Shown: in pieces, positions 1 through 64,000 of the stretch
How positions within the stretch are numbered: position 1 is the first letter of the stretch
Layout: each line of letters starts with the position of its first letter
Source: Candidatus Woesearchaeota archaeon
GTDB lineage: Archaea; Nanobdellota; Nanobdellia; Woesearchaeales; ARS49
Assembly (NCBI GenBank): GCA_038891615.1
Contig: JAWADY010000001.1
Span: forward strand, 170,952-234,951
Reading direction: 5' to 3'
Length of the DNA: 64,000 nucleotides
The notes under the pieces: model-generated
Databases searched by the model: none
What the model saw: the letters and a program-made list of their open reading frames with translations, nothing else
What the model was told of the DNA's origin: nothing
Made by a program: the position numbers and the translations under genes

Positions 1-185
1 GGCAAAAGTTCATCCGGTGCTTGTGCTGCTAGGTGCGCTTGGCGGTATAGCATTCATAGGTCCTGTTGGTTTCTTGATAGGCCCAATTGTTACTGCGCTG
101 CTTAAGGCATTTGTTGACATTTACGAGACAGAACACGTAGCGGGTCATATGTAAGTCTGAAGAAGAAAGCCAGCAAAGATATAAA

Positions 186-1679
186 ATGAAACTTATTGTA
201 AAGGATATGGACATAGCAACTGGTGGAACGCAGATAGTAATCCTAAATAAGGCTGATGCAGAAGCACTTGACCTACATCCAATGGACAGACTTCTTGTTA
301 GAAAGGGAAATAAGAAGACCATAAGTGTCCTTGACATTGCTGAAAGTGAAAAGGCTGTTCCAAGAGGGAAAATTGGTCTTTTTGAAGAAGTGCTGGATGC
401 GCTAGGCGCTGTTGAAGGAGACATTGTTCAAATATCTTTTGAAAAAAAGCCAGAATCTGTTGGTTATATAAAAGAGAAACTTGATGGGAAAGAATTGAGC
501 TATGATAAAATATACGAAATAGTAAAGGACATTGTAGATAATAAGCTTACCGACATTGAACTTAGCAGCTATATAACTGCGAATTATACAAGAGGGATGA
601 CTACAAAAGAGATTGTCGCACTTACAAAGGCGATGATTGCAACCGGTTCTGTGCTGAAACTAAAAGAAAGACCAATTGTTGACCTACATTCAATAGGCGG
701 CGTACCAGGCAACAGGACAACGCTAATAGTTGTACCGATTCTTGTAGCTGCAGGCTTGAAAGTTCCAAAGACATCAAGCAGGGCAATAACATCTCCTGCA
801 GGAACAGCAGATACGATGGAGGTTTTTTGTAATGTCATGTTGCCAATGAAAAAGCTGGAGCAGATTGTAAAGAAGGTTGGAGGTTTTATTGTGTGGGGAG
901 GCTCTGTTAACCTTGCGCCGGCAGACGATAGGATAATAAAGGTTGAATATCCCCTTGCGCTTGATGCAGAAGGTCAAATGCTTGCATCAATATTGGCAAA
1001 AAAGCTTTCAGTGAATGCAACAAACCTTCTTGTTGAAATTCCGGTTGGAAAGGGCGCAAAGGTTGAAAGCTTAGAGAGGGCCTTGCATCTTAAGCATCAT
1101 TTTGAACTTCTGTCAAAAGAGCTTTGGATTTCAACAAAGGTCATGATAACAGATGGTTCTCAGCCGGTTGGAAGAGGGATAGGACCTGCTCTTGAGGCAA
1201 GAGATTGCCTTTGGGTGCTGATGAATGACCCTCGCGGGCCAAAAGACCTAAAACAAAAATCTATCGAAATGGCTGGCGAGCTACTTGAATTTTCAGGTAA
1301 GGTAGCAAAAGGAAAGGGAAAAGAATTTGCAGCAACGCTTCTTGAAAATGGAAGTGCTTACAAAAAATTTTCCGAAATAATATCAGCACAGGAAGGAAAG
1401 CTCACATTGCCTGACGATATACTTCTGGGCAACAATGTGTATGAGGTTCGGTCAGAAACGAAGGGAATTGTCAAAAGGATCGAAAATGCTGTTGTGACAA
1501 AGATAGCAAGGCTGGCTGGCGCGCCAATTGACAAGAGGGCAGGTTTATATCTTCACAAAAAGTCAGGAGAATCGGTTTCAAAAGGTGAGATTTTGTTTAC
1601 AATTTACGCAGAAAGTGCGGAAAAGCTTAAATATGCTGTTGATGTTGCAAAAAAGATGCCTGCATTTGTTATCGAATAA
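186..1679 (+). CDS. deoA: AMP phosphorylase / thymidine phosphorylase family protein (archaeal DeoA type with N-terminal extension domain)
   Basis: 497 aa. Motifs SIGGVPGNRTT and TSSRAITSPAGTAD are typical of the pyrimidine-nucleoside/AMP phosphorylase family. The ~85-aa N-terminal domain and ~500-aa length fit archaeal AMP phosphorylase. Confidence 0.8.
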   Translation: MKLIVKDMDIATGGTQIVILNKADAEALDLHPMDRLLVRKGNKKTISVLDIAESEKAVPRGKIGLFEEVLDALGAVEGDIVQISFEKKPESVGYIKEKLDGKELSYDKIYEIVKDIVDNKLTDIELSSYITANYTRGMTTKEIVALTKAMIATGSVLKLKERPIVDLHSIGGVPGNRTTLIVVPILVAAGLKVPKTSSRAITSPAGTADTMEVFCNVMLPMKKLEQIVKKVGGFIVWGGSVNLAPADDRIIKVEYPLALDAEGQMLASILAKKLSVNATNLLVEIPVGKGAKVESLERALHLKHHFELLSKELWISTKVMITDGSQPVGRGIGPALEARDCLWVLMNDPRGPKDLKQKSIEMAGELLEFSGKVAKGKGKEFAATLLENGSAYKKFSEIISAQEGKLTLPDDILLGNNVYEVRSETKGIVKRIENAVVTKIARLAGAPIDKRAGLYLHKKSGESVSKGEILFTIYAESAEKLKYAVDVAKKMPAFVIE

Positions 1680-1722
1680 AAAAGAAAAATAAAAAATTTG
1701 TAGGACTTAAAAAGGGGTTAGT

Positions 1723-2178
1723 GTGGCAAGAATTTTCGGCTACGAAATAACAGATACAGACAAGGCATACCTGCTCATACTAGTTTATTTTGTAGGAGTT
1801 ATACTTATATGGCGAGGGATATGGGAAATAAATGACCGCATTCCAATTCTTAAAAGCCCTTATGTCTCACTCTTTTTGGGACTTCTTATTCTGACACTTA
1901 CGGGTTACATATTTAGAGAATTTGACCCACTAGCACAACGGCTCAATAGACTAACAAGGATAGTTCATACAGTTGTTAGCGACATAAAGCGGGGAGCTCT
2001 TGCGACAATACATTATTATGATGAGGTGCACAAGAAGCACAAAAAAATTGACCCAAAATCAATAATGCGGGTAGAGCATGGTTATATCGTTACAAAAGAC
2101 AAATGTGGTGAACACTTTGTCCCAATGCACAGGGTGACCAGGATACACCACAAAGGCAAAATCATTTGGCGCAAATAG
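1723..2178 (+). CDS. hypothetical membrane protein (two predicted TM helices, basic His-rich C-terminus)
   Basis: 151-aa ORF with hydrophobic stretches LLILVYFVGVILIW and LFLGLLILTLTGYIF. GTG start with purine-rich upstream. No recognisable family. Confidence 0.4.
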   Translation: MARIFGYEITDTDKAYLLILVYFVGVILIWRGIWEINDRIPILKSPYVSLFLGLLILTLTGYIFREFDPLAQRLNRLTRIVHTVVSDIKRGALATIHYYDEVHKKHKKIDPKSIMRVEHGYIVTKDKCGEHFVPMHRVTRIHHKGKIIWRK

Positions 2179-2294
2179 TCACAAGACAAAATTCTATTAA
2201 AATTAAGCAAGAATTAGATTGAGATAGCAATCTAGCAATCAAATGTTAGCCATAATCGCTGTTCTGCGTACTGGAAGAAGGAAATGGCTGAAAA

Positions 2295-2323
2295 GCGAAA
2301 AACGATGAACTTAGGTTTTTCGC
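2295..2323. terminator. hairpin (9-bp stem GCGAAAAAC/GTTTTTCGC, 11-nt loop) in convergent intergenic region, candidate bidirectional terminator
   Basis: Perfect inverted repeat with T-run on one side and A-run on the other. Lies between the converging 3' ends of ORFs 1723-2178(+) and 2392-3675(-). Confidence 0.3.
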
Positions 2324-2391
2324 TAAACAAGCATCGCTAACTTTACAACTTAGAGCTAGAGAGACTTATCTGTTCAAACTGTAATGATTCA

Positions 2392-3675
2392 TTATGAAAA
2401 ACTGTTTAATGATGTTTGAGAATCCGAGAAAATGGCTTTTTGATTGCTTTTACTAGTTTGTTCTTTCGAAACTCTGATTTGAATAGCGTCAAGGATTGGT
2501 TTTCCATATTCACCATCAAAGCCAGGTTTAAAAGTAATCCTTTGCTCACGGTTGGCAAGAATTGCATTGACGATTTTCTCGTCAACAAGAGCCGTAAGTT
2601 CCTCTGGTCTGGCGCTGATTAAAACTGCAAACTCTGTACCAAAGCGCTCAATGAGTTTGTTGTAAATTTGCCAAACCTTTTTGGAATAAACAGCAGAGCC
2701 CATAATTCCTGCAATTAGCTCAGATAAGGGGATTAGCTTCTTATAGTCAGCTGCACCATCTGGCTTGTAGCCTTCAGGTCTGTCTGCAAGCTCTTCGACT
2801 CTGTGCGCGACTCCAATTGTGACTGGTTTGGCGCATTTTGGACAAATCTTTTTGAGTGCGGCCGTTTCTTTAGGTGAAAGACAGACTCCACAATTCCTGT
2901 GACCATCATAGTGATACTTTCCTTCTTCTGGAAAGAATTCGATAGTTTCTATAACTTTTTTGCAGCGAATCGCCTTAATAAGCTCATCATAACTTATCTC
3001 ATTAACATCAAAAACAGTCACCTCGCGACCTATTCTCCATGGCCAATAGCTGTGGCTGTCGGAGAAAGAGAGGATAGAAACGTTGTCAAGCTGTGAGATC
3101 CTCCAATTCATTGCAGGATCAGAACTCAAGCCCGTCTCGATGGCATGTATATCTTTTGTTCTATCCTCAAAGCATTCCTTTAATGAGTCAAATCCCGACA
3201 TTGAGCCAAAAAGGCTAAACCACGGGGTCCAGGCATGAGCTGGAATTATCTCAATCCTATCATCAATTTCCTTCATTAGCTCAACAAAGCTTGGACAAGA
3301 AATGCCAAACATTGGTCTCCCATCATAATCAAGCCTTCCTTTCTTCGATAATTGGACATTTATTTCTTCAACTACTCTAAAACTTGGAGCAAGAACGATG
3401 TTATGAATGCGCCTGCCCTTTCCCTTCTGGTTATAGATAAGTGAAATTTCGGTTTGAAGAACAAAAGGCATACCAGACTTTGTCCTTAGAATGCCATTTT
3501 CTTCGACAAGACTTTCTTTGAGCTCTTTAAGCCAGAGGGGGTGAGTAAAATCGCCAGTGCCCAATAGCCCTATTCCTTTAATTCTTGCCCATTTTTCAAG
3601 ATTAGGAATGGTCAAATCTTTGCTTGTTGCCCTTGCATATCTTCCATGAATGTGTAAGTCAGCTACGAGTCTCAT
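2392..3675 (-). CDS. PHP-domain protein with C-terminal zinc ribbon, endonuclease Q (EndoQ)/TIGR00375-like
   Basis: 427 aa. N-terminal DLHIHGRYARATS is a PHP-family metal-binding start. C-terminal CGVCLSPKETAALKKICPKC is a CxxC..CxxC zinc ribbon. Size and architecture match archaeal EndoQ. Confidence 0.55.
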   Translation of the reverse strand: MRLVADLHIHGRYARATSKDLTIPNLEKWARIKGIGLLGTGDFTHPLWLKELKESLVEENGILRTKSGMPFVLQTEISLIYNQKGKGRRIHNIVLAPSFRVVEEINVQLSKKGRLDYDGRPMFGISCPSFVELMKEIDDRIEIIPAHAWTPWFSLFGSMSGFDSLKECFEDRTKDIHAIETGLSSDPAMNWRISQLDNVSILSFSDSHSYWPWRIGREVTVFDVNEISYDELIKAIRCKKVIETIEFFPEEGKYHYDGHRNCGVCLSPKETAALKKICPKCAKPVTIGVAHRVEELADRPEGYKPDGAADYKKLIPLSELIAGIMGSAVYSKKVWQIYNKLIERFGTEFAVLISARPEELTALVDEKIVNAILANREQRITFKPGFDGEYGKPILDAIQIRVSKEQTSKSNQKAIFSDSQTSLNSFS

Positions 3676-3693
3676 GTTTGCACGGGAAATTAG

Positions 3694-4722
3694 TTACGAA
3701 GCAATTACCCCTTTAAGGATTAGCTCAACAATTACAAAAAGGACATAAAGCATTAATAAAGCTATTCCCAAGTGCAAATCAAGCTTCCTTGCAGAGTGAA
3801 TGAATGCTGTAAAAACAATCGCGACAGCCATCATAAATACTGCACTTGCAAGAAAAAGAACAAGATTCCCAATGATTGGATAGATGAGTGCTGTTACTCC
3901 AAGGACAGCTGTTGAATTCATCACAACAGAACCAAGCAAATCGCCCAGCGCCATTTCAGGATGATGCTTCAGAACGGCAGTTGTTTCAAAAATTAGCTCT
4001 GGAAAGGATGTTCCAATAGCTATGAAAAAAAGGCCTACTAGTATTGTAGGAATCCGAAGGTCAAGCGCCAATGCCGAACCATATCGTACAACATATTCTG
4101 CACTATAAAAAAGGAGAAACAATCCGAAAATAAAAACAAGGGGAGAAAGAACTACCTCCCATTTTGGAAAGCTGTTTTCAATTCTCCCATGCATCTTTGG
4201 TCTTTGCTTTACAAGCGTAGAAAGGTAAAAGAGAAAAACAGCTACTAATATAAAACCATCAAACCGTGAAAGCTCGCCATCAATAAACATGAGAACTACA
4301 GGGAGTGCAGAAATCAGCACCATCCAAAACGCCTGTTTTTTTATTTGAGCACCTTCAGCACCCTTTAGTGCAATTTTTCTGCCAATCAAAGAAATTATTC
4401 CGCCAACGAACGCAATATCAGCTATGTTTGAACCAATAACATTTCCAAGGGAAAGAGCTGGTTTCGCTGCAAGCGCAGAGGCAATGCCAACAAAAAGCTC
4501 TGGCAATGATGTTGAAAAAGCCATCAAAATAAAAGCAGTAACAAACTCGCTAAGCCTAAGAAAGGACGCCATCCTTGAGACTGCACGGACAAGCAGAGAG
4601 CCGGCAAACACTAGCACAAGACAAAAAATTATGAATACAAGAAGATTCTGCAACAAGGCCATTTTAAAAACAAACAAATAATAGTTTTTATAGTTTTCTA
4701 TGAACGGTATCAAAATTCGCAA
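3694..4722 (-). CDS. Ca2+/Na+ antiporter, CaCA family (YrbG-like)
   Basis: 342 aa, about 10 TM segments. Two alpha-repeat signatures: AFSTSLPELFVG and GTSFPELIFET (the GTSLPEL consensus). Confidence 0.7.
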   Translation of the reverse strand: MRILIPFIENYKNYYLFVFKMALLQNLLVFIIFCLVLVFAGSLLVRAVSRMASFLRLSEFVTAFILMAFSTSLPELFVGIASALAAKPALSLGNVIGSNIADIAFVGGIISLIGRKIALKGAEGAQIKKQAFWMVLISALPVVLMFIDGELSRFDGFILVAVFLFYLSTLVKQRPKMHGRIENSFPKWEVVLSPLVFIFGLFLLFYSAEYVVRYGSALALDLRIPTILVGLFFIAIGTSFPELIFETTAVLKHHPEMALGDLLGSVVMNSTAVLGVTALIYPIIGNLVLFLASAVFMMAVAIVFTAFIHSARKLDLHLGIALLMLYVLFVIVELILKGVIAS

Positions 4723-4736
4723 AAAATATAAACTTA

Positions 4737-5708
4737 TTGCATTTTAATAAAAAAATGGCGAGCGTTCATATAGAAAAAACTGCAACTAACTATGTGCTTA
4801 CGCTGGTTAATACTTTTGAATGTCTTGAGTCCTTAAAGAAAAAATATGAAATTGCGCAGAAGAACATTAGCGAACTAGAAAGGCTTGTTTTGCAACCATT
4901 TAAGGAAGCGTTGGTGAGAGATCTTCTAAAAGATAAGTCAGTGGGTTGGATGGGTAGTGAAAAGAGGGTTAGCTGTATCAAAAAAAAGGTTTACGAGTAC
5001 AGCGATTGGTATGCAGAGGTTAAAATCGTAAAACAGCAGAAAAAACATGCCTATAAACAATACATTGATGAATTTCTGAGATATACCAGCAATGTTGAGC
5101 ATGATGTTAGGATTGGAAACAGGCTACCTTATGCAGAGCTTGAGAAAGAAAGCGTTTACATATTGGCTAAGCATTTGAACACGAAGCTTCAGTGGTATTT
5201 TGACCGAGAGACAGAAAAAGAAAATAAGGCAAGCATAAAGTTTGGTTCAAAAAAGCCATTGAATATCAGTGAGATAACTTTGTTCCCATGTGAAGATTAT
5301 TCAAAATTAAACGAAAGGAATTTTGAAATTGCGGTAAAGGCTGATTATTTTGTTGGGCGAGAGAAAGAGGTCGTCAAACAATATGAAGAAAAGGTCAAAG
5401 AAAGAATTGCAGAGAGTGCTGCAATAAAACCTGAAGAAGGGAAATTTCCTCAAAAATCAGTAGCAATTGAAAGTGAAGGATACGAGGTTGAAATCGAACC
5501 AAGAACGAGCGTAAGTTATGCAGATGTTTTTAATTCGGTAAAAAATGATTTACTTGAGATATCAAAAGGGAATTACGAAGGTAGAGAAGCTTATTCCCCT
5601 AGAAAGTTGAAAGGAAAGCATTTTGTGGAAGCTGAAAAAACGATAATACATGTTAATATGCTTTGCAATAATTGGGGAGTAAAGAAAATTGCTTACTATT
5701 TCTACTGA
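4737..5708 (+). CDS. hypothetical cytoplasmic protein, Lys/Glu-rich
   Basis: 323-aa ORF with an AT-rich upstream region. An alternative start sits at 4755 (MASVHIEK). No recognisable motifs. Confidence 0.45.
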   Translation: MHFNKKMASVHIEKTATNYVLTLVNTFECLESLKKKYEIAQKNISELERLVLQPFKEALVRDLLKDKSVGWMGSEKRVSCIKKKVYEYSDWYAEVKIVKQQKKHAYKQYIDEFLRYTSNVEHDVRIGNRLPYAELEKESVYILAKHLNTKLQWYFDRETEKENKASIKFGSKKPLNISEITLFPCEDYSKLNERNFEIAVKADYFVGREKEVVKQYEEKVKERIAESAAIKPEEGKFPQKSVAIESEGYEVEIEPRTSVSYADVFNSVKNDLLEISKGNYEGREAYSPRKLKGKHFVEAEKTIIHVNMLCNNWGVKKIAYYFY

Positions 5709-5741
5709 AATAATTTTTGCAAAAATGATACAGTCATTACG

Positions 5742-6338
5742 GTGCAATCAAACAAAACATTTATTAATATTAATCAGATGATGCCAATTATGGAAACAGG
5801 GTACAAAGTTTGTGATGCAATGACAGAGCAGCCTGTCACCATAAGTCCCGATGCAACTCTGCAGCAGTGCGCCTTGCTAATGTCAAAGGAACATGTCGGA
5901 GCCCTGCTCGTAAAAGAAGGAGAGAAGATTGTTGGCATATTGACAGAACGGGACATTGTCAGAAAGGCTGTTGCCAAAAATGTAAGTCCGTCTTCAAAAA
6001 AGGCTCGCGACATAATGGAAACCGCACTAAAAACAATAAGCCCAGAAAAGGATATTCTTGAAGCGTTAAAAATAATGCGTGACTATAACATAAGGCATCT
6101 TCCGGTTATTGACAGAGGAAAATTTCTTGGAGTTATAACACTAAAAGACATATTGAAAATACATCCAGAACTATTTGAGATAATGGTTGAGAAAATAGAA
6201 ATAAGGGAGGCAGAGCGCAAGCTCGCAATCAAAGGAAAAGTGCGTGAAGGGATTTGTCAGAATTGCGGAAAGTATTCTGATGATTTAAGGTATGTTGAAG
6301 GGCAGATGATGTGCCCTGACTGCAGGGAAGAATGGTAG
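5742..6338 (+). CDS. CBS-pair domain protein with C-terminal CxxC..CxxC zinc ribbon
   Basis: 198 aa. Two CBS-like units (VGALLVKEGEKIVGILTERDIV and HLPVIDRGKFLGVITLKDIL). C-terminal CQNCGK...CPDCREEW. Confidence 0.65.
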   Translation: MQSNKTFININQMMPIMETGYKVCDAMTEQPVTISPDATLQQCALLMSKEHVGALLVKEGEKIVGILTERDIVRKAVAKNVSPSSKKARDIMETALKTISPEKDILEALKIMRDYNIRHLPVIDRGKFLGVITLKDILKIHPELFEIMVEKIEIREAERKLAIKGKVREGICQNCGKYSDDLRYVEGQMMCPDCREEW

Positions 6339-6388
6339 CCGAATGAGACTTGTGCTCACACCTTTTCTTAAAACAATTTAAGCAAAAA

Positions 6389-6679
6389 ATGCAACAAAAA
6401 GAAAAAAGCATAGGACTGCGCATATTAATAAGAGGGAAAGTTCAAGGGGTATTTTTCAGAGACTTTGTGAAAAGGAGCGCTGACGCTCTAGGGCTAACAG
6501 GCTGGGTGCGGAATGTTTCAGATGGTTCTGTGGAAGTTTTTGCAGAAGGAGAGAGAAGCAAACTCCTAGACCTTCTAGAAAAATGCAAAAGAGGACCTCA
6601 ATTTGCCGTTGTAGAAGCTATTGAAACAGAATGGTTCGAAGCAAAAAAGAAGGACAAAGGATTTAAAATAATTTACTAA
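6389..6679 (+). CDS. acyP: acylphosphatase
   Basis: Signatures GKVQGVFFR and GLTGWVRN, about 96 aa from ATG 6389. The ORF track begins upstream at 6350. Confidence 0.8.
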   Translation: MQQKEKSIGLRILIRGKVQGVFFRDFVKRSADALGLTGWVRNVSDGSVEVFAEGERSKLLDLLEKCKRGPQFAVVEAIETEWFEAKKKDKGFKIIY

Positions 6680-7119
6680 AACTTAGGCGGATTGCGGGAA
6701 AGGTCTGTGATATCGCTCTCGTTTTCTTTTCCCTTTCTTCTAGATAGAAGATAGGCATAAAAGCAGTTAAGAAAACTATATAAAGAAAAAGCAAAAGAAA
6801 CGCCTGCTATTGTTGATTTCTTTTCAATATCTTTAAAACTAAGAACCATTACTGGATTACTCCTAAGATAGCTGAGCTCATTTACTTTTTCAATATAGAG
6901 CATTTTCACTTTGCCTTCTAAAGCAGCCAAGTCGTACAAAGTCACCTTTTTTAATTCGTCCTCAAGAAATTTAATCCGTGTTGCGGCCTTCACTGCAGGA
7001 CTCTGATACGTTAGGTCATAGAGCGCGTTGAATCCAATCGCTCCAAACCCGATTCCACAAGTCAAAAAAATTTCGGCAGCAAACTTTTTTGCAATTTCAA
7101 CCAAACCCATCCATCCCAC
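6676..7119 (-). CDS. hypothetical protein
   Basis: 147-aa ORF with no competing ORF and no recognisable motif. Its 3' end overlaps acyP on the opposite strand. Confidence 0.3.
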   Translation of the reverse strand: MGWMGLVEIAKKFAAEIFLTCGIGFGAIGFNALYDLTYQSPAVKAATRIKFLEDELKKVTLYDLAALEGKVKMLYIEKVNELSYLRSNPVMVLSFKDIEKKSTIAGVSFAFSLYSFLNCFYAYLLSRRKGKENESDITDLSRNPPKF

Positions 7120-7250
7120 CCCATTTTATTTGAACTTCAAGCTCTTATTAAAGCTTTCTAAAATATTCATAGATGCGGAAACTGGATGACATAAAAGCTA
7201 AATGAAATGAGCCAATAACCTTTAAATATGCACTTTTCAACTTTTTCTTT

Positions 7251-7335
7251 GCGACGGTGCCAGAGTCTGGAAAATGGGCGGGACTTAAGATCCCGTGGCT
7301 TAGTGCCTACGCAGGTTCAAATCCTGCCCGTCGCA
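7251..7335 (+). tRNA. tRNA-Leu (anticodon TAA), long variable arm
   Basis: Acceptor GCGACGG/CCGTCGC is a perfect 7 bp. Anticodon arm CGGGA-CTTAAGA-TCCCG. Long variable arm. T-arm GCAGG-TTCAAAT-CCTGC. Discriminator A. 85 nt. Confidence 0.85.
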
Positions 7336-7415
7336 TGTCTTCCAAAAGCATTAGATTTTGTGTTCAACTCAACCATAGCACAACCTTTTTAAACATAAAG
7401 CCTGTCGATGTGTTT

Positions 7416-8891
7416 ATGCCTAAAAGTGAAGCTGCAAAAGAAAGAAAAACAGACGAAGGAATAACCGCAAATAAAGAAAAGGATTTCTCAGAGTGGTATC
7501 AACAAGTGCTCATAAAAGGAGAGTTGATTGATTATTCTCCTGTTTCTGGATGCTATGTCATGAGGCCAACTTCTTACGCTATTTGGGAGCGCATCCAAAG
7601 TTTGATGGATGAGAAATTTAAAGAGATGGGTGTAAGGAATGTTTACTTTCCAATGTTAATACCAGAATCTTTGCTGAAAAAAGAATCAGAACATGTCGCA
7701 GGCTTTTCACCAGAAGTTGCCTGGGTTACGCAAGGAGGCGATAAGCAGCTTCCAGAACGCCTTGCAATTAGGCCAACTTCAGAAACGATAATGTATGCAC
7801 TTTTTGCAAAATGGATACGCTCGCATAGAGACTTACCACTGAAGATAAATCAGTGGTGCAACATCGTGCGTTGGGAGTTTAGAGACCCTGTGCCTTTTTT
7901 GCGAGCAAGGGAGTTTTTGTGGCAAGAGGGCCACACAGTATTTGCAACAAAAGAAGAAGCAGAAAAAGAAACCTTTCAAATTCTTCAGCTCTATCGCACT
8001 ATTTTGGAAGATTTTTTTTCAATTCCTGTTATTGCTGGTCGAAAATCCGAAAAAGAAAAATTTGCAGGTGCAGAATACACCCTAAGCCTCGAGACCTTCT
8101 TGCCTAATGGAAAGGCAATTCAATGCTGCACTTCGCATCACCTAGGCCAGCGCTTTGGAAAGGCATTTGGGATAGAATTTTTTGATGCTGATGGAAACAA
8201 AAAGTATCCTTGGCAAAATAGTTGGGGTTTATCGACACGAACAATAGGGATAATGGTAATGATGCATTCAGACAATAAGGGGCTTGTGATACCTCCAAAA
8301 CTTTCACCCTTGCATGCTGTCATCGTACCAATCTACTATGCTGATTCAAAAAAGAGTGTTCTTTCAGAAGCAAAAATGATTGCGGAAGACTTGAAAAAAG
8401 CAGGGTTCAATATTTTAGTGGATGAACGCGAGGAATATACGCCTGGATGGAAATTCAATGAATGGGAATTGCATGGCGTTCCCCTAAGGTTAGAGATTGG
8501 ACCAAAGGATGTCGAAAAGAAGCAAGTTGTGATTGTGCGCAGGGATAACGGAGAAAGAGAAGCTGTGAAGGTTACAGAGCTTCGGCAAAAAGTTACCCAG
8601 CTTCTGGAGACAATACAAAAGGCCCTCTTTGAAAAAGCAAAAAGCACTCTCACTGCTTCGATATTTGAAGCAAAAGACTGGAATGAGTTTGTGGCAGCGA
8701 TAGAAGGAAAAAAGCTTGTTCGTGCAGCCTGGTGTGAAAAGGTTGAGTGTGAAGAACAAATAAAGACAAAAACAGGTGGCGCAAAATCGGTTTGTATACC
8801 TCTTGAACAACCAAACAATATTCCAAACAAGAAGTGCATCCATTGCGAAAACAGAGCTACGGTTGTTGCCTTTTTTGCGAAGAGCTATTAA
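7416..8891 (+). CDS. proS: prolyl-tRNA synthetase, archaeal/eukaryal type
   Basis: Class II aaRS motifs (FRDPVPFLRAREFLWQEGH, GAEYT) and a C-terminal zinc-binding domain ending ...CIHCENRATVVAFFAKSY. The start was moved to ATG 7416 because the ORF-track start at 7257 overlaps tRNA-Leu. Confidence 0.85.
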   Translation: MPKSEAAKERKTDEGITANKEKDFSEWYQQVLIKGELIDYSPVSGCYVMRPTSYAIWERIQSLMDEKFKEMGVRNVYFPMLIPESLLKKESEHVAGFSPEVAWVTQGGDKQLPERLAIRPTSETIMYALFAKWIRSHRDLPLKINQWCNIVRWEFRDPVPFLRAREFLWQEGHTVFATKEEAEKETFQILQLYRTILEDFFSIPVIAGRKSEKEKFAGAEYTLSLETFLPNGKAIQCCTSHHLGQRFGKAFGIEFFDADGNKKYPWQNSWGLSTRTIGIMVMMHSDNKGLVIPPKLSPLHAVIVPIYYADSKKSVLSEAKMIAEDLKKAGFNILVDEREEYTPGWKFNEWELHGVPLRLEIGPKDVEKKQVVIVRRDNGEREAVKVTELRQKVTQLLETIQKALFEKAKSTLTASIFEAKDWNEFVAAIEGKKLVRAAWCEKVECEEQIKTKTGGAKSVCIPLEQPNNIPNKKCIHCENRATVVAFFAKSY

Positions 8892-9115
8892 AGATAAAAG
8901 TAATTGTTTTAATCAAACTACAGCAATATTGTGTACCTTAAGGGTTCAGAAGCTGTAAAGACAATACAAGGTGGAGCAGTTGTTGCAGCAAACAAATCCC
9001 TAAGAATAACTAATTAGTGGCTGGAAAGATTTATAAAGAAGATAGGATATGCCTTAATTAGGAAAGGTATAAATAATTTTTAAATTGGGGGTTGATTGTT
9101 GTGGCAAGAAAAAAG

Positions 9116-9472
9116 ATGGCTACAAAAGTACGGAAAAAACCAGCAAAAAAAACTGTTAAAAAAACTCCTGCTAAAAAAAGGGCGGGTCGAGCAGTAGCTG
9201 TTAAAAAAGTTGTTGCAGGCGTGCCAGAAAAGAGGCTTGTTGGAAAGATAACTCATTTCTATGACAGGATATCAGTTGCAGTTGTTGATGTCCTTGACAC
9301 GCTTGCGATTGGTGATAAGATACAGATCGAAGGACATGGAAGGAGCTTCCAGCAAACTGTTGACTCAATGCAAATAGAGCACAAACCTGTCAAAACAGCA
9401 AAGAAAGGACAAAGTATCGGGCTAAAGGTTGTGCAATCAGTAAAAGAAGGCGACCTGGTATTTAAGGTTTAG
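9116..9472 (+). CDS. hypothetical protein with Lys/Ala-rich basic N-terminal tail and small beta-barrel-like C-terminal domain
   Basis: MATKVRKKPAKKTVKKTPAKKRAGR... is followed by a globular segment (KITHFYDRISVAVVDV...GDLVFKV). ATG at 9116 is preceded by GGGGG. The track start at 9092 is TTG. Confidence 0.45.
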   Translation: MATKVRKKPAKKTVKKTPAKKRAGRAVAVKKVVAGVPEKRLVGKITHFYDRISVAVVDVLDTLAIGDKIQIEGHGRSFQQTVDSMQIEHKPVKTAKKGQSIGLKVVQSVKEGDLVFKV

Positions 9473-9570
9473 AGAGACAACCGCGAGCAATAGAAAACTT
9501 TAAATAGTAGTAGTGGCGAAAGAAAAGAAGATTTTCTTAAAAATTAATTATAATTATAACGAGTGTTTGA

Positions 9571-10218
9571 ATGATGGAAAGCGACAAAGAGGTCAAAACG
9601 CTAAAAGGAACAACCACTGTTGGCATTGTCTGCAGGGATGGAGTTGTTCTTGCTGCTGACAAGCGAGCAACTGCTGGCCTTGTTTTTAGCAAAAAAGAGA
9701 AAAAAATTCATCCAATAGCAGACAACATGGTTGTTGCAATGGCAGGTTTGGTATCAGACGCACAACTTCTGATAAAGTTGATAAAGGCTGAACTAAAGCT
9801 CAAAGACCTTCAAACAGGAAGATATTCAAATGTAAAAGAGGCTGCAAATCTTCTAGCAGGAATGCTTTATATGAACATAAGAAAGATGACAATGGTGCCT
9901 GGAATTGTGGCTTTCTTGCTAGCAGGAAAGGATAATGAAGGATTCCACCTCTATAACCTTGGTATCGATGGTTCGATAACAAAATTTGATGATTATACTT
10001 CTGAAGGTTCTGGCTCTGTTTTTGCTCTTGGCGTGCTTGAAGCGAACTACAAGAAGGGGATAGGTATTGATGAAGGGATAAAGCTGGCTGTTCGCACGGT
10101 GAATGCTGCGCTGCAAAGAGACCCAAACACTGGTAATGGCATCGACGTGGTGACTGTAACCGACGAAGGGATAAAGACAGTGCTTGAGAAGGAGCTTGTG
10201 GAGCGGCTGGAAGCTTAA
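9571..10218 (+). CDS. psmB: proteasome subunit beta (with propeptide)
   Basis: LKGTTTVGIVCRDGVVLAADKRAT places the catalytic Thr after a G/T processing site. About 215 aa. Confidence 0.9.
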   Translation: MMESDKEVKTLKGTTTVGIVCRDGVVLAADKRATAGLVFSKKEKKIHPIADNMVVAMAGLVSDAQLLIKLIKAELKLKDLQTGRYSNVKEAANLLAGMLYMNIRKMTMVPGIVAFLLAGKDNEGFHLYNLGIDGSITKFDDYTSEGSGSVFALGVLEANYKKGIGIDEGIKLAVRTVNAALQRDPNTGNGIDVVTVTDEGIKTVLEKELVERLEA

Positions 10219-10308
10219 AGTTCCAAAAATCAGAAAGGCAACTCACAAAAGCATTCTGGACTTAAGAAGATAATAGGTAGAGTTAAGCTTAAGTAAAATG
10301 CTAGAAAA

Positions 10309-12198
10309 ATGGCAGAGATAATTAAGGAAATCCTAAAGATGCTCCCTTCGGGAGTCATCTCTGATAGCGCATTTGAGGGAGCGAATATTGTATTTTATAC
10401 AAAGGACAAGGATTTTTTCCTTAACCCTGGAGAGAGCATCAAAAAGGCTGTCGATGAATTCAAAAAAAGGATAGAGTTAAGACCAGACCCAAGCATCACG
10501 CTTGAGCCTGAAAATGCGGAAAAAGAAATAAAAAATATCCTACCTGAAGAGGCAGGAATTGGCCAGATTCTTTTTGACCCTCAAAGAAGTATTGTTGTTA
10601 TTGAAACAGAAAAACCAGGCCTTGCGATTGGCAAACAAGGAGCGCTGCTGCATGAGATAAAAAAGAGAACATTCTGGGTTCCAGTTATGAGAAGAATGCC
10701 TACAATCCGTTCCCAAATATTGGAGAACATACGTGGTGTTCTTTATCAATACTCAGATTACAGAAGAAAGTTTCTTGACAGGGTTGGCCACAGGATTTAT
10801 GACGGTTGGCGACGGGAAAAGAAAGAGGAATGGATAAGGGTTAGCTTCCTCGGCGGAGCAAGACATGTTGGAAGGAGTTGCATGTTTTTGCAAACACAGG
10901 AATCTAGAATTCTTCTCGATTGCGGGATAAATGTTGCTTCAGAAACCGAGGCATTTCCATCCCTTGATGCACCTGAGTTCAACATAAAAGACCTTGATGC
11001 GGTCGTTGTCACACACAGTCATCTTGACCACATCGGCTTTGTACCTTACCTTTTCAAATACGGCTATGAGGGCCCTGTTTATTGTACCGAACCTGTTAGA
11101 GACATCGGCTCTTTGCTTCTAATTGACTACATCAAAATAATGAAGTCAGAAAACAAACCTTTAGTTTATGATGTGGAGGATGTGAAAGAAATGGTCAAGC
11201 ACACCATCACCCTAAACTATGGAGAGGTGAGCGACATAACTCCTGATGTCAGGCTGACACTGTACAATGCAGGCCATATTCTTGGAAGCGCAATGGCACA
11301 TCTTCATATTGGAAATGGCTTGCATAACATTCTTTACACAGGCGATATGAAGTTTGGAAGGATGCAACTCCTTGAGCCAGCAGAGTATAGGTTCCCAAGG
11401 CTTGAAACGGTTATTATTGAAAGCACTTACGGAGGTAAAGCAAATGTTCTTCCACCATTTCAGGAGCAAAACGAATATCTAAAAAGAATTATAAAAGAAA
11501 CCGTTAAGCGTGGGGGCAAGGTGCTGATGCCGGTCCTTGGTTCAGGAAGAGCACAGGACATGATAGTCATGCTTGATGGAATGGTAAGAGCAGGCGAGCT
11601 TGAGCCTGTACCAGTCTATATCGATGGTCTTGTTTGGGATATCACAGCAATACATACTGCTTATCCTGAATTTATGTCGGTTCAGATAAGAAAGCAAATC
11701 ATCCACAAGGATCAAAATCCTTTCTTAAATGAGATATTCAAACGCATTGGGAGTCAAAAGGAAAGAATGGAAGTTATCGAAGAAAAAGGGCCGGGAGTTA
11801 TACTTGCAACTTCTGGCATGCTTGTTGGAGGGCCCTCAGTCGAATACCTAAAGCATCTTGCAGACAATCCAAGAAACAGCCTTGTCTTTTCATGCTATCA
11901 GGCTGAAGGCTCCCTTGGTTACAGAATTCAGCATGGTGAAACAGAGCTAGTTTTCCGCGATGGTAAAAAGGAAGAAATTTGCCCATTAAAGATGGAAGTA
12001 CACAAACTTGAGATAACTGACCACTCAGATAGAAAACAGCTAATGAACTTTATCTACAAAGTGACGCCAACACCAAAGAAGGTCATTGTTGTGCATGGAG
12101 AAAACTCGCGGTGCCTTGACTTAGCAAGTTCAATTCACAAACAACTAAAGATTGAAACTGTTGCACCACGCGTTCTTGAAGCAATAAGATTAAAATGA
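10309..12198 (+). CDS. fttA: beta-CASP ribonuclease aCPSF1/FttA (two N-terminal KH domains + metallo-beta-lactamase/beta-CASP)
   Basis: 629 aa. HSHLDHIGFVPYL is the MBL motif HxHxDH. The length is the typical aCPSF1 length. Sits adjacent to psmB as in many archaea. Confidence 0.9.
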   Translation: MAEIIKEILKMLPSGVISDSAFEGANIVFYTKDKDFFLNPGESIKKAVDEFKKRIELRPDPSITLEPENAEKEIKNILPEEAGIGQILFDPQRSIVVIETEKPGLAIGKQGALLHEIKKRTFWVPVMRRMPTIRSQILENIRGVLYQYSDYRRKFLDRVGHRIYDGWRREKKEEWIRVSFLGGARHVGRSCMFLQTQESRILLDCGINVASETEAFPSLDAPEFNIKDLDAVVVTHSHLDHIGFVPYLFKYGYEGPVYCTEPVRDIGSLLLIDYIKIMKSENKPLVYDVEDVKEMVKHTITLNYGEVSDITPDVRLTLYNAGHILGSAMAHLHIGNGLHNILYTGDMKFGRMQLLEPAEYRFPRLETVIIESTYGGKANVLPPFQEQNEYLKRIIKETVKRGGKVLMPVLGSGRAQDMIVMLDGMVRAGELEPVPVYIDGLVWDITAIHTAYPEFMSVQIRKQIIHKDQNPFLNEIFKRIGSQKERMEVIEEKGPGVILATSGMLVGGPSVEYLKHLADNPRNSLVFSCYQAEGSLGYRIQHGETELVFRDGKKEEICPLKMEVHKLEITDHSDRKQLMNFIYKVTPTPKKVIVVHGENSRCLDLASSIHKQLKIETVAPRVLEAIRLK

Positions 12199-12233
12199 GC
12201 TACTAGAAATTAACCTAGTTAAACGCTTTTTGA

Positions 12234-12306
12234 CGCCCCTGCCGGGAATCGAACCCGGGTCGCAGGCTCCGGAGGCCCGCATCCTATCCAACTGAACGAC
12301 AGGGGC
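12234..12306 (-). tRNA. tRNA-Arg (anticodon CCG)
   Basis: The reverse complement gives acceptor GCCCCTG/CAGGGGC, anticodon arm CGGGC-CTCCGGA-GCCTG, T-arm CCGGG-TTCGATT-CCCGG and discriminator G. Confidence 0.8.
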
Positions 12307-12533
12307 AGAGCTGATTTGTCTTCGAGACTTAAAAAGCCTTCGAGGCAAGGGGAAAAAGCTTTTAAAAAATAAGATTTATTGTGGAGTTGAAGGCTTAAAA
12401 AGCATGCAAAAAAGCATTTTGATGACAAACAGATTGCTGATTAAGCCCGTGCGCATTAGTCATAAAGTCTACATTTGGTGACAGAAGATGCCAATTGAGA
12501 ATGCATGAATGCAAGAAAAGAGGTTGATGAAGA

Positions 12534-13226
12534 ATGAAAGAGGGTCCAACAAAAGAATCGTTAAGAATGACACCTGAAGAAAGGCTTGCAAAACAACTGC
12601 CGATTCTCAAAAAACTCTATCCTAAAGCTGAAACAGCCCTTGTACATGACACTCCTTGGGAGCTTCTCGTTGCAACAATTCTCTCTGCTCAGTGCACCGA
12701 CAAAGTGACCAACAAGGTAACGAAAGAGCTTTTCCAGCGATTCAAAACACCGCAAGATTTTGCAAAACTTACTCCTGAACAACTTCAACCACACATAAAG
12801 AGCATTACTTTCTTTAGAAACAAAAGTAAAAATATCATTGCCTGTGCCAGAATGATTGTTGAAAAATTTGGTGGAGAGGTGCCGACTCGCATGGAAGAAC
12901 TTCTTCAGTTGCCAGGAGTTGCAAGGAAAACAGCGAACATAGTTCTTGCTTCAGGCTTTGGCAAAGCTGAAGGAATTGCCGTTGATACCCATGTAAAGCG
13001 AGTTGCATTTAGACTAGGACTGACAAAAAATACATCCCCTGAAAAAATAGAACAAGACCTCATGCGTATTGTGCCAAAAAACGAATGGAGAGCATTCAGT
13101 TATCGCATAATAGACCATGGCAGAGCAATATGCCAAGCAAAAAAAGCGCGTTGTGATATCTGTCCATTAAATAAAGTCTGTCCTTCTGCATTTAGAGTGA
13201 GTGGTTGGAATAGCTACAAAGGATAG
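12534..13226 (+). CDS. nth: endonuclease III (DNA glycosylase/AP lyase) with [4Fe-4S] cluster
   Basis: HhH-GPD motif LPGVARKTANIVL. C-terminal Cx6CxxCx5C (CQAKKARCDICPLNKVC). Confidence 0.85.
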   Translation: MKEGPTKESLRMTPEERLAKQLPILKKLYPKAETALVHDTPWELLVATILSAQCTDKVTNKVTKELFQRFKTPQDFAKLTPEQLQPHIKSITFFRNKSKNIIACARMIVEKFGGEVPTRMEELLQLPGVARKTANIVLASGFGKAEGIAVDTHVKRVAFRLGLTKNTSPEKIEQDLMRIVPKNEWRAFSYRIIDHGRAICQAKKARCDICPLNKVCPSAFRVSGWNSYKG

Positions 13227-13249
13227 ATTTACCAGTTTTAGTTTCTTTA

Positions 13250-14014
13250 TCAAATACTGAATGCCTTTCTCGCCTCTTCCAGTTGCTCAAGTGTTCCAAT
13301 GTCAAACCACATACCCTCAAAAACATAGCCGTAAACAGGCTGCCGTTCACAAAGCCAAGAAAGAAAGTCTCCAGTGTTATCGCTTTTATGACCGTATGAA
13401 TGATAAATGATTAACCAATCAACTGCGTATTTTGGGAAGATATAGCAAGCAGTACTAACAAGACTCGTTTTTGGCACTTTTGGCTTCTCTTCGAAACTAA
13501 TTATCCTCTTATCTGAATCCAGTTCAACAACACCGTATTTTCCTGCCGCTTTTGCGCAATCCTTTATGTCATAGATGGCAACAGAAGCACCGCTTTTTGA
13601 ATAATAGAAACTTATGAAGTCTTCTAGTGAAAAGTCAAAAAGGTTGTCGCCTCCAATAATGAGCAAGTCTTTGTTGAGAAGGGCCTTTTTCTTTACAGCA
13701 AAAGTTATGTCGCCAATCGCACCAAGCCTATCATAATGAGATGTTGCACCGTCATCAACAATCTCAATTTTGTCTTTGCTTTTGCAGGCAATCATGCTTT
13801 TGCTTGCGTAACAATCCAACCACTTTGTAAAATCGTCTTTGAAACGCAAATTTGTAACAATGAAGATTTTATCAAAATCTTTAATGCTTAAAATTTTTTC
13901 AACAATGTGCTCTAGAATTGGTTTTTCACCCACTTCGAGAAGAGGTTTTGGAGTTTTTTGTGTAAGTGGATACAACCTTGTTCCATAGCCTGCTGCAAGT
14001 ATTATTGAATCCAT
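13250..14014 (-). CDS. sugar-phosphate nucleotidyltransferase (NTP_transferase family)
   Basis: N-terminal ILAAGYGTRLYPLTQKTPKPLL is the G-x-G-T-R nucleotide-binding signature. 254 aa. Confidence 0.7.
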   Translation of the reverse strand: MDSIILAAGYGTRLYPLTQKTPKPLLEVGEKPILEHIVEKILSIKDFDKIFIVTNLRFKDDFTKWLDCYASKSMIACKSKDKIEIVDDGATSHYDRLGAIGDITFAVKKKALLNKDLLIIGGDNLFDFSLEDFISFYYSKSGASVAIYDIKDCAKAAGKYGVVELDSDKRIISFEEKPKVPKTSLVSTACYIFPKYAVDWLIIYHSYGHKSDNTGDFLSWLCERQPVYGYVFEGMWFDIGTLEQLEEARKAFSI

Positions 14015-14147
14015 ATCGATGCATTTATGCAGCCATGGTTAATAAAACTTCTGAAACAAACAGATATAAACAATTCGTCGGAACTGAGCGAAAGATTTAA
14101 ATATTAAAAGAGGAAAGCTTAAGAAAAAACAATGAGGTGATTGAACA

Positions 14148-14318
14148 ATGGTTTTTCCAGAAAAACTGCCAGGTTGGCTAAATTGGATAGTGTTGCTAAT
14201 AGGCCTTTTGTACCTGCTAAAAGATTTGAATGTGGCAGGGTTTGGATGGTGGAGCCTTAATTGGTGGACAGTTCTATTCTTGGTTTGGGGATTAGCAAAG
14301 GCATTCAACCTTAAGTAA
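14148..14318 (+). CDS. small hydrophobic protein (56 aa, two TM segments), not in ORF track
   Basis: ATG is preceded by AGGTGA. The product MVFPEKLPGWLNWIVLLIGLLYLLKDLNVAGFGWWSLNWWTVLFLVWGLAKAFNLK is Trp-rich and hydrophobic. Confidence 0.3.
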   Translation: MVFPEKLPGWLNWIVLLIGLLYLLKDLNVAGFGWWSLNWWTVLFLVWGLAKAFNLK

Positions 14319-14472
14319 AGAGTTTGTTTGCTTTTTCTTTTTGTTTTCATTTTTATTGTTTGTAGCTTTATACAAAAAATTCTATAATAGAAGAAACACA
14401 AAAGGCAATAAGCCATACAAAACGTAATATTTATATAGTAATTTTACTACCAATAGGTAAATACATCTACTG

Positions 14473-15018
14473 ATGAATGTAATTAAGATGACTAAATCAT
14501 GGTTGGTGGCGGCATTTGCGTTTGTTTTTGTAGTCGGACTCATTTTTGGAAAATTTGCTAGTGCAACAAAAATTGATTCTGTTTTGAAGGAACGTTCTGA
14601 ACTGCAGAATGAGTCAACAAAAGGCTACATTGTTGAAAAGGGCACAAACGAGCGCCCTTCGCCGTTTGATTGGATAAAAGAGGGTCAGATAGAGTTTAAC
14701 AAGAATGGTGTTTTAATCAAAGTTCCTAACGCTGTCTGGGCAAAAGTTATTGACACAAACTCAATGGACCCTGTGATTGATGCTGAAGTGGATCTCATTG
14801 AGATAGTTCCGGCGTCTCCAGAAAACATACATGTTGGGGACATTGTAAGTTATGAATCAAAAAGTGTAGAAGCAACGATTGTCCACAGGGTTGTAGAGAC
14901 CGGCTATGATGAAAATGGTTGGTATGCAATAATGAAAGGCGACAACAATCCAAATGAAGACCCTGAAAAGGTACGCTGGGAACAAATAAAGAGGATAGTT
15001 GTTGCGATAATTTATTGA
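14473..15018 (+). CDS. signal peptidase I (S26/Sec11-like, archaeal type)
   Basis: N-terminal TM anchor. Motifs DTNSMDP (catalytic Ser box), GDIVSYE and HRVV. Confidence 0.6.
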   Translation: MNVIKMTKSWLVAAFAFVFVVGLIFGKFASATKIDSVLKERSELQNESTKGYIVEKGTNERPSPFDWIKEGQIEFNKNGVLIKVPNAVWAKVIDTNSMDPVIDAEVDLIEIVPASPENIHVGDIVSYESKSVEATIVHRVVETGYDENGWYAIMKGDNNPNEDPEKVRWEQIKRIVVAIIY

Positions 15019-15293
15019 GGTGGAAAATGAAAGAGAAAACCAATCTTGAAATGCTCTTGAAGGAAATCGCCAAAAAGGCAACAAGTCTTGCTTTGATCGG
15101 AGGCTTGCTTCTTGGCTCTTATGGCTGTAGGGGTCTGACAGAAGTCCGCATATTAAAATATACAATTAATAGAGAAGATAATGCAAAACCAGCTTACTGC
15201 CCAAGTCAACCAGCCACAAACATTTACAATAGCCCTGCAATGCAGCCAAAGAAATCCCCAAACTGTATTTTTGAGTTAGAGATAAGATATTGA
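15015..15293 (+). CDS. hypothetical protein (4-nt overlap with signal peptidase gene)
   Basis: 92-aa ORF with a predicted TM segment ATSLALIGGLLLGSY. Translational coupling geometry (ATGA overlap). Confidence 0.25.
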   Translation: MRWKMKEKTNLEMLLKEIAKKATSLALIGGLLLGSYGCRGLTEVRILKYTINREDNAKPAYCPSQPATNIYNSPAMQPKKSPNCIFELEIRY

Positions 15294-15374
15294 TATTAAG
15301 GCTCTCACATCAAATAGACAGGAAAAGGATTTGATGCAGTTAAGCTTAAATATTTCTTTTTTAAGATTCTGCAA

Positions 15375-16262
15375 ATGAATAATTCAGAGCTTGAAAAGTG
15401 GCACGAGGCTGGCAGGATTGCTGCCAAAGCACTCGAATATGGCACGAGCCTCATAAAAAAAGGCGCTGTTGTTCGGGAGGTTTGTGACCTTATTGACCAA
15501 AAAATTGTTGAGCTTGGAGCAAAGCCAGCATGGCCAAGCCAAGTGAGCATAAACCATATTGCAGCCCATTTTACTCCTGATGAGGATGATGGCTCTGTTT
15601 TTGGTGAAGACCTTGTAAGCCTTGATGTCGGAGCTTCTGTAGATGGATACATTGGTGACACCGCCTCAACTATAGACCTAAGTGGAAAATGGACTACGCT
15701 TGTGAGAACTGCTTTAAAGGCGCTGGAGGAAGCAGTAAAAGAAGTGAAGCATGGTGCAAGATTGAGCGACATAGGGACGAGAATACAAGAGACAATCACT
15801 GCGGGCGGGTTTTCACCAATAAAAAATCTCTCAGGACATGGAATTTCAAGATTTGTGATACACGACAGACCGATTGTTCCAAATCACACCACTGGAAGCC
15901 CAGAAAGACTAGTTGAAGGGCAGGTCATAGCAATTGAACCTTTCGCAACAACCGGCAGGGGAATGGTCCGCGAAGCTGAATCCTGCAACATTTTTTCCTT
16001 AGAAAAGCACAGGCCAGTGAGAAGCCCTTTTGCAAGGGAAATACAAGATTTCATTGAGGATAATTATGGACCATTGCCTTTTACAACGAGATGGATTGCA
16101 AAGCGTTTTGGCGCAGGAAAGGCAAAGCTTGGACTGCGCGAGCTTATGGCAGTAGGGGCTCTTCACAAATACCCACCACTTATTGAAGCGAGTAATGGCA
16201 TGGTTGCTGTTTTTGAGAAAACCCTCCTCGTAACCCAAAATGGATGTGAAATTCTAACATAG
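15375..16262 (+). CDS. map: methionine aminopeptidase type 2 (archaeal MetAP)
   Basis: 295 aa, M24 fold. SINHIAAHFTPDEDDG and other metal-ligand regions. The length is typical of archaeal MAP. Confidence 0.85.
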   Translation: MNNSELEKWHEAGRIAAKALEYGTSLIKKGAVVREVCDLIDQKIVELGAKPAWPSQVSINHIAAHFTPDEDDGSVFGEDLVSLDVGASVDGYIGDTASTIDLSGKWTTLVRTALKALEEAVKEVKHGARLSDIGTRIQETITAGGFSPIKNLSGHGISRFVIHDRPIVPNHTTGSPERLVEGQVIAIEPFATTGRGMVREAESCNIFSLEKHRPVRSPFAREIQDFIEDNYGPLPFTTRWIAKRFGAGKAKLGLRELMAVGALHKYPPLIEASNGMVAVFEKTLLVTQNGCEILT

Positions 16263-16322
16263 CTTGAAAAATTTAATAGCAAATAATTTTAAATAGTTGG
16301 AGGAGAAGTTAGACTTGGGGCT

Positions 16323-18392
16323 ATGATAATTAATTCAATAAATCTCAGAAACATCAGGAGTTATGTTAATGAGCGCATAAATTTTCCAGAAGGTAGTATC
16401 CTTCTTTCTGGAGATGTTGGAGCAGGCAAAACAACAATTCTTCTAGCAATCGAGTTTGCACTTTTTGGAATTCTTCGTGGAGAGGTTTCCGGTAGCTCTC
16501 TTCTCAGGAATGGTACGGAGAGTGGTTATGTTGAGCTTAGCCTTGAGCTTGGTGGAAAGCCAATCGTAATAAAGAGAACGCTAAGGCGTTCAAAAGGCAG
16601 CGTTGAGCAAGAATCTGGTGAAATATCAATCGATGGAATGCGACAGGTACTAACGGCTACAGAGCTGAAGTCAAGAATTTTGTCGCTAATGGGATACCCC
16701 TTAGAGCTTGCAAGCAAGAGCAAGTCACTAATATACAGATACACAGTCTACACCCCTCAAGATGAAATGAAAAGAATACTTTTTGAGGACAAAGAAAGTA
16801 GGCTAGACATATTAAGAAGGGTTTTCTTTATTGACAAATATAGAAGGATAAAAGACAACACCACGATTTTTATAAGGCAACTACGCGAGCAACTACGCGA
16901 ACTTGAGGGCGAGACTGCGGACTTGGATTATAAAACAAAAAGGTTGAATGAAAAGAAGGATGAGCTTGCTGCAATTGAGATAAAACTGGTTAATGCATCA
17001 TCTATCCTAAAGACTGCAAAAGAGTTTGTTGAAGTCGTCAGGAAGAAGTGCGCCGAGGCTGAGGCTATCTTGATAAAAGCGAACGAACTGAAAAGGAGCT
17101 TTGATGTTTTAAAAGCAGAGCTGGAGGGGGTGAATGAGCAAAAAGAAAGAACTCTTAAGGAGGCTGAGCTGCTAAAAAAACAAATCGGCGAGCTTGATGC
17201 GTTACTTGGAGAAGGGAGAAGTGAAGCGCATAAGGAAGTTATTTCAGAACTTATCTCTAAAAAAAACCAAGAGCTTGATAGGTGTGAAAAGGAGATTCTG
17301 ACCCAGAGGGAACATGTTGCATCGCTGAAAAACCAAAAAAGGCTTTCGGAAGATACAATATTAAAAATCTCAAAGCTAGAAAGTTGTCCTTTGTGTCTGC
17401 AAAAAGTTTCGGAAGAGCACAAGAAAAAAATAATGAGCAGAGAGGAAACAGCTCTATCAAAGCTGGAAAAAGAGCTGGAAGAGCATCTTAAAATGATTGA
17501 AAATCTTGAGAAACAAAAAAGAGAAATAAAAGCAGAACTTGAGGCATTGAAAAAGAAAGAAGAAGAAGCTTTTGCAATTAAGCTTAAAGCTGAAAGCCTT
17601 ATTGAAAAACGGCAACAGCTTTCTTCAAGACTTACTATTATTAAATCACTCGAAGAGCGCGCAAGGAATCTAAGCAAAAAAATATCCGAGAATGAAGTCG
17701 TGCTTAAAACCCTTCAAACAGCTAGAGAGGATTATGAAAAGGCCCGCAAAGAACTGGACTTTGCCTTGGAAAAAGAAAAATGGGCAGAAGTTGAGTATGG
17801 AAAACTTCTGAAAGAAAAGGAAAGCCTTGTTTATGTTGTAAAGGAACTTGAAGCTGAGGTCCAAAAAAAGCTAAATGCTAAAGCAAAAATCGAACAAACA
17901 AAGCAATTGATTTCTTGGCTTGGAGAAAACTTTATTTCAATGATTGAAGCAATGGAAAAGGCAGTGATGGCTCGTGTGCATTCGCAGTTTAACGAACTTT
18001 TTACAAGGTGGTTCAACCTTCTCGTTGATGATGAACTAATCGCAGCAAGACTTGATGAAGAATTCAGCCCAGTGCTCGAACAGAACGGCTATGAAACACC
18101 TGTAGAAAGCCTTAGCGGAGGTGAAAAGACCGCCTGCGCCCTCGCCTACAGGCTTGCCTTAAACAAGGTCATAAACGACCTTATACACGGAATCCAGACA
18201 AAAGATGTGATAATTCTAGACGAACCAACAGACGGTTTCAGCAACAATCAGCTTGACCGCATGCGTGATGTTCTAAACCAGTTAGGCTTAAGACAAATAA
18301 TCCTCGTTAGTCATGAAGAAAAGATAGAAAGCTTTGTAGAGCATGTCATTAAGATATCAAAGAATGAGCATGTGAGTCAGGTTTGTGTATAA
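16323..18392 (+). CDS. SMC-like ABC ATPase with zinc-hook (Rad50/SbcC family)
   Basis: Walker A GDVGAGKTTIL, long coiled coil, central CPLC hook motif, ABC signature LSGGEKT, Walker B IILDEPTDGF. 689 aa. Confidence 0.7.
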   Translation: MIINSINLRNIRSYVNERINFPEGSILLSGDVGAGKTTILLAIEFALFGILRGEVSGSSLLRNGTESGYVELSLELGGKPIVIKRTLRRSKGSVEQESGEISIDGMRQVLTATELKSRILSLMGYPLELASKSKSLIYRYTVYTPQDEMKRILFEDKESRLDILRRVFFIDKYRRIKDNTTIFIRQLREQLRELEGETADLDYKTKRLNEKKDELAAIEIKLVNASSILKTAKEFVEVVRKKCAEAEAILIKANELKRSFDVLKAELEGVNEQKERTLKEAELLKKQIGELDALLGEGRSEAHKEVISELISKKNQELDRCEKEILTQREHVASLKNQKRLSEDTILKISKLESCPLCLQKVSEEHKKKIMSREETALSKLEKELEEHLKMIENLEKQKREIKAELEALKKKEEEAFAIKLKAESLIEKRQQLSSRLTIIKSLEERARNLSKKISENEVVLKTLQTAREDYEKARKELDFALEKEKWAEVEYGKLLKEKESLVYVVKELEAEVQKKLNAKAKIEQTKQLISWLGENFISMIEAMEKAVMARVHSQFNELFTRWFNLLVDDELIAARLDEEFSPVLEQNGYETPVESLSGGEKTACALAYRLALNKVINDLIHGIQTKDVIILDEPTDGFSNNQLDRMRDVLNQLGLRQIILVSHEEKIESFVEHVIKISKNEHVSQVCV

Positions 18393-18479
18393 ATGATTGT
18401 CAAGAAATGTCTTTGAAAAAGGACCAATGGCTACAAAAGCTTGAGCTTGCGCAAACTTTATAAATAAGATGAATTAAGT

Positions 18480-19937
18480 TTGTTTATGCAAAAAAAGAGC
18501 GTACTTCTCGGATTTGTTTCAGTAACCCTTCTGACACTTTTAGCGAGCATTGCTTTGGCATCTTTTGAATTTAATGTTGATGTAGCTCCTGAAGGAGCAG
18601 TCATAAAAATGAATGACAGTGCAGAGTTCACTCTAAGCGTTAGTCACAATTCGCGAAATGTCGAATCTTTTGAAATATACTCTCCAGAAGTACAGTGGGA
18701 TATACGAACAGAACCGCCAGGGCTATTAAAAGTTGCTCCAGGTGAAAAGGGAGAAACAAAACTTGTAATAAGGCCAGTATACATATCAAACCCAGGCTAC
18801 TATTATGTTGTTATTCATGTGAGACCAATCGGCCGCGACATTCTTGTCAGAAAAGCTTTTGTGGTTGGAGTTCTACCAGCCTATCAAATACCTGGAGAGT
18901 ATTCGCCTTCAATAAAGCTTTCCCCGAGCGTTGAAAAACTAATAGACCCAAGGGCTGAAAGCGTTGTGAAATTAACAGTAGAAAACCTGAACAGACGTGA
19001 GCTTGGTCAAATCGCAATCAGGCTTAGAAGCAATACAATAAATAAAGATATCTCATCATCACTTGGGCCTTTCGAGAGGAAATCATTTGATTTTAAAGTC
19101 TTTTTAGACCCACTAACTCCCCCACAGAAGGATGTGTTGACCGCCACCGTTTTCCTGCAACTGCCAGAAGGAACATATCAAATTGAGGCGGAACCTATCC
19201 CGTTTGAAATTTTGGCTTATGGCGAAATAACCGAGCAAACAGATGTCTCAAAGGGATTCTTAAAAACAACTAAAACAATCACATTTACCAATACAGGCAA
19301 CTCACGTCAGAAAAAGGAATTTCTAGAGAAAAAGGCATTTTTCAAAAGTTGGTTTACTTCTTTCAATGAAGACTATGACAGAATTAAGGTCGTAGACAGG
19401 ACTAATTACTACTCATGGAATATTGAGCTTGGTGTTGGCGAAAAGAAAGTTTTGATAATTACAACAAACTATAACCCACCTGCTTATCTCGCACTTGCTG
19501 TAATTGCTGGACTGCTCTTGTATTACCTTTTAAGGAGTCCTCTTGTATTAGTAAAATCAGCAACAATCCTAACCGCGCGTGAGGGCGGAGTATCTGAGTT
19601 CAAGATTCTGTTGAGGGTAAAAAACAGAAGTTCGAGAGCGCTGAAAAATGTTTCAATACTTGACAGCATTCCAAGAATCGCAGATATTGTTCGCGACTTT
19701 GAGCTTGGAACCACAAAGCCTGAAAAAATATTAAGACACGAAAGCCGCGGCACAATGTTGAAGTGGCGTTTCAGCGAACTTGAACCATCTGAAGAAAGGC
19801 TCATAACGTATAGGATTTCTTCAAAGCTAAACATAATAGGCGGTGTCACATTGCCGGTTGCTGTTGCAAAGTTTGAGGTAAGAGATGGTGTTGAGCGAGT
19901 TACAAGAAGCAATGCGCCAGTTGTTGGGCTGATGTAA
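18480..19937 (+). CDS. secreted/cell-surface protein with N-terminal signal peptide and C-terminal TM anchor
   Basis: 485 aa. Hydrophobic N-terminus. Predicted beta-rich repeats. TM segment PAYLALAVIAGLLLYYLL near the C-terminal third. Confidence 0.45.
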   Translation: MFMQKKSVLLGFVSVTLLTLLASIALASFEFNVDVAPEGAVIKMNDSAEFTLSVSHNSRNVESFEIYSPEVQWDIRTEPPGLLKVAPGEKGETKLVIRPVYISNPGYYYVVIHVRPIGRDILVRKAFVVGVLPAYQIPGEYSPSIKLSPSVEKLIDPRAESVVKLTVENLNRRELGQIAIRLRSNTINKDISSSLGPFERKSFDFKVFLDPLTPPQKDVLTATVFLQLPEGTYQIEAEPIPFEILAYGEITEQTDVSKGFLKTTKTITFTNTGNSRQKKEFLEKKAFFKSWFTSFNEDYDRIKVVDRTNYYSWNIELGVGEKKVLIITTNYNPPAYLALAVIAGLLLYYLLRSPLVLVKSATILTAREGGVSEFKILLRVKNRSSRALKNVSILDSIPRIADIVRDFELGTTKPEKILRHESRGTMLKWRFSELEPSEERLITYRISSKLNIIGGVTLPVAVAKFEVRDGVERVTRSNAPVVGLM

Positions 19938-20164
19938 TTAATAATAAAAAGGAAATTTTTTGTTTACTTGCCTTTTCTCCTTCAAGAAAAAAATCTAAAT
20001 TTTGTTGAGAAGGAGTTTGTTCATCTCAAATTTAGGCACAAAGGTTTTTGGGCGAATATTTTAAAAATAGTCGGCTTCCCTTTTTTTAAGGTGCTCAGGA
20101 ATGATTTAATGAGAAATAAAGGTCGTAGTTAAATTTTTAAACAGTTACGACTGCTTAAAAACAT

Positions 20165-20291
20165 CCCCGCGTAGCTCAACGGTGGAGCGTCCGGCTGTAG
20201 CTGAAAAGCGCCCGTAGACAAGGTATTTGCCATGGATGACAACGGGTCAGCCGAACCCGGAAGGCTGCTGGTTCGAATCCGGCCGCGGGGA
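20165..20291 (+). tRNA. tRNA-Tyr (anticodon GTA) with ~55-nt intron at canonical 37/38 position
   Basis: C1:G72 acceptor (CCCCGCG/CGCGGGG) as in archaeal tRNA-Tyr. D-arm GCTC/GAGC. Anticodon stem TCCGG..CCGGA is split by an insert at 20201-20255. T-arm GCTGG-TTCGAAT-CCGGC. Discriminator A. Confidence 0.8.
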
Positions 20292-20363
20292 CTCCTTGCT
20301 ATGGCTAGGAAAACAAAAATTTTAGTCGCTTAAGAAAAACGAAATCAGCCTAAAGCTTATTGT

Positions 20364-21011
20364 TCATTTTTTTAATATTTTCTTTATATAACCGAACTGA
20401 TCATGGAATATGTGAGCACTTGTGGAAAATGTTGTTATAGAGCCTGCGTCACAGCCAAGTTTTTTTCTTACATAATCTTGCAACACATATATCTGATAAA
20501 TGTTAGCAGGCCATCCAAAGAAAAAGTCGTTTGACCTTATCACTGCGGTAAGGTTGAGTCTGTTCTCTCTCAACTTTAAATCGATCATCACAAGTCCTGG
20601 GATGTCACGTTTCATCACATTGCTGTCCTCTTTTGGGTCCCAAAGTGAGAGAACAGCTCTTCTGGAATTTGGAATCTCTTTTAGTAAAGGAATTATGAAA
20701 TCGTTTATCTGATTTATTTTGCCTTGAAAATTAAATAACCTGGGTCCATAGCTATATGAATAATCCGGCGCAAGCTTATTGGCAAGCATAACCTTTGCAA
20801 TCTCATCAAACGGAGGATATTTCCAATTACCAAAAGTGTTTAAAAGCTGCATTGGTCTTGTTATGTCTTGTTCTGGATTTTTTATTTGCACCCCAAAGTT
20901 AAGCAATTCTCTGCACATCCTGTTGTTCTCGTCCATGAAATCCATTCCTCTTTTGAGTATCGTGGCAAGGCTTTGTTTCCATGCTTCCAATGCTGTTCTT
21001 GTGATTATCAT
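20364..21011 (-). CDS. thymidylate synthase (ThyA)-fold protein, short archaeal type; catalytic PCH cysteine apparently absent
   Basis: SRRAVLSLWDP matches the ThyA RRxxxSxWNP box. RSNDFFFGWPANIYQIYVL matches RSxDxFLGxPFNIASYALL. SAHIFHDQ matches DTHLY. The position aligned to the ThyA PCH motif reads IPGLVM. Confidence 0.6.
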   Translation of the reverse strand: MIITRTALEAWKQSLATILKRGMDFMDENNRMCRELLNFGVQIKNPEQDITRPMQLLNTFGNWKYPPFDEIAKVMLANKLAPDYSYSYGPRLFNFQGKINQINDFIIPLLKEIPNSRRAVLSLWDPKEDSNVMKRDIPGLVMIDLKLRENRLNLTAVIRSNDFFFGWPANIYQIYVLQDYVRKKLGCDAGSITTFSTSAHIFHDQFGYIKKILKK

Positions 21012-21013
21012 CT

Positions 21014-22612
21014 TCAGGTCAAAAACTGCTCCAATCTTACATTTAATTCTAAAGCACCTGAAAAAGAATATCTAAAAAATGGTAGTCTATAGGTGTTAAG
21101 TATGAAGCCCATCTCCCTTAGTACATCCTTGGGCTGCATTGGCCCTTTCTTATAAAAGCTTATCATATCTCCTCCATCAAAAACCTCGAACAATTTTTCC
21201 TTTGTTTCCATTACCTGTTTTAACTCGTCATTGTAAAGGTCGCTCAAACCTCTTACAAAATAGCGCTTGTATGAAGGCTTTGTAAAGATGTCGCGTACAA
21301 AATCATCAAATGCGCATGAAAAAGCTACCCTAAATCTCGTAGGCATTCCACAACTTTTGTATATCGTATCCTCAGCAATGCAAAAATCATCAACTGCCTT
21401 TTTGCTTTCCTTGAGATAACTAAGCAAGAACTCTATGCTAAACTGAGAATTTTTCCAGCCGTAGTTCCAAAATCTCACATAATTTTTTCCAAACATAAAA
21501 AAATTTTTTGCATGGCTGGGGTCTAGTGCTATCAGGCTTCCAAAAAGCTCATCTGAGCGTTGCCGCTGAAGGGAATTGGCAAGCAGCAGAGAATCCGCAA
21601 TTTTTAGTACAAAACGCTTGAACTGCTCTATTGCTTTTTCCTGATTCTGAAAGAACCTCTCTACATCGACCATTATTGTTGATTGACCACAAATGAGCCC
21701 AGGAATGTGTCCCTGCATTTCTTTCTCATAGAGTAACCATTCGTTTTCAGAAAAGGTGTACGGTCCAGCCTTGCCAACAAAATATGGCGCCTGATAGCAG
21801 TTTTGGTTCTTTATGTAAAGGCTTTCATTGTGTCTGGAGTAAAGCTGCACAAGCTTTTCGAAAAAATCAGAATGCTCATAAAATTCCTTTAGTTGGGTGT
21901 CAAAAACAAAGGTTATGTTTCTATTTTTCTGTTGAAGAAGCAAAGAAATAAGTTTAAGTATTGGCTCGCCCTTTGTCACATTTGTCATGTCGATAATGTA
22001 GCATATCTTTTTACCATAGTCATCACATTTTGCATTGAGCTTTGTCACAAACGGTGCAAGCAATTGGGTCTCTGATTTTTGGACCATGACTTCAAAATCG
22101 TTTACTGCAATAACATCATTGACAACACCAAAACATCCATTGATGGCATGCCATAGCCCTTTAGGGCTCTTGAATAGCGATGCCTCAAGCAGAACACTGT
22201 TTAGCCTATCAATCCACGTTGTTGCCTCTAATTTATATATAATTCCCTTTTGTTCATAGCCTTCTACTGGCATGGGAGGAGTTATTGGTCGGGTGACAGT
22301 AATGTTATCAAAGTGTGGCACCTCTACCCCAGCCACAATTGCAAAGCTTTTTTCTTTGTTTTTACCTTCCTTTGTTATCCTTATGTAGCCTTCAAGAACA
22401 AGTTTGTTAAGATAGTAAAGAATGCGCCTGTGCAATTGTGCCTTACGTCTTTTTGCTTGCTTTTGTCTTTCAACATCACTAGAAATAAGCAATCTTTCAA
22501 TCTCGTCATATCCTGGGGTTAGCTTCTCTACAATCTCTGTTGTAGAGAATTCCTTTTCAGGATTCTTTGCTAAAAGTTCTAATATTGATGTTTCAAAATC
22601 TCCTTTACGCAT
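21014..22612 (-). CDS. hypothetical 532-aa protein with N-terminal winged-helix-like segment, co-operonic with ThyA-like gene
   Basis: Long ORF with no recognisable catalytic motif. It ends 7 nt upstream of the ThyA-like start. Confidence 0.5.
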   Translation of the reverse strand: MRKGDFETSILELLAKNPEKEFSTTEIVEKLTPGYDEIERLLISSDVERQKQAKRRKAQLHRRILYYLNKLVLEGYIRITKEGKNKEKSFAIVAGVEVPHFDNITVTRPITPPMPVEGYEQKGIIYKLEATTWIDRLNSVLLEASLFKSPKGLWHAINGCFGVVNDVIAVNDFEVMVQKSETQLLAPFVTKLNAKCDDYGKKICYIIDMTNVTKGEPILKLISLLLQQKNRNITFVFDTQLKEFYEHSDFFEKLVQLYSRHNESLYIKNQNCYQAPYFVGKAGPYTFSENEWLLYEKEMQGHIPGLICGQSTIMVDVERFFQNQEKAIEQFKRFVLKIADSLLLANSLQRQRSDELFGSLIALDPSHAKNFFMFGKNYVRFWNYGWKNSQFSIEFLLSYLKESKKAVDDFCIAEDTIYKSCGMPTRFRVAFSCAFDDFVRDIFTKPSYKRYFVRGLSDLYNDELKQVMETKEKLFEVFDGGDMISFYKKGPMQPKDVLREMGFILNTYRLPFFRYSFSGALELNVRLEQFLT

Positions 22613-22755
22613 TAGCCACCCCTAAAAACTGTCTAAAACAGTCTATTATATAAAATTTATCATATTTCAGGAAATTTTATTGAAACGGTTTCAATAGTTT
22701 CAGAAGAATAATTTATATTTCAAAAAATAATTCTTATTTCAAATGCATAAAAAAA

Positions 22756-22848
22756 GGGATTCCTGAAACAAAAATTACACACAGGCCGAAAACCCGCCAA
22801 TTTCGTTAAATCACAACAAGTAGAGCTCATTGGAGCTCCAGGAATCCC
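22756..22848. promoter_or_regulatory. 10-bp perfect inverted repeat (GGGATTCCTG ... CAGGAATCCC) enclosing 73 nt, in the leader/promoter region of the Zn-ribbon HTH regulator gene
   Basis: Direct reading. A 15-nt palindrome TTGAAACGGTTTCAA lies at 22680-22694 in the same divergent intergenic region. Confidence 0.3.
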
Positions 22849-22874
22849 TGATTTAAGAAAGATTAGAAAATAAA

Positions 22875-23171
22875 ATGGCAGATTGTTTCATATGTGGCAA
22901 AAAATTGGTGAGAGTAAATCTTGATTTCATAATTAGTGGAATTGGGTATAGATGTCTTAATTGTATGGGTATAAGTGTAAAAAGCCCTGCAAAGGCAGAA
23001 AAAATGGCTGCTCTTATAAGCTTGCTTGCAAGGGACTGCAGCACAAAACTTCGCGAACTGAGTTCTACGCTAGGAGTGCCAAAGTCAACTCTGCATGATT
23101 ATATTCGAGAGATAAAAAAAGGCTGCAAATTCACTTTTAGACTGAACAGGAGAAATTTAGATACTGTTTAG
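22875..23171 (+). CDS. small transcription regulator, N-terminal CxxC..CxxC zinc ribbon + C-terminal HTH
   Basis: Zinc ribbon CFICGKK...YRCLNC. HTH-like segment TKLRELSSTLGVPKSTLHDYIRE. Confidence 0.5.
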   Translation: MADCFICGKKLVRVNLDFIISGIGYRCLNCMGISVKSPAKAEKMAALISLLARDCSTKLRELSSTLGVPKSTLHDYIREIKKGCKFTFRLNRRNLDTV

Positions 23172-23293
23172 TTTATAGGATATGACTTTTTGTTGGTGGT
23201 TTGCCAATAACTTAAATCCTCTTTAAAAGAGGGATTTCCAAACCATTTTAGAAGCAAAACATTTTAAAATAGTTCTTTATTTATCCTACACAA

Positions 23294-23435
23294 GCCTCGG
23301 TAGTCTAATGGCTAGGATAGAGCCCTGTCGACGCCAAATCCAAATTGGCCAATGGCTTTTGATGGACTAGCCTGACGCGTGGTTACGCGTTGCGACAGAC
23401 CGGCTCTGATGCGGGTTCGAATCCCGCCCGGGGCG
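23294..23435 (+). tRNA. tRNA-Asp (anticodon GTC) with 70-nt intron
   Basis: Acceptor GCCTCGG/CCGGGGC. Anticodon stem GAGCC..GGCTC. Exon loop CTGTCG + C38 (GTC anticodon, G37/C38). T-arm GCGGG-TTCGAAT-CCCGC. Discriminator G73 as in tRNA-Asp. Intron at 23331-23400. Confidence 0.7.
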
Positions 23436-23509
23436 TTCGAACTTCCAGAGTTAAGCCTGCTCGGGCAACGAAATGGAGTGAAAGTTTGCACAAAAGAGAG
23501 GTGAAAAAA

Positions 23510-23725
23510 ATGGAAAACTGCAACTATAACAAAACGAGGTTGCTTGCTGAAATTTTGTCAACCCTCTGGCGTCTAGAAAGAGGTGTTTACGCCGAGGATG
23601 CCAAAAAGGCGGGCCATCCTCTTTGTGGCAAGCTTTACGAGGATCTTGCCAAAGACCTGAGAAAATACAAAGAAAAGCTGATAGCTGCGATTGAAGGACT
23701 ATCAAAAGAAGGAAAGTTCAAATAA
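23510..23725 (+). CDS. hypothetical small protein (71 aa)
   Basis: ATG preceded by GAGAGGTGA. The ORF-track start at 23390 overlaps tRNA-Asp and was rejected. Confidence 0.35.
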   Translation: MENCNYNKTRLLAEILSTLWRLERGVYAEDAKKAGHPLCGKLYEDLAKDLRKYKEKLIAAIEGLSKEGKFK

Positions 23726-23813
23726 AACAGACTAAAATTCGGTAAGCAAACCAATTGCTTATTAGAAAGGTTTAGATTGTCAATGTAATCAAAAGGCTAT
23801 CGGCTGTTTATTT

Positions 23814-24245
23814 TCATGGCAGCTTACAGCCGCTTTTGGAAGCCAATTGAGCAAAGGTTTGCTCACCACTAACCCTGCTACCATCCCCAAACACCCAAGT
23901 TGGATAAGCCATTATTCCAGCTTTGGTACATTCTTTTGTCTGACCTCTTTCGTTAGGAATTGCGCACTCGACATAGTTAATATATTTCCAGCTCTCACCA
24001 AACATTGCTTTTTGGTTCTGGCAATGGGGGCACCAATAAGCGCCATACATTTTTACACCAGAATCTGTCAAGCATTTTGCAAAGATGTCAAGCGGTGACA
24101 TGCTTGTTTCGCCTACGACAGCTCCTCCAGTAGCAGTGCTTCTTGCACAACCAACAAGGATAAACGCAGCTAAAAGAGTAATAAAAACAAACACAAATAG
24201 GGTTGGATAAACACGATAAGTTCTTTTTTGAAGAGTTGATTCCAT
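23814..24245 (-). CDS. thioredoxin-fold thiol:disulfide oxidoreductase, membrane/lipid-anchored (CPHC active site)
   Basis: N-terminal TM/signal with lipobox-like LVGCARS. YGAYWCPHCQNQK is the thioredoxin-fold CxxC active site. Confidence 0.6.
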   Translation of the reverse strand: MESTLQKRTYRVYPTLFVFVFITLLAAFILVGCARSTATGGAVVGETSMSPLDIFAKCLTDSGVKMYGAYWCPHCQNQKAMFGESWKYINYVECAIPNERGQTKECTKAGIMAYPTWVFGDGSRVSGEQTFAQLASKSGCKLP

Positions 24246-24371
24246 ATCTTCACCTCTAATCAGACCTTTGTATATTGTTAGATTGTTGTTTATGTATTCC
24301 CCTTATTTTTAGCAGGTAATGTAACATTTAATAATTTTTCGCTTGCATGATGTACAAATCAAATTTTAAAT

Positions 24372-24515
24372 TTAAACAAATTTTAAATTTAAATATATCA
24401 ATATTGCCACAAAGATTATGATGACAAACAAAATTCGCAAAGTTGGGTTGCGACTTTGAAATTTATCTTTCATTTGCTTTTCACTAACGCCTTTATGACC
24501 TGCACAACAATCCAT
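24372..24515 (-). CDS. small membrane protein (47 aa) with N-terminal MDCCAGHKG Cys-Cys-x-x-His motif; not in ORF track
   Basis: ATG preceded by AGGAGAGGTG. A single C-terminal TM helix (LRILFVIIIFVAILIYL). Confidence 0.3.
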   Translation of the reverse strand: MDCCAGHKGVSEKQMKDKFQSRNPTLRILFVIIIFVAILIYLNLKFV

Positions 24516-24656
24516 CTTGGCACCTCTCCTTCATTTTATTTAAAATTGTTCTTTGCGGACCTTATTGCTCAAAACAACATTCCAAAACCTCTTTAAGGGT
24601 TTTCTTAACTTTTTTCTTCAAACCACCAAGCTTTTTTGCAAGCTCTTCAATCACTT

Positions 24657-25088
24657 TTAGACCTCGCTTGAAACTTTTTCATCCAATGATTGAAGCAGCC
24701 AGAAAAGACCGTAAAGGTCAAAAGCTGCCCGCTCGAATTCATAAGCAGTGTCATTGGACTTTCCAATGTATTTTGTAGCAACTTCCATCAATCTCATTGT
24801 TGCTGCAAGCAGGTGCTTGCTAATGCACCATAGCTCACCCTCACGATTATGAACCAATTCACCGAGCATCTTTATCCTAAGTTTGCGGACAGCAGCGAGA
24901 ATTTCAAGGTAATGCTTTCTCTTTGTCTTCATTGCAGTAAAGGCAAGATGTTCTTCGAGGCTTATCAAGTTCATCACAGCTATTGAAAGATCTTGACGAT
25001 GAGTCAAGTCGGCCTTTTCGATATCGGCTTTCTTTTTCCTGCCTTGAGCCGAGGCTACTTTTGTCCTTTGTGTCATCCTTTGTATCAT
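24657..25088 (-). CDS. hypothetical cytoplasmic protein
   Basis: 143-aa ORF whose start overlaps the upstream gene stop by 4 nt (operon geometry). No recognisable motif. Confidence 0.4.
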   Translation of the reverse strand: MIQRMTQRTKVASAQGRKKKADIEKADLTHRQDLSIAVMNLISLEEHLAFTAMKTKRKHYLEILAAVRKLRIKMLGELVHNREGELWCISKHLLAATMRLMEVATKYIGKSNDTAYEFERAAFDLYGLFWLLQSLDEKVSSEV

Positions 25089-25603
25089 GCTGCCACCCCG
25101 AATAGACGTAAAGCTAAGACAGTTACGAGCAGCGCCGTTAGCATAAAGGCAAGCCCTTGCAACGGCATAAAATTCTTACCCCTGTTAAGTCTGCGCACAA
25201 CATGATGTAGCCAAAACGCACCACTGGTTGTTGCAGAACCAATGACAACCCCTGCTAGCAGGTAAGGCATTCCAAAGAGGGTTCCTGAAGAGTTGAAGAG
25301 CTTTGCAAAATGCAAGGTTAGTGTTGTCAAAAGAATGCTTAAAAGTGTCAAAATAGCTGACTGAAAAGGAATGTTCCAACCACGCTTTTTCATTGCATTG
25401 CTTGTCCAGAGCCCAATAGATACTGCAAGAGCTCCGATAAAAACGCCAAAAATGCTGTCATGTATTCCATAAAATCTTGCAGTAGTTACAGCGCCAACTG
25501 CTGCCACAGCACATAAAGGGCAATGTGCAAAAGCCGAAGGGACGGTTGCCAGGACCATGGATGCACCAATTATGGCAATCCTGCTTATGTTCATTCTCAG
25601 CAT
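25085..25603 (-). CDS. integral membrane protein with CPLC motif at start of first TM segment (possible thiol-redox/metal-handling membrane component)
   Basis: 172 aa. Signal/TM then AHCPLCAVAAVGAV. About 4-5 TM helices. Confidence 0.45.
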   Translation of the reverse strand: MLRMNISRIAIIGASMVLATVPSAFAHCPLCAVAAVGAVTTARFYGIHDSIFGVFIGALAVSIGLWTSNAMKKRGWNIPFQSAILTLLSILLTTLTLHFAKLFNSSGTLFGMPYLLAGVVIGSATTSGAFWLHHVVRRLNRGKNFMPLQGLAFMLTALLVTVLALRLFGVAA

Positions 25604-26175
25604 CCTCCTGTTCCTGAATCAGCTCCGCCTGGATAGAATACCTCCTTCCACTTGTTTATCTCAGCCTGTATTTGTTCACGAGTGTAGCCCTTTGTAACAA
25701 GCAACTTTGCAAGGCCGTAAAGTGCAACGTGATGACCACATTCACAGTTGTTGCTTGCCTGCAGTGTTGTAAAGCCGCAGCAAGGAAGTCTCACATCAAG
25801 CCCAACAATTTTCTTTGTCTGTTCAGAGTTCAACTTTATGCTTTTCGCATAATCAATAAGCTTAGCGTATCCTGCTGAATCATAGCTTATTCCATATTCT
25901 GACATCTCACCAGAACCTTGTGGAGAAGCATCATGCGATGTTGGCTCAATCCCACATCCACCAACACCCGTCGTAGCACCTGTTGAAACAGAAGCTGCGG
26001 AATTAGCCGATTTTCCATGATGGACTTCCATCATTTCTTCATATGAAGAATAACCGTGGTAAAGCCCAGAAGCGCTGCTTCCAGATTTGGTTGATTTGCT
26101 AATCCAGACAACTGTTCCAAAAAGCGCTATTGCTAGGAGAAGGACTATCAACACTCCAATTGTTTTGTTAGACAT
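25597..26175 (-). CDS. N-terminally anchored secreted Cys/His-rich protein
   Basis: 192 aa. TM anchor. Motifs GGCG, LPCCGF, NCECGHH and C-terminal GTGGC. Overlaps the downstream gene by 7 nt. Confidence 0.45.
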   Translation of the reverse strand: MSNKTIGVLIVLLLAIALFGTVVWISKSTKSGSSASGLYHGYSSYEEMMEVHHGKSANSAASVSTGATTGVGGCGIEPTSHDASPQGSGEMSEYGISYDSAGYAKLIDYAKSIKLNSEQTKKIVGLDVRLPCCGFTTLQASNNCECGHHVALYGLAKLLVTKGYTREQIQAEINKWKEVFYPGGADSGTGGC

Positions 26176-26302
26176 TTTTATTTTACATTACACCTCCGAG
26201 CTAAATAATCTGAAAAGGCAAAGGATTGAAACACCATATATTAATTTCGGTGAAACTAGTTTCAAAGGAATTTTAAGTTTCTAAGCTTTATAACAGGCAA
26301 AT

Positions 26303-26815
26303 TTAGAAGCTTTGGACTTGATGTTTCAATATAACAACATTGGTCATCCCCCTACGCCTTCGCTCGACAAGCCCCTTTGCCTCAAGCTTATCAAGAAGCC
26401 TAGTAATCTTCACCTTTGACATCTGCAGCTTGTCAACAAGTTCGTTCTGGAAGAGCATTCCATTCGAATCTTTAAGAAGGTTGTAAAGTGCCAGCTCATC
26501 GCCACCAAGCTCCTTTGCAGCATTTCTTGCACTTGCCGCAACAATCTCTTCAGGTCTCTTTTTAAAGAAGAGATACATCCCTATGCTAAAAAAAACAACA
26601 AGTACGAATGAACCTAGGTATTTAGGCAGCGAGAGTCTATTTATTTGTTCATAAGGGCATATTGTGTTAGGCTCATGAATGCAATTGCCCTGCTCATCAA
26701 ATCTTGCCTGCGAAAGAATAAAGGATTCTGTCTGCTTGACGTAGACCCCTCCAACTACCATAGTAATGAGTGAAAAAAGCATTATTACAAACCCCAACTG
26801 CTTATATCCTAGCAT
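26303..26815 (-). CDS. membrane-tethered winged-helix (MarR/TrmB-like) transcription regulator with extracytoplasmic Cys pair
   Basis: TM1, then a loop with CIHEPNTICPY, then TM2, then wHTH (LYNLLKDSNGMLFQNELVDKLQMSKVKITRLLDKLEAKGLVERRRRG). Confidence 0.55.
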   Translation of the reverse strand: MLGYKQLGFVIMLFSLITMVVGGVYVKQTESFILSQARFDEQGNCIHEPNTICPYEQINRLSLPKYLGSFVLVVFFSIGMYLFFKKRPEEIVAASARNAAKELGGDELALYNLLKDSNGMLFQNELVDKLQMSKVKITRLLDKLEAKGLVERRRRGMTNVVILKHQVQSF

Positions 26816-26858
26816 GCATTTATATTACGAATGACGATTTTTAAAGGTTGCTGTTCAT

Positions 26859-26876
26859 CCCTTTTTGCAAAAAGGG
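26859..26876. terminator. perfect 18-nt palindrome CCCTTTTTGCAAAAAGGG downstream of hsdR (minus strand), candidate terminator
   Basis: Direct reading. A T5 run lies within the stem on the transcribed strand. Confidence 0.3.
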
Positions 26877-27005
26877 GTGATCCTGATAAAGAAATCTAGG
26901 TTGAATTTTGCCCAAACTTGATGAGAACCTTTACGATATGTATACGGAACATCATAAAATCCTCTGTCAACAGACTTAATCCAAGCATCTATTTTTTGTG
27001 CATAT

Positions 27006-30000
27006 TCACACAGTAACTAAATTTCCAGCAACTAACTCTGCTTGTTTTAAAACGGTTTCTGTTGCTTTTTTTTCTTTATCAGGCGGATAGCCATATTTTC
27101 TCAGTATTTTCTTTACTTTGAGGCGCAACTCTGCTTGAACACTTTCTCTTTGTGTCCAGTCTATTGTAACACTTTTTCTTATCATTTGTGTTAGTTCGAG
27201 TGCTATTTTTCTTAAGGTTTCGTCACCAAGTATTTTAACTGCGCTATCATTGGCTTCAAGTGCATCATAAAATGCAAGTTCATCTTCACTCATTCCAAGC
27301 TCTTTTCCCCTGTTTTTTTCTTCTCTAACTTTTCGTGCTAACTCTATTAATTCTTCTACAGCTTGCGCAGCCTCTATAGTCCTATTTGTATATTTCTTTA
27401 TTGTTTTATCCAGCATCTCCATGAAAGATTTGCCTCGAACAAGGTTTCTTTTTGAAATTATTTTAATCTCATCATTCAATAATTTTTTAAGAGCTTCAAA
27501 CGCGAGGTTTTTCTGAGGCATATCTCTTACTTCAGCTAGAAAACGCTCTGATAAAATTGAAAGTTCTGGTTTTTTAATTCCAGCAGCCTCAAATATATCT
27601 ATAATTCTATCAGAGATTACTGCCTTTGAAATAATCTGTTTGATTGCTGTTTCATATTCTTCTATTACATCTTTTTTGGTTTCGAGTTTTTTTGACATTG
27701 TTAATTTTAATGTCTGAAAAAAGCCAACTTCTTCCTTAATCTTCATGGCTTTTTCATGAGGAAATGACAAAGATAATGCTTTTACAAGAGCTGTTGCTTC
27801 TTTTCTAAATCTTTCTTTTTTCCCTGGCTCTTTTAGTATGTATTCCATTGCATTTAGCATGAAAGGAAATTTTTCTTTTGGCGAAAGCTCGAAAAATTTC
27901 TTGTAATTAAAACCATAAAACATATCTTTAACTATCTCATATTTTTCTAACATTAATTTGACAGCCTCTTCTTGGTCCAATATTGGCTTTCCTTTACCGC
28001 CACTTAGTGTATAATCCATAAGTGCTTTTTTAAGTTCAGCTCCAACACCCATATAGTCGACAATCAGACCACCTTCCTTTCCAGGATAAACCCGATTCAC
28101 TCTTGCTATTGCCTGCATTAGAGTATGACCTTTTATTGGCTTATCAAGATACATTGTATGCAGAGATGGCGCATCGAACCCTGTCAAGAACATATCTCTT
28201 ACGATAAGGAGTTTGATTTCATGTTTTGGGTCCCTAAAATTATCCCCTATTCTCTTTCTTCTTTCTTTGTTTCTTATATGCTGCTGCCATTCTTTCGGGT
28301 CAGAAGCAGAGCCTGTTATTACGACTTTAATAAATCCTTTATCATCGTCATCATTATGCCACTCTGGCCTTAGTTTTATTATCTCGTTATAAAGGTCAAT
28401 GCATATTCTTCTCGACATACAAACAATCATTCCTTTTCCATCAAGGACAGAAAGCCTTTGCTCAAAATGATTTACAATGTCTTCTGCAATCCTTCTTATT
28501 CTTTTAGGAGCGCCCGCAACCTTTTCAAGACTTGCCCATTTACTTTTAAGTTTTTCTTTATGCTCTACCTCTTCGCCTTCTGTTACCTCCTCGAACTCTG
28601 GATCAATCTTTGGTCTTTCTTCTGGTTTTAACTCCAGCTTTGCTAATCTGCTTTCGTAAAATATTCCTACAGTAGCACCATCATTAATAGCTTGTTCAAT
28701 ATCATAAATATCAACATATTTTCCAAATACAGCAGGGGTTGATCTATCCTCTTTTTCTATTGGCGTTCCAGTAAAGCCAATGAATGACGCATTGGGCAAA
28801 GCATCTCTTAAGTACTTTGCATAACCATATGTTATAAGCACCTTATCTTCTTTTTTCAGTATTCTTGCAGGAAAACCATATTGGCTTCTATGAGCTTCAT
28901 CCGCTATTACAATAATATTGTCTCGCTCTGATAGAGTAGGATACTTTTCTCTATCATCTTTTGTTTCTGGAAAGAATTTTTGTATAGTAGTAAAAATAAT
29001 TCCGCCAGAAGCAACTTTAAGTAATTCCATCAGTTCTTTTCTTGTGCTTGCTTGAACTGGTTCTTGTCTTAATATGTCTTGACACTTGATAAAAGTTCCA
29101 AATAATTGGTCATCAAGGTCATTTCTGTCTGTAAGAACAACAATCGTAGGATTATCCAGTTGTCTAATAATTTTTCCAGCGTAAAAAATCATTGTCAAAC
29201 TTTTTCCAGAACCCTGAGTGTGCCACACAATACCTGCCTTTTTATTTGTCCTTCTTGCCTGCAAGGTTGATTCTACTGCTTTATTTGCAGCCCAATACTG
29301 GTGATATGCTGCTAATTTCTTTTTTGTTTCTTTATCTTTTTCAAAAACAATAAAGTTTCTTACGATATCTAAAAGCTTGTCTTTGTCAAGCATGCCTCTA
29401 AGCAAGATTTCTATTTCTGATAGCCCTTTCATCGGTTTTTCTCCTTCTATTGTTTTCCACTGCATAAACCTCTCTGGCTCAGAAGTAATCGTGCCTGCTC
29501 TTGCATCCATGCCATCGCTAATAACTAAAATTTCGTTATATTTGAACAAAGAAGGTATCTGTTCTTTATATGTTTGAAATTGATTATATGCTGTCCAGAT
29601 TGTTGCATCTTTATCTGCAGGGTTTTTTAACTCTATAACAACCAAAGGCAAGCCATTAACAAACAACACAATATCTGGCCTTCTTTCAGCATTGTTTTCT
29701 ATTACTGTAAACTGGTTGACTGCAAGAAAATCATTATTTTTTATATCTTCAAAATCGAACAAATTAATCAAAACGTGCCTTTCTTCACCTGCTTTTGCTA
29801 TAGGAATGCTGATACCATCTGTAAGCATCCTATGAAAGGTTTCATTGTCAACAAGCAACTTTTGGCTTCCTATTCTCAAGACTTCCTTTATAGCCTGCTC
29901 TCTCACCTCTTCTGAAACCTGCGGATTAATCCTTCTCAAAGCTTCTCTTAATCTATCAACAAGCACAACATCTTCATATCTCTGCCTTAGAGCATATTTT

Positions 30001-30110
30001 CCACCTGGTAAGTAATCCTCATTATTTCCCCTGATTACTTCATAGCCAAGGCTGCCCAAAACTGACAAAGCAAATTCTTCAACATCCGATTCATGGATTG
30101 CTTTTATCAT
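27006..30110 (-). CDS. hsdR: Type I restriction enzyme R subunit
   Basis: 1034 aa. Walker [17 protein letters not shown] box [11 protein letters not shown], HsdR N-terminal nuclease region. Confidence 0.9.
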
Positions 30111-30511
30111 TTCATCATCTTCTTAAATTTCAAGATTAAATTTTTCAATTGTTCCACAACAACCTCTGCTTCTTCCTTTTCAAGCTTTTTTCCATAATAA
30201 TTTACAGCGTTTCTAGTTTTTCTTAAATTATCAAAAATGTCAGCTTCCCTAGATAAATTTAATATTTCTTTTAGAAAAGCTGTGTAGCATTCATGATTAT
30301 AAATTTTGAATCCTTTTTTAATAGGCAATGCTTCTAAAATCTCCCTTAATGAATCGTACAATAAAGAAATTTTGCTTATAAGAAATTCATCAGCCAAAGA
30401 ATCAGTAGAGTTAAATTTTATTTCTGCTGTTTCTAATAAAGATATTATCATATTTTTATCCTCTTTCGTCTCTTTTGCAATTCTTTGTTTTAAGCATTCT
30501 CTCCAGTCCAT
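30107..30511 (-). CDS. HEPN-like protein, putative partner of the adjacent MNT
   Basis: 134 aa, all-alpha. [12 protein letters not shown] resembles the HEPN Rx4-6H box, but His appears replaced. Gene order and 2-nt spacing after the MNT gene are typical of MNT-HEPN modules. Confidence 0.45.
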
Positions 30512-30512
30512 C

Positions 30513-31025
30513 TTACCAGTTCCCTTTTATTTTGAAACCATTTAATATATTTTTAAGCAAATTTTCACTTTTTACATCTTCAATTCCTCTAAAAACAAAA
30601 ATCTGTATTCTCCTTTTTAGCAATTTTTCAAATTTCTCAAGATTAATTTCTTTTTTCGTTGGTGTAAAAATTGCAAGATCAATATCAGAATCAATCTTTG
30701 CTTCTCCTTTTGACAAAGAGCCAAAAAGATAAACTATTGGAGTTAATAAATTCTTTTCCAATTCTTTCAATAAGCCGGAATCTTCTAATATTTTTTTCCA
30801 ATAAATTCTTGATAACTCTACGAAAAGCTCAGAATCCTTATTTACAAAATAATAATTATAAATCTTCTCTTTTTCTTTTTTGAGCAAGCCTTCTTTATAC
30901 AAGTTTTCAAGAATCTTTGAAGCTGTCGGCGGGCTTATTTTTTGAATTCTTGCATACTCGCGAACATTAATCCGACTATAGCAATCTTCAAAGAAAGGCT
31001 TCAAAGTGTTAAATATTTCTAACAT
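30513..31025 (-). CDS. minimal nucleotidyltransferase (MNT) with N-terminal wHTH
   Basis: LFGSLSKGEAKIDSDIDLAIF is the GS..DxD pol-beta NTase motif. N-terminal REYARIQKISPPTASKILENL HTH-like segment. Confidence 0.65.
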   Translation of the reverse strand: MLEIFNTLKPFFEDCYSRINVREYARIQKISPPTASKILENLYKEGLLKKEKEKIYNYYFVNKDSELFVELSRIYWKKILEDSGLLKELEKNLLTPIVYLFGSLSKGEAKIDSDIDLAIFTPTKKEINLEKFEKLLKRRIQIFVFRGIEDVKSENLLKNILNGFKIKGNW

Positions 31026-31125
31026 ATGTTAAAAATAATTAACATTTCTATTTAAATCTTTTGAAAAATAAACCTCAAAATATATGTTAAAAATAATTAA
31101 CAAGTGTTAAAAAATATTAACATTT
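31026..31125. promoter_or_regulatory. three copies of a 20-nt palindromic operator-like repeat (ATGTTAA-N6-TTAACAT) upstream of and overlapping the MNT start codon
   Basis: Copies at 31026-31045, 31084-31103 and, degenerate, 31105-31125. The arms are exact reverse complements. Confidence 0.4.
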
Positions 31126-31130
31126 TTGTA

Positions 31131-32510
31131 TTAAGCAGATTTTTTAATCTCCCTTTCCATCTCTTTTATCATCTCAGCAGGCACTCTAATTTTGCCAGAC
31201 ATAAGTTTAGGAAGGAGAGAATCGCGAAGTTGGGAGAAGGTGAGGGATTCTTTTAAGTTATTATAAATTCGATTATAGATAATAGTTAATATATTTTCAA
31301 AAATATCTAAAACTTTTTTTTCAGGTATTAAAATTTTTGTTGATTTAATGTGATTTAAATTAATTATTGGCATAGTGCTTCCTGAAGATATTCTTTCCCA
31401 ATATTTCTCTTCGGATAGTCTTTTAAGGAAGATAAATAAATAGAATCTTCCTATTTTGTTTTCGTCTATTGTTATTTTTGCTAAACGACTTACTATTACA
31501 GCCTTATCATAAATATCAGTCATAATCCCTAGTAATCCTAGAGTCCCCGTTTTTGATATAATTATATCTCCTTTTTTAACAGAACTCCTTTTAACTTCTT
31601 GAAATTTTTTTTCTGATATAAAATGCTTAAATGGCTTATATAAAGGATAACCTTCCAAGTATTCCATTTCGATAATAGGAATTCCAGAATTTTGATATTC
31701 TGTTATTTTCATTTGTGTTCCGAATGGTCCATCGACTATTGAATTTTTCTCATCAGAGGATATATCTTCGATTTTCCCAACCCTCCACCCCTTAGGTATC
31801 TCTTTGCCGAGCTCTTCATTATAAACCATTTCTCCGCCAGAGCTTTTGTAAGGCTTACCCTCTTCATTCGGAAACTCAAAATCAACAAACCAGTGCTTGA
31901 AAATTGCCTGGCCAATTGCCTCAAGGGTTTTGTTCATTCGCTGGTTGAGTTCGATCTTATCATCAAATGCCGAAAGAACTTTAGCAATGGCGCGTTGCTC
32001 GGGGAGGGGCGGGATAGGAAGTTCTACATCCTTAAAAGTGTTTGTAGTTATGGTTTCAAAAACAGTTCCATAAGATACAGATCTAATCTTATTTATCGAG
32101 TTTTTAATCGAATAATAGAGGTATATTACATCATATTCTTTTTTTGGTTGTAAACCATAACATGTCTGATTAAAAGTCATCGGCTCTGGTAATAATGCTA
32201 TTGCACCGACAGTCCCTCTCGAAGTAATTACAATTGTATTTTTTGGATGGATTTTTGCATTGCTATTCTTTACTCCCTCTTCGGTTATTGTTCTTTCTGT
32301 AACTGTTACATATCGCGACTTAACATTTGCAATATCCCTTGCAGTTGCCCATTTAAATTTTCCATCCCAAAAATATTTAATTTCTGTTTTAGGGGTTCCC
32401 CCTAATGAAATATCGCATGTTTCACTAATAGATTTAACCTCCCAATCCTCAGGGATCATTCCGATTTCAGTTTGTTTGAATTTGGGTTTATTTTGGGTTT
32501 GAGGGTTCAT
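31131..32510 (-). CDS. hsdS: Type I restriction-modification specificity subunit
   Basis: Two target-recognition domains separated by conserved repeats. N-terminus MIPEDWEVKSISE is typical. The start was chosen at Met 32510 (MNPQTQ...). The ORF track extends to 32609. Confidence 0.8.
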   Translation of the reverse strand: MNPQTQNKPKFKQTEIGMIPEDWEVKSISETCDISLGGTPKTEIKYFWDGKFKWATARDIANVKSRYVTVTERTITEEGVKNSNAKIHPKNTIVITSRGTVGAIALLPEPMTFNQTCYGLQPKKEYDVIYLYYSIKNSINKIRSVSYGTVFETITTNTFKDVELPIPPLPEQRAIAKVLSAFDDKIELNQRMNKTLEAIGQAIFKHWFVDFEFPNEEGKPYKSSGGEMVYNEELGKEIPKGWRVGKIEDISSDEKNSIVDGPFGTQMKITEYQNSGIPIIEMEYLEGYPLYKPFKHFISEKKFQEVKRSSVKKGDIIISKTGTLGLLGIMTDIYDKAVIVSRLAKITIDENKIGRFYLFIFLKRLSEEKYWERISSGSTMPIINLNHIKSTKILIPEKKVLDIFENILTIIYNRIYNNLKESLTFSQLRDSLLPKLMSGKIRVPAEMIKEMEREIKKSA

Positions 32511-34095
32511 TTTTAACCACCATAAGTAATATACAGTTGTTATTGTTGTCTGGCACTTTGATAATCTCAATATTTGGCATTTTTGTCCTTTCTTGAAGTG
32601 ATTTAACAATTGTTTTTATTCTATCATCATCAAACTTAGAAATAGGAATAGGTTCAAATTGTTTTGTTTTTTCATTTGCACCAATGATATATACCTTTAT
32701 ATTAGACTCCTTCACCTTTTTACTAAGGTCGCTAGCAAAATAAGAAACTATTTCATCGTTACTACCTGAAAAAACATCCGAAGATTTCAATTCTAGTATT
32801 TCGTTTTCAGTATTTACAAAACTAATGTCAAAAGTTGAATTTTCAAATATCTTTTTAGATAGGCAATTTAAAAAATAACAAATAGGTTTATCTTCATTCT
32901 CTATGGCTAATAATTTTAAAATAGAGCCCAATAAAATACTATTAAATGAGTCTCTTATTTGCATTTTTTCATAATAATCTAAAAGTATTTTACTTAATTC
33001 TTTCTGTAGCTCGTTATAAATCTCCATGTTTTTTATTTTAATTGAGTTTGCGGATATTCTACAGCCTGCATGATAAACTCTGAAAGATTCGTTATTCAAT
33101 AATTTAGTTTTAATTTCTTCTAAGAAACTTCCCCGAATTTCTATGCTATTGTCTGAAAATAGTATTAGGAAGTTAGGATTTGTCTTTTTAATTATCACGT
33201 TGCCGTCTTGTTTTACAACATTATTCTTATCATCAAATATTTTTTCCTGATATGGAATGATAGAATTTTTTAACTTTATGTATTCTTCATTATAATAACT
33301 CAGATTATATCGTTTTGCTAAAAAATCTTGTACAAAATCATCATAATTTGTATATGGCTTCCTACCAACTTTGACTAATGACAACGGTATTCTTTCTATC
33401 GGAGCAGGTAAAATTATTTGTTTGTCCTTGACCTTAAACGCTTTTTCTTCTATAAACTTTTTCTCGAAATCGTCATCACTTAATTCTAAAGAAAAAGGAA
33501 CCCCGCTTACTTCACCACAAAATTTATTTTTACCGCCCAAATATTCAAATGCCACTTTTTGAGGTATACCTAACCAGTTAGCAAAGAACACAGAAGGATT
33601 AGTTTCATAAAAAATAACATCAATACTATCTTTCTCATTTTTAAAGTAAACAAATCTCAGGATATTATCTTTATCAAGCATTCTGTCTATAACCTCCCAT
33701 TTGGGTGTAATGGTTTCCTCACCAAAGAGGCTATGACAAAGTATGACAAATTCGGATGTGACTATACAAATCGCATATTTCTCTTCCATCCTCATTCTGG
33801 TGTTCATTTCGTCGCTAAAATCGTTAAGTAATTCTTTTGCGTCTCTGTCATCTATTAAAGGATAAGAGGAAATCAAATTTTTAATCCAAATTTGACAATT
33901 CTCCTTTAATTGAATTTCATCAAATTTTTTTCTTTTACCTAAATTTAATAACGAATTAACAACCTTCGTTATTTTATCTTTATCTACTTTTCTGGTTATT
34001 TTATCTTGGTTAATATCATTCTCAATTACTTTCTTTGAATATACGAATGTTGGCTCTCCCTTATTTTGATTTGTAATCATTATTACACACTCCAC
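32488..34095 (-). CDS. hypothetical 535-aa protein embedded between hsdM and hsdS (no recognisable motif; Asn/Lys/Ile-rich)
   Basis: Long ORF that overlaps hsdM by 13 nt and hsdS by about 23 nt, which implies translational coupling within the Type I R-M operon. No P-loop or nuclease motif seen. Confidence 0.5.
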
Positions 34096-35606
34096 CCCAG
34101 CATCTCCAAATTTCTTTTTATTTCTTCATCTAGCTTTTTGCTCTCTTCCATTTGCTGTTTGAGTTCTGCTGTGAGTTTTTTCATTTTTTCTTCAAAAACT
34201 TCTTCTGGCTCTTCTTGTTCTTCAAAGCCGACATAACGGCCTGGTGTTAAAATGAAATTATTTTTTTCAACTTCTTGTAATGAAGCAGATTTGCAAAAAC
34301 CAGGGATGTCTTTATATCCAAGTTTGTTTTCTCCTCTCCATGCATGGTAAGTATCGGCAATTTTCTTTATTTCATCATCAGTTAATTCTCTATGTCTTCT
34401 ATCAATCATTACGCCCATTTTTCTGGCATCGATAAACAGAATCTTTCCTCGTCTATCTTTGAACTTGTTATCTTTTTTATCACGAGCAATAAACCATAAA
34501 CAAGCTGGAATCATTGTGTTGTAGAACAGCTGCGATGGCAAAGCGACAATACAATCTACGAGGTCTGCTTTGATAATATTTTTTCTTATTTCTCCTTCGT
34601 TAGAAGTCATTGAGCTTAAAGAGCCGTTAGCAAGAACAAAACCAGCAATTCCTGTTGGTGATAAATGATGGATAAAATGCTGTACCCATGCAAAATTGGC
34701 ATTTCCTTTTGGTGGAACACCAAACTTCCACCTAACATCTTCTTGTAATAACTCGCCGCCCCAGTCTGAATCATTAAAAGGAGGATTTGCTAGGATAAAA
34801 TCAGCCTTCAAATCCTTGAATTGGTCGTCATGAAAAGAATCACCCCACTTAATGTTTGCGTCAATTCTTCTTATCGCAAGGTTCATTTTGCACAGACGCC
34901 ACGTTGTCTGGTTGCTTTCTTGACCATAAATTGAAATATCTCCAATCTTTCCACCATGAGCTTCAACAAATTTTTCTGATTGAACAAACATTCCTCCTGA
35001 ACCACAACAAGGGTCAAATATTCTTCCTTTGTATGGTTCAAGCATTTCAACAAGCAATTTTACAATGCATCTCGGTGTGTAGAACTGACCGCCTTTTTTG
35101 CCTTCTGCAGATGCAAATTGTCCAAGAAAATATTCGTAAACTCTTCCAAGAATGTCTTTGCTTTTGTTTTCTTTATCACCTAGCCCAATCGTGCCAATTA
35201 AATCTATTAGTTCTCCTAGGCGCTGCTTGCTTAATGCTGGCCTTGCATAAATCTTTGGGAGAACACCTTTTAATGAGGGATTATCCCTTTCGATATCCTC
35301 CATTGCATGGTCTATGAGTTCTCCAATTTCTGGCTTTTTTGCATTAGCCTGCAAATACTCCCATCGCGCTTCTTTTGGAACCCAGAAAACTCTTCTTGCA
35401 AGATATTCGTCAACATCTTCTGGATCAGCTTCTGGGTCTTTTTTTAATTCTTCATAAACTTCTTTAAAAGAGTCGGAAATGTATTTTAAGAATATTAAAC
35501 CTAAAACAACATGCTTGTATTCTGCAGCATCCATATTGCTTCTCAACTTGTCTGCAGCCTGCCAGAGCTTCTCTTCGAAACCTAAATTCGCACTATTAGT
35601 TTTCAT
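34083..35606 (-). CDS. hsdM: Type I restriction-modification N6-adenine DNA methyltransferase subunit
   Basis: Motif [15 protein letters not shown] and motif IV LANPPFN. HsdM N-terminal domain. 507 aa. Confidence 0.9.
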
Positions 35607-35828
35607 CTTATTTCACCTTTTTTCTTTCTCGGAGTATTCCAATAAGGGCTTTTGCACTTAGGACATACTTTTGGCTCTTTGGTTGTTGAATCTGGGAGAG
35701 TTTCAGATAAAAATCTTTCTCTTGCTCGCAAGATTAGATGGGCTTTTAAAATGACCTTTAATATGAGCGTGGTAACAAAGTATAAATACAAAAGATTTAT
35801 AAGGCTTAAAACAAAAAAGGTGAAAAAA

Positions 35829-36038
35829 ATGGCAAAAGAGACAAAGGATAGGTTGTTGCGGGGCATTGTTGGAGCAGTTCTGCTTTTTTACTCGCTGCCA
35901 GGACTGTTCATTTCAGGCTTTTATGGCGGAATGATGATGGGCAGAATGTTTTTGGGAACAGGAGGCAGCTTTTTTGTTTCCATTCTGCTAGCACTAATTG
36001 GTGTTTGGCTGCTTTATGATGCTATAAAGCCACAGTAG
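35829..36038 (+). CDS. small membrane protein (69 aa)
   Basis: ATG preceded by AAAGGTGA. Two hydrophobic helices. Overlaps the antisense ORF 35603-35866. Which of the two is real is unresolved. Confidence 0.3.
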   Translation: MAKETKDRLLRGIVGAVLLFYSLPGLFISGFYGGMMMGRMFLGTGGSFFVSILLALIGVWLLYDAIKPQ

Positions 36039-36089
36039 AAGAGCAGTAAAAGAGAAAAATTTTTAATCGCCTTTCATAAATTTTTGTAA

Positions 36090-37382
36090 GTGGTAGGGGT
36101 ACACTTTAAGACTTTTGGATGCACTGCAAACTTTTCAGATAGCGAGATAATGAAGGGGCTCTTAAAAAGTGCTTCTTACGAGGTTGTCGACAATGCGGAA
36201 AATGCAAGCGTCATTGTGGTAAATGTTTGCACTGTAAAAGGAGACCAGCATGCGCTTGCAGAAATTAAAAAGACTTCACTGGAAAATCCAGGAAAAAAAT
36301 TGATTATTGCTGGTTGCGTGACTAAAAGCTTGCTAGAAAGGGTAAAGGCTGAAATTCCTGATGTCAGCTTTCTTAATACTCACAACATAAAAAAAATTGA
36401 TTTTGTTGTAAACAGCACGCTTTCAGACAGGCCGGTTAGTCTTATATCAGGCTCTAATGAACCAAAAACAGGTCTTCCAAAGGTTAGAAAGAATCCTGTT
36501 GTTGGCATAATACAAATCGCAACTGGTTGTGATAGTTTCTGCTCTTTTTGCAGCACAAAGCTAATCAAAGGAAGGCTACAATCTTATTCGCCCTCATCAA
36601 TCGTGCAAGAGGCTGCTGAATGTATTAAAGAAGGATGTAAAGAAATATGGCTGACTGCAACCGATACCAGCTGCTATGGCCTTGACATTGGTACAAACCT
36701 TCCAAAACTTGTAAAGGTATTGACAAGGCTTGATGGCGAATTCATGATTAGGATTGGCATGGCAAATCCAAAACACGTCCTGCGTTATCAGGATGAGCTA
36801 ATAGAAGCTATATCTAATCCAAAAGTTTTCAAGTTTTTACATCTCCCTGTACAATCTGGCAATGACAGAGTGTTGAAAGCCATGAAAAGAGAATATACAG
36901 TGGAAGAGTATAAAAAATTGGTGTCCAGAATAAAAAAAGAAATTCCAGAGATTACAATTGCCACGGACATAATTGTAGGATTTCCTGGAGAAACCTTCGA
37001 AGAATTCATTGACTCTGTTAGATTGGTGGAAGAAACCAGGCCAGATGTGTTGAACATATCGCGATTTGTGCCAAGAGGTGGGACTCAAGCAATTAGGATG
37101 CCGAATCAGGTTCCAGAAATTGAGAAAAAGATGCGTAGCAGACTGCTTACACGGGTTTATTGGAATGTTGCGCTTGAGCAAAACCTCCGATGGCTGGGCT
37201 GGAAAGGGTTGTGCATCATCGATGAGGTTGGAAAGCATGGCACATTGATTGGGCGAAATTTTGCCTACAAACCAATCGTTTTACGGGGCACTCACAAGCT
37301 AGGAAGCATTGTTGAAGTAGAAATTTTAGCTGCTGAAAAATTCAACTTAAGAGATAAATCAGCAATAAAGGCTGAGGTTTAG
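36090..37382 (+). CDS. radical-SAM methylthiotransferase, MiaB/MtaB (CDKAL1-like) family
   Basis: N-terminal MTTase domain (KTFGCTANFSDSE). Radical SAM CxxxCxxC (IATGCDSFCSFC). C-terminal TRAM-like region. 430 aa. Confidence 0.8.
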   Translation: MVGVHFKTFGCTANFSDSEIMKGLLKSASYEVVDNAENASVIVVNVCTVKGDQHALAEIKKTSLENPGKKLIIAGCVTKSLLERVKAEIPDVSFLNTHNIKKIDFVVNSTLSDRPVSLISGSNEPKTGLPKVRKNPVVGIIQIATGCDSFCSFCSTKLIKGRLQSYSPSSIVQEAAECIKEGCKEIWLTATDTSCYGLDIGTNLPKLVKVLTRLDGEFMIRIGMANPKHVLRYQDELIEAISNPKVFKFLHLPVQSGNDRVLKAMKREYTVEEYKKLVSRIKKEIPEITIATDIIVGFPGETFEEFIDSVRLVEETRPDVLNISRFVPRGGTQAIRMPNQVPEIEKKMRSRLLTRVYWNVALEQNLRWLGWKGLCIIDEVGKHGTLIGRNFAYKPIVLRGTHKLGSIVEVEILAAEKFNLRDKSAIKAEV

Positions 37383-37392
37383 CTTAAGCAAA

Positions 37393-38073
37393 ATGAAGAT
37401 AGAATATGTTTGTCAAAGAAACATCGTCCGCAGCCCAACTTTTGAGGCAGTTAGTAAGTATTTTATTGCAAAAAAAAATCTGGAAGAACTGATTGAGATT
37501 TCTTCTTCAGGAATTGATGTTGATAGATTCAACAGAGGCCAGCTTAGGCCAGATGAGGTGTACAAGACTTTTGGATATTTAATTGAAGCCCAAAAGAAAA
37601 AAAAGCTGGCTGATGAGAATTTAATGCAAAAAGTTATTATAGAATACACGAATAGAATAATAAATTCGGATACAATTCTCCTTGCAAAAAAAGCCTTGAC
37701 TCTGTTTGAAGCGTATTGCGGCGAGATGCGAGATATTGCCCTTTTACAAAAGGGTATACCACTTCTGAAAGATTGGCGTTATCCCGAATCGCTAAAACAA
37801 ACAAAGGAAGGTGATGCAAAGATAATAGTTGTATTGGCAAAGGAATATATCGACTTTGTAAAAAAAATTTATTCTAACAGAAAGTCTAATGAGAAGCCAA
37901 AAATCCTTTCAATTACAGATTTTGGTGAAGAGCCAAAGGCTTATGGCTTTGAAGTAGCCGATTTTGGCGCAATTGTCGAGATTGCCTTGAAAAGCGTTCC
38001 AAATCTCATTGATTATTGCTGTACAAAAGGATATGTGCGTTTGGTAAAGCCAAATCAACTAATAGACTCTTGA
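37393..38073 (+). CDS. hypothetical protein with N-terminal low-molecular-weight phosphatase-like CX5R motif
   Basis: YVCQRNIVRSP resembles the LMW-PTP/ArsC P-loop V-C-x-G-N-x-C-R-S. The rest is unrecognised. Confidence 0.35.
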   Translation: MKIEYVCQRNIVRSPTFEAVSKYFIAKKNLEELIEISSSGIDVDRFNRGQLRPDEVYKTFGYLIEAQKKKKLADENLMQKVIIEYTNRIINSDTILLAKKALTLFEAYCGEMRDIALLQKGIPLLKDWRYPESLKQTKEGDAKIIVVLAKEYIDFVKKIYSNRKSNEKPKILSITDFGEEPKAYGFEVADFGAIVEIALKSVPNLIDYCCTKGYVRLVKPNQLIDS

Positions 38074-38264
38074 TTTCAACGAAAGCTTTATAAATGGATG
38101 CTTAACAATCTCAATTCTCAGAGCAGTCCCAAATGGTTCCAAATGCTTTCAAAAAATTCTCAACATAAAAAATGTTTCCACAAGCACATAGCCAACACAG
38201 TCAAAGTCATAAAATTAAATTAAAATTAAATAGAAGGATGAAAGTGAGTGAAGCGTCAAAAGCC

Positions 38265-38377
38265 GGGCCGGTAGCTCAACCCGGTAGAGCAGCGGACTTT
38301 TAGCGCAAATAGCATGTTACTTAAAGTGCAAAGTGTAAGCAATCCGTTGGTTGCGGGTTCAAATCCCGTCCGGCCCG
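38265..38377 (+). tRNA. tRNA-Lys (anticodon TTT) with ~39-nt intron
   Basis: Acceptor GGGCCGG/CCGGCCC. D-arm GCTC/GAGC. Anticodon stem GCGGA..TCCGT is interrupted after CTTTTA (intron 38303-38341). T-arm GCGGG-TTCAAAT-CCCGT. Discriminator G. Confidence 0.7.
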
Positions 38378-38381
38378 TTTC

Positions 38382-38507
38382 ACCGAACGCCAGCGAGGAG
38401 CGTCGCAGCAAGGGAACGAAGTGACCGTTGGCGAGACGCCCGCAGCAAGTGAGGTGAAACCACCGAACGCTAGGGAGCGTCGCAGCAAGGGAACGAAGTG
38501 ACCCTAG
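38382..38507. repeat. GC-rich tandem direct repeat (2 copies of a ~45-nt unit, core GAGCGTCGCAGCAAGGGAACGAAGTGACC exact) between tRNA-Lys and rpoH
   Basis: Copies start at 38382 and 38462. The internal sub-repeat CGCAGCAAG occurs 3 times. GC content is clearly above the surrounding sequence. Confidence 0.5.
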
Positions 38508-38518
38508 TGCGACCTGAG

Positions 38519-38532
38519 AATCAAAAATATTA
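38519..38532 (+). promoter_or_regulatory. TATA-like box (AAAAATATTAAAAG) upstream of rpoH; would give a near-leaderless transcript
   Basis: AT-rich TATA-like element about 20-25 nt upstream of the second in-frame ATG (38551, MATPKF...). Confidence 0.25.
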
Positions 38533-38541
38533 AAAGGAAAG

Positions 38542-38796
38542 ATGGTTAAAATGGCTACACCAAAGTTTGATGTAACAAAACACTTTCTTGTACCCAAGCA
38601 CATTAAGGTGAGTGAAAAGGAGCTAAAAGAGTTAACTGAAAAGTTCGCACTCGCTCCAGATTCCTTCCCGAAAATACTTGCAAGCGACCCTGCGATTGAG
38701 CACCTCAAAGCAAAAGAAGGTGATGTGATAAAAATCATTCGATGGTCCCCAACAGCTGGCGAGGCGGTGTATTACAGGCAGGTGATTAAGGGCTAA
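38542..38796 (+). CDS. rpoH: DNA-directed RNA polymerase subunit H (Rpo5)
   Basis: FDVTKHFLVPKHIKVSEKELKEL...GDVIKIIRWSPTAGEAVYYRQV is the conserved RpoH core. An alternative start is at 38551. Confidence 0.85.
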   Translation: MVKMATPKFDVTKHFLVPKHIKVSEKELKELTEKFALAPDSFPKILASDPAIEHLKAKEGDVIKIIRWSPTAGEAVYYRQVIKG

Positions 38797-38797
38797 A

Positions 38798-40303
38798 ATG
38801 TCTGCTGAAACAAGGATACTCCTCAAAAAATATTTTGAAGAAAACTCATTTGTACGCTCGGATATAGAATCCTTTAATGATTTCGTTGACCGAGAGCTGC
38901 ATAATATTGTTGAAGAAAACAAAATAATAGAACCAACAATTATCCCTCCAAATGTTGAAAAATTCCAGATAAGGCTAGACGGGATATCTGTTGAGAAGCC
39001 AGAAATTATTGAAGCAGATGGCAGCAGGAGACCCATTTATCCGACTGAGGCAAGACTAAGAAAAATAACCTACGCAGCTCCTATTTACTTAGACATCAGT
39101 TCGCACATAAATGATGTTCAGCGCGAAAGCTTCACTCCACAAATAGGAAACCTACCAATAATGCTGAAGTCAAAATACTGCCATCTTAATGGCCTTAGCG
39201 AAGAACAGCTTGTGGAAAAAGGCGAAGACCCATACGACCCAGGAGGTTATTTCATCATAAATGGCACTGAGCGCATACTTGTTCATGTAGAAGACCTTGC
39301 TGCAAACAGGTTTATCGTTGAAAAAACAGGGGGTGTCAGCGAGTATACTGGAAGAATTTTCTCTGAATGGGGAAGTTACAAAATTCCGCACACTTTAGAA
39401 ATGCTAAAAGACGGGCTTTTATACCTTAGCTTTAGCGGAAGAGCAAAGCGCATACCTCTCATAGTTGTCATAAAGGCTCTTGGCCTTATTAAGGATGAGG
39501 AAATTGTTAATTTTGTATCGCGTGAAAGGCAGTACGATGAAGTGCTTATAAACCTTTTTGAATATTCCGGCATTAAAACATCAGAGGACGCAATGGAATG
39601 GATTGCAAAAGAGATTGGTATAACACAAGCAAAGGAAGTCAGACTTGAAAGGGTTTCTGAAATTTTGGACCGATTTCTTTTGCCACACATCGGTGTATCA
39701 CAACATGCAAGAATAGCAAAGGCGTGGAACCTGTGCAAAATGATAAGAAAATATCTGGCAGTCGCCAATGGTGAAATAGAACCAGACGATAAAGATCACT
39801 ATATGAACAAGCGCCTTAAGATGGCTGGCGACCTTCTAGCAGATCTCTTTAGGGTCAATCTTAAAATAATGATAAATGACCTTCTTTACAATTTCCAACG
39901 AAGTGTTAAGCGTGGCAAGTTTCCTTCAATAAAAACCCTTGTGAGGGAGAAGCTACTAACTTCAAGGATTTATAGCGCGATGGCAACTGGCAACTGGGTT
40001 GGTGGGCGAAAGGGAATATCTCAGAGGATTCAAAGATTAAACAACCTGAATACTTTGAGTCATCTACAAAGGGTTGTTTCACCCTTATCCTCAACGCAAG
40101 AGAACTTCGAAGCAAGAGCGCTTCACCCAACACACTTAGGAAGACTTTGCCCAGTTGAAACCCCTGAAGGAATTCCGATTGGTTTGAGAAAAAATCTTTC
40201 ACTACTTGCTTCGGTTTCACTCGAGTCGCCTGAAGAAGAAATACTTAAGGTCCTGAGGTCTGCAGGCCTCAAAGAGCTCCAGCTAGAGCGACCTGGAAAG
40301 TAA
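38798..40303 (+). CDS. rpoB2: DNA-directed RNA polymerase subunit B'' (Rpo2N)
   Basis: 501 aa. Conserved Rpb2 N-terminal regions (ESFNDFV, GYFIINGTERILV). Confidence 0.95.
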   Translation: MSAETRILLKKYFEENSFVRSDIESFNDFVDRELHNIVEENKIIEPTIIPPNVEKFQIRLDGISVEKPEIIEADGSRRPIYPTEARLRKITYAAPIYLDISSHINDVQRESFTPQIGNLPIMLKSKYCHLNGLSEEQLVEKGEDPYDPGGYFIINGTERILVHVEDLAANRFIVEKTGGVSEYTGRIFSEWGSYKIPHTLEMLKDGLLYLSFSGRAKRIPLIVVIKALGLIKDEEIVNFVSRERQYDEVLINLFEYSGIKTSEDAMEWIAKEIGITQAKEVRLERVSEILDRFLLPHIGVSQHARIAKAWNLCKMIRKYLAVANGEIEPDDKDHYMNKRLKMAGDLLADLFRVNLKIMINDLLYNFQRSVKRGKFPSIKTLVREKLLTSRIYSAMATGNWVGGRKGISQRIQRLNNLNTLSHLQRVVSPLSSTQENFEARALHPTHLGRLCPVETPEGIPIGLRKNLSLLASVSLESPEEEILKVLRSAGLKELQLERPGK

Positions 40304-40307
40304 CAAA

Positions 40308-42110
40308 ATGACAGAAGTTTATCTTAATGGCAAGTTTGTCGGCGATGTTGAAAGTCCTGAAGATTTCATTAGACACATAAAAAGTGAAAGAAGGAAAGGA
40401 TTGATAACCCAGAATCTTAATGTCTATTATGACAAAAGGCTCGAGAGGATTGAAGTTGAAGCAGGTCATGGAAGGGTTAGACGACCATTGATAGTTGTGC
40501 GCGATGGCCAACCTCTTCTAACAGAAAAGCACATCAAACAACTTGAAGCAGGAGAAATAAAGTGGAGCGATCTTATCAGACAGGGAGTGATAGAGTATCT
40601 TGACGCGTCTGAAGAAGAAGATGCGCTTGTTGCATTTTCTCCAAAAGAGCTAACGCCAGAACACACTCATCTCGAGATTACCCCACTTGCAATGCTTGGC
40701 CTTGTAACAAGCCTTGTACCATATGCAAACTTCATCATGCCAGTTAGATTGATAATCGGTTCAAAAAATCTCCGACAATCAATAGGTTTTTACACAGCGA
40801 ATTATCCGTTGCGGATGGATATGGACATAGGTCTGTTGCACTATCCACAAGTTCCAATTGTAAAAACAGCCATGCATGACATTTCACACTATGAACGCTA
40901 TCCAGCGGGCCAAAACATTGTTATTGCTGTGATTGGGTATGAAGGCTATAATATGGAAGATGCAATAGTCATTAACAAAGGTAGCATCCAACGCGGTTTT
41001 GGAAGGTCGACCTATTTCCGTCCTGTCATAAGCGAAGAGTTACGCTATTCAGGAGGTCTAATGGATAGGATCTGCATACCTGATAAAGATGTCAAGGGCT
41101 ATAGATCTGAAAAAGATTACAGATTTCTTGAAGATGATGGAATTGTTTATCCAGAAGCCAGGGTAAAAGAAGGAGACGTCGTCATTGGAAAAACCTCCCC
41201 ACCAAGGTTCTTAAGCGCATTTGAGGAGTATGGGCTGGCTGCAAACATAAGAAGGGAAAGCTCAGAAGTGCTAAAGCATGGCGAGGGAGGGATTGTTGAT
41301 TTTGTACTAATTACTGAAAACGAGGAAGGCAACAAATCAGTGCAGGTGAGAATAAGGGATCAAATGATACCTGAAATTGGGGATAAATTCATTTCAAGAC
41401 ATTCCCAAAAAGGTGTTGTTGGATTAATTGTTCCGGAGAGCGACATGCCCTTTACCGCTTCAGGAATCAGGCCTGACATACTTTTTAGTCCACATTCGAT
41501 ACCTTCAAGAATGACTATATCGCATCTCCTTGAGCTTATTGGAGCAAAGGTTGGCGCGCTTGCCGGAAGGGAAGTAGATGCAACAGCCTTTGAAGGCGAG
41601 CCGGAAGAAGCGCTGAGACAGGAACTTCTTAGATTAGGTTTCAACGAGAAAGGTATTGAGACGATGTATAATGGAATTACCGGCGAACAATACAAAGTAA
41701 AAATATTCGTTGGCCCTATGTACTACTTGAAACTTAAGCATCTTGTTGCCAACAAGATACAGTCCAGGGCACGTGGGCCAATCCAGTTGCTTACAAGGCA
41801 GCCAACTGAAGGGCGGGCAAAAGAGGGAGGGCTGAGACTTGGAGAGATGGAAAAGGACACCTTTGTGGCGCACGGGGCTGCACTCCTGCTAAAAGAGCGT
41901 TTTGATTCTGATAAGACGGTAGTTCCAGTGTGTGAAAATTGCGGGCTAATTGCCATCCACGACAGCTATAAGAAAAAACGCTATTGCCTGGTTTGTGGTG
42001 AAAATGTTGAGATAAATGATATTGAAATTAGCTATGCTTTCAAACTTATGCTTGACGAACTAAAAGCTATGGGAATTTATCCGAAAATGAGTCTTAAAAC
42101 AAAATACTGA
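40308..42110 (+). CDS. rpoB1: DNA-directed RNA polymerase subunit B' (Rpo2C)
   Basis: 600 aa. GYNMEDAIVINKGSIQRG, SRHSQKGV and the C-terminal zinc ribbon CENCGLIA...CLVCG. Confidence 0.95.
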   Translation: MTEVYLNGKFVGDVESPEDFIRHIKSERRKGLITQNLNVYYDKRLERIEVEAGHGRVRRPLIVVRDGQPLLTEKHIKQLEAGEIKWSDLIRQGVIEYLDASEEEDALVAFSPKELTPEHTHLEITPLAMLGLVTSLVPYANFIMPVRLIIGSKNLRQSIGFYTANYPLRMDMDIGLLHYPQVPIVKTAMHDISHYERYPAGQNIVIAVIGYEGYNMEDAIVINKGSIQRGFGRSTYFRPVISEELRYSGGLMDRICIPDKDVKGYRSEKDYRFLEDDGIVYPEARVKEGDVVIGKTSPPRFLSAFEEYGLAANIRRESSEVLKHGEGGIVDFVLITENEEGNKSVQVRIRDQMIPEIGDKFISRHSQKGVVGLIVPESDMPFTASGIRPDILFSPHSIPSRMTISHLLELIGAKVGALAGREVDATAFEGEPEEALRQELLRLGFNEKGIETMYNGITGEQYKVKIFVGPMYYLKLKHLVANKIQSRARGPIQLLTRQPTEGRAKEGGLRLGEMEKDTFVAHGAALLLKERFDSDKTVVPVCENCGLIAIHDSYKKKRYCLVCGENVEINDIEISYAFKLMLDELKAMGIYPKMSLKTKY

Positions 42111-42139
42111 AAAGGCACAAAAAATAAAATAACAGCAAA

Positions 42140-44923
42140 ATGCCAAAAGCAAATCAGGAAGAATCAAGAAGGATTATCAAAGAAGAGGTTGTCTCTGAAG
42201 CACCAAAAAATGTTGCTGCTGAAGGGGCGAGTGAAAAGGCTATGGAAAAGGTTACAGAAGAAGCAGTCCGACTAGAGGGACAAGCAGTTAAGCCCGATGA
42301 GGGAGCAGCAAAAGAAGCTGTTGCAGAGGCGGAGAAAAAGCCAACGGAGGAGTTCTACGAAGAACACATCTTCAAGAAAATAGATATGCTACAATTTGGG
42401 ATGTTATCACCAAAGATGATAAAAAAGATGGCGGCTGCTAAAATAGTAACACCCGAGCTTTACGACAAAGAGGGCTATCCTGTTGATGGAGGGCTAATGG
42501 ATGTCCGATTAGGCGTTATTGATCCAGGCTTGCGCTGCAAGACTTGTGGCTCAAAGTTGAAGGACTGTGTTGGGCACTTCGGCTACATCGAACTTGCCAG
42601 ACCAGTCATACATGTGAAATTTGTTCCAATCATTGATATTCTTCTTAAGTCCGTATGCAAGGAATGTAGTAGGGTTTTGATACCAGAGCCAAAGCTTGAA
42701 AGTGCACGCGGTTATCTCAACAATGTTGAAGAGCGCGAAGGTATTGAAGCCAGGATGATGGCGGCAAAAGAGCTTATCACAAGATTGAAAATAAAAGTTT
42801 GCCCTTATTGCAAGAAGAAGATAGGAAAGATAACCCTTGAAAAACCAACCACATTTATTGAAGGAGAAAAAAGGCTTTCTCCGATTGAGATAAGGGCAAT
42901 ATTTGAAAACATGAAGGATGAGGATTTGGAACTTCTTGGCTTGGATCCTAAAAGTGCAAGGCCTGAGTGGATGATACTGACAGTTCTTCCTGTTCCTCCT
43001 GTGACAATGAGGCCAAGCATAACGCTTGAATCTGGAGAACGCTCAGAAGACGACCTCACCCACAAGCTAGGAGATATTGTCAGGATAAATCAGAGACTTT
43101 TTGAGAACATAAACGCAGGAGCTCCAGAAGTTATCATCGAAGACCTATGGGATTTGTTGCAATACCACATCACGACATATTTTGACAATTCAATACCACA
43201 ACTTCCACCAGCAAGGCATAGGTCCGGTCAGCCTCTCAAGACGCTTACTGAGAGGATAAAATCAAAAGAGGGAAGGATAAGGCATAATCTCGCTGGAAAG
43301 AGGACAAACTTTTGTGCAAGGACGGTCATAAGCCCCGATCCCTTGCTTGAAATTGACGAGGTTGGAGTGCCCATAACGGTTGCACTAAAGGTGACAGTTG
43401 CTGAAACCGTTCAACCGTGGAATATTGATTATCTGAAAAAGTTTGTAGAAAGAGGACCAAGAGAATATCCAGGCGCCAACTATGTCATAAGGCCTGATGG
43501 AAAGAGAAAAAAGATAACCGATGAAACAAAACAGGCCCTTCTTGAAGAACTTGCACCTGGTTATGTTGTTGAAAGACACCTTATTGACGGAGACATTGGT
43601 GTCTTGAACAGACAGCCATCCTTGCACAAAATGTCAATGATGTGCCATAGGATAAAGGTATTGCCCTACAGAACATTTAGAATAAATCCATGTGTATGCG
43701 CGCCATATGCAGCAGACTTTGATGGTGATGAAATGAATCTCCATGTACCTCAAACAGAGGAAAGCCGCGCAGAGGCCGAGTTGCTGATGCAAGTACAAAC
43801 ACAAGTGATAAGCCCAAGGTATGGTCTATCAATCATCGGCTGCATACAGGACGCAATAACAGGAAATTATCTTCTTACAAGTTCAAAGGAACCATTTTCC
43901 ATTGAAGAAGCGGCATCGCTTCTTATTTCTGTTGGTGTGACCGACTTCTCAAGGTTGCCTAATAAAAAATCTGTAACTGGCAAAGAGATTTTTAGCGTCC
44001 TTCTGCCAAAGGATCTTGATTTTGTGGGGAAGTCAAAAAAGGGTGAAAACGTTGTAATAAAAAATGGATGGCTGGTAGAAGGAACTATCGATGTTGCAAC
44101 TATTGGAGGAGAAGGAGAAGGGATTCTCCTTAGAACGCTACACCAAAAATATGGTGCAAAAAACGCTATTGAGATTCTTCACAAGATATTCATGCTTGGA
44201 AATGAATACCTTATGCGTAGAGGTTTCACTACAGGAATTGCTGATACCGACCTTACGGAAGTTGGCAAAGAAGCGATAATGACTCTGCTAAGCGAGGCTG
44301 AATTGGATGTGCAAAAGCTCATCCAAATCTATGCCGAAGGTAAGCTCGAAGCGTTCCCAGGCCGTACACTTGAAGAAACGCTAGAACTCAAGATACTTGA
44401 ACTTTTGAACAGGGTGAGAAATAAGTGTGGGCTTGTCGTAAGTGAGATAACTCCGTCGGATAACGCAACAAAGATAATGGCAGACTCAGGTGCGCGAGGA
44501 AGCTTGCTTAATCTTACAATGATGGCTGCTTGTGTTGGACAGCAGGCTCTGCGCGGAAAAAGAATAAGTTATGGTTATAAGGGCAGAACTCTATCGACTT
44601 TTAAGCGCGGAGACCTTGGACCTGACGCAAGAGGCTTCATAAGGTCGAGCTACAAATCAGGGTTAAATCCAAAAGAATTCTTTTTTGGAGCAATCACCGG
44701 CAGGGATAGCCTTATGGACACCGCGCTAAGAACCCCTAAGTCAGGATACCTTTACAGACGCCTTGCAAACGCCCTTCAAGATATCAAGGTAGAATATGAT
44801 GGTACTGTAAGGGATGCTACTGGCAGAATAATCCAATTTGAGTATGGTGAAGATGGTCTTGACGTCTCAAAAACAGAACAAGGAAAAATAAATGTGGATA
44901 GGATAATTGCGATACTTGGTTGA
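42140..44923 (+). CDS. rpoA1: DNA-directed RNA polymerase subunit A' (Rpo1N), with unusual ~80-aa acidic/Ala-Lys-rich N-terminal extension
   Basis: Conserved core FGMLSPKMIKKM, zinc motif CKTCGSKLKDCVGHFGYIEL and NADFDGDEMNLHVPQT (active-site DxDGD). The start at 42140 is the only in-frame ATG upstream of the conserved region other than Met35 and Met83. Confidence 0.95.
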   Translation: MPKANQEESRRIIKEEVVSEAPKNVAAEGASEKAMEKVTEEAVRLEGQAVKPDEGAAKEAVAEAEKKPTEEFYEEHIFKKIDMLQFGMLSPKMIKKMAAAKIVTPELYDKEGYPVDGGLMDVRLGVIDPGLRCKTCGSKLKDCVGHFGYIELARPVIHVKFVPIIDILLKSVCKECSRVLIPEPKLESARGYLNNVEEREGIEARMMAAKELITRLKIKVCPYCKKKIGKITLEKPTTFIEGEKRLSPIEIRAIFENMKDEDLELLGLDPKSARPEWMILTVLPVPPVTMRPSITLESGERSEDDLTHKLGDIVRINQRLFENINAGAPEVIIEDLWDLLQYHITTYFDNSIPQLPPARHRSGQPLKTLTERIKSKEGRIRHNLAGKRTNFCARTVISPDPLLEIDEVGVPITVALKVTVAETVQPWNIDYLKKFVERGPREYPGANYVIRPDGKRKKITDETKQALLEELAPGYVVERHLIDGDIGVLNRQPSLHKMSMMCHRIKVLPYRTFRINPCVCAPYAADFDGDEMNLHVPQTEESRAEAELLMQVQTQVISPRYGLSIIGCIQDAITGNYLLTSSKEPFSIEEAASLLISVGVTDFSRLPNKKSVTGKEIFSVLLPKDLDFVGKSKKGENVVIKNGWLVEGTIDVATIGGEGEGILLRTLHQKYGAKNAIEILHKIFMLGNEYLMRRGFTTGIADTDLTEVGKEAIMTLLSEAELDVQKLIQIYAEGKLEAFPGRTLEETLELKILELLNRVRNKCGLVVSEITPSDNATKIMADSGARGSLLNLTMMAACVGQQALRGKRISYGYKGRTLSTFKRGDLGPDARGFIRSSYKSGLNPKEFFFGAITGRDSLMDTALRTPKSGYLYRRLANALQDIKVEYDGTVRDATGRIIQFEYGEDGLDVSKTEQGKINVDRIIAILG

Positions 44924-44930
44924 GGTGAAA

Positions 44931-46091
44931 ATGCATCCAGAACTAGAAAAATACAAGGGCCTGATGCCTCCTTCCATTCTTGCCGAAATCGAAGAGAAGT
45001 GTCCAGCAAGCAAAATAAAAAAGGTTGCGGAGAAGGTTTATGAAGAATACAAAAGTGCAAGGATTGATGCAGGGGAAGCGATTGGCATTGTGACAGCAGA
45101 ATCACTTGGAGAGCCAGGCACCCAGATGACTTTGAATGTTTTCCACTTCGCAGGAGTTTCTGAAATGAATGTTACAATGGGCTTGCCAAGACTTATAGAG
45201 ATATTTGACGGTAGAAAAACACCAACCACACCAATGATGGAAATATATTTGAAAAGTCCTTACAATAGCGGCAAGAACATTCGTGAGCTTGCGCTTTCAA
45301 TCAAAGAAACAAAACTTGGGGAACTTGTGCCGGAGTTTGTCATGAACATAGTCGATATGACAATCGAGGTCTCTCCGAATCCTGAAAAGCTAAAAAGCAG
45401 AGGACTGACTCTTGCACAGGTTGCAAAAGCTATAGAGACAGGGGTGCGCGAGGCAAGCACAAAGCTAAAGGAGGGCGTGATTATCATAAAGCCAAAGAAG
45501 TCTGAAGAGCAGACGCTGAATGCTTTGTACAGACTCAGGGAAAAACTCAAGGAAGTTTACGTCCACGGCGTGAAAGGAATAAACCAGGTCCTTCCTGTGA
45601 AAAGAAAGGATGAGTATGTTATAATCACTTCAGGCTCAAATCTTAGGAAGATTCTTGAGCTCGACTTTGTGGACCAAACAAGAACAACCACCAACGACAT
45701 CTTTGAGATAGCTGAAGTACTTGGAATTGAAGCGGCCCGCAGAGCAATCCTCGAAGAGGTAAACAAAGTCGTTGCAGCGCAAGGACTTAATGTTGATATC
45801 CGTCACATCATGCTTGTTGCAGATACGATGTGTGCGGGCGGAACAATAAAAGGTGTAACACGCTATGGGGTTGTAAGTGAGAAAGCAAGTGTTCTTGCGA
45901 GAGCTTCCTTCGAAACTCCAATAAAGCACATCATCGATGCGTCGCTCATTGGTGAGGTGGATGAGCTGAATTCTATTGTTGAAAATGTTATGATTAACCA
46001 GCCAATGCCTGTTGGCACGGGCCTTCCAAGTCTTGTCACAAAAATAATAAAGGAAGCTATGGCAAAGCCTGAAGGAAAGGAGAAAGAGTGA
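44931..46091 (+). CDS. rpoA2: DNA-directed RNA polymerase subunit A'' (Rpo1C)
   Basis: About 386 aa. Conserved trigger-loop region. ATG 44931 is preceded by GGTGA. The ORF track begins at 44907, overlapping rpoA'. Confidence 0.9.
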   Translation: MHPELEKYKGLMPPSILAEIEEKCPASKIKKVAEKVYEEYKSARIDAGEAIGIVTAESLGEPGTQMTLNVFHFAGVSEMNVTMGLPRLIEIFDGRKTPTTPMMEIYLKSPYNSGKNIRELALSIKETKLGELVPEFVMNIVDMTIEVSPNPEKLKSRGLTLAQVAKAIETGVREASTKLKEGVIIIKPKKSEEQTLNALYRLREKLKEVYVHGVKGINQVLPVKRKDEYVIITSGSNLRKILELDFVDQTRTTTNDIFEIAEVLGIEAARRAILEEVNKVVAAQGLNVDIRHIMLVADTMCAGGTIKGVTRYGVVSEKASVLARASFETPIKHIIDASLIGEVDELNSIVENVMINQPMPVGTGLPSLVTKIIKEAMAKPEGKEKE

Positions 46092-46367
46092 ATGGCAGAG
46101 GATGTCATTTCTGAAATAAAAAAAGCTGTCGAAACAGGAAAAGCAATTATCGGCAAAAAGGCAACTTTGAAAGCTCTCAGAGCTGGAAGGCTTTCTAAAG
46201 TTTTCATCACTTCGAACTGTCCAAAAGATTTAAAGGAAACTATCGAAAGATATAGCTTAGTTGCAAAGACTGAGATTATTCGACTTCCTTTTCCAAACAC
46301 GGAGCTTGGGACTGTTTGTAGAAAACCTTTTTCTGTTTCAGTGATTGGTTACAGGCGGGAGAAATGA
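46092..46367 (+). CDS. rpl30e: 50S ribosomal protein L30e
   Basis: 91 aa. KAIIGKKATLKALRAGRLSKVFITSNCP is the L30e/L7Ae fold signature. Canonical position after rpoA''. Confidence 0.9.
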   Translation: MAEDVISEIKKAVETGKAIIGKKATLKALRAGRLSKVFITSNCPKDLKETIERYSLVAKTEIIRLPFPNTELGTVCRKPFSVSVIGYRREK

Positions 46368-46402
46368 TAGTTTTAGGAGAGCTTGAAAAATAGCAAGAAA
46401 AA

Positions 46403-46816
46403 ATGAGAATAAAATACGGCGCAAAAGAAATAGGTTACATGTCAGTTTTTGAAGGAACAACTGGCGCAAAAGCGATTGATTGCATCGTAATCAAAGATAT
46501 GGCATTTTTTGTTGTGAAAAGCGAAGAGGTTTCAAAAGCCATCGGGAAGGGTGGTGAGAACATACACCTTCTTGAGAGACTGCTTAGAAAACGTGTCAAG
46601 GTTGCACCACTCTATGACGATGTGGCAAGATTTATAAAGGGACTTGTTTCGCCATTAAAAATAGCCCAATTCAGGATGGAGGGTAACATTGCGGTCATCA
46701 CCCCTCCTGATCTAAAAACAAGGGGCTTTTTGATAGGAAGAGCAGCAACAAACCTTCGCATGCTGGAAGCTGTTGTCAAAAGGCACTTCAAGATAGAAGA
46801 AATAAAGGTTGAATAA
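46403..46816 (+). CDS. nusA: transcription termination/antitermination factor NusA (archaeal, two KH domains)
   Basis: 137 aa. KAIGKGGENIHLLERLL is the KH GxxG motif. Canonical position. Confidence 0.85.
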   Translation: MRIKYGAKEIGYMSVFEGTTGAKAIDCIVIKDMAFFVVKSEEVSKAIGKGGENIHLLERLLRKRVKVAPLYDDVARFIKGLVSPLKIAQFRMEGNIAVITPPDLKTRGFLIGRAATNLRMLEAVVKRHFKIEEIKVE

Positions 46817-46855
46817 AAAACGCATTGTCTCGCGTGAAAATTTCCAACAAAAACA

Positions 46856-47284
46856 ATGGGAAACGGACTTGGAGCAGGAAGGTATCTGAAGAAGAGGCGA
46901 TATTTAGATAGGCTGCACTCTAAACGATTTATCAGAAGGCTTTTTGCACTCAAAAAGAAATCAGACCCTCTTGAAGGCGCAAGCCAAGCAAAAGGAATTG
47001 TTATCGAAAAGGTTCAGCTCGAAGCAAAGCAGCCAAATTCAGCAATGAGAAAGTGTGTAAGGGTGCAACTCATAAAGAATGGCCGCCAGGTGACTGCGTT
47101 TCTACCAAAGGATGGTGCGCAAAAAATGGTTGATGAACATGATGAAGTAATAATAGAATGCATCGGCGGAGCAATGGGAAAGTCAAAGGGGGATATTCCT
47201 GGTGTGCGATGGGCTGTCATCAAGGTAAATGGGCAGTCGCTTGATGCATTGTTAAAAGGTAAAATAGAAAAGGCAAGGAAGTAA
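46856..47284 (+). CDS. rps12: 30S ribosomal protein S12 (uS12)
   Basis: [27 protein letters not shown] conserved core. 142 aa. Confidence 0.95.
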
Positions 47285-47292
47285 AGGTTAAA

Positions 47293-47889
47293 ATGGAAAT
47301 AAAAGCACTTGGCAGATGGTCTGTTAGCGGCATAGTGGTTGAGGACCCTGGATTGAAGCGTTACATATCCCTCAATCCAACAATTTTTCCGAAAACCGGG
47401 GCAAGATATGCAGGCAAGCGTTTTTACAAATCAAAAACATTTATTGTTGAAAGACTGATAAATAGGATGATGGTGACTGGTCACAAGGCAAAGAAGCATT
47501 TTATAACCTCGGGAAGATTTGGTGGCAAAGCAGCCACAATCACAAAGATTGTTACAAACGCGCTTGCGCTTGTTGAGCAGCGTCTTAAGGAGAATCCAGT
47601 CAAGGTGCTTGTTAAGGTCATAGAGAATGCTGCCCCGCGCGAAGAGATTGTTGCAATAGAATACGGAGGCGCACGTTATCCCAAAGCAGTTGATTGCGCT
47701 CCACAAAGACGGATTGATGTTGCTCTGAAAAATATTGTTCAAGGTGCGTACTGGAAGGCATTCAACAATAAGAAAAGGATTGCAGAGGCGCTTGCTGATG
47801 AGCTAATTGCAGCGTATCGTCTTGATGCAAAGTCAAATGCCATTGCAAAAAAATACGAGCTAGAACGACAGGCAGACAGCGCTAGATAG
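47293..47889 (+). CDS. rps7: 30S ribosomal protein S7 (uS7)
   Basis: 198 aa. Conserved uS7 regions (RLINRMM, AIEYGGARYPKAVD). Confidence 0.95.
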   Translation: MEIKALGRWSVSGIVVEDPGLKRYISLNPTIFPKTGARYAGKRFYKSKTFIVERLINRMMVTGHKAKKHFITSGRFGGKAATITKIVTNALALVEQRLKENPVKVLVKVIENAAPREEIVAIEYGGARYPKAVDCAPQRRIDVALKNIVQGAYWKAFNNKKRIAEALADELIAAYRLDAKSNAIAKKYELERQADSAR

Positions 47890-48027
47890 TTAATTCTCAA
47901 GCTTTCAAAAATAAAAAGCATATTCTGGAGTATACAAATCTTTTTAAAGCAGTAGCTACTTCAGAGGCGTAACGAGAGGAAGCCTTATGGGCTTCCCTCT
48001 GTTGCAAATCTAAAATAAAGTGGGGGA

Positions 48028-49440
48028 TTGGAAATGTTCAAGATGTCAAAAGGGCTCATTTTTGTGCTACTTGCAATAATCTTTGCAACATCAGTCTATG
48101 CCACGGCTTCTCTTAACTTTCCTACTGTTGCACTTGGAGGGCCATCACAAGAACGCAATAAAAATGCTTCCACTTCTGTTACAATAACAAACACTGGAGA
48201 TGTAACACTCAGCAATTTGACATTTTCAACAAATGCTGACGCAAAGTATGGTGTGACATTTTCAGGAAGCTGTATAAATGCACAATTGGCATCAGGCGGA
48301 ACATGCACACTGACAACATCTGCTAGCGTCCCAAAAGATTTTGATGCGGTTGATTCTTCAAGCCTTCAAGAAAAGGCATTTCTGATAGGTACAATAACCG
48401 CATCGGCTAATTATTCCTCTGGAAATGGCTCGGTAATAATAACGACAACAACAAACCTGACACTGCAAGCAGAGAATCAACTTGAACTTCGCAAAGTCAA
48501 GGTAATTGTTAATGGCATTGAGGATTCTGTCAGCGACGGCGATACTGTTAGAAAAATAAAGCCGGGTGATGAAATAGATATCGAGATAACCGTAAAAAAT
48601 AACTTTGACGATTCAAAAAACGATGTGACCATAGAGAATGTTGAGGTTAAGGCAAAAGTTGATGATAATGACCTTGATATAGATGAGTCTGAAGATATAG
48701 GCGATTTAGATGCTGACGACTCTGATACAATCAGCTTCAACAACCTTCTTGTTGACGAGGAGGCTGACGGAACTTATGACCTAGTCATAAGCGCAACAGG
48801 AAGGGATGAAAATGGCGCACTTCACGCTGACAAGATGACTGTAAAGCTAAAGGTTGAGCGCGAAACACATGAAATCAAAATAACAAAGGCATTACTTACA
48901 AACAGCAAGCTTGCATGTGTAGAAGGCAGCATTACGGACACAACCGCAAGGATAAGCTTTGTAAACATTGGCAAACGCGATGAAAAAGAAGTTGCCATTT
49001 CTGCATCAATCGACAAGCTTGGCATTACAGCAAGAAAAGATGGCATAGAGCTTGAAAAGGACGACAGCTCGAGTATAAGCCTTTTACTTGACATTCCGGA
49101 TAGCGCAAAAGCTGGAACATATGATGTTACAGTGACAAGTTATTATAACAATGATGTGCCATCAGACACAAAGACAATCCCACTGCAGATAGAAAAGTGT
49201 GAGCAGCCACAAAACGCTTCTACGACCACAACAGCAACACCAACCACCCCAACAGCACCAACTACAACAGCGACAACTCAAGCCATAACAACACCAACCA
49301 TCAGGCTTACAGAAAAAGCACAAAAGAGCACTCCATTTACAGAGACCCCAGCATATCTCTGGCTGCTGGGTGGAATAAGCGCAGGGATTGTGATTGTTAT
49401 ATTCCAACTCATCAGCAAGCTGCTGCTGGTGAGGAAGTAG
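48028..49440 (+). CDS. cell-surface protein: signal peptide, beta-rich domains, Thr/Pro-rich linker, C-terminal TM anchor with basic tail
   Basis: 470 aa. N-terminal hydrophobic leader. ASTTTTATPTTPTAPTTTATTQAITTPT linker, a probable glycosylation region. C-terminal LWLLGGISAGIVIVIFQLISKLLLVRK. Confidence 0.5.
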   Translation: MEMFKMSKGLIFVLLAIIFATSVYATASLNFPTVALGGPSQERNKNASTSVTITNTGDVTLSNLTFSTNADAKYGVTFSGSCINAQLASGGTCTLTTSASVPKDFDAVDSSSLQEKAFLIGTITASANYSSGNGSVIITTTTNLTLQAENQLELRKVKVIVNGIEDSVSDGDTVRKIKPGDEIDIEITVKNNFDDSKNDVTIENVEVKAKVDDNDLDIDESEDIGDLDADDSDTISFNNLLVDEEADGTYDLVISATGRDENGALHADKMTVKLKVERETHEIKITKALLTNSKLACVEGSITDTTARISFVNIGKRDEKEVAISASIDKLGITARKDGIELEKDDSSSISLLLDIPDSAKAGTYDVTVTSYYNNDVPSDTKTIPLQIEKCEQPQNASTTTTATPTTPTAPTTTATTQAITTPTIRLTEKAQKSTPFTETPAYLWLLGGISAGIVIVIFQLISKLLLVRK

Positions 49441-49651
49441 AAGAGAGGAAATTGAGAGAAGCGCTGGTTTTAATTTTTTCTTAATTTATTTTCACTTTTT
49501 TCATTTTTGAACGATAAAAAGGTCAAAGCAAGGGTTTTTTACGGCTGAAAGCATCAACTTTTCACTGTTGGTGTAAAGGTTACGACTTTTTCTGAGAAAT
49601 GCAAATTAAGACTGCTTTGATGCCCTCTTGAAAACAGGAGGGAAGCGCTAA

Positions 49652-50935
49652 ATGAAACCAACTGCCTTCTTTTTTGCATTATTTGCCATGATATTTCTCA
49701 TTCAAATAGGCTCAGTTGGCTTCGCTAAAATAGAAATAAGGCAAGTGCTTTATGATCCTATTTCTTCTGAAAATGGTGGCGAGGCAGTTCAACTTCATAA
49801 CCCAGAGGACGAAGATGTAGATATCAGCGGCTGGGCGCTCTCAACCGAAGCAAGCAAGTATGACGCAAGGTTGCCTGAAGGTTCTGTTATTCCAGCCGGA
49901 GGTTATTTTCTTATTGCAGATACTGGCTGGTCTAGCGCTAAAGATGACCCAAACTGGCCTGAGGCTGATTATGAAGAATCGATAAATTTGTACAACAGCA
50001 ACTCCGGAGTTGCCCTTCTCAAGGCAGACGGCACGGTTGTAGATGCGGTTGGATGGGGCGAGCTAAGCCAGATAAAGGCAGGTCTTTGGACAGGACGACC
50101 TGCAAAAGAGGTTAGTGAAGGCAAGGTTCTGTTAAGGACAAAAAGCACAGAAGATAATGCTGTTGATTTTGTGGAAGCAGATGCGGACTTTGGAACAATT
50201 CCACAAAATATAACAAAGCTAGAGCTAAGTATGGATATTGAAGGAGGAATTTTGATAGAAGAAATTGAAATTAGCCCAGATGAACTAGATAAACCAGGTG
50301 TTCAGATTTACCCTCTAGCAGGCGGAACCAAGAATCTGACAATAAAAGTTAAAGTTGCAGCCAGCCAAACAGAAATTGAAAGGCTGACCCTAACAGCGGC
50401 CCTTGCAAACAAGACTATAGCATTGCATATGATGGCCCAACAAAATGAAACAATAGCTTTATACGAAGGCACAATTCCAATAGAATTCACAAAAAAGCCA
50501 TCCAATTATAGCATCACAATAAATTCGTTTATAGACCTCATTCAAATTGGAGAAGCCACAACGAGTTTTGAATGGATGCCGCTTGCGTCTTTTAAAATAA
50601 TCGGCGAAAACAAAAAGATTAAGATAAGCGCGGCGCCCGGTGAACTGAAGAACATGCCTAATGCACTTGAAATAATAAATAATGGAAATGTTCCTATAGA
50701 CATAGCTGCTTCGAGTACAGGGTTTGTGATGCAAGGAACAAACCAAACACAAAAAGTTGCCGCGACCAACATAAGAATAAACTCAAAAGGCCTTGCCAAC
50801 ACCCCAAGAACAATACCCCTTGCAATTGCACCTGGCGATGTCGCAAGGCTAAATCTCAGCATAAATATTCCGCAAAAGGCAAAAAAAGGGAGCTACATTG
50901 GAGAGATAAAGTTATGGACAATACCAACGAAATGA
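49652..50935 (+). CDS. secreted protein with N-terminal lamin-tail-domain (LTD)-like region
   Basis: Signal peptide, then IEIRQVLYDPISSENGGEAVQLHNPEDEDVDISGWAL...GGYFLIAD resembling the LTD consensus (I.EV.YNP...E.VEL.N....VDLSGW.L). Confidence 0.5.
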   Translation: MKPTAFFFALFAMIFLIQIGSVGFAKIEIRQVLYDPISSENGGEAVQLHNPEDEDVDISGWALSTEASKYDARLPEGSVIPAGGYFLIADTGWSSAKDDPNWPEADYEESINLYNSNSGVALLKADGTVVDAVGWGELSQIKAGLWTGRPAKEVSEGKVLLRTKSTEDNAVDFVEADADFGTIPQNITKLELSMDIEGGILIEEIEISPDELDKPGVQIYPLAGGTKNLTIKVKVAASQTEIERLTLTAALANKTIALHMMAQQNETIALYEGTIPIEFTKKPSNYSITINSFIDLIQIGEATTSFEWMPLASFKIIGENKKIKISAAPGELKNMPNALEIINNGNVPIDIAASSTGFVMQGTNQTQKVAATNIRINSKGLANTPRTIPLAIAPGDVARLNLSINIPQKAKKGSYIGEIKLWTIPTK

Positions 50936-51278
50936 GTCGTGAGAAGCCTATTTTCCTTTGTTTCTAAATTTCATGTAGCAGCTGTTCTTTATCCAGCAAT
51001 TCTTACACTCTTCAAGCTGCTCATGCTTCTTCCCAAAACAAGCATCATCAGAATATTTTAGGAACTTTACAGCCATTTGATGCAAGATGTTAGGGCAGTA
51101 TTTAAAGATTGCTGCGCTAAAAGGCAACGAGTCACAAAAACTGATAACCAGAACCTTAATGCGACCTTGTGAAAACCAAACATTTATAAAGCCAAAAAAA
51201 TAGGTTAGAATGCGTGAAAGCTCTACTTCTAGTAGAACTTACGCATAACTAAAACTAACAAAGGTGTAAAACAAGAAA

Positions 51279-51431
51279 ATGGCATATGGATTCGGGGGAA
51301 GTTTTGGCCCTAGACAAATGCACAAGGCTACTTGCTCCGAGTGTGGTAAGGACTGTGAAGTTCCTTTTAAGCCACGCGAGGATAGACCGGTCTATTGTAG
51401 GGACTGCTTCCAGAAGCACAGGAAGTTCTGA
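51279..51431 (+). CDS. small zinc-ribbon protein (50 aa; CxxC-x17-CxxC), not in ORF track
   Basis: MAYGFGGSFGPRQMHKATCSECGKDCEVPFKPREDRPVYCRDCFQKHRKF. AAGGTG lies 13 nt upstream of the ATG. The overlapping 87-aa ORF in the track (51286-51549) was rejected. Confidence 0.4.
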   Translation: MAYGFGGSFGPRQMHKATCSECGKDCEVPFKPREDRPVYCRDCFQKHRKF

Positions 51432-51545
51432 AAAGAGCAAAGGTTCAAAACGCAGAAATTTTCACAATAAAGATTTTAGGCTGTTTTTAGCCATGCTTGG
51501 TGACGCATCTGATTTAGTCATAGAACTTTTTAGCAAGCGAATTGT

Positions 51546-52364
51546 TTAGCGATAGGATGGGCGGATTTTTTCAACAATTCCACGCATAGTTGCAATAAAA
51601 TCTTCTGCGTCTTTTAGATAGCGTGCGTAGTCATTGCCACTTATTTCTTTTAACTCACGATGGGTTATCTGCTTCTGGAGCTTATAGAAATTTGCCATAA
51701 TTTCTGCGTAACGCTTTGAAACAATCCCCTTCTTTACAAGCTTCTCATAAATCATCTCAGCAACATGCGCAGGGCTTGGTGGAATCTCTCCAAGATGCAT
51801 GAGTGCCGCATGCGCAGAGTCAATAACAGCCCAATAAAGGTCTAGGGTCGCTTGAAGGATATGCCATTTTGAATTGCTTATGGTATAGGGTGCGCGCACA
51901 AGGTAATTCCAAACAGATTCCTTTGAAGGCCTTATTCTTCCCTGCCTTAAAAGCAACTGGAGTGGGTCAAAAAAGCCAGAGTCTATCAACGCCACGCCAT
52001 CGCGAAGTATGTTTATGATGACAGGGTCGCCTGCCCGAACATATTCCCAAAATGTTGTAAGTTTTAGAGACATCACATGAAGCTTAGGACTTGTCTCTCC
52101 AATTGCCTTTTCAACGATTATCCTGTAGGTTTGCACAAGCTCAGGAGAAAGCACAATTGAAACATCGTCAACAACAATGAGAATGTCTATGTCGTGTTCC
52201 TTGCCTGTTCTACGTGCCGCCTCTCCAAAAAGGATAATAGCCTTTATGAAATTTCCGAACTCTGCATATACCTTTTTGGCAAACTTTCGTGCAAGCTCAA
52301 GGTTTTCGGTTGGATATGTTCCAACGGTCGGAGGAAGTCTGTGTGTTATCTCAAATCTTGCCAT
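51546..52364 (-). CDS. pol-beta-superfamily nucleotidyltransferase domain protein with C-terminal helical (HEPN-like?) domain
   Basis: ILFGEAARRTGKEHDIDILIVVDD is the NTase G[SE]x9-13DxD motif. About 270 aa with an alpha-helical C-terminal half. Confidence 0.5.
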   Translation of the reverse strand: MARFEITHRLPPTVGTYPTENLELARKFAKKVYAEFGNFIKAIILFGEAARRTGKEHDIDILIVVDDVSIVLSPELVQTYRIIVEKAIGETSPKLHVMSLKLTTFWEYVRAGDPVIINILRDGVALIDSGFFDPLQLLLRQGRIRPSKESVWNYLVRAPYTISNSKWHILQATLDLYWAVIDSAHAALMHLGEIPPSPAHVAEMIYEKLVKKGIVSKRYAEIMANFYKLQKQITHRELKEISGNDYARYLKDAEDFIATMRGIVEKIRPSYR

Positions 52365-52424
52365 CTTCCCTCTTTTTAAAAGTTAGCTCTTTGATGAGAT
52401 TTAAAAATTTATTGCTTTTTCTGA

Positions 52425-54224
52425 CTATTCAAACGGAATTCCAAAGTATGACATTTGCCATTCCCTCTGCACTGGAAGAAACTCACCCGTAGCAAAATAT
52501 GGTGGTTGTGTTCTGCCAAAATAGCTGTGCTCTATGTCTGCCCAATTACCAATGCCATAGACCTGGCCACCAAAGCTCCGTAGCGCAGCATGCCAAGCCC
52601 TTATGTCGTGATGAGCAGGCTCAACAATTGGCTTTATCTCAACCTTTGCCTTTTTCATTTCCTCGAGAAATTCTTTTATTGGAGCCTTGCCGCTGCCAGG
52701 AGGCAAATGCTCATCATAATAGCCAAAGTTATCACTCATCTGGACATGACCTATTATTCCTTTTTTGAAAAGCTCTCTGACAGAGTCTATTAACCATTTG
52801 TTGAAGCGTTTATCGGCTTGTTCAAATGTTTCTCCTGGTTTTGGTTCGAAAAACTTTCTCCAAGTATATGCATGACCAATGTCAAAGGTTGCTCCTATAT
52901 GCTTCTCAGCTATTTTCAGCGCTTCGCTTTTTGAAATACCTCTCTCTTTTGCAAGTAACTGGGCCATCTTTTCTCTTGACTTCTGAATCAGCTCGGCGAG
53001 CTCGCTTGGATGGCTGCCATAATATTCTGGGAGCCATGGTTCAGGTGAGACTAAAATGGGCCTTTTGAGTCCTTTGACTTGTGTTTGGTCATATGCATAA
53101 AGTCCTGCTCTTGCTATTGTATCAGTTGTTCTCTCTAAACCAACATCTTTTAGGGGTCTGAGCATCTTTTCTTTCATCCTCAAATTCTCCAGATGCTCTT
53201 GTGAACTTAATGCAGATTTCTGCATCCATTCTATATCTACCTCAAGTCTTCTTTTTTGTTCCTCAAGATGTTCAATAATGTTGACACCAGGCGGGGGAGC
53301 CATCTCAGCAGCCCTTAGGAACTCCTCGATGAGTTTTTCACCACCAGGTTTTTTTGCCTGGACCAATAATTCATTTATAGATTCAAGTTTTTTCCTACGC
53401 TCTTCTGCTTCTGCTGTCCAACGAGTAGCCTCTGCCTCATAGATTAACTTTTGCGATTCAAAAAAATGCTTTAACCAAACCTGTTCCGGCTTTAATATTC
53501 CTTCATCTAAAGCTCTTGCAATCTCTGGGTCTCTCTTCCGTTCTTCATTTACGACATCTTCAAACCTTTTCGGCACAACGACTATTTTACCTTGCTCGTC
53601 ATAAGCATAGACAGGAACCTTTTTCCCTTCTTTCACTTTCCAGTCAACTATTTTTGGTTCGAAGATAGGGTGGACTTTTGGAATTGCTTCGATATTTCCT
53701 GTCTCAGCGTCCGCAACCCAAACATACTCTTCTTTCTCAGCCTCTTCTGGATATGTTGCAAACTTGTTGTCAACTTCTGCAATAGGTCTTTTCCACTCCC
53801 CGATATGAAAAACAACTGCGCCTCCTTCTGCTGTATCAGCTGCAAAATCTATTGTTCGCTCTATCTCGTGCAGCACTTCTTCTGCAACTTCTCGGCTGAA
53901 ACCATGTCTTGTCAAACCAGCAAAACCCATCACTCCCGTTGTACCATGAACAGAAAGCTCGACCTTGTTCACCTTAGCAAGCTCACGTATAGCCTCCCTT
54001 TCTTCCTTGCCGTACATCTCAGGCGTTGTTGCCTTGCCAGCCATTGAACCTTTTGCAGTGCCTGTAAAGCCTAGCTCAACGACTGTTGCACCTTCTCGAA
54101 TCCTTGCCTTCAAGGCTTGTAGTTGGGCTTCAAAAGGAGGGGTGCTAACCCCAAACTGAGCAGGCTCCCCTCTAAAGTATTCCCTATCCATCGAATGATA
54201 GTAGTTTGGAAAGTAAGTTCCCAT
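52425..54224 (-). CDS. xylose-isomerase-like TIM-barrel (sugar phosphate isomerase/AP endonuclease 2 fold) protein split by ~250-aa Lys/Glu-rich coiled-coil insertion
   Basis: N-terminal VVELGF...VELSVHG. C-terminal IGATFDIGHAY and GHVQMSDNFGYYDEHLPPGSG match the TIM-barrel metal-ligand boxes (H..D...G..DEHL.PG.G). The central region is coiled-coil-like. Confidence 0.45.
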   Translation of the reverse strand: MGTYFPNYYHSMDREYFRGEPAQFGVSTPPFEAQLQALKARIREGATVVELGFTGTAKGSMAGKATTPEMYGKEEREAIRELAKVNKVELSVHGTTGVMGFAGLTRHGFSREVAEEVLHEIERTIDFAADTAEGGAVVFHIGEWKRPIAEVDNKFATYPEEAEKEEYVWVADAETGNIEAIPKVHPIFEPKIVDWKVKEGKKVPVYAYDEQGKIVVVPKRFEDVVNEERKRDPEIARALDEGILKPEQVWLKHFFESQKLIYEAEATRWTAEAEERRKKLESINELLVQAKKPGGEKLIEEFLRAAEMAPPPGVNIIEHLEEQKRRLEVDIEWMQKSALSSQEHLENLRMKEKMLRPLKDVGLERTTDTIARAGLYAYDQTQVKGLKRPILVSPEPWLPEYYGSHPSELAELIQKSREKMAQLLAKERGISKSEALKIAEKHIGATFDIGHAYTWRKFFEPKPGETFEQADKRFNKWLIDSVRELFKKGIIGHVQMSDNFGYYDEHLPPGSGKAPIKEFLEEMKKAKVEIKPIVEPAHHDIRAWHAALRSFGGQVYGIGNWADIEHSYFGRTQPPYFATGEFLPVQREWQMSYFGIPFE

Positions 54225-54233
54225 TTTTAATAA

Positions 54234-55007
54234 TCAGTGTCTATGTTTTGCTACTTTTTGATTGGAAAGCTCGCCGCCTGGGTGCCCAAGGTATTGTGCG
54301 ACAACTTTAAGCTCTTCTTTTTCGCTTAAAAATCTTTCCTTAGAATTTCGTGAAACATAGCTTGTCATTGGTGCAAAACTTTCAAATGCATGAAAATAGC
54401 GCTCAAAAGCAACCTGCTCTTCAAAGCCAAGGCTCTCTCCACGCAATACCATTTCCTTTATTTTTTCTATCTTTTCAGCTGTTGCAGGCTCTATGAGCTT
54501 GTAAAAATCACTTTTGAGTTCCTCAAATGTTTTTGAATAGATTATTGCCTTTGCCTTTTCTTCACTCTTTTTTTCAACTCCAGCGCCAGCAACTTCCTCC
54601 AAAGATTCCTTTGAAGAAGTTTCAGGAGTTTCCTTTTCAGCCATCTGCTCTCCTATCGACTCGACGGGCTCTTCTGACTTCTCAGGTGTCCTTGTAAAAA
54701 GCTCTTCAATTGAAACAGCCTTTGCTTGCGGGATTAACCTTCTTAACTCTTCAATTTCACTAAGTGCTTTTGTCCCAATTGCCACAGCTTCAGCTATCTG
54801 GGCCTTTCTTTCTTCTTCAAGCCTAGCAAGCTCAGCCTCAAGCTCCTTAACAGCCTTGATCTTTTCCTCAGGCGGTAAGCGTTTTATCTCCGCAAGCTTG
54901 CTACGAATTAGGTCTTCGATAGTCGTGGTAGTTTTTGGCATAATAACTAAGCTGTTAAAAGGCTTTTTAAACATTCCTTTTAAAGAACCATCAAACTCTA
55001 ATCCCAA
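54234..55007 (-). CDS. hypothetical Glu/Lys-rich coiled-coil protein
   Basis: 257-aa ORF overlapping its neighbours by 10 nt on each side (operon). Confidence 0.4.
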   Translation of the reverse strand: MGLEFDGSLKGMFKKPFNSLVIMPKTTTTIEDLIRSKLAEIKRLPPEEKIKAVKELEAELARLEEERKAQIAEAVAIGTKALSEIEELRRLIPQAKAVSIEELFTRTPEKSEEPVESIGEQMAEKETPETSSKESLEEVAGAGVEKKSEEKAKAIIYSKTFEELKSDFYKLIEPATAEKIEKIKEMVLRGESLGFEEQVAFERYFHAFESFAPMTSYVSRNSKERFLSEKEELKVVAQYLGHPGGELSNQKVAKHRH

Positions 55008-56494
55008 CTAATCATTCCATGAGCTTTTTTGAAAAGCTTGTAGTTAAGCCAGAGTCTTTTGCGGGCATCATTTTCTGCTTCTTTTTGTTCTTTCTTCAGT
55101 TCTTCGCTGGTTATCTCTTCCTTTTTGCCCGGCTTGGCTTTTGGAAAAAAAGATGCAAAGCCCTGTGCAAGAGCAACAAATGGTTCAAGAATCCCAGGAC
55201 TAGCAGGTCTGACTTCTTTTTTTGCCTCTTCTTTCTTTTTTAATCCCCATGCCTCTTCAAGGTACTTCTGCAAATCTTCTCCTATAGACCGTATTGCTTC
55301 CATGAGCGAGGCGTCAGCATTTGCAAGTAGGTCCAGTTCTTCTGATGCGCGCATTTTCTTATACTCATCAATTTGTTCCGGTGTCCAGGCGTAGCTCCTC
55401 CAAGTTATTACAACCTCACCAACATGAATAGGACCTTTGTGATAAGGTTCGACATAAAAGCTCATTGAAGGCCTTGTTCGGTAGTCAAGATGTATTAAAC
55501 AGCAGCTGTTGACTTTTCTGTTTCCGGCAGGCAATCTTCTTGCAAGTATTTCTATTTCAACAAGCGAGCCTTCAAAGGCTGCAATTAACTCAGGCTCGCT
55601 CATCTTTGAGACATCAAGGGAGAGTCTCTGTATTGTCCTTAAATAAGGCTTTATCCAATGCATGTACAGCATTATTGTGTCGTACTGCTGCCTAAGGTAA
55701 TGCAAAGTGAAGTTTCTCCTTGTCTTTAATTCACCATAGGTCGCCTTTTTCCAACGGTAATAACTTTCAAGCTTGCGTTTTAGCATAGACTTGAGAGTTT
55801 CAGAATATGGCAGCTGTGCAATTCTCTTAAAGAAAGTCTCATCCTTTTCTCCGGGTTCGATTCGTAGCTTGAAAAAAAGGTCTGGTAGCGTAGTAAACTG
55901 GGCTTCAAGTGCAAGACCTAAAACAGATGTTGGAGATTTCGCGCCTCCCTCAACTAAGTCAACATATTGCCCTTTTAAGGCAATCTCAGCCGCTTCTGCC
56001 TCATCACCCTTCTCAAAACTTTTTTCATAATAACCAAGCTTTTCATCGATAATTCTTATGTCCCTAACCAAGAGAATGACTCCTTTGAATATGTCATGAA
56101 TTATTTTAAGAAATTGGGCAACCTTGTCCTGTTGTAGACCAAGCTTTTGCGCAGCTGCGCCAAAAAAGGCAGAGTGTTCGCTTGCAGCAAAGACGTCTGT
56201 TATCTTTTCGATAACTGGAAATGCAAGATCGTTCCTAAGGTTGTCTAGCAGCCAAAAATACATGTTCTCAATTGATTGATGCTGGCTTTCGTAAACAAGG
56301 CGATATTTGGATAACGGCTTTGGCCAGTCAACGACAATGAGCTGGTCTTTTGCAATCTCTAGCTCGTCACGTTTATATTTTTCTTTCGAAAAATATTCCT
56401 CTTTGTAGTTTATTGATGGTGGAAGCCATCCCAAAAAGCCAGCAGCACCATAACTTCCAGTTTTCTCCGCTCGTTGTTCAGCCATCGCTACCAT
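54998..56494 (-). CDS. hypothetical 498-aa protein
   Basis: Long ORF with no recognisable motif. Second gene of a four-gene minus-strand operon. Confidence 0.45.
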   Translation of the reverse strand: MVAMAEQRAEKTGSYGAAGFLGWLPPSINYKEEYFSKEKYKRDELEIAKDQLIVVDWPKPLSKYRLVYESQHQSIENMYFWLLDNLRNDLAFPVIEKITDVFAASEHSAFFGAAAQKLGLQQDKVAQFLKIIHDIFKGVILLVRDIRIIDEKLGYYEKSFEKGDEAEAAEIALKGQYVDLVEGGAKSPTSVLGLALEAQFTTLPDLFFKLRIEPGEKDETFFKRIAQLPYSETLKSMLKRKLESYYRWKKATYGELKTRRNFTLHYLRQQYDTIMLYMHWIKPYLRTIQRLSLDVSKMSEPELIAAFEGSLVEIEILARRLPAGNRKVNSCCLIHLDYRTRPSMSFYVEPYHKGPIHVGEVVITWRSYAWTPEQIDEYKKMRASEELDLLANADASLMEAIRSIGEDLQKYLEEAWGLKKKEEAKKEVRPASPGILEPFVALAQGFASFFPKAKPGKKEEITSEELKKEQKEAENDARKRLWLNYKLFKKAHGMISWD

Positions 56495-56516
56495 CTTTTA
56501 TTCCAAGTCACAGCCT

Positions 56517-57032
56517 TTATTGGCAAGCTTCTAATGGTTCTATGATGATTGCTTTGTCACCACAGTAAATTGTATCAGCAATCCCTTTTCCTGTTCTTAT
56601 CTTTGGAATGAGTTTGAGTTGTAATGGCGTGCCAATTTCGCCAAAGTCAAAGGAAGTTTTTATGGCACCAAATGGTTTCAATGGTTGCTCAAGTATTTCC
56701 TTTTGAACTATTCCCTCCCTTCCAACAACTCGCGCCAAAATATTATCCAAACCAAGCGAAGGACCATTTTCCACAAAAATCACAATGCTGTCAGCAGTAT
56801 AGCAAGCTTGAGGCACTCCTTTTATGGTTATTACACCAAGAGCGGCTACAGCGCAACCAGCTCCAAGCTCTTGCGCGCCTATTACAAATTCTGCCTTTTG
56901 TTCAACAAATTCTTCGCCCCAACTCATGACAACTGCACCAAGAGCTATCGCAAATGTGACAAGAAGGACTGTTGCAATAAGAGGGCTAAGCCCTAGCTTT
57001 CCAATCGTCCGTCTCGAACGCAATAAAGCCAA
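56517..57032 (-). CDS. archaeal type IV pilin-like protein (class III signal peptide)
   Basis: N-terminus MALLRSRRTIGKLG / LSPLIATVLLVTFAIALGAVV matches the archaeal pilin/archaellin N-terminal consensus ([KR]G-x-SPvIATvLLIaI.V.LAAV). About 140 aa mature. Confidence 0.55.
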   Translation of the reverse strand: MALLRSRRTIGKLGLSPLIATVLLVTFAIALGAVVMSWGEEFVEQKAEFVIGAQELGAGCAVAALGVITIKGVPQACYTADSIVIFVENGPSLGLDNILARVVGREGIVQKEILEQPLKPFGAIKTSFDFGEIGTPLQLKLIPKIRTGKGIADTIYCGDKAIIIEPLEACQ

Positions 57033-57144
57033 CTCATCACCGTCTTTTTATTAAGTCAATTATTTTTGGTCATTTATAATCCTTTCGCAACAAATCGTTT
57101 AAAATCACGCAACTTTTTTATATATACCAGTAAAAGGTTTAGCG

Positions 57145-57723
57145 ATGGAAACAGAGGAACTTATAGCAAGGCAGAAGCAAGAATGCATTTTCTGTCACAT
57201 AGTTGCTGGAAAGGTTGGTTCAAGAAAGATATATGAAGATGAAAGGCTTATTGTAATTCTTGACATAAATCCAGCAAATCCTGGACATATGCTTGTCATG
57301 CCAAAGGAGCACTACAGCGTGTTACCTCAGCTTCCTGAAGACGATGTTGCTAGAATTGGTTTTGTTGTTAAGGCACTGTCGCAGGCTTGTCTCAAAGCAC
57401 TTGGTGCAAGAGGAACAACAATCTTTGCAGCAAATGGTATTGCAGCTGGACAAAGGGCATCCCATTTCATGATTCACATCATTCCAAGGCACCCAAATGA
57501 CAATGTCAAGATTATGCTTCCTGAAGAAGAGCTTGCAAAGGAAGAACTTGAAAACTGCACTCAAAAGCTGAAAGCAATTTTTTCACAAATTTCTGGAATG
57601 CCAACATTACAGCAAGAGACAAACTCAAGCAATAACCCTAAGGGCGAAACAAAAAACACAGCAGTGCTTAACGAAGTTACCAAATTCTTGCTCAAAAAAG
57701 GAAATAAAAATGGTAGCATGTGA
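57145..57723 (+). CDS. HIT-family (histidine triad) hydrolase with C-terminal extension
   Basis: CIFCHIV N-terminus. Histidine triad HFMIHIIP (HxHxHxx). Confidence 0.75.
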   Translation: METEELIARQKQECIFCHIVAGKVGSRKIYEDERLIVILDINPANPGHMLVMPKEHYSVLPQLPEDDVARIGFVVKALSQACLKALGARGTTIFAANGIAAGQRASHFMIHIIPRHPNDNVKIMLPEEELAKEELENCTQKLKAIFSQISGMPTLQQETNSSNNPKGETKNTAVLNEVTKFLLKKGNKNGSM

Positions 57724-58225
57724 GATTTGTGAGGCGATAAAAAAACCAGAATCAAAGCTTTACGAAGAAAAAAATTTTGCAGTTATTCTTCCTAGCAGGC
57801 CGGCTGTACCTGGCCATATCCAACTTGTGCCAAAAGAACATAAGGTAATTCTTGAAGAGCTTACAAACGAAACCGTAGCTTTTCTTTTTGCAAAAGCTAG
57901 ACTTTTTCTCATGGCGCTTTTTGAAGGGCTTAATTGCCATGGGACAAACCTTTTGATAATGAATGGCACTGCTGCAGGTCAATCTGTCGCGCACATAGCC
58001 GTGAACTTAATTCCAAGGTTTGAAGATGATGGTCTTGAACTAGGTTGGCAGCCAAAAAGGCTTTCTGAAGAAGAGATGTCAACCGTAGAGCTAAGGTTGA
58101 AAGAAGAAGCTACAAAAATAACAATTGTCGAAGAGGAAAAAAAAGAAGAAAAACAAATTACAATAGAAGCTCCAAAAAAATTTGATGAGGAATGGCTTAA
58201 ACAGCAGCTTAGAAGGATTCCTTAG
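57710..58225 (+). CDS. HIT-like paralog with degenerate triad and Lys/Glu-rich C-terminal tail
   Basis: Same fold signature (EICEAI, PAVPGHIQLVPKEH). The triad position reads HIAVNLIP (HxAxNxx). Overlaps the upstream HIT gene by 14 nt. Confidence 0.5.
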   Translation: MVACEICEAIKKPESKLYEEKNFAVILPSRPAVPGHIQLVPKEHKVILEELTNETVAFLFAKARLFLMALFEGLNCHGTNLLIMNGTAAGQSVAHIAVNLIPRFEDDGLELGWQPKRLSEEEMSTVELRLKEEATKITIVEEEKKEEKQITIEAPKKFDEEWLKQQLRRIP

Positions 58226-58276
58226 TCTTTCAAAGATACGAGCTTTTGTTTGTAAAGCAGAATAATGTGAATTAGG

Positions 58277-59161
58277 TTAAACCTTTTCCATCCTGTGCCG
58301 CATTCCTTGGACAACGGAAAGCACGCCTATAAAAATGAGCAGTGAACCAAACCATTGACTTCTGGTAAATATGTGGCCAAACAAAAGATAAGAGTAAAAA
58401 CCTGTAAAAATTGGCGAAAGCGCTCTAATGGTGTTCACTTTTGAGAGCTCAAGCTCTTTAAGAGCGATATAAAAGAGCTCCCAGCCAAGGAATCCTGAAA
58501 GAAGGCCAGAAGCTATTGCTATTGAAAGGCTTTTTGTAGTAACTGCAACCCCCTCTCCGCTGAAAATGACAAAAGCAGCTCCTGTGAGTGTCATTGCAAA
58601 AAGCCTGCCCAAGTTGAGCGTTTCTGGTCTAATGTAGCGCACATATCTCTTTGCGAGAAAGTCTCCTGTTGCTATTAAGGCTGCAGAAACGACCACAATC
58701 AGCGAGTTCAGGCTAAATTCAAGATTTTGGCGCCATTGCATGACGAAAGCCCCAAGTATGACAACAGCGATTCCAAATTCTTCTAGTGAACTAAGGCGCT
58801 CTTTTAAAAAAATGTGTGAGTAGGCAACCACAAAAACAAGCACGAACTGCATTAAAAAGACAACAATATTTGGTTTCAGCACACGCATGCTATGCAAAAG
58901 CAACAATGCCCCAATCCCGTGACACGCTCCAGCGAACAATAGCGGCCATTTGTTCTTACGAATGCTTTCTATGTGAAATGCTAGGTTTTTTGAATGAAAA
59001 GCAAAAGCAGCGCCAGTCGCAAGAAGATAGCTGTAGAAAAGGATTTTGCCAGCAGACCAATTAGGTAGAAGGAGATAGAAAAAGATATAAGAAGAACCTA
59101 GAAGGGCCGCTGAAAGGAATGCCAGGAAATACGCTTTTTTGAGGCTTGGCATCCAAACCAT
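58277..59161 (-). CDS. EamA/DMT-family transporter (10 TM)
   Basis: 294 aa. Two 5-TM repeats typical of drug/metabolite transporters. Confidence 0.55.
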   Translation of the reverse strand: MVWMPSLKKAYFLAFLSAALLGSSYIFFYLLLPNWSAGKILFYSYLLATGAAFAFHSKNLAFHIESIRKNKWPLLFAGACHGIGALLLLHSMRVLKPNIVVFLMQFVLVFVVAYSHIFLKERLSSLEEFGIAVVILGAFVMQWRQNLEFSLNSLIVVVSAALIATGDFLAKRYVRYIRPETLNLGRLFAMTLTGAAFVIFSGEGVAVTTKSLSIAIASGLLSGFLGWELFYIALKELELSKVNTIRALSPIFTGFYSYLLFGHIFTRSQWFGSLLIFIGVLSVVQGMRHRMEKV

Positions 59162-59286
59162 GAAAATAGGCTCTTATTTAAATCTTGCAGTTTGCTGAAA
59201 AGCTTGCTTAGGAAATTTTGTTAATGCAGCCATGCGTTCACCAGAAAAAATAAAAACCTATTCAAAGGCGCTGGCTTTGCTGCGCT

Positions 59287-60198
59287 TCAAAATAGTAGGA
59301 AGATGAAATTTCCAAACAGCAAGGCAGCTATATAAGCTATTAAAAAGCTTGGGACAAAAGGAATTCCTTCTTTTACAAGAACTCTAAAGTTTTTACCAAG
59401 CAAACCCTTTTGCTTAAGCTTTATTAGTAACATTATTTTTCTCCTGCTTATACCAAGCTCTGCAGGACCGGCTATCTTTTTTCCCCTAAAAATGACATCT
59501 TTCACAATCCAATCGCCTTCTGTAAGCTTTTCAGGCGGAAGCCATTTTAGAAGGCAACTTGTTTCAACAGCTCCAACAACCAGCGAAAGATAAAACAAAG
59601 ACAAAACGAGTAAGGCAGCTGCGGCTGCTATGAGCCATAATGCACTTTCTGCAAGCACGATTGCAATCAAAAGCAGCATCACAGAAAAGGCAATAGTCAC
59701 AAAGCGGAAGTTCTTGTAAACACCTTTTTTCATCATCCTTGCTGCTTGATTCTTAACCTTCCCCCAATTCTTGACAGCAAGAATAAAAACCCAAAGCAAG
59801 CCATAGGCAGCTCCAACAAAGATAAGATTGATAAAGAATGCAACGGCTTTGCTTTCCAGGCTTGGCGCAAAACCAATCAGGCTTCCAAGGCCTATCAACA
59901 GCTTTACATCCCCGCCACCCCATTGCCCAAAGCGGTACATTAATAAAGAAAGTATGGCAAAAACAATCACCCCTGTAAAGCCCTGAACAATTGGCCTTAA
60001 GTTAAAAGTCGCCACGCTACTAATCAATCTTATTCCAAGCCCTGAAAATAAAGCAGCATAGCTGAGCCAGTCAGGAACCTCTCTTGTTCTCAGGTCTGAA
60101 AAGGCAGATGCTGCAAGGATGAAAAGCCCTGTTCCTTCAAGCAACTGCTCAATCATTTTGGCGCCCCTTTTTACAAAACTCTTGCTATGACTCTGCAA
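59287..60198 (-). CDS. type IV prepilin peptidase (A24 family; archaeal PibD/FlaK-like) with C-terminal extension
   Basis: First catalytic Asp box SAFSDLRTREVPDW. Second Asp box GGGDVKL (the GxGDxKL consensus). Multi-TM. Confidence 0.6.
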   Translation of the reverse strand: MQSHSKSFVKRGAKMIEQLLEGTGLFILAASAFSDLRTREVPDWLSYAALFSGLGIRLISSVATFNLRPIVQGFTGVIVFAILSLLMYRFGQWGGGDVKLLIGLGSLIGFAPSLESKAVAFFINLIFVGAAYGLLWVFILAVKNWGKVKNQAARMMKKGVYKNFRFVTIAFSVMLLLIAIVLAESALWLIAAAAALLVLSLFYLSLVVGAVETSCLLKWLPPEKLTEGDWIVKDVIFRGKKIAGPAELGISRRKIMLLIKLKQKGLLGKNFRVLVKEGIPFVPSFLIAYIAALLFGNFIFLLF

Positions 60199-60278
60199 AT
60201 GTTTATAAACCTTTGTGACATAAAAATGACAAAAGCACTCTTGGTGAAAGTAACAATGACTGATGTTGAGGTGGCAAT

Positions 60279-61016
60279 TTGGTCATAAAAAGGCTAATCA
60301 AAAACATATTTGAAACAACAAGAGATATTAATGAAGGCGTTTCTGAAAGTGTGACTGGTTTGAAAGAAAAGATTAAGCTTGCATTCAATAGCATTCCAAA
60401 ACATGTTGCATTTGACATTGAAGATGGTCTGGGAGAAGCAAAAGCTCTCAAAGAACTCATATTTTCTGCTTCAAAGCTTAGGATACCTGTCATGACTTTT
60501 AATCTTCTCAAAAGCAATCACACAAGCCAACAGATTGACACATTGGTGGAAGTCCTAAGTGAGTTGTTACAGTGGCAGTACCTGCAAGAAAATCAATTCA
60601 AAGTTTCTGTGCTAGGGAGATGGTACAACCTTCCCGCAAGACTTGTTGAAAAGATAAAAGAACTGGTTGCAGCCACAAAAGACTATGATAAGTTTTTCCT
60701 GAACCTTTGTATAAACTATGATGGCCAAGAAGAAATTGTTGAGGCATGCAAGTTGATTGCAAAACAGGTTGAGCTTGGCAGAATATCGCCAGAAGGCATA
60801 ACAAATGGAACGATAAAGGAACACCTCTGGACATCTTATTTCATCCCTCCTGAACTCATAATAAAGGTGGGCAAAGCTCAAAGTCTGGATGGCTTTCTGC
60901 TTTGGGATTCTGCAGGTGCGAGAATTTTCTTTGCAAATAAGCCATTTGGCGAATTCACAAAAGAAGACTTCCTTAAAGCAATAGAATGGACTCAGAAACA
61001 GAACAAGGTAAGATGA
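60279..61016 (+). CDS. cis-prenyltransferase (UPPS) fold protein with degenerate catalytic motifs (NgBR/Nus1-like non-catalytic subunit?)
   Basis: LNLCINYDGQEEIVEA matches LNIA.NYGGR.EI. PPELIIKVGKAQSLDGFLLWDSAGARIFF matches PDLLIRTSGE.RLSNFLLWQ.AY.E.YF. The N-terminal HVAFDIEDG replaces the catalytic HVAIIMDGNRRWA. Confidence 0.5.
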   Translation: MVIKRLIKNIFETTRDINEGVSESVTGLKEKIKLAFNSIPKHVAFDIEDGLGEAKALKELIFSASKLRIPVMTFNLLKSNHTSQQIDTLVEVLSELLQWQYLQENQFKVSVLGRWYNLPARLVEKIKELVAATKDYDKFFLNLCINYDGQEEIVEACKLIAKQVELGRISPEGITNGTIKEHLWTSYFIPPELIIKVGKAQSLDGFLLWDSAGARIFFANKPFGEFTKEDFLKAIEWTQKQNKVR

Positions 61017-61327
61017 AGGAAAGGCGTGGCAAGTCTCAAACGCTTGAAGAGCTGATAAAAAAAGGAGCCGCTGTTCTTGGAGGAGGGCTTGCTATTTTTG
61101 TTGCATACAAACTCGGCATAGCAGACATGGCAATCGATCTTTTTGAAACAAAATGGATTGTAAAAGATGGATACAAAATACCAGTTAGGCCAGATTTTGC
61201 TACAGTATTTGGCTACCATGTTGGAACCTATATCTCAAGCTGGCTTGGTGGAGGTCTTTTTGGTTACTTTTTAGCAGATGGGATTTACAAATTTTTAGAG
61301 CTGAGAAAGGTGAACAAAGAGCTTTGA
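60986..61327 (+). CDS. hypothetical small membrane protein
   Basis: 113-aa ORF with two hydrophobic segments. Overlaps the upstream gene by 31 nt. The true start may be an internal Met. Confidence 0.3.
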   Translation: MDSETEQGKMKERRGKSQTLEELIKKGAAVLGGGLAIFVAYKLGIADMAIDLFETKWIVKDGYKIPVRPDFATVFGYHVGTYISSWLGGGLFGYFLADGIYKFLELRKVNKEL

Positions 61328-61337
61328 TTAATCCCAC

Positions 61338-62132
61338 CTAATTTTTTCTCAACAATAGCCAAAGTCCTACAATAAAAAGAGGGATGTTCAAAAGCTGGCC
61401 CATAGTGAATGGTCCAATGAATATTTCTGGAACCCTAAAAAGTTCTGTTATGAACCTAAAAACAGAGTACATCACTAAAAAAAGTGCAAATGCCGCTCCT
61501 TTTTTGAGGCTAATGACACCTTTATTCTTTTGCAAAACAAAAAGGGTTGCAAAGATGACAATACTGTAGAGTGATTCGTAGAGCTGGCTTGGGTGCCTAA
61601 AAACAGGGTTACCAGCAGCATCAACTTCGTTGTTGAAATTCACCCCCCAAGGTAGGTTTGTTTGCCAACCATAAAGCTCACTATTGAAGAAGTTTCCAAT
61701 CCTGCCAATAGCAAGGGCAAGGGCGGCAGGTGTAACAAAAATGTCTGCTAACTCAAGAAAGCTGATGCTTTTTTTTCTTGTCAAAAGCGCACCTATAACA
61801 ATCGCTCCAATAAGCCCACCATGAAAGCTTAGCCCGCCATGCCAAACAGCAACTATCTCAACAGGGCTAGTTATTAATCCTTGGGGCAAGCCATAAACCA
61901 ACACCCAAAAAAGCCTTGCTGCTATCACCATTGCAATCACAATCCAGCTCATAAGCGCGTCAAAGTCTTCGACAGAAAGATTTTGCACCCTTCCTTTTTT
62001 CACACAAGCTCTTGCATAAAGATAAACAAAAAGAACTCCTAAAGCATAAAAAAAGCCATACCATCTTATTTTTATTGGGCCCAGGCTAAAGAAGACGGGA
62101 TTCAACTTGTTATAAAAGACCATTCTTGCCAA
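61338..62132 (-). CDS. lgt: prolipoprotein diacylglyceryl transferase (bacterial-type Lgt)
   Basis: Lgt signature AIGRIGNFFNSELYG..TNLPWGVNF. HGGLIGAIVIG and RHPSQLYES boxes. 264 aa, multi-TM. Confidence 0.8.
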   Translation of the reverse strand: MARMVFYNKLNPVFFSLGPIKIRWYGFFYALGVLFVYLYARACVKKGRVQNLSVEDFDALMSWIVIAMVIAARLFWVLVYGLPQGLITSPVEIVAVWHGGLSFHGGLIGAIVIGALLTRKKSISFLELADIFVTPAALALAIGRIGNFFNSELYGWQTNLPWGVNFNNEVDAAGNPVFRHPSQLYESLYSIVIFATLFVLQKNKGVISLKKGAAFALFLVMYSVFRFITELFRVPEIFIGPFTMGQLLNIPLFIVGLWLLLRKN

Positions 62133-62194
62133 AGCAAAGGCTATGAATAAATACTTTTCGGAAGAATGGTATAAAGTAAAAAGTGTTAATTAAT

Positions 62195-64000
62195 TCAAAT
62201 CTTTGCCTTATAAAGCCTCATGAGCAACGAATTTGTAACAACGCTCACGGAGCTCAAAGCCATTGCTGCTGCTGCAAGAACAGGACTAAGAAGAAAGCCG
62301 GTGAATGGATAAAGTACACCAGCCGCAACCGGAACGCCCAAAGTGTTATAGAGGAATGCCCAGAAAAGGTTTTGTTTAATTTTCTTTATTGTGTACTTAC
62401 TCAAGTCTATTGCCGTGACAACATCTCGCAAGTCGTTCTTTATTAGTACGATGTTTCCTGCTTCAAGAGCAACATCTGTGCCAGCGCCTATTGCTATACC
62501 AACATCTGCTTGCGCAAGCGCAGGAGCATCGTTTATGCCATCTCCAACCATTGCAACCTTTCTACCTTGTGCTTGTAGCTTTTTTATAACCTCAACCTTT
62601 TGTCCAGGAAGAACCTCTGCCATAACCTCTTCAATGCCGAGTTGGCTGGCTATTGCCTTTGCGGTTCTGCTGTTATCCCCTGTCACCATAACAACCTTTT
62701 TTCTAAGGGCTTTCAAAGTATCAACGGCTTCTTTTGAATACTCTTTAAGTGTGTCTGCAGCTGCAACAATCCCAACAAGCTTCCTACCAACAGCAACAAG
62801 CATTGCTGTTTTTCCCTGCTCTTGAAGCTTTTCTAGTGCTCTTTCAGCCCCTTCAGAAAGCTCAATCCTTTCAGCCTTCATGAGTTGTGTTGTGCCAATA
62901 ACAATGAGTTTTCCGCCATAGCTTGCAATGACGCCTTGGCCTGGCACTGCCTTGAACTCTTTTGCATCAGGAATTTTTATTCCCATTTTAAGCGCTCCAT
63001 TTACTATTGCCTCGCCAAGTGGGTGTTCTGAGCCTTTTTCTGCAATTGCAGCAAAGGTTAGAAGCTCGCGCTCAGAAAGCTTATCCAAAGGTAGAATGTC
63101 AGAGAGTTCAGGGCTTCCCTTTGTCAGCGTTCCGGTTTTGTCAAGCACAATGGTGTCAATTTTGCAGGCAAGCTCAAGAGCCTCGCCAGATTTTATGAGT
63201 ATGCCGTGCTCTGCAGCCTTTCCTGTTCCCACCATTATTGCAGTGGGGGTAGCAAGGCCAAGAGCGCATGGGCAGGCAATTATCAAAACCGCAATGAATG
63301 TGCTTAATGCAAAAACAAATTCCTTTCCAATAATGCCATACCAAATGACAAATGAAAGAATGGCTATCAGTATCACAACAGGAACAAAATAGGCTGAAAC
63401 AAGGTCAGCAAGCCGTTGTATCGGTGCTCTGCTTGCCTGCGCATCCTCCACGAGTTTTATTATTTGTGCAAGAAGGGTTTCCTTTCCGACTTTTGTTGCC
63501 CTAAACTTTAACATTCCATGCTTGTTTATTGTTGCCCCAATTACGTGGTCTCCGGGTTTTTTCTCGACAGGAATGCTTTCTCCGGTCACCATAGATTCGT
63601 CGACTGAAGAGTGTCCTGATATGACAATTCCATCTACAGGAATCTTCTCCCCAGGCCTTACAAAGATTATATCATCTACTTGAACCTGATCAACTGGTAA
63701 CTCGAGCTCCTTTCCTCCACGAATAACTGTGGCAGTCTTTGGCTTAAGACCTATTAGCCGCTTTATCGCCTCACTTGCTTTTCCTTTTGTTATTGCCTCA
63801 AGCCATTTGCCTAGAATTATGAATGTGATGATTATTGCAGAGGTATCAAAGTAGTAATGGCCACGAAATGCTGTTGGCCAAATTACTGCAAGCAGGCTAT
63901 AGAGAAAAGCCGCGCTCGTGCCTATCGCGATAAGGCTGTCCATGTTTGCCCTTTTTGCCTTGAGTGCAATCCATGCTCCACGATAAAACCTTGCACCTAC
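62195..64000 (-). CDS. copA: copper-translocating P1B-type ATPase (5' end beyond window)
   Basis: [10 protein letters not shown] (CPC), [19 protein letters not shown] and [10 protein letters not shown] motifs. The reading frame stays open upstream to the window edge (…[21 protein letters not shown]…), so the N-terminal HMA domain and first TMs are outside the window. Confidence 0.9.

Follow-up and report, generated by a model that had tools for sequence, protein, structure and literature searches.

A conserved two-gene operon of DPANN archaea pairs a ThyA-fold protein lacking the catalytic cysteine with a winged-helix protein predicted to carry an RNR-like barrel

We describe a conserved, DPANN-specific two-gene operon in a 64-kb window (the whole stretch of DNA analysed, 64,000 nucleotides), in which a gene for a thymidylate synthase (ThyA)-like protein of 215 aa is translationally coupled to the gene for a 532-aa partner. 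The ThyA-like protein has glycine where ThyA has its nucleophilic cysteine, and the partner is predicted to be an RNR-fold barrel without the RNR finger-loop cysteine, a link seen by structure prediction only. Because both proteins are without the cysteine that their enzyme families need, the ‘thymidylate synthase’ annotations of the ThyA-like gene are probably wrong. Very likely, the two genes work as a unit and neither product performs canonical TS or RNR chemistry; what the pair does is probably something not yet described. Our best guess, offered tentatively, is a heteromeric complex that binds or senses uracil nucleotides and derives from disabled enzymes of dNTP synthesis.

A ThyA fold without the PCH cysteine

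The ThyA-like gene and the sites within it are located as follows.
20364–21011, minus strand: ThyA-fold protein of the Cys-less DPANN clade, 215 aa (ORF, PF00303, TIGR03283, AlphaFold and Foldseek)
20406–20663, minus strand: retained nucleotide-site residues, R117 to H200 (hhalign mapping; 183 Cys-less versus 56 Cys-type sequences)
20595–20597, minus strand: Gly139 codon GGA, at the position of the E. coli ThyA catalytic Cys146 (phmmer and hhalign)
20913–20915, minus strand: Cys33 codon, RxCRE motif, in the first long β-strand (near-invariant in the clade; Ser in ~10% of species)

Both open reading frames reported by a sequence-only reading of this DNA (215 aa, and 532 aa at 21014–22612, each on the minus strand) are as it described them, and its assignment of the shorter product to the ThyA fold holds. 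The protein scores 63.1 bits against Pfam PF00303 (cutoff 24.3) and carries the boxes named in that reading, here SRRAVLSLWDP, RSNDFFFGWPANI and SAHIF; its AlphaFold model (pLDDT 95.6) retrieves only ThyA-fold structures with Foldseek, the best being MilA (TM 0.84). It is by this fold not a ThyX, and the uninterrupted ThyX motif RHRxxxxxxxS is absent from the window, where the single regular-expression match crosses a stop codon. The alignment against methanogen-type ThyA that had been suggested as a check gives a full-length match to TIGR03283 of 141.6 bits, below the equivalog cutoff of 174.55. The length is that of archaeal short-type ThyA, lacking the C-terminal lid of 40 residues found in bacterial ThyA, and many clade members are named ‘thymidylate synthase’ by NCBI and JGI. 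Motif scans and Pfam scans of 20 large ORFs revealed no second thyA, thyX or RNR in the window, and a motif scan of ~750 kb of relatives’ flanks revealed none there.

The catalytic PCH cysteine is missing, as first proposed. phmmer comparisons with two ThyA-fold proteins, B. subtilis ThyA (‘TPCVY’) and MilA (‘DVACTL’), place ‘DIPGLVM’ on the catalytic motif, and hhalign of the family profile with E. coli ThyA (probability 97.4%) equates P138 with P145, G139 with C146 and L140 with H147; the three alignments agree on Gly139, which disposes of the earlier worry that the alignment was shifted. The claim is now stronger than when first stated because the loss is common to the whole clade: position 139 in 183 distinct Cys-less relatives is Gly (97), Ser (73, about 40%) or Ala (13), versus Cys in 56 of 56 Cys-type relatives. 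GGA is two substitutions from any Cys codon, which rules out a single base-call error, and the Cys-less state recurs in hundreds of independent assemblies and in 7 contigs that encode this identical protein; we therefore reject sequencing error at Gly139.

No cysteine is invariant anywhere in the columns of the homologue alignment. The Cys of LGCDAGS, once suggested as a possible occupant of the catalytic position, is C187, which is Cys in 75 of 120 homologues (63%) and lies at the C-terminal end of a long helix, distant from the catalytic motif. Cys33 was gained in the Cys-less clade (Cys-type relatives have Thr, Gln or Val there), a clade-level ‘swap’ pattern that would suit a relocated nucleophile, but 9 of 80 species combine Ser33 with Gly or Ser at position 139, so that Cys33 is no universal replacement, and in several 50% representatives both Cys33 and Cys139 are missing. 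Relocation is further weakened by members in which Cys33 and Cys139 coexist and by basal members without Cys33; from canonical TS topology we take residue 33 to lie near the phosphate/ribose end of the site, not near C6. We keep it as a minor possibility. In a rough neighbour-joining tree the rare Cys139 members are nested within the clade, not basal, and Cys is therefore tolerated there, not required; the same tree leaves unsupported the idea of Cys139 as an ancestral state kept in a basal subclade, and it places Ser139 and Tyr202 in basal members.

The dUMP site is otherwise mostly intact. The hhalign mapping equates R117 and R118 with R126' and R127', R159 with R166, S160 with S167, D162 with D169, N170 with N177 and H200 with H207, all of which, together with Y88 and E35, are conserved at 90–100% in the clade. 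Retained are the arginines and the serine that hold the phosphate, the Asn that reads the uracil and the His that contacts the sugar, and also the pterin-cofactor-binding Asp and the Tyr94 equivalent. F202 takes the place of Y209, which hydrogen-bonds the 3'-OH of dUMP; the position is Phe in 151 and Tyr in 24 of the 183 Cys-less sequences and Tyr in all 56 of Cys type. Position 136 (L143 in ThyA) is Asp, Glu or Asn in the clade and D136 in the 215-aa protein, as in hydroxymethylases. Cys146 is retained in all characterised TS-superfamily members, including T4 dCMP hydroxymethylase, the CMP hydroxymethylase MilA and the phage 5-hydroxy-dCMP synthases, and the superfamily marks are N177D for cytosine substrates, L143D/E, and D169N for hydroxylases (PMC13326640). 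Measured by these marks the protein is neither a hydroxymethylase nor a 5-hydroxy-dCMP synthase: the Cys is absent, N170 and D162 are kept, and the L143D/E-like D136 alone fits.

The partner and its predicted barrel

The partner comprises the following parts.
21014–22612, minus strand: partner protein, 532 aa, winged helix plus predicted RNR-fold barrel (ORF; AlphaFold pLDDT 92.1)
22328–22612, minus strand: N-terminal winged-helix domain, residues 1–95
21014–22240, minus strand: predicted RNR-like 10-stranded α/β barrel, residues ~125–532 (5 strands, hairpin, 5 strands)
21701–21805, minus strand: finger-loop equivalent, residues 270–304, between strands E and F (tip G280-K-A-G283-P-Y285)
21350–21352, minus strand: Cys421 codon, IYxxCGM motif, in the loop before strand H and outside the finger loop (Cys in 99% of the family)

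The description of this protein as a winged-helix protein of unknown function was right for its N-terminus, which has the wHTH fold (T24 and R62 invariant, S23 and H61 nearly so), and incomplete for the rest, which AlphaFold models as an RNR-fold barrel. In the source from which we take the definition of the finger loop, every RNR has a conserved thiyl-radical Cys there, in an NxCxE or a single- or double-Cys motif (PMC9669993). The equivalent loop of the partner, assigned from AlphaFold topology and modelled at pLDDT 97–98, has no conserved Cys at residues 270–304 (≤19% at any column). The chain ends 16 residues past strand J in the model, and hence there is no glycyl-radical domain; the RVxG[FWY] motif and the ATP-cone are absent too, leaving the partner with neither the finger-loop Cys nor the C-terminal RVxG[FWY] glycine loop of a glycyl radical enzyme. 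Neighbourhood clustering of the pair loci yields no recurrent β-subunit or activase gene. The invariant polar residues of the RNR-like protein are N165, D166, N269, R380, N383, C421 and E472; in 3 of 77 partners, Cys421 is exchanged for Ser or Val.

Sequence comparison returns nothing outside the family. The partner matches no Pfam or NCBIfam family, RNR models included; its family profile has no match in the PDB and reaches a probability of 0.1% against E. coli NrdD (hhalign), and a second profile search, run over 5.8 billion proteins, retrieved the partner’s own family only. In these searches the family is restricted to DPANN.

Gene pairing and the upstream region

Pairing of the two genes across DPANN archaea is essentially obligate. 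They are adjacent in 77 of 79 genome loci and in 68 of 68 metagenome loci, all of DPANN origin, mostly with gaps of −4 to +10 nt, and are kept together in gene contexts that are otherwise unrelated; Cys-type ThyA relatives have no RNR-like partner gene. The spacer in the window between the partner stop and the ThyA-like ATG is 2 nt (TGA-AG-ATG), not 7 nt as first given. No fusions of the two genes were found and no viral carriage of the pair in IMG/VR; among PADLOC defence models the ThyA-like protein has no match and the partner a weak one in the wHTH region only (E 2.7e-4). Besides Lrp/AsnC genes, the recurrent neighbours are housekeeping genes only. Literature searches found no description of either protein family, and the RNR look-alike of the pair was previously unrecognised.

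Upstream of the partner gene lie the following elements.
22616–22769, minus strand: promoter/operator region upstream of the partner gene (from sequence)
22616–22622, minus strand: SD-like GGGGTGG
22646–22655, minus strand: TATA box TTTTATATAA
22664–22671 and 22697–22704, and inverted at 22762–22769, minus strand: half-sites YCTGAAAY
22680–22694, minus strand: palindrome TTGAAACCGTTTCAA
22875–23171, plus strand: divergent 98-aa ORF with CxxC...CxxC and an HTH, an uncertain gene, at the site taken by an Lrp/AsnC regulator gene in relatives

The motif CTGAA[AG]C precedes the partner gene in 56 of 73 loci, where about 1 would be expected; it mostly sits immediately 5' of the TATA box. A divergent Lrp/AsnC gene stands beside the pair in 54 of 80 loci. 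The conserved operator is similar to palindromes of the Lrp/AsnC type and may be that of the adjacent regulator. Residues 40–84 of the 98-aa ORF show weak blastp similarity to the HTH of Lrp/AsnC neighbours (E 0.003–0.1); the ORF has no Pfam match and no homologue in other pair loci.

Interpretation and comparison with known systems

In the sensing complex that we tentatively favour, the ThyA-like and RNR-like proteins would associate stoichiometrically. The ThyA-like dimer would be a uracil (deoxy)nucleotide-binding subunit, not a thymidylate synthase, comparable to Cys-to-Gly pseudophosphatases that keep ligand binding; the RNR-derived barrel would form a second nucleotide-binding module, and the winged helix would convey the nucleotide state to DNA or to some further partner. 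The whole may thus sense or regulate the deoxynucleotide pool through disabled versions of two signature enzymes of dNTP synthesis, and the operon itself would presumably be under the control of an Lrp/AsnC-type operator at its TATA box. Several observations count against a sensor, however. The equivalents of Tyr94 and Asp169 and Glu35 are kept, more than a simple binder needs; divergent Lrp/AsnC regulators are found more typically at operons for metabolic enzymes; the Ser found at the nucleophile position in ~40% of the clade could in principle serve as a weak nucleophile; many invariant polar residues of the RNR-like protein resemble an active site; and a two-subunit sensor of 750 residues is costly for genomes of ~1 Mb. 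The nucleotide or cofactor modification pathway suggested by the sequence-only reading is possible, and a non-catalytic nucleotide-binding complex fits the evidence about as well.

Less likely, though the strongest of the alternatives, is a non-canonical enzyme pair that carries out pyrimidine-nucleotide chemistry, for example dTMP synthesis or another C5 modification of uracil nucleotides, with Cys146 functionally replaced. ThyX makes thymidylate without an enzyme nucleophile. Candidates for a substitute here would be Ser139, Cys33, a small-molecule thiol or sulfide, or the 99%-conserved Cys421 of the partner, which would reach the open active site of the short, lid-less ThyA; the RNR-like subunit would provide substrate, reductant or a one-carbon unit. 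The nearly intact pocket (the Tyr94, Asp169 and Asn177 equivalents and Glu35), the gain of Cys33 in the clade, Ser139 and Tyr202 in basal members, the tight translational coupling and the Lrp/AsnC regulator typical of metabolic operons all speak for such a pair, as do the Asp/Glu/Asn at position 136, which recalls hydroxymethylases, and the unexpected chemistry evolved in other ThyA-fold enzymes, such as dCMP 5-hydroxylation (PMC13326640). Against it, Cys146 is kept by every characterised superfamily member (PMC13326640), and Gly and Ala are incapable as nucleophiles. The 9 of 80 species with Ser33 and Gly/Ser139 have no Cys available within ThyA, and several 50% representatives possess neither of the two cysteines; residue 33 presumably lies at the phosphate/ribose end, not at C6; and Cys421 is itself replaced in 3 of 77 partners. 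The pair further has no pterin-binding accessory domains, unlike Cys-type relatives, and its RNR-like subunit offers no evident path to radical chemistry.

We regard as improbable the more specific proposal that the two proteins share a composite active site, in which, for example, the barrel Cys421 or an environmental thiol or sulfide would fill the Gly139 cavity, and make thymidylate, or a different deoxy- or C5-modified pyrimidine nucleotide, by a hitherto unknown route that is independent of a cysteine nucleophile; if true, it would represent a new class of DNA-precursor enzyme. A true RNR of a new class, supplying deoxynucleotides to DPANN archaea with the ThyA-like protein as an accessory, is very improbable, given a finger loop without conserved Cys, no glycyl-radical domain, RVxG[FWY] motif or ATP-cone, no sequence similarity to E. 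coli NrdD (hhalign 0.1%), PDB chains or Pfam RNR families, and a conserved neighbourhood without activase or β-subunit gene. An ordinary thymidylate synthase of the methanogen type, its missing Cys an artefact of alignment, sequencing or assembly or its catalysis resting on another Cys, has the NCBI/JGI naming and the over-threshold PF00303 match in its favour and is scarcely credible, being refuted by the agreeing alignments (G139=C146) and opposed by a codon two changes from Cys, the same state in the 7 identical-protein contigs and hundreds of independent assemblies, a C187 that is Cys in only 63%, the lack of any invariant Cys and the sub-cutoff TIGR03283 score.

The label ‘thymidylate synthase’ is attached to this gene in hundreds of Woesearchaeota, Pacearchaeota and Nanoarchaeia genomes. 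If no dTMP is made, metabolic reconstructions overstate the DNA-precursor synthesis of these symbionts, whose dependence on their hosts for thymidine nucleotides may exceed what is assumed. The partner, a sequence-orphan family, would extend the RNR/glycyl-radical barrel superfamily to a member without the radical cysteine, and an operon of remodelled copies of two signature DNA-precursor enzymes would represent either a new dead-enzyme nucleotide sensor or new enzymology.

Compared with known systems, the ThyA-like protein agrees in build with the archaeal short-type ThyA of TIGR03283 (fold, about 215 aa, no C-terminal lid), with which, as with Cys-type relatives, it shares E35, Y88, R91, RR117-118, P138, RS159-160, D162, N170 and H200. 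It departs from TIGR03283 ThyA in the Gly, Ser or Ala that replaces the nucleophile and in scoring below the equivalog cutoff, and its clade also has Phe for the Tyr209 equivalent, Gly for Ala166 and Gln at position 173. A WxYPP motif and Cys33 are new in the clade relative to Cys-type relatives, which stand either by themselves in phage-like surroundings or in fusion with MtrA or PterinBD-DUF4346 domains, whereas the clade has its obligate RNR-like partner. The T4 dCMP and MilA CMP hydroxymethylases share the ThyA fold and, at the L143 position, an acidic or polar side chain (here D136), yet the clade keeps the uracil-type Asn where cytosine-specific ThyA-fold enzymes have Asp (N177 position).

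The partner shows 8–11% identity and no detectable sequence similarity to class III NrdD (S. thermophilus 9d3x, T. maritima 4u3e/4coj, T4 1h78). Unlike these, it lacks a finger-loop Cys, a C-terminal Zn or glycyl-radical domain and a nearby activase gene, and it has a winged helix instead of the ATP-cone. In the pseudophosphatase STYX the nucleophilic Cys has become Gly and the ligand pocket is otherwise preserved, so that a former enzyme serves as a binding module; the DPANN locus differs in fold and ligand, which are unrelated, and in having two different disabled enzymes share one operon. Regulators of the NrdR and BirA type join a DNA-binding domain to a nucleotide- or enzyme-derived sensor, that of NrdR being an RNR ATP-cone that senses dATP/ATP. 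Unlike NrdR, the partner, whose DNA binding is putative, fuses a whole RNR-like barrel to its winged helix and has a ThyA-like protein as a second subunit.

Glycine at the nucleophile position of a ThyA-fold protein

The pair is encoded by two ORFs, whose spacing from the partner stop codon to the ThyA-like ATG is 2 nt (TGA-AG-ATG) and not the 7 nt given by the sequence-only reading.

20364–21011, minus strand: ThyA-like ORF, 215 aa (ORF call)
21014–22612, minus strand: partner ORF, 532 aa (ORF call)

In source databases the ThyA-like gene goes under the name 'thymidylate synthase' and the partner under 'hypothetical protein'; a literature search found no description of either protein family. 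The ThyA-like protein matches Pfam PF00303 (63.1 bits, cutoff 24.3) and, over its full length, the methanogen-type ThyA family TIGR03283 (141.6 bits, below the equivalog cutoff of 174.55). Structural matches to its AlphaFold model (pLDDT 95.6) are all ThyA-fold, the top one being MilA (TM 0.84). Using phmmer against PDB sequences, 'DIPGLVM' pairs with 'LTPCVYE' of Bacillus subtilis ThyA and with 'DVACTLA' of MilA, and hhalign of a family profile built from 83 sequences against E. coli ThyA (probability 97.4%) equates P138 with P145, G139 with C146 and L140 with H147. Gly139 is encoded by GGA, which would need two substitutions to become a Cys codon. The sequence-only reading had proposed a ThyA-fold protein lacking the PCH cysteine, while allowing for a shifted alignment; as both alignment methods place Gly139 at Cys146, the codon is GGA and only ThyA folds match the structure, that observation is right and the alignment is unshifted. 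The cysteine of LGCDAGS, named there as one that might align at the catalytic position, is Cys in only 75 of the 120 closest homologues, among which no Cys is invariant.

These 120 homologues (48–100% identity, every one from Woesearchaeota, Pacearchaeota or Nanoarchaeota assemblies) have Gly (92), Ser (22) or Ala (6) at position 139, and never Cys. Exhaustive HMMER searching of 1.84 billion representatives returned 61 clusters at E ≤ 1e-30, and a column table over these reveals a sharp divide: the close clade carries Gly, Ser or Ala at 139, with position 33 mostly Cys, plus Phe202, Gly166 and Gln173, whereas in more distant relatives 139 is Cys, 33 is Thr, Gln or Val, 202 is Tyr and 166 is Ala. 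Pooled sequences comprise 183 distinct Cys-less proteins (97 Gly, 73 Ser, 13 Ala) and 56 Cys-type relatives, 56/56 with Cys. A rough neighbour-joining tree puts the few clade members with Cys139 at nested rather than basal positions. Judged from these alignments, cysteine loss is a character of the whole clade.

The dUMP site is otherwise largely retained.

Nucleotide-site residues of the ThyA-like protein and their E. coli equivalents, each kept at 90–100% in the Cys-less clade
R117, R118: R126′, R127′
R159: R166
S160: S167
D162: D169
N170: N177
H200: H207
Y88: Y94

Glu35 is also conserved in this clade; where the site has changed, Phe replaces Y209, Ile or Val replaces Q165, and the L143 position holds Asp, Glu or Asn.

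The partner protein and its linkage

Pfam and NCBIfam scans place the partner in no family. Its relatives form 114 clusters (513–580 aa, DPANN throughout), and a second search with the partner family profile found nothing beyond this set. Secondary structure of the predicted model, which (rather than coordinates) is the source of the strand, hairpin and C421 placements, gives strands 1–5 at 137–143, 164–171, 202–208, 233–239 and 264–269, a hairpin at 277–286 between the two five-strand sets, and strands 6–10 at 305–316, 376–382, 429–433, 484–488 and 512–516. On this model, the strand order is that of the RNR barrel, with a winged helix in the position that an ATP-cone occupies in many RNRs. 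The RNR finger loop is an insertion between strands E and F that carries the thiyl-radical Cys in all known RNRs (PMC9669993). The partner family alignment has no conserved Cys in residues 270–304 (≤19% at any column), and the hairpin tip bears an invariant motif, G280-x-A-G283-P-Y285, predicted at pLDDT 97–98. Only one cysteine is nearly invariant, C421 (IYxxCGM), in the loop preceding strand H. The protein ends 16 residues past strand J, and so has no glycyl-radical domain; nor is there an activase or β-subunit gene nearby. With no finger-loop Cys, and with none of the radical sources sought (glycyl-radical domain, activase, β-subunit), RNR or glycyl-radical chemistry is firmly beyond the partner.

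A scan with the ThyA-like profile, covering each GTDB species by one genome, gave 80 loci, 79 of them testable, and in 77 the partner lies upstream on the same strand, nearly always directly adjoining. The reverse scan, partner profile against JGI metagenomes, found the ThyA-like gene directly downstream in 68/68 testable loci; six scored as pairless by script were ORF-boundary artefacts. About 50 of 72 stop-to-start gaps measure −4 to +10 nt, and the genes around the pair vary from lineage to lineage. Deep-branching members (Ser139, Tyr202) likewise have a homologous partner (190–378 bits), whereas short Cys-type relatives occur in phage-like contexts without one, and other Cys-type relatives form fusions with MtrA-like or PterinBD-DUF4346 domains. 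Searches for ThyA-like/partner fusions and for viral copies of the pair found none. Across a radiation at phylum level, strong purifying selection acts on both proteins, whose genes stay inseparable.

The fused Cys-containing relatives (proteins P0263, P0285, P0295, P0304 and P0306; N-terminal MtrA-like or C-terminal PterinBD-DUF4346 domain) have an architecture that suggests pterin-dependent archaeal or viral thymidylate synthases. Some Cys-containing relatives of 786–837 aa contain two ThyA domains, and in the second the nucleophile position is Ser. Many contigs that bear the DPANN-specific pair (among loci L014–L085, and that of protein P0106) have record titles naming an 'uncultured Methanosarcinales archaeon', an 'Alphaproteobacteria bacterium', a 'Leptospiraceae bacterium' or 'Aenigmatarchaeota', and are probably mislabelled or mis-binned MAGs.

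Promoter and surroundings

A divergent Lrp/AsnC-family gene (~160 aa, PF01037 plus HTH) is present in 54 of the 80 loci, usually less than ~250 bp (often 70–250 bp) upstream of the partner. The 200 nt ahead of the partner gene contain CTGAA[AG]C in 56/73 loci (L006–L085), versus ~1 expected from shuffles; in 49 it sits directly 5′ of a TATA-like box, and in 33 of these it is 43–60 nt before the start codon. A CTGAA-N3-TTCAG palindrome often accompanies it farther upstream, a 13-bp 5-3-5 arrangement that we take to resemble archaeal Lrp/AsnC operators (FL11-type sites). The motif is commoner with an adjacent Lrp gene (36/42) than without (12/22) and probably serves as the binding site of the divergent Lrp/AsnC regulator, although the partner's own winged helix may bind it instead. 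The window shows no general enrichment (17 observed, 16 expected); three copies bunch at the partner promoter.

22616–22622: SD-like GGGGTGG
22646–22655: TATA box
22664–22671, 22697–22704 and 22762–22769: half-sites
22680–22694: palindrome TTGAAACCGTTTCAA
22875–23171, plus strand: 98-aa ORF (two CxxC pairs; HTH with weak likeness to Lrp)

The window locus has no Lrp gene. The 98-aa ORF occupies the place of the full Lrp/AsnC gene of 54/80 relatives, matches nothing in Pfam and lacks homologues at the other loci; it may be a remnant specific to this lineage, or no real gene.

Two tRNA genes, of a length that would leave room for introns, flank the operon (20165–20291, 127 nt, and 23294–23435, 142 nt, both plus strand; Rfam 53.9 and 48.5 bits), both missed by ARAGORN in bacterial mode. 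A type I restriction-modification cluster at 27006–35606 (minus strand) encodes a 1034-aa product with HSDR_N, ResIII and T1RH domains, then three ORFs of ~500 aa; its GC of 0.30 (especially 30001–34000), against ~0.40 elsewhere, suggests horizontal acquisition. The 497-aa product of 186–1679 (plus strand) is homologous to AMP/thymidine phosphorylase (Glycos_trans_3N, Glycos_transf_3, PYNP_C), an enzyme of the archaeal nucleotide-salvage route often reported in DPANN. Prolipoprotein diacylglyceryl transferase Lgt, normally seen as a bacterial lipoprotein enzyme, is strongly matched in this archaeal genome at 61338–62132 (minus strand; PF01790, 243 bits) and in related DPANN contigs (L005, 10114–10857; L087/L088). 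An RNA polymerase operon at 38798–46091 (plus strand) has subunit B as two genes (501 and 600 aa, Pfam Rpb2 domains), followed by a 927-aa ORF, probably A′ from its ADFDG active-site signature, and a 394-aa ORF.

Possible roles of the pair

In E. coli and L. casei TS, Gly or Ala at the nucleophile position is reportedly inactive and Ser yields at most trace activity, which firmly bars the ThyA-like protein from the canonical Michael-addition mechanism. We tentatively favour a heteromeric nucleotide-binding complex resembling a pseudoenzyme-based sensor of deoxynucleotide status. In it, the Cys-less ThyA dimer would be the subunit that binds uracil nucleotides, the RNR-derived barrel would add a second module for nucleotide binding, and the partner's winged helix would deliver the output.

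The main rival, a non-canonical enzyme pair, strikes us as rather unlikely. In its favour are the retained equivalents of Tyr94, Asp169 and Glu35, position 136 with its residue of hydroxymethylase type, a barrel with many invariant polar residues, and an operon under Lrp control, a layout typical of metabolic genes. Cys33 fails as a universal substitute nucleophile, being Ser in 9/80 species and missing from basal members. Action of partner Cys421 in trans is a formal possibility, and that the pair represents new enzymology is improbable.

Cys146 is present in every experimentally characterised member of the superfamily, namely TS, the dCMP, dUMP and CMP hydroxymethylases and the newly described 5-hydroxy-dCMP synthases (PMC13326640). 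Where all of these keep the cysteine, the ThyA-like protein has Gly139; the operon couples a ThyA-fold and an RNR-fold protein, each without its catalytic cysteine.

Follow-up and report, generated by a model that had tools for sequence, protein, structure and literature searches.

A conserved DPANN gene cassette with a putative membrane-tethered regulator and a candidate role in copper and thiol stress at the cell envelope

Among the closest described counterparts is the CueP/Scs system of Salmonella, a set of copper-induced envelope proteins in which the Cys-based Cu(I) binder CueP can take copper from the CopA pump and works with the Scs thiol oxidoreductases, Trx-fold and DsbD-like partners that handle thiols (PMC10907172). 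The locus analysed here lies in a 64 kb stretch of DNA (the window) from a Candidatus Woesearchaeota (DPANN) archaeon and resembles that system in that genes for Cu(I) ATPases and for Trx-fold and DsbD_TM proteins share the regulation or the neighbourhood of its exported Cys/His/Met-rich proteins. It differs in showing no sequence or fold relationship, in having a regulator that is a membrane-tethered winged-helix protein and not CueR or CpxR, in its additional cytoplasmic components (g4 and peptides with vicinal cysteines) and in its archaeal host, which has no outer-membrane-bounded periplasm. An Scs-type pair of a DsbD-like reductase and an exported Trx-fold protein does not occur in the window, where only g6 is present. 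The mode of action may be similar to that of Scs, but the cluster does not belong to that system.

In both the Sulfolobales cop locus (CopR/CopT TRASH and CopA) and the bacterial CopY/CsoR/CueR–CopZ–CopA systems, a metal-responsive operator precedes genes for an HMA or TRASH chaperone and for a Cu(I) P1B ATPase, and the regulon to which the present locus belongs has this content too in other genomes. The regulator family and the operator are different, the sensor of g1 is predicted to face outward and the operon in the window encodes no classical cop protein. Regulators that combine a DNA-binding domain, membrane segments and an extracytoplasmic sensing part in a single protein are represented by ToxR and CadC in bacteria and by ArnR in Sulfolobus, and CadC also uses a periplasmic Cys pair. 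In g1 the domain order is reversed, with two N-terminal TM segments, a 40-residue loop and a C-terminal MarR-like DUF7343 winged helix, and its operator brackets the archaeal TATA box.

Gene layout and conservation

Six minus-strand open reading frames (g1–g6; Table 1) had been proposed in a preliminary description to form one unit of proteins with Cys motifs. All six are found, as are the motifs CPHC in g6, MDCCAGHKG in g5, HCPLC in g3 and PCCGF..NCECGHH in g2, and the Cys pair ascribed to an extracytoplasmic loop of g1 corresponds to Cys45 and Cys53 between two hydrophobic segments. The genes of the cassette overlap or nearly abut, with g3 sharing 7 nt with g2 and 4 nt with g4; g5 begins 46 nt past a micro-ORF that follows g4.

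Table 1. Features of the locus, numbered from the first nucleotide of the window
Feature	Position	Strand	Basis
TATA-like box CCTTTAAAAA ahead of g1	26838-26847	-	
g1, membrane-tethered regulator	26303-26815	-	ORF; Pfam DUF7343/MarR_2/MarR
Putative operator ahead of g2	26227-26264	-	
g2, Cys-rich anchored protein, N-terminal TM helix	25597-26175	-	
g3, membrane protein, about 4 TM segments, HCPLC	25085-25603	-	
g4, cytoplasmic four-helix protein	24657-25088	-	
Micro-ORF, 30 aa, CCFE near C-terminus	24562-24654	-	
g5, 47-aa tail-anchored peptide, N-terminal MDCCAGH	24372-24515	-	
g6, exported thioredoxin-like protein, CPHC	23814-24245	-	
Cu(I)-type P1B ATPase (CopA-like), cut by window end	62195-63943	-	CPC / N..YN....P / P......MxxSS signature

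The order g1–g2–g3–g4 on one strand is present in 14–19 of 21 genome loci of other DPANN archaea and also in three further contexts (four loci, L022–L025) reached via g4. Loci of Woese-, Aenigm- and Micrarchaeota share this order together with the micro-ORF, which follows g4 in 16 related loci and is fused to it in L005. The regulator and g2–g4 are thus co-conserved across DPANN phyla, as the preliminary description would lead one to expect, but its unit of six genes has to be redrawn: the core consists of g1–g4 and the overlooked micro-ORF, and g5 and g6 are genome-specific additions whose orthologues are missing from the 25 related genome loci. For g6 it is the class of exported Trx-fold protein that recurs in related loci and not the orthologue. 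On comparative sequence grounds, the cluster is one copy of an undescribed, widely conserved DPANN gene cassette, to which g6 is an accessory gene and g5 a probable one. A fortuitous neighbourhood of unrelated small Cys-containing ORFs might be argued from the shortness of g5 and the micro-ORF and from the lack of g5 orthologues, but synteny, invariant motifs, translational coupling and a shared operator persist across phyla, which makes this explanation exceedingly improbable; the comparative data refute it for g1–g4 and the micro-ORF, whereas for g5 alone it is possible.

The operator and the genes behind it

A palindromic element, TGAAACTAGTTTCA-N18-GTTTCA, flanks the TATA box ahead of g2, with its 18 nt spacer containing TTAATATAT. 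Its single match in the 64 kb window lies between g1 and g2, so that none is found at the g1 promoter. Of 25 archaeal loci, 21 have the core palindrome; if up to two mismatches are allowed, it is found in all 24 related loci whose sequence extends far enough upstream, and its place is invariably directly ahead of g2 or of the small ORF that leads it. The spacer is exactly 18 nt in 88 of 120 metagenome matches and carries a TATA-like box. The bracketing of the TATA box of the g2 promoter suggests that the protein acting here is a repressor. In the literature that was searched, neither the palindrome nor DUF7343 nor a copper regulon of DPANN archaea is described.

The element was also followed in 85 metagenome loci, which were chosen by the operator pattern itself. 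Of 71 of these loci, 46 have a g1-like gene whose end falls at the operator, and a recognisable g1 is missing from the other 25. The genes found most frequently behind the operator encode HMA/CopZ-like proteins and Cu(I)-type P1B ATPases, one or the other being the first gene past it in 33 of 73 loci; further genes encode DUF411/CopG (eight loci), cupredoxin-like, FtrD-like and DsbA-like proteins, g6-like proteins (three loci) and g2–g4. The position of CopG/DUF411 behind the same operator assigns it to the same regulon as g2. Like g2, it is exported and has clustered cysteines (CxCC), but g2 gives no DUF411 match and its predicted fold is helical and not thioredoxin-like.

In genomes that carry the cassette, ATPases with a Cu(I) signature are encoded within about 6 kb of it in 14 of 25 loci. 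The neighbouring or window ATPases have CPC and N..YN..P in 11 of 11 cases, and P..MxxSS as well in ten of these. Met-rich anchored proteins and PadR-TRASH regulators are also encoded near the cassette in related loci. The window itself has a CopA-like gene (817 residues at full length, with an HMA domain), but in this genome 36 kb separate it from the cassette and no operator precedes it; the copper link therefore rests on other genomes. HMA or P-type ATPase domains occur in none of the six cluster proteins (Pfam, NCBIfam). The earlier characterization of the cluster as no recognisable mer, cop or dsb operon is accurate for mer, for which no family matches, and for cop at the level of protein families but not of the regulon; it is not supported for dsb, since g6 is a recognisable Dsb-type protein.

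The encoded proteins and their likenesses

The regulator g1 has two hydrophobic segments (residues about 4–27 and 62–86), a loop between them with the motif C45-x-H47...C53-P and a C-terminal winged helix. The Cys pair is kept in 20 homologues. Residues 106–163 match Pfam DUF7343 (PF24034) with 40.4 bits against a cut-off of 27.6, MarR_2 is matched at 34.0 against a cut-off of 27, MarR is also matched, and the NCBI annotation is that of a MarR family regulator. The start of g1 has no Shine–Dalgarno sequence; a TATA-like box about 25 nt upstream (CCTTTAAAAA) is its putative promoter element, and GCAACCTTTAAAAA is also found upstream of g1 in L004 and L009.

A helical domain with PCC...CECGHH lies in the exported part of g2, which also has the segment SYEEMMEVHHG and a C-terminal GGC; Cys132, Cys133, Cys144, Cys146, His148, His149 and Cys192 are invariant. 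The best fold match is CcmH, and a Foldseek comparison with the PDB gave no match. CcmH/NrfF (PF03918) is a membrane-anchored three-helix-bundle thiol oxidoreductase, from which g2 is distinguished by CC...CxC-HH (LPCC...CEC in the window) and the C-terminal GGC in place of LRCxxC, and by having no cytochrome c maturation context. PF03918 is matched by none of 35 close members and by one of 125 distant members (E = 1.2e-3), and an hhalign comparison with Escherichia coli CcmH and NrfF was not significant. Assignment to the PCYCGC lipoproteins (PF13798) was rejected, with no matches in alignments A1 (35 sequences) and A4 (125 sequences). A sequence search of the PDB gave nothing significant for g2 or g4, neither protein belongs to a Pfam family, and no characterised family was matched by g2, g3 or g4.

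In g3, residues Ala26, His27, Cys28, Pro29 and Cys31 are invariant (alignment A5). CPLC, previously placed at the mouth of the first TM segment, instead follows a hydrophobic leader ending in AxA, so that the mature protein probably begins with H-C-P-L-C outside the cell. The membrane helices contain no conserved Cys, Met or His in the alignment, and a transmembrane metal or electron relay is thus not evident. Only the single CPLC pair is conserved, with no second Cys pair and no quinone-site signature, and g3 matches neither VKOR, DsbB or DsbD nor any family in the PDB or Pfam, including 3kp9 by family profile. A weak match to DUF5904 (E = 4.5e-4, in one of 16 members) was taken as chance, and homology to a co-occurring CHxxC membrane family of roughly MerC size was rejected at an hhalign probability of 2%. 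A word-indexed search for g3 homologues returned one relative although at least 15 exist in related loci, which marks the limit of its sensitivity.

More than 1500 homologues of g4 were found, with Glu45, His47, Trp87, Cys88, His92 and Glu102 invariant and a single conserved Cys. The micro-ORF, which is missing from both the NCBI annotation and the protein collection, has a GTG start with a GAGGT Shine–Dalgarno sequence 6 nt upstream and encodes VIEELAKKLGGLKKKVKKTLKEVLECCFEQ. This peptide is a helix rich in Lys that carries its CCFE motif at the C-terminal end (...ECCFEQ); Cys26, Cys27 and Glu29 are invariant in its alignment. The peptide g5, preceded by the Shine–Dalgarno sequence GGAGAGGTG, has an architecture (N-terminal CC, charged linker and TM segment) that is found fused to g2 homologues and to another membrane family of the regulon, in which the CC tail alternates with an N-terminal HMA domain. 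It thus resembles a split-off CC tail and TM module. As a separate gene g5 has no orthologue in any of the loci retrieved, is not annotated by NCBI and might not be expressed.

The accessory protein g6 combines a lipobox-like LVGC with a CPHC active site. By sequence comparison it is a clear homologue of the Trx-like domain fused to cyanobacterial VKOR (E = 1.2e-21 against that domain of the Synechococcus fusion 3kp9, including the WCPHCQ active site) and hence of Dsb type. Unlike the fusion, it stands alone as a lipobox protein; the cluster has no recognisable VKOR-like partner, and g3 is not VKOR-like. The exported Trx-like partner of a VKOR/DsbB–DsbA system is thus present and the two-pair membrane oxidoreductase absent. 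Trx-fold or DsbD-type genes accompany the cassette in ten of the 25 related loci, as DsbA-like, DsbD_TM (six loci), TlpA-like or glutaredoxin-like neighbours, and DsbA-like genes are located directly 3' of g2 in L017–L021.

Possible function and alternative readings

Elsewhere the palindrome in front of the cassette precedes copper pumps and chaperones, and protection of the cell envelope against copper is therefore the most likely role of the cassette. The reading that is favoured here, with somewhat better than even confidence, is an envelope operon for copper (soft-metal) and thiol stress under a membrane-tethered one-component regulator. The original proposal, a module that handles thiols or soft metals outside the cytoplasm and has a sensor of its own, thereby gains support from the co-conservation, the near-invariant operator, the cop genes behind it and the nearby Cu(I) ATPases, but not for the six genes as a unit; among the Cu, Hg and Cd that it named, copper is favoured and Hg and Cd less so.

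In the mechanism proposed, g1 would reside in the membrane with its Cys-x-His...Cys-Pro loop facing outside, while its cytoplasmic winged helix would bind TGAAACTAGTTTCA-N18-GTTTCA and repress the g2 promoter. Cu(I) binding, or a copper-catalysed oxidation of the thiols in the loop, would free the promoter, and the induced operon would comprise g2, g3, g4 and the micro-ORF, probably g5 and perhaps g6. Thiol, His and Met ligand sets would then be displayed outside (MMxxHH, CC...CxC-HH and the terminal GGC of g2; H-C-P-L-C of g3), with g4 (E/H/C/H) and the vicinal-Cys peptides (the CCFE tail and the MDCC tail of g5) on the cytoplasmic side. At the membrane surface the exported sites could bind Cu(I), such as that expelled by a CopA-type ATPase, and so spare envelope thiols; exported Trx-fold proteins such as g6 might hold the cysteines in the right redox state, and g4 and the cytoplasmic CC peptides might buffer Cu(I) or pass it on as HMA chaperones do. 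The direction given here to any metal transfer is, like the topology, a prediction. More tentatively, and at somewhat less than even odds, the locus could represent an undescribed DPANN copper-sensing circuit in which g1 reads copper or thiol oxidation outside through its Cys2-His loop and directly gates the operator, with a regulon that includes the new families g2, g3 and g4 and a new class of vicinal-Cys micro-proteins (CCFE tail, N-terminal CC tails), which would serve in the cytoplasm as minimal Cu(I) chaperones and could be exchanged for HMA domains.

The resemblance of g2 to CcmH, including the one weak PF03918 match in its superfamily, the homology of g6 to the VKOR-partner domain and the redox neighbours in ten of 25 loci, with DsbA-like genes directly after g2 in some, could instead indicate a purely thiol-disulfide (Dsb/Ccm-like) pathway. 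There g2 would act on exported Cys-rich proteins as a reductase or oxidase of the CcmH kind, with g3 as its membrane partner and g6 as a DsbA-like oxidase, and copper would be an indirect inducer or irrelevant. This is rather unlikely, because the operator is most often ahead of HMA proteins, Cu(I) ATPases and CopG, g2 contains a Met/His motif and Met-rich proteins are encoded close by, g3, with its one CxxC, shows none of the features or matches of a VKOR, DsbB or DsbD protein, and no cytochrome c maturation machinery is nearby.

Two further readings concern the metal and its direction. Ligand sets outside, in the membrane and inside the cell, together with a cupredoxin-like gene in the regulon, would suit a relay for the uptake of copper, which would be passed from g2 through g3 to g4 and the CC peptides and so supply cuproproteins, with a logic analogous to that of MerP–MerT–MerA or CopC–CopD; in Mer proteins the hand-off sites are vicinal Cys pairs at flexible termini, which those of the cassette resemble. 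However, the helices of g3 have no conserved metal ligands, the regulon shared with efflux ATPases and CopG speaks for detoxification and few cuproenzymes are known from DPANN genomes, and import is accordingly improbable. CC and CxxC motifs are also typical of MerT, MerC and MerA tails, a separate CHxxC membrane family of about the size of MerC is present in 11 loci, and P1B-1 pumps export Ag(I) too, all of which might suggest mer-type resistance to mercury or other thiophilic metals (Hg, Cd, Ag, Au). Against this, the six proteins match none of the MerP (HMA), MerT, MerC and MerA families (Pfam, NCBIfam), and no MerA, MerB, MerR, MerP or MerT/C match was obtained for window proteins or conserved neighbour clusters, with no mercuric reductase or MerR among the scanned cluster representatives of 25 genome and 85 operator loci. 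The ATPase signatures are those of Cu(I)/Ag(I) and not Zn/Cd/Pb, and DUF411/CopG and the cupredoxin point to copper, which leaves mer-type resistance highly improbable.

DPANN archaea are abundant and mostly uncultured, and most of the conserved genes in their tiny genomes have no assigned function. Protection of the envelope from copper would offer a testable function for dark-matter families, namely g4 with its more than 1500 homologues, g2, g3 and a micro-protein overlooked by annotation pipelines, and the conservation of the 38 bp element across phyla would permit its regulon to be mapped directly from metagenomes. The apparent swap of HMA domains for two-Cys tails would show how small metallochaperones can be. 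Were g1 to detect extracellular copper and itself act on DNA, archaea would have in it a rare case of a one-component metal sensor bound to the membrane. The operator–regulator pair could find use as a compact metal-responsive switch.

Gene layout and conservation

All six minus-strand ORFs of the preliminary description, which had read them as a thiol-redox or soft-metal module with its own sensor, are present in the window with exact coordinates, and every cysteine motif that it quoted is found in the sequence. Its gene list was incomplete, in that a conserved micro-ORF after g4 had been overlooked. Proteins of the window have identical entries at NCBI, which place the source in a Candidatus Woesearchaeota (DPANN) MAG.

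Features of the cassette region and the P-type ATPase of the window, in window coordinates
Feature	Position	Strand	Description
g1	26303-26815	-	membrane-tethered regulator
operator	26227-26264	-	g1-g2 intergenic; perfect palindrome TGAAACTAGTTTCA, 18 nt containing TTAATATAT, then GTTTCA
g2	25597-26175	-	Cys-rich anchored protein
g3	25085-25603	-	HCPLC membrane protein
g4	24657-25088	-	cytoplasmic helical protein
micro-ORF	24562-24654	-	encodes VIEELAKKLGGLKKKVKKTLKEVLECCFEQ; family of ~30 aa with C-terminal end CC[FLI]E
g5	24372-24515	-	47-aa MDCCAGH peptide
g6	23814-24245	-	thioredoxin-like lipoprotein with CPHC
P-type ATPase	62195-63943	-	among the 11 ATPases checked for motifs

The overlaps of g2 with g3 and of g3 with g4 are 7 and 4 nt, respectively, the micro-ORF starts 2 nt past g4, g5 lies 46 nt past the micro-ORF and g6 126 nt past g5. 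Shine-Dalgarno-like sequences precede all of these genes (g1-g6 and the micro-ORF) except g1; about 25 nt before g1 there is a TATA-like box in their place, the pattern expected of a leaderless gene. The NCBI annotation gives consecutive locus tags to g6, g4, g3, g2 and g1; it does not call g5, which may not be a real gene, and it lacks the micro-ORF, which is also missing from the protein collection.

A search of species-representative genomes with a g2 profile produced 21 loci, all in DPANN MAGs or loosely labelled archaeal MAGs. In 18 of these (19 of 22 with the window included) g1 is directly upstream of g2 on the same strand, and g3 and g4 follow g2 in 13-14 of the 21. The same gene order was found independently through g4 homologues in four more loci, one of them in a Micrarchaeota MAG; these represent three distinct contexts, L024 being a short copy of L023. 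None of the 21 g2-profile and four g4-derived loci contains an orthologue of g5 or g6.

Just downstream of g6 is a 142-nt tRNA gene (23294-23435, plus strand; Rfam tRNA, 48.5 bits) that is not reported by ARAGORN and that, given its length, requires an intron. The cassette therefore has this tRNA gene on one side and a type I restriction-modification locus on the other. Immediately upstream of g1 (27006-31025, minus strand) are hsdR, which encodes the 1034-aa R subunit of a type I restriction enzyme, and the gene of a nucleotidyltransferase-domain protein, accompanied by a small partner ORF. The GC content falls to 0.30 at 30-34 kb, suggesting that the region is variable or mobile. A 71-aa ORF convergent with g6 (23510-23725, plus strand; MENCNYNKTRLL...) and a 532-aa ORF (21014-22612, minus strand) have no Pfam match.

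The operator and its regulon

The operator is the single match in a scan of the 64 kb window. Its 12-bp core occurs in 21 of the 25 archaeal loci in exactly one copy, or in two where there are two cassettes, and with up to two mismatches in all 24 loci whose sequence includes the upstream DNA. In these 24 it always lies directly before g2 or a leading small ORF, with the third half-site usually 18 nt away. A scan of metagenome contigs for the palindrome followed by GTTTCA after 14-30 nt gave at least 120 matching stretches; among those listed, the spacer is exactly 18 nt in 88 of 120, a peak that is not expected by chance, and it nearly always contains a TATA-like box.

The regulon was counted over the 85 unique loci with an 18-nt spacer among the metagenome matches listed. 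Within this set, 71 loci extend far enough upstream to be assessed, and in 46 of them the operator lies at the end of a g1-like gene, whose TGA stop often supplies the three bases with which the palindrome begins. In 33 of 73 loci the first gene 3' of the operator codes for a P1B ATPase or an HMA-domain protein, and in 12 of 73 for a g2-like protein; DUF411/CopG, cupredoxin-like, FtrD-like and DsbA-like proteins, g3 and g4 also follow the operator among the matches listed, as do g6-like proteins in three of the metagenome loci.

The most frequent operator target among the matches listed is an uncharacterized membrane family with the motif GL.YGLIPH.GCIAF (metagenome loci L057, L083, L097, L114, L117, L122 and L129), members of which carry an N-terminal HMA domain or CC tail and a C-terminal HMA-like part containing IPCPGH. 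A second type of cassette, without g3 and g4, lies behind the same operator in Aenigmatarchaeota (L017-L021) and comprises a short g2, a DsbA-like protein, a class V aminotransferase (SufS-like), a 14-Cys membrane protein, a CHxxC membrane protein and a C..HLSHHP..C exported protein.

Cassette proteins and CC peptides

The topology of the cassette proteins was assigned by hydropathy only. The regulator g1 has two hydrophobic segments, a loop of about 40 residues in which a Cys pair is conserved and a His is close by, and a C-terminal winged helix whose Pfam matches to DUF7343 and MarR exceed the threshold. In g2 an N-terminal anchor and a conserved SYEEMMxAHHG motif precede a helical C-terminal domain, confidently modelled by AlphaFold, in which Cys132, Cys133, Cys144, Cys146, His148, His149 and the terminal Cys192 are invariant in the alignment. 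No Pfam or PDB sequence family matched g2, and its profile retrieved only 218 clusters from 1.84 billion representatives; these form a wider family, likewise without a Pfam model, whose signature is CEYCCG...ACGCAHS...WK..FFP...VGGC-COOH. The domain of this wider superfamily (CEYCCG...ACGCAHS...VGGC) also forms the C-terminus of larger exported proteins (P0176, P0243, P0279 and L007 19-1497), which are fusions with β-propeller or FKBP domains.

The membrane protein g3, which matches no known family, consists of a hydrophobic leader with an AxA end, an invariant His-Cys-Pro-Leu-Cys and about four membrane helices. These helices contain no conserved Cys, Met or His in the family alignment, so that a transmembrane relay through g3 is not evident from its sequence. 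The cytoplasmic four-helix protein g4 has invariant Glu45, His47, Trp87, Cys88, His92 and Glu102 and 1558 homologues across DPANN phyla; it contains no Pfam domain, and its fold matches are generic helical bundles only. Sequence comparison identifies g6 as a clear homologue of the VKOR-fused thioredoxin-like domain of Synechococcus (3kp9; E = 1.2e-21).

The micro-ORF is found in 16 related loci and is fused onto the C-terminus of g4 in L005. Many loci have a small Lys-rich or TRASH-like ORF with a CC end between the operator and g2, and in others the N-terminus of g2 is fused to a cytoplasmic CC extension. In the window, g2 is preceded by a Shine-Dalgarno sequence, GGAGGTG, and a start-stop pair, ATG TAA (26183-26188, minus strand), with the g2 ATG 7 nt further on; this pair may be a remnant of a leading CC ORF, since the small ORF of the other loci occupies the same position. 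Members of one regulon membrane family have either an HMA domain or a short cytoplasmic CC tail at the N-terminus. This alternation suggests that CC tails, those of the CCFE peptide and g5 among them, are minimal sites for metal binding.

Copper association and proposed mechanism

The P-type ATPases beside the cassette or in the window all have the CPC and N..YN....P motifs (11 of 11), and ten of the 11 have P......MxxSS. In the P1B-1 classification this signature denotes Cu(I)/Ag(I) pumps. Of the 25 loci, 14 have a pump of this type no more than about 6 kb from the cassette, and genes for Met-rich anchored proteins, PadR-TRASH regulators, DsbA-like proteins and DsbD_TM proteins are often found nearby. 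In this genome the cassette and the CopA gene are 36 kb apart, and the operator is absent upstream of the latter. The Cu(I) ATPase directly adjoins a gene whose product strongly matches the bacterial-type prolipoprotein diacylglyceryl transferase, Lgt (61338-62132, minus strand; PF01790, E = 3e-72); a homologue of this gene is likewise near the ATPase in L006. This Lgt-like gene may have a bearing on the LVGC of g6, which resembles a lipobox.

The most likely ligand of the operator is g1. The operator half-sites lie on either side of the TATA box, an arrangement that fits an archaeal repressor. The outward-facing Cys/His loop of g1 would sense copper, or the oxidation of thiols that copper drives. 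Induction would then place the Cys/His/Met ligand sets of g2 and g3 at the outer membrane face and the four-helix protein and CC peptides inside; the exported proteins would trap Cu(I) and protect the thiols of the envelope, with Trx-fold proteins such as g6 keeping their cysteines in order. Such a combination would resemble the cooperation of CueP and Scs proteins in Salmonella (PMC10907172). The gene order, the operator and its association with cop genes are observed; all of the biochemistry in this scheme is inferred.

Among the papers searched, none mentions the operator palindrome, a copper regulon of DPANN archaea or DUF7343. The regulator architecture, the operator, the three protein families and the micro-proteins have no described counterpart; the system as such belongs to a known kind, that of metal-responsive operons that have their own regulator.

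Follow-up and report, generated by a model that had tools for sequence, protein, structure and literature searches.

Metal- or oxidation-responsive members of the MarR family include AdcR/ZitR, OhrR, and the MarR protein of E. coli, which is oxidised by Cu(II), and the ArsR/SmtB family consists of small winged helix-turn-helix (wHTH) repressors of metal efflux that dissociate in response to thiophilic metals or to persulfide/disulfide chemistry. Among membrane-bound regulators, CadC and ToxR/TcpP are switched by periplasmic disulfides. With copper, the metal exported by CopA is cytoplasmic, and the well-studied regulators of copA (CueR, CsoR, CopY, and the archaeal CopR) sense it inside the cell; CsoR has a Cys2His Cu(I) site, and for CusS and CopS copper sensing takes place outside the cytoplasm. 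We know of no copA regulator in which one membrane protein both senses outside and binds DNA. The DPANN archaea have tiny genomes, almost all of them are uncultured, and their gene regulation is nearly unknown. In Sulfolobus acidocaldarius, ArnR and ArnR1 have been described as HTH regulators on two transmembrane (TM) helices that bind conserved boxes in their target promoters; ArnR has an N-terminal HTH, cytoplasmic HAMP-like and sensor domains, and a C-terminal TM region, and it activates the archaellum genes on starvation (PMC6396743).

The window studied here, a stretch of 64,000 nucleotides from Candidatus Woesearchaeota archaeon, encodes on its minus strand a 170-aa membrane-tethered wHTH regulator (26303..26815), recognised as an open reading frame and through family alignment. 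An NCBI entry from Candidatus Woesearchaeota archaeon, annotated as a MarR family transcriptional regulator, is 100% identical to this protein. Two hydrophobic segments, TM1 (residues ~6-26; 26738..26800, minus strand; hydropathy peak 2.26) and TM2 (residues ~66-84; 26564..26620, minus strand; hydropathy peak 2.07), flank 40 residues that contain C45-I-H47-EPNTI-C53-P. TM1 lies inside AF2 helix 4-35 and holds an invariant G8, and TM2 lies inside AF2 helix 54-84 and is followed by KKRPEE and by a cytoplasmic linker helix (residues 88-101, an AF2 helix of the same extent; 26513..26554, minus strand) with a nearly invariant E90. Exactly two TM segments were found in 243 of 245 family members. Over 243 members, the density of Lys and Arg was 0.053 in the loop vs 0.294 in the 15 aa past TM2, and the mean net charge was -1.9 in the loop and about +2.3 in each of the N-terminus and the stretch after TM2; when examined in 43 aligned members, the pattern was the same, the loop being net acidic and poor in Lys and Arg. 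Moreover, a conserved DNA target implies that the wHTH is cytoplasmic and hence, with two TM segments, that the loop is outside. The topology is thus predicted to be N-in/loop-out/C-in, on the basis of hydropathy and the positive-inside rule applied across the family; no dedicated predictor (TMHMM or DeepTMHMM) was used. An earlier, sequence-only reading of this DNA had proposed an N-terminal TM segment, an outside loop of about 40 aa with CIHEPNTICPY, a second TM segment, and a cytoplasmic wHTH, and held that a cytoplasmic Cys pair would refute it; hydropathy and charge distribution bear out this arrangement, and the latter puts the pair outside.

The wHTH DNA-binding domain occupies residues 105-163 (26327..26503, minus strand). 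Residues 106-163 score above the Pfam cut-offs for DUF7343, MarR_2, and MarR: the match to DUF7343 (PF24034), an archaeal wHTH domain, reaches 40.4 bits vs a gathering score of 27.6 and is present in all 43 aligned family members, and the gathering scores of PF01047/PF12802 are likewise exceeded, as membership at the level of the MarR wHTH demands. The best Foldseek matches of the structural model were HlyU, SrnR, ArsR, SqrR, and CzrA, with a probability of 1.0 and TM-scores to the target of 0.5-0.63. The domain is therefore MarR-like by both sequence and structure, and the wHTH fold, whose absence would have refuted the sequence-only reading, is present in the model and in the Pfam matches. 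Pfam and PDB matches span residues ~76-163 alone, the C-terminus follows only seven residues past the wing, and neither search returned a Pfam family or structure covering residues 1-75. The protein does not have the full MarR build, that of a soluble protein of ~140-160 aa with flanking dimer and ligand-pocket helices, and it is not a canonical MarR because the flanking dimerisation helices are missing, a TM hairpin standing in their stead. Of the original label 'MarR/TrmB-like', the first half stands, with the qualification that the protein is not canonical, and the second falls: TrmB (PF01978) scored 17.5 bits vs a cut-off of 25.6, and no sequence follows the wHTH, where TrmB proteins have a sugar-binding domain. 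The ArsR-type NCBIfam model HTH_metalloreg (NF033788) was also not met (24.2 bits vs 55), and Pfam gave no match to Trans_reg_C.

The loop that is predicted to be extracytoplasmic (residues 27-65; 26621..26737, minus strand) carries C45 (26681-26683), H47 (26675-26677), and C53 (26657-26659), and C45 and C53 are the sole cysteines of the protein. In the 43-sequence alignment, C53 is invariant and C45 is conserved in at least 90% of sequences. Among 243 members, 235 have two or three loop cysteines (two in 195, three in 40), and 238 have none after TM2; neither the 43-sequence alignment nor the 243 members revealed, on the cytoplasmic side, a conserved Cys or His able to form a Cu(I) site. The loop motifs of 187 unique members were CxHx5C (76), CxHx3C (33), CxHx4C (11), CxCx4-6C (~15), and Cx6C (29), such that 120 members have His and ~15 have Cys at +2 from the first Cys. 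This alternation suggests, as far as sequence can, a third metal ligand. Since neither His nor Cys occupies +2 in the 29 Cx6C members, a three-ligand site is not universal. Loop length ranges from 31 to 47 aa across the family, no domain can be recognised in it, and every motif subtype has the same downstream gene associations.

Relatives of the regulator are numerous. A pattern scan over one genome per GTDB species representative gave 372 loci, and a profile search of 1.84 billion cluster representatives gave 838 matches at E<=1e-10, or 184 with the threshold tightened to E<=1e-30, and almost all aligned end-to-end. Full-length relatives are ~150-180 aa long, with 31-60% identity, and their genomes are labelled Woese-, Pace-, Aenigmat-, Micr-, Iain-, Alti-, and Undinarchaeota, with a few Theionarchaea or Methanobacteriota. 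The recognition helix and wing are nearly unchanged (K134, V135, R139, L141, D142, E145, and E151-R-R-R-R-G-M-T-N159). Protein and locus in the window carry all four marks of the family, namely two TM segments, a loop with the Cys pair, an ERRRRGMTN wing at the C-terminus, and a 3' operator GAAACYRGTTTC. No description of the regulator family or of its operator was found in the literature, the coverage of which was partial, and this absence is no proof.

The operator of the window is the perfect 12-bp palindrome GAAACTAGTTTC (26252..26263), located 40 nt past the stop codon of the regulator gene and 76 nt ahead of the next ATG; it is the sole exact match to GAAACYRGTTTC in the 64 kb (0.03 expected). 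The palindrome was present in 64 of 80 homologous genome loci, nearly always as one copy per 7-12 kb, and several of the remaining loci have it with one or two mismatches at the equivalent place; at the shuffle rate of the window, fewer than one match would be expected across all loci together. It lies no more than 220 nt 3' of the regulator stop codon in 44 of 76 loci, and in ~17 it overlaps this stop codon as T-GA-AAC. Being of the form 5-2-5, the palindrome cannot form a useful hairpin and hence is taken for a protein site. Alignment of 70 sites gave the consensus T-GAAACTAGTTTC-A, ~10 nt, TATAAG/TATATG, 1-2 nt, T-GTTTC-A. The spacing of the third half-site is exactly 19 nt in 54 of the 70 (vs 4% in the background), and 50 of 62 sites have a TATA-like hexamer within the spacer. 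The window site, GAAACTAGTTTCaccgaaattaaTATATGgTGTTTCA, matches this consensus exactly: the TATA hexamer of the downstream operon promoter, TATATG (26235..26240, minus strand), fits its TATAAG/TATATG element, and the third half-site GTTTCA (26227..26232, minus strand), which starts 19 nt past the palindrome, falls between TATA and the expected transcription start. Many loci have their next ATG 38-41 nt past the palindrome, the geometry of a leaderless archaeal promoter, in which the palindrome would span approximately -52 to -41, TATA -29 to -24, and the third half-site -20 to -16. The composite of GAAACTAGTTTC, TATA, and third half-site, linked to the regulator gene, is new here.

The sample in which 64 of 80 loci had the palindrome was picked via the regulator protein, a bias that is lessened by a reciprocal scan with the motif only. 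Metagenomes were searched at the DNA level with GAAACTAGTTTCA-N18-GTTTCA, a pattern of 19 specified bases, and at least 120 stretches were found, 80 loci being among the matches listed. Within these listed matches, 71 loci had at least 550 nt upstream of the site, and in 57 of the 71 a regulator gene on the same strand ended no more than 1.2 kb upstream, the distance being no more than 70 nt in 45 of the 57; three further loci had a family member at another place within the locus. Eleven sites among the matches listed had no regulator, and these were followed by copA (four), DUF411 (two), c2-c4-c9 (one), unclassified ORFs (two), or no downstream ORF (two). Gene and site are thus reciprocally linked, with the site as the hallmark of a small regulon.

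The regulator gene has a TATA-like box of its own, TTTAAAAA (26837..26844, minus strand), the centre of which is ~25 nt ahead of the ATG, again consistent with leaderless geometry; it was inferred by reading the sequence, without an experimental transcription start. A second palindrome, at 26855-26880, was entertained as an autoregulatory site and rejected, as it contains no GTTTC half-site and has a single look-alike in 1.5 Mb; it is more likely the hairpin that ends the hsdR transcript.

The genes behind the operator are recurrent. Neighbour clustering places a CopA-like P1B ATPase in 56 of 76 loci. Full-length examples, at 628 and 599 bits, exceed the cut-off of 397 for the copper-ATPase model TIGR01511 and score lower on Cd/Zn models, and ~30 of 47 longer ORFs have the CPC, YN, and MxxSS motifs. 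Other recurrent neighbours are DUF411/CopG (PF04214), DsbA-like thioredoxins, a VKOR-thioredoxin fusion, FtrD-like proteins, small Met/His-rich proteins, and AhpC/TSA fused to a PCCG..CC domain. A gene for a PadR+TRASH protein is a separate, occasional neighbour in family loci. The gene directly behind the operator was copA in 19 of the 80 genome loci, c2 in 13, a DsbA-like gene in four, and DUF411 in three; among the 80 motif-derived loci in the matches listed, it was copA in 29, c2 in 13, and DUF411 in four.

In the window, the first regulated gene is that named c2 (25597..26175, minus strand; Shine-Dalgarno GGAGGTG at 26191-26197), the product of which is a membrane-anchored extracytoplasmic protein with a Met/His-rich stretch, an invariant CC...CxC(G)H, and a C-terminal GGC. 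Its stop codon is overlapped by the start of c4 (25085..25603, minus strand), encoding a multi-TM protein with an AHCPLC motif, and the stop of c4 in turn by the start of c9 (24657..25088, minus strand), encoding a cytoplasmic helical protein with WCISKH; both are conserved neighbours. The regulator gene had been placed at the head of a cluster of Cys-motif genes, and the stop-to-start overlap of these three genes, an arrangement conserved in other genomes, substantiates this. None of c2, c4, and c9 has a family match in Pfam, NCBIfam, or the PDB. A suspicion that c2 is a relative of the 'PCYCGC' family was abandoned, as six members gave no Pfam match at E<=1 and a PDB profile search was empty. 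Further downstream on the minus strand are a 30-aa ORF with a GTG start that ends in KTLKEVLECCFEQ (24562..24654), which is separate in at least six loci and fused to c9 in three; a 47-aa ORF with MDCCAGH, a C-terminal TM segment, and an upstream Shine-Dalgarno sequence (24372..24515), the evidence for which is weak, with MDCC relatives in two other loci (L007 and L027); and a membrane-anchored thioredoxin-like protein with CPHC (23814..24245; Thioredoxin, E 3e-4), the cluster of which includes the VKOR-thioredoxin fusion of locus L001. The copA gene of the same genome lies 36 kb away, from 62201 onward, and encodes HMA domains; no operator was found within 600 nt upstream of it, the contig beyond the window included. 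Hence, the copper link of the window locus rests on shared regulon membership only.

Regulator, operator, and regulon together form, on the comparative sequence evidence, a conserved unit of DPANN archaea that extends beyond a single gene. We regard it as highly probable that the protein is anchored in the membrane, binds DNA, and regulates the adjacent operon through the GAAACTAGTTTC operator. Our best reading goes further, in that the signal sensed by the regulator is either a thiophilic metal, in all probability copper, or the oxidation of thiols, with the sensing inferred and not shown. Such a one-component TM sensor with an outside disulfide or metal switch had been postulated previously, and Cys conservation, the His/Cys at +2, and the operator-linked regulon lend it strong comparative support. 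A dimer joined via its TM hairpins and linker helices would set two winged helices on T-GAAACTAGTTTC-A, and a further subunit would contact the GTTTC half-site 19 nt downstream; BRE and TATA would then be bracketed and the promoter switched off. Cys45, His47, and Cys53 of the loop may bind a thiophilic metal, most likely Cu(I), or else copper or oxidants may drive formation of a disulfide. The change in the loop would be passed through TM2 to the short linker helix, the two TM2-linker-wHTH arms would shift, and the winged helices would leave the operator, allowing expression of the operon: here c2-c4-c9, to which the thioredoxin-like gene and the small CC peptides may also belong, and in most relatives genes for a CopA-type Cu(I) ATPase, for DUF411/CopG, or for DsbA/VKOR-like proteins. 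A copper or thiophilic signal is favoured because of what the regulon contains, because the loop is ligand-like, and because the cytoplasmic part lacks any conserved Cys or His. The cytoplasmic sensing of copper by the known copA regulators is an observation that counts against an outside copper sensor. The full mechanism, comprising a one-component regulator, an outside metal or thiol sensor, and repression, we judge to be only somewhat more probable than its negation. What the analysis establishes is the architecture and fold, a conserved Cys pair, and a conserved operator with its two-way link to the regulator gene and the genes that follow it; that the regulator itself binds the operator, that it represses and does not activate, that the loop is the sensor, and that copper is the signal are all inferences, there being no experiment on any member.

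The Cys pair might instead be a thiol-redox sensor, in which the dithiol or disulfide state of C45 and C53, set by the envelope oxidoreductases of the regulon, controls DNA binding. Genes for DsbA-like, VKOR-Trx, AhpC/TSA, and thioredoxin-like proteins do recur behind the operator (that at 23814-24245 included), those members with Cx6C alone lack a third ligand, and CadC and ToxR/TcpP provide the precedent; against this, the copper ATPase is the commonest gene behind the operator, and alternation of His and Cys at +2 suggests a ligand, not a disulfide partner, such that we think this version distinctly unlikely. Copper stress and disulfide stress overlap mechanistically, and the metal and redox readings are not mutually exclusive. 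It is also conceivable, if quite improbable, that the TM hairpin is a mere anchor or dimerisation device and the Cys pair a structural disulfide or metal site, with the signal coming from a membrane partner such as c4 or CopA, or with the protein acting constitutively to retain these membrane-protein genes at the membrane. The shortness of the loop and its lack of a recognisable domain would fit, as would the abutment of operator and regulator stop codon in many loci, which is in keeping with action in cis near the site of insertion, and the two TM segments of ArnR regulators mainly anchor, their sensing being cytoplasmic (PMC6396743). However, the cytoplasmic part here is a 20-aa linker and a bare wHTH without a ligand pocket or conserved Cys/His, and the partner genes vary (copA, c2, DUF411, DsbA-like) while the loop motif is constant.

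The direction of control could also be the reverse, with metal- or disulfide-bridged loops dimerising the protein and two winged helices on the palindrome upstream of BRE recruiting TFB/TBP. In leaderless loci, the palindrome does lie directly upstream of BRE/TATA, the position used by Ptr2, and by TrmBL1 when activating, but the third half-site keeps a strict spacing and falls between TATA and the transcription start, as is typical of repressors, and metal-efflux regulators of the wHTH classes (ArsR/SmtB, CopY, and MarR-type) are repressors. We consider activation unlikely, though a serious contender, and ArnR is indeed a membrane-bound activator (PMC6396743). Because the site just upstream of BRE is also one at which archaeal activators sit, the sign of regulation is open. 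Finally, the gene might belong to the adjacent type I R-M or defence island as its regulator. The sequence-only reading had remarked on the boundary of this island, and the neighbours are confirmed: the regulator gene is 190 nt downstream of hsdR (27006-30110, minus strand), on the same strand, with hsdS (31131-32609) and hsdM (34083-35606) beyond. The island is of low GC and has a PDC-M05-like gene pair embedded in it. PADLOC hits to the wHTH part of Csa3/CasR models point the same way, but they are weak (E 1e-5 to 1e-3) and span the generic wHTH only; R-M neighbours are kept in 0 of 80 related loci, in which downstream genes and operator are conserved; and GC, which is 0.30 inside the island, shows no such drop at the regulator gene. 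The adjacency is therefore accidental and irrelevant to function, membership in the defence island was rejected, and the idea retains next to no credibility.

The tight location of the operator at the 3' end of the regulator gene would, by inference, fit a co-translational insertion of the protein into the membrane beside its target. A bolder version, which may well not hold and is put forward tentatively, is that this is the founding example of a class of metalloregulators in which a Cys2His loop outside binds Cu(I) or another thiophilic metal, a TM hairpin signals directly to a winged helix on its strictly conserved operator, and the operator at the gene's own 3' end spares a target search, the class being the main regulator of copper and envelope-thiol stress in DPANN archaea. 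Support for the metal-sensor class is indirect only, from the ligand-like conservation and the regulon content, and binding of a specific metal is inferred. From sequence alone, and across many DPANN lineages, the analysis yields a regulator family whose operator and promoter are sharply defined and whose regulon, made up of copper-export and envelope thiol/metal proteins, is coherent, and a probable role in metal/thiol stress is thereby assigned to the unannotated c2, c4, and c9 and to the small CC peptides. If the loop is the sensor, the protein would be the smallest known transmembrane signalling device ending in DNA binding, and copper sensing would have been solved independently for a sixth or seventh time. 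A protein of only 170 aa and a DNA site of 45 bp make a ready test system.

Compared with the MarR family (PF01047/PF12802; AdcR/ZitR, E. coli MarR, and OhrR), the regulator lacks the dimer and ligand-pocket helices and ends right after the wing, and it adds a two-TM hairpin with an outside Cys/His loop, its only cysteines being outside the cell. To the ArsR/SmtB proteins (CzrA, CadC of pI258, SmtB, SqrR, and HlyU) there is likeness at the level of fold only; these are soluble, with metal sites on the cytoplasmic alpha3/alpha5 (alpha3N/alpha5), whereas the regulator has no cytoplasmic Cys/His site. ToxR, TcpP, and CadC are, like it, membrane-tethered wHTH proteins that bind promoter DNA and have an extracytoplasmic sensor part without a kinase. 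In those proteins, an OmpR-type wHTH stands at the N-terminus and is followed by a single TM segment and, at the C-terminus, by a folded domain in the periplasm; in the regulator this order is reversed, with two TM segments and a 40-aa loop first and the MarR-like wHTH last; membership in the ToxR/CadC type is thus not met, and the resemblance is one of analogy and not homology. Nor does the regulator qualify as ArnR-type: ArnR lacks an outside Cys loop and is not linked to metals, and the TM segments of the regulator are N-terminal, with no HAMP or sensor region. With the known copA regulators (CopR with its Lrp-type HTH and TRASH, CsoR, CopY, CueR, and the two-component CusRS/CopRS), the family shares the regulated genes, those of the CopA-type ATPase and envelope copper proteins, without any sequence relationship. 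The unit is best filed as a variant of two described kinds, the membrane-bound one-component regulators and the metal-responsive winged-helix regulators.

Behind the operator, the conserved palindrome 3' of the regulator gene, c2, c4 and c9 form a conserved module of three overlapping genes on the minus strand (24657-26175), none of which found a match in Pfam, NCBIfam or the PDB. The c2 protein has an N-terminal transmembrane (TM) segment, a Met/His-rich stretch (YEEMMEVHHG) and an invariant CC...CxC(G)H; its C-terminus is GGC, and nearly all c2 proteins terminate in G-G-C (or GACG). The motif of c4, a multi-TM protein, is AHCPLC, and that of c9, a cytoplasmic helical protein, is WCISKH. Across the related loci that carry regulator homologues (handles beginning with L), c2-c4-c9 either replaces copA/DUF411 behind the operator or accompanies it. 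The c2 genes of L025, L031, L032 and L033 have neighbours that encode short peptides (~67-120 aa), secreted or anchored, in which EEMMQAHHG motifs occur; these have a C-terminal GGC, the tripeptide common to c2.

Directly 3' of the c9 stop, in a different frame, lies a 30-codon ORF with a GTG start (24562-24654, minus strand), the product of which ends in ...KTLKEVLECCFEQ. The same peptide is encoded by a standalone small ORF in L030, L047, L002, L054, L015 and L007, whereas in L021, L067 and L075 it is joined to the C-terminus of c9 (...DCCKE). The separate and fused forms could reflect gene fission or fusion, with recoding as a possible alternative. A 47-aa ORF preceded by a Shine-Dalgarno sequence (24372-24515, minus strand) encodes MDCCAGH... 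and a C-terminal TM segment; similar small ORFs starting with MDCC were found in L007 and L027, and beside this type was noted a small membrane protein of L001, SCCEGH....

A second copy of the operator is present in L008, L012, L033, L055 and L069. It precedes a DUF411 gene in L012 and a second c2 paralogue in L033, and in L008 it is located upstream of the regulator gene itself; these copies hint at multi-promoter regulons and occasional autoregulation. Unlike at most loci of the family, the operator (GAAACYRGTTTC) is absent within 600 nt upstream of the gene in this genome for a CopA-type P1B ATPase of 817 aa with N-terminal HMA domains, which crosses the window end on the minus strand (62201-64000, then 4514-6967 of L081, the continuing DNA).

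Eight of the related loci (L002, L003, L011, L013, L015, L016, L036 and L063) come from species-representative MAGs (binchicken assemblies) titled 'uncultured Methanosarcinales archaeon'. This label looks doubtful, since the regulator locus that these MAGs carry is DPANN-type, at 33-55% identity to the protein from Woesearchaeota.

Elsewhere in the window, a gene on the plus strand (16323-18392) encodes a 689-aa SbcC/Rad50-like ATPase (AAA_23, SbcC Walker B), and the ORF after it, of 485 aa, has no family.

Between the hsdR stop and the TATA-like box of the regulator is a 26-nt near-perfect palindrome, TCACCCCTTTTTG/CAAAAAGGGATGA (26855-26880). Related loci totalling 1.5 Mb contained only one look-alike, just before the operator of L027, and the palindrome is probably a hairpin that ends the hsdR transcript. 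The type I restriction-modification stretch to which hsdR belongs (27006-35606, minus strand) encodes HsdM, a 535-aa ORF without assignment, HsdS and HsdR, and its GC is low (0.30). Between hsdS and hsdR are encoded a nucleotidyltransferase protein (30513-31025) and its 134-aa partner (30107-30511); in PADLOC, the two match PDC-M05A/B, a candidate defence pair.

Follow-up and report, generated by a model that had tools for sequence, protein, structure and literature searches.

Which protein is encoded by the long, unannotated reading frame that separates hsdM from hsdS in a Type I restriction-modification (R-M) operon of a Candidatus Woesearchaeota archaeon, and what might it contribute to that operon? 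The gene, here called X, lies in a 64,000-nucleotide stretch of contig JAWADY010000001.1 (the window; Table 1), and its product has no usable match among the Pfam, NCBIfam, PADLOC and PHROGs models. X is most likely a defence protein in which a Schlafen-type RNA-cutting domain is joined to a YejK-like sensor domain. It represents a new architecture in a class that has itself been recognised only recently, and not an entirely new system; what is new here is the X family itself, together with its N-terminal YejK-like module.

Table 1. Gene X, its parts and the surrounding operon (positions in the window)
Feature	Position	Strand	Basis or remark
Gene X (unannotated)	32488..34080	minus	530 aa from ATG 34080; predicted single-chain sensor-effector defence protein
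Region A, YejK/NdpA-like fold, residues 1-253	33322..34080	minus	
Beta-rich region B, residues 254-360	33001..33321	minus	Secondary structure; conserved D283, H337 (YHAG), N356
Three-helix linker, residues 361-415	32836..33000	minus	Between sensor region and nuclease domain
Schlafen/AlbA_2-type nuclease domain, residues 416-530	32491..32835	minus	Predicted Mg2+-dependent endoribonuclease effector
Catalytic motif E425-N-E-I-L-E430-L-K432 (Ex4ExK)	32785..32808	minus	Read in sequence; codons GAA...GAA TTG AAA
G467-A-N-E470	32671..32682	minus	HMM alignment; E470 pairs with the third catalytic carboxylate, rat SLFN13 D248
hsdM, Type I methyltransferase subunit	34083..35606	minus	Pfam N6_Mtase 4.5e-115, HsdM_N 5e-27; directly upstream of X
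hsdS, specificity subunit	31131..32510	minus	Pfam Methylase_S 1.9e-43; two target-recognition stretches
wHTH + minimal nucleotidyltransferase (MNT)	30513..31025	minus	Pfam NTP_transf_2 1.7e-9, HTH families; PADLOC PDC-M05A 1.4e-14
HEPN-like partner of MNT	30107..30511	minus	PADLOC PDC-M05B 1.5e-7; weak Csx1/HEPN models
hsdR, restriction/translocase subunit	27006..30110	minus	Pfam HSDR_N, SWI2_SNF2, T1RH-like_C; 4-nt overlap with HEPN gene

The reading frame, its family and its neighbourhoods

The maximal frame extends over 32488..34095 on the minus strand and encodes 535 aa from a GTG at 34095. The hsdM stop codon TAA can be read at 34085-34083, in agreement with an earlier interpretation made from the letters alone (the sequence-only reading), according to which this GTG overlaps hsdM by 13 nt. 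An ATG at 34080, located 2 nt past the hsdM stop in the context TAATAATG and preceded by GGGGTGGAGTG, is the likelier start; the resulting 530-aa protein fits the N-terminal lengths of the homologues. At the other end, gene X terminates with TAA at 32490-32488 and so overlaps hsdS by 23 nt, provided that ATG 32510 is the hsdS start, as had been estimated before, and the tight packing between both neighbours bears out the proposal that gene X is an integral part of the R-M operon. The protein was also rightly described as rich in K, I and N (11.9, 11.1 and 8.7%). The same operon carries a separate add-on module, the wHTH-MNT/HEPN pair between hsdS and hsdR.

Given the low GC content of this segment (0.30 across 30-34 kb vs approximately 0.40 elsewhere in the window), which somewhat raises the odds of long chance ORFs, the frame might be spurious, or it might represent a degraded hsdS or hsdM fragment. 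The probability of such an artefact is negligible. The X family, although rare, comprises 166 mostly archaeal, full-length representatives among 1.84 billion proteins, nearly all of them about 510-600 aa long and related to X down to about 20% identity; 20 full-length clusters of homologues show identities of 33-73%, and full-length homologues overall reach 33-77%. Moreover, the fold is predicted confidently by AF2 (pLDDT 84), X has no Pfam similarity to N6_Mtase, Methylase_S or HSDR_N/SNF2, and tblastn hits of the window's HsdM, HsdS and HsdR never overlapped X homologues. Gene X is thus not the degraded second hsdS or hsdM fragment whose possibility the sequence-only reading had raised. Comparison of the X sub-regions among themselves revealed neither an internal repeat nor mutual similarity, and a scan of viral contigs revealed no close relative of X. 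The full-length homologues, together with the stop/start overlaps that recur among them, confirm that gene X is a real ORF, beyond chance, and the number and length of its relatives indicate a genuine family maintained by selection.

The homologues recur at R-M loci, a positive outcome for the neighbourhood survey that the sequence-only reading had proposed. In 11 of 23 lineages the X gene directly adjoins hsdM and/or hsdS on the same strand, and 7 further lineages adjoin other methylase-based systems. Two lineages lie inside Eco57I-type methylase operons, three have Type I genes no more than 6 kb away, and two are divergent from DUF1156-methylase/DUF499 BREX-related systems. R-M is not obligatory, because the remaining five lineages lack an R-M neighbour, although in one of these the contig is too short for a verdict. 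Across loci, neighbouring genes as a rule share stop/start overlaps of 4-23 nt, and the identity of X tracks that of the adjacent hsdM (93/77, 75/56 and 74/51%), which suggests co-inheritance. The family is patchy and sits on islands and mobile elements. Taken together, its genomic context points to defence.

Such an arrangement could reflect a PrrC-style guard, in which X would be docked in a latent state on HsdM2S (or R2M2S) and its nuclease would be released when viral anti-restriction factors disable the Type I enzyme; the N-terminal region would then serve chiefly for protein-protein contact with the Hsd subunits and not as a DNA sensor. PrrC with EcoprrI is an established precedent for the guarding of a Type I enzyme, and the fixed position of X between hsdM and hsdS, with overlapping stop and start codons in many lineages, and its shared identity trend with hsdM are in keeping with this interpretation. 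However, X also occurs with Eco57I-type or DUF1156/DUF499 systems, near Type I genes that lie on the other strand, or alone, so no dedicated Hsd interface can hold for the whole family, and the N-terminal fold fits a DNA clamp (see below), not any known Hsd-binding module. A guard of this type is therefore considered unlikely.

The C-terminal Schlafen-type domain

The C-terminal 115 residues of X form a Schlafen/AlbA_2-type domain with a complete catalytic set. When the AF2 model was submitted to Foldseek, as the sequence-only reading had advised, the top matches were SLFN13, SLFN14, SLFN5 and SLFN11 and the SAMD9 tRNase domain (prob 0.97-1.00, with an E-value of only 2e-3), a result independent of the sequence profiles. 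Deleting residues 416-530 removed every Schlafen/SAMD9 match, and these residues adopt the AlbA_2/Schlafen fold. Among PDB sequences, a broad X-family profile retrieved Schlafen 13/8 (5yd0, E 0.0028) and SLFN11 (7fex, E 0.017) in alignments that run through the catalytic motifs with marginal E-values (0.003-0.03); the broader profile alone reached Schlafens, and a narrower close-family profile had no match among the same sequences. The domain falls below the gathering threshold of Pfam model PF04326, which did not match X at E<=0.1 and matched only 2 of 57 family members, with a best E of about 0.013. Profile matches to the PDB sequence of the 2H-phosphoesterase-like PH0099 (E 0.15-0.4) were rejected as spurious, as the histidines of the HxT motif are missing from X at the aligned positions.

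Conservation was assessed in 57 family members with a mean identity of 29%. The Ex4ExK motif is retained at E425 in 54, at E430 in 55 and at K432 in all 57; G467 is likewise present in 57/57, with E or D at position 470 in 55/57. G467-x-x-E470 is aligned to GVDD of 5yd0, where the numbering of D248 agrees with the literature (PMC5862951), and the catalytic triad of X is equivalent to E205/E210/D248 of SLFN13. Ex4(E/D)xK is the catalytic motif in SLFN11 and in prokaryotic Schlafens (pSlfn) (PMC13056530), and mutation of the equivalent catalytic residues kills activity in SLFN13, RorSlfn5 and CbCash (PMC5862951, PMC13056530, PMC13462974). By analogy with these enzymes, X would be an RNase with tRNA as its probable target. 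The sequence-only reading had correctly noted the absence of a Walker A motif ([AG]x4GK[ST]) and of a HEPN signature (Rx4-6H), and overlooked the Ex4ExK signature at residues 425-432 when it reported no visible nuclease. Nor is the kind of component "undescribed", as it had supposed, prokaryotic Schlafen nucleases being experimentally validated anti-phage tRNases (PMC13056530, PMC13462974).

The N-terminal region and its exchangeable partners

The N-terminal region of X is YejK-like at the level of fold, a fold that resembles a DNA clamp, and by analogy it may bind DNA. Region A carries conserved F88, H116 (LCHS), R133/D136/N139 (RMLDKDN) and S163-x-FF-xx-WLG171. The NA37 profile PF04245, which matches E. 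coli YejK at 4e-112, matches 0/57 family members at E<=0.05. In a profile-profile comparison (hhalign) with an NA37 profile built from plasmid copies, the X N-terminus gave P 0.009-0.026 and Prob 2-4% over 150-180 co-linear columns, with an alternative register also existing; the pairing joins the top motifs of both families, and 0/80 block-shuffled decoys reached its score. Other X regions gave P 0.3-0.4. A conserved VGRK occurs at residues 238-241, its register being ambiguous relative to R173/R176/K177, the residues of the basic, DNA-binding pore in the dimeric YejK clamp. The N-terminal profile produced only a chance uL4 match among PDB sequences, and the E. coli sliding clamp was rejected as a Foldseek match (prob only about 0.05). 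No paper joining Schlafen with NdpA or YejK was found in the literature. The strongly conserved polar residues H116, N139, D283, H337 and N356 hint at an additional activity or ligand site beyond a sensor-effector model.

The architecture of X is modular, and the effector domain is exchanged in paralogues. In Promethearchaeum, the paralogue P0057 has the same N-terminal 420 residues as X, but in place of Schlafen these are followed by a PRTase-CE effector domain (E 1.5e-46). Another protein, P0120, shares only residues 254-414 of X, which follow a different N-terminal part (about 450 aa, no Pfam match) in a BrxL/GmrSD/UvrD-PDDEXK island; region B is a separable module, as its occurrence in P0120 shows.

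These observations bear on two further interpretations. Against a nuclease role, AlbA_2 domains are found in nucleic-acid binding as well, and not every Schlafen is active; catalysis is absent from several mammalian members. X could be a non-catalytic accessory in which a YejK-like clamp and an AlbA_2 domain serve only for DNA/RNA binding, that is, a nucleoid-associated or regulatory protein that would influence how R-M is expressed, how DNA is reached or how it is methylated, with no cell killing, and YejK itself is a nucleoid-associated protein (PMC11229321). Such a role appears improbable considering that four catalytic positions are near-invariant at this degree of divergence, which would be unexpected for a binding-only domain, that a paralogue swaps Schlafen for another effector-type domain, and that the family is, unlike a housekeeping nucleoid protein, rare and patchily distributed on islands and mobile elements. 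Slightly less probable still is a DNA-directed nuclease, in which the Schlafen-like domain, brought by the clamp, would cut invading or host DNA instead of RNA and X would serve as an auxiliary restriction endonuclease. [quoted passage not shown]

Proposed role and relation to known systems

On balance, X is probably a single-polypeptide sensor-effector tRNase that provides an abortive-infection layer behind Type I R-M. Once switched on, its C-terminal domain would cleave tRNA and perhaps rRNA as well, bringing translation in the infected cell to a halt in the manner of pSlfn, Cash and human SLFN11/13. The N-terminal ~415 residues (the YejK/NdpA-like nucleic-acid-binding region, the beta-rich region and the helical linker) would keep the nuclease inactive, and a signal of infection would release it by altering their ligand or oligomeric state; activation of pSlfn by a sensor-driven conformational change has been documented. 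Gene X shares a transcription unit with hsdM and hsdS, to which it is translationally coupled, and would therefore constitute a second, suicidal line of defence should Type I restriction fail to suffice. Candidate triggers include loss of or damage to bound DNA, as for the YejK-like sensors of PANGU, DNA-mimic anti-restriction proteins, and inactivation of HsdMS.

With pSlfn proteins (e.g., RorSlfn5, EcoSlfn7 and CbCash; AlbA_2, PF04326), X shares the AlbA_2/Schlafen fold, Ex4(E/D)xK and a third acidic residue, the fusion of one nuclease domain to a variable presumed sensor, defence neighbourhoods and, by prediction for X, an attack on tRNA that would arrest translation. By contrast, the nuclease domain of X has diverged beyond the reach of the Pfam model and lies C-terminally, whereas it is N-terminal in RorSlfn5 and CbCash; the ~415-aa partner region is absent from the common pSlfn partners (HisKinase, HTH, DUF5929, Ig-like, DUF262 and TBP-like), and most family members come from archaea and are habitually encoded between hsdM and hsdS. 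Residues 416-530 find their best structural matches in eukaryotic proteins, namely the SLFN11/13/14 nuclease core and the tRNase domain of SAMD9. Unlike eukaryotic Schlafens, which form a two-lobed pseudo-dimer with a zinc finger, X is single-lobed and has no helicase domain, and it would need to homo-oligomerise to build a functional RNA-binding groove.

A backup effector function has been described for Schlafen RNases in defence operons based on methylation (PMC12839542). Like the suicidal Schlafen-HisKinase-wHTH effectors of BREX and BREX-related systems described there, X places a Schlafen RNase in or beside such an operon, and two X lineages adjoin DUF499/DUF1156 BREX-related loci; its partner is YejK-like, however, in place of GHKL/HisKinase plus wHTH, and its main host is Type I R-M. 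YejK-like proteins, in turn, sense phage and activate toxic effectors (10.64898/2026.04.06.716658). X and PANGU both associate a YejK-like module with a toxic effector, show R-M/defence linkage and have interchangeable effectors. PANGU, on the other hand, is a two-gene bacterial operon with recognisable NA37 members and ten reported effector clusters, Schlafen not among them, whereas X is a single fused polypeptide, a cis fusion of archaea with likeness at fold level only. PrrC and RloC share with X a suicide nuclease against translation (predicted for X) and the logic of a restriction backup, and gene X does lie inside a Type I hsd operon as they do. As the sequence-only reading had maintained, X is nevertheless not PrrC/RloC-like: it has no ABC-ATPase/Walker A head, no PrrC nuclease motif, a wholly different fold and no PADLOC, Pfam or NCBIfam match. 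X is best read as functionally analogous to PrrC/RloC and evolutionarily unrelated to them.

A broader and more tentative proposal, for which we claim rather less than even odds, is that the N-terminus of X is a portable archaeal infection-sensor module, consisting of a YejK-like DNA clamp and a His/Asn-bearing beta domain, that operates in cis with interchangeable suicide effectors as a single-chain counterpart of PANGU. The sensor might read the state of DNA, or DNA-mimic anti-restriction proteins might trick it, and its effectors would include the Schlafen RNase of X, the PRTase-CE domain of Promethearchaeum (an Asgard archaeon) and the ~450-aa N-terminal region of P0120. Abortive-infection backups of restriction such as PrrC and RloC are textbook knowledge in bacteria and, to our knowledge, essentially undescribed in archaea; under this proposal X could be the first archaeal tRNase-type backup of Type I restriction.

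Defence-annotation pipelines miss the X family, for which there is no Pfam, NCBIfam or PADLOC model, and residues E425/E430 and the domain-swapped paralogues offer directly testable predictions. If the proposed role is correct, two discoveries of 2026, the Schlafen effectors of prokaryotes and the infection sensors related to YejK in fold, would meet in one polypeptide, and a Schlafen-type translation shut-off shared with human antiviral immunity would be built into archaeal R-M operons.

Operon layout and the start of X

ORF calling, Pfam and PADLOC place the target gene X within a tightly packed minus-strand operon (see table). The sequence-only reading had described X as overlapping the end of hsdM by 13 nt and hsdS by about 23 nt, and both figures were borne out by the sequence, with GTG 34095 set against the hsdM stop codon and the X stop codon (32490-32488) lying 23 nt within hsdS. 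On sequence grounds, a start at ATG 34080, located 2 nt past the hsdM stop, is more plausible than GTG 34095, since the 530-aa product fits the N-termini of homologs and a GGAG-containing stretch precedes this ATG.

Features of the operon and its surroundings in the window
Feature	Position	Strand	Remarks
tRNA matches	20165-20291, 23294-23435, 38265-38377		113-142 nt vs 71-nt model; missed by ARAGORN
hsdR	27006-30110	minus	
HEPN-like gene	30107-30511	minus	PADLOC PDC-M05B
wHTH-MNT gene	30513-31025	minus	PADLOC PDC-M05A
24-nt repeat, three copies	31021-31122		TGTTAA...TTAACA inverted motif
hsdS	31131-32510	minus	from likely ATG
X	32488-34095	minus	maximal ORF from GTG 34095
H337 of X	33070-33072	minus	
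H116 of X	33733-33735	minus	
hsdM	34083-35606	minus	
87-aa ORF	35603-35866	minus	upstream end of operon; 4-nt overlap with hsdM start; no family match

The computed composition of X is K/I/N-rich, as had been noted earlier. GC content falls to 0.30 over 30-34 kb (X, hsdS, MNT and HEPN), compared with 0.36-0.37 in hsdR/hsdM and ~0.40-0.43 in the flanks, and this dip suggests that the operon's variable central part has its own history of acquisition or exchange.

Several further features were observed. The wHTH-MNT and HEPN-like pair (30107-31025) is inserted between hsdS and hsdR; because hsdR directly follows hsdS in the related locus L038 (hsdM 74% and hsdR 62% identical), without such an insert, the pair is regarded as an independent second add-on. 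Three copies of the repeat AACATATGTTAAAAATAATTAACA fill the 105 nt that separate hsdS from the wHTH-MNT gene and may serve as an operator or promoter for the pair; if so, the pair would be transcribed as a unit of its own within the operon. A 90-aa HTH protein is encoded upstream of hsdM in locus L008, at the same place as the 87-aa ORF of the window; by analogy, the window ORF may encode a small regulatory or controller protein. The three long tRNA matches are probably intron-containing archaeal tRNAs; together with the identical Woesearchaeota protein described below, they identify the organism as an archaeon.

The X family and its genomic neighbourhoods

No match for X was found in Pfam, NCBIfam, PADLOC or PHROGs. 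A search of 5.8 billion proteins retrieved 20 homolog clusters (515-560 aa, 33-73% identity), and an exhaustive search of 1.84 billion proteins yielded 166 representatives (131 at E<=1e-10), almost all of ~510-600 aa and aligned over their full length. Named sources are archaeon HR04, Methanosarcina spelaei, Ca. Methanoperedens, Geoglobus, Woesearchaeota and one Bacteroidota MAG; a partial protein 100% identical to X is present in a Candidatus Woesearchaeota MAG. A scan of viral contigs revealed no close relative. X is a genuine conserved protein, and its AlphaFold2 model, built on the family alignment, reached a confident pLDDT of 84.2.

For neighbourhood comparison, loci drawn from protein-identity look-ups, species-representative genomes and metagenomes were grouped by clustering (90% identity), giving 22 lineages besides the window (n=23), with neighbours typed by tblastn using the window's HsdM, HsdS and HsdR and by Pfam. 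The proposed test for recurrence of homologs at this position came out positive: X immediately adjoins hsdM and/or hsdS, in the same orientation, in 11/23 (window, L009/10, L019, L021, L022, L032/33, L034, L036, L038, L039, L008/43). Two lineages (L011, L024/41) carry X within Eco57I/TaqI_C-type methylase operons, with the order methylase-X-SNF2 helicase and 4-nt overlaps in L011, and three (HR04, Geoglobus, L006) have Type I genes within 6 kb on the other strand or non-adjacent. In another two (L027/31/37, L028-30), X is divergent from DUF1156-methylase/DUF499-ATPase loci, classed as BREX-related in a 2026 study (PMC12839542). The remaining five lack an R-M neighbour (L004, L012, L017/23/26, L020/40 and L044, whose contig is too short to judge); one of these adjoins HEPN_RiboL-PSP and another a PIN gene plus an 1815-aa STAND-like ATPase. 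The hsdM-X-hsdS order is kept at X identities as low as 36%, and X identity tracks that of the adjacent hsdM across loci (93/77, 75/56 and 74/51%).

Individual loci show additional features. HEPN_RiboL-PSP, a second RNase family, recurs beside X, directly upstream in L019 (7090-7917) and convergent in L012 (3103-3900). The L019 hsdM (5116-6641) is divided into two ORFs (HsdM_N, 189 aa; N6_Mtase, 322 aa), which could be a frameshift, pseudogene or sequencing error. In Methanosarcina spelaei (L004), X stands alone, with a MoxR/VWA/DUF58 cluster and an AAA_15/21 ATPase upstream and a 410-aa TPR protein (9799-11031) 194 nt downstream.

Predicted domains of X

Independent lines agree in predicting a Schlafen-type nuclease domain at residues 416-530. 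In profile searches of PDB sequences with 57 diverse members or the C-terminal domain alone, the best matches were Schlafen 13/8 (5yd0, E 0.0028-0.0077) and SLFN11 (7fex, E 0.017-0.027), the alignment spanning 'ExxxxExK' and 'G-x-D-(D/E)'. The top Foldseek ranks went to SLFN13, SLFN14, SLFN5, SLFN11 and the SAMD9 tRNase domain (probability 0.97-1.00). Ex4(E/D)xK is the catalytic motif of SLFN11 and bacterial Schlafens (PMC13056530), and E205/E210/D248 form the SLFN13 catalytic triad (PMC5862951). X contains E425-NEIL-E430-L-K432, and its E470 aligns at the D248 position; these residues are kept in 54/57 (E425), 55/57 (E430), 57/57 (K432) and 55/57 (E470 position) members, at a family mean identity of only 29%. 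Pfam PF04326 was matched by only 2/57 members (E ~0.013), a divergence that explains the gene's lack of annotation. X has the structural and catalytic-motif features of the Schlafen/AlbA_2 superfamily, below the Pfam threshold. A motif scan of the protein found no Walker A, as the sequence-only reading had stated; Rx4-6H was likewise absent.

The fold of the N-terminal region (1-415) is here called YejK-like, after the nucleoid-associated YejK/NdpA proteins (Pfam NA37), with weak sequence support. NA37 was matched by none of the 57 members, and YejK was not recovered by Foldseek with X. Using hhalign against a 12-sequence NA37 profile, X gave a weak match (P ~0.01-0.03, probability 2-4%), compared with P 0.3-0.4 for control sub-regions. 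X 57-263 aligned co-linearly to YejK 58-271 over 150-180 columns, whereas none of 80 block-shuffled decoys reached the score and decoy alignments covered 25-38 columns only. The most conserved motifs of each family are paired (X ILCHS/YejK LFCHY, X RFVYFK/YejK RYLSFLK and X S-FF--WLG/YejK SDFF-DFLG); a second register places X VGRK...DF-QDF against the YejK DNA-binding loop. X has only two histidines, H116 (present in 56/57 members) and H337 (55/57), and N139, D/E283 and N356 are likewise conserved; these residues point to a possible second functional site in the N-terminal region.

Two partial relatives indicate modularity. P0057 (738 aa; L055 7001-9217) comes from the Asgard archaeon Promethearchaeum syntrophicum (CP042905). 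It matches X 8-422 (33% identity, E 9e-64) and ends in PRTase-CE (PF24390, E 1.5e-46), a conflict-system effector domain, in place of Schlafen. P0120 (L056 7001-8869) shares just X 254-414, which form its C-terminal end; the unrelated N-terminal part that precedes them has a D...IEYQGDQH motif that looks endonuclease-like by eye. Judged from these architectures, the N-terminal part of X behaves as a portable module, and such a module with exchangeable effectors is the hallmark of sensor-effector defence proteins. Neighbours of the P0057 gene are mostly without annotation; BrxL, DUF365, DUF1802, GmrSD_N, UvrD-helicase and PDDEXK_1 genes lie directly upstream of the P0120 gene and a Csa3-like regulator downstream.

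Proposed mechanism and novelty

The best-supported reading is that X is a single-chain sensor-effector, in which the YejK-like nucleic-acid-binding region would hold the nuclease in check and the Schlafen-type domain, acting as an endoribonuclease, would cut tRNA and perhaps rRNA, causing translation arrest as a suicidal backup to restriction. Candidate triggers are the loss of bound DNA or damage to it, anti-restriction proteins that mimic DNA and, on the PrrC model, inactivation of the Hsd complex. Since eukaryotic Schlafen cores have two lobes and X a single one, it is reasonable to infer that X may be activated by dimerising via the YejK-like part.

Precedents exist for these steps. Trigger-dependent tRNA cleavage by bacterial Schlafens protects from phage (PMC13056530), and in CbCash, rearrangement of the oligomer by the sensor domain exposes the Schlafen site and activates the protein (PMC13462974). 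BREX-type operons embed Schlafen, HEPN and PIN RNases as backup effectors (PMC12839542), and YejK-like sensors leave degraded nucleoid, then activate toxic partners (PANGU preprint, 10.64898/2026.04.06.716658). Assignments of X as a PrrC/RloC homolog, an Hsd subunit or a PANGU system were each rejected; PANGU by definition comprises two genes with recognisable NA37 proteins.

A literature search found no paper linking YejK with Schlafen. Neither the effector class nor the concept of an RNase backup housed in methylation-based defence operons is new; the novelty lies in the X family itself, its YejK-like/Schlafen fusion as predicted here, and its mostly archaeal, hsdM-hsdS-embedded habit.
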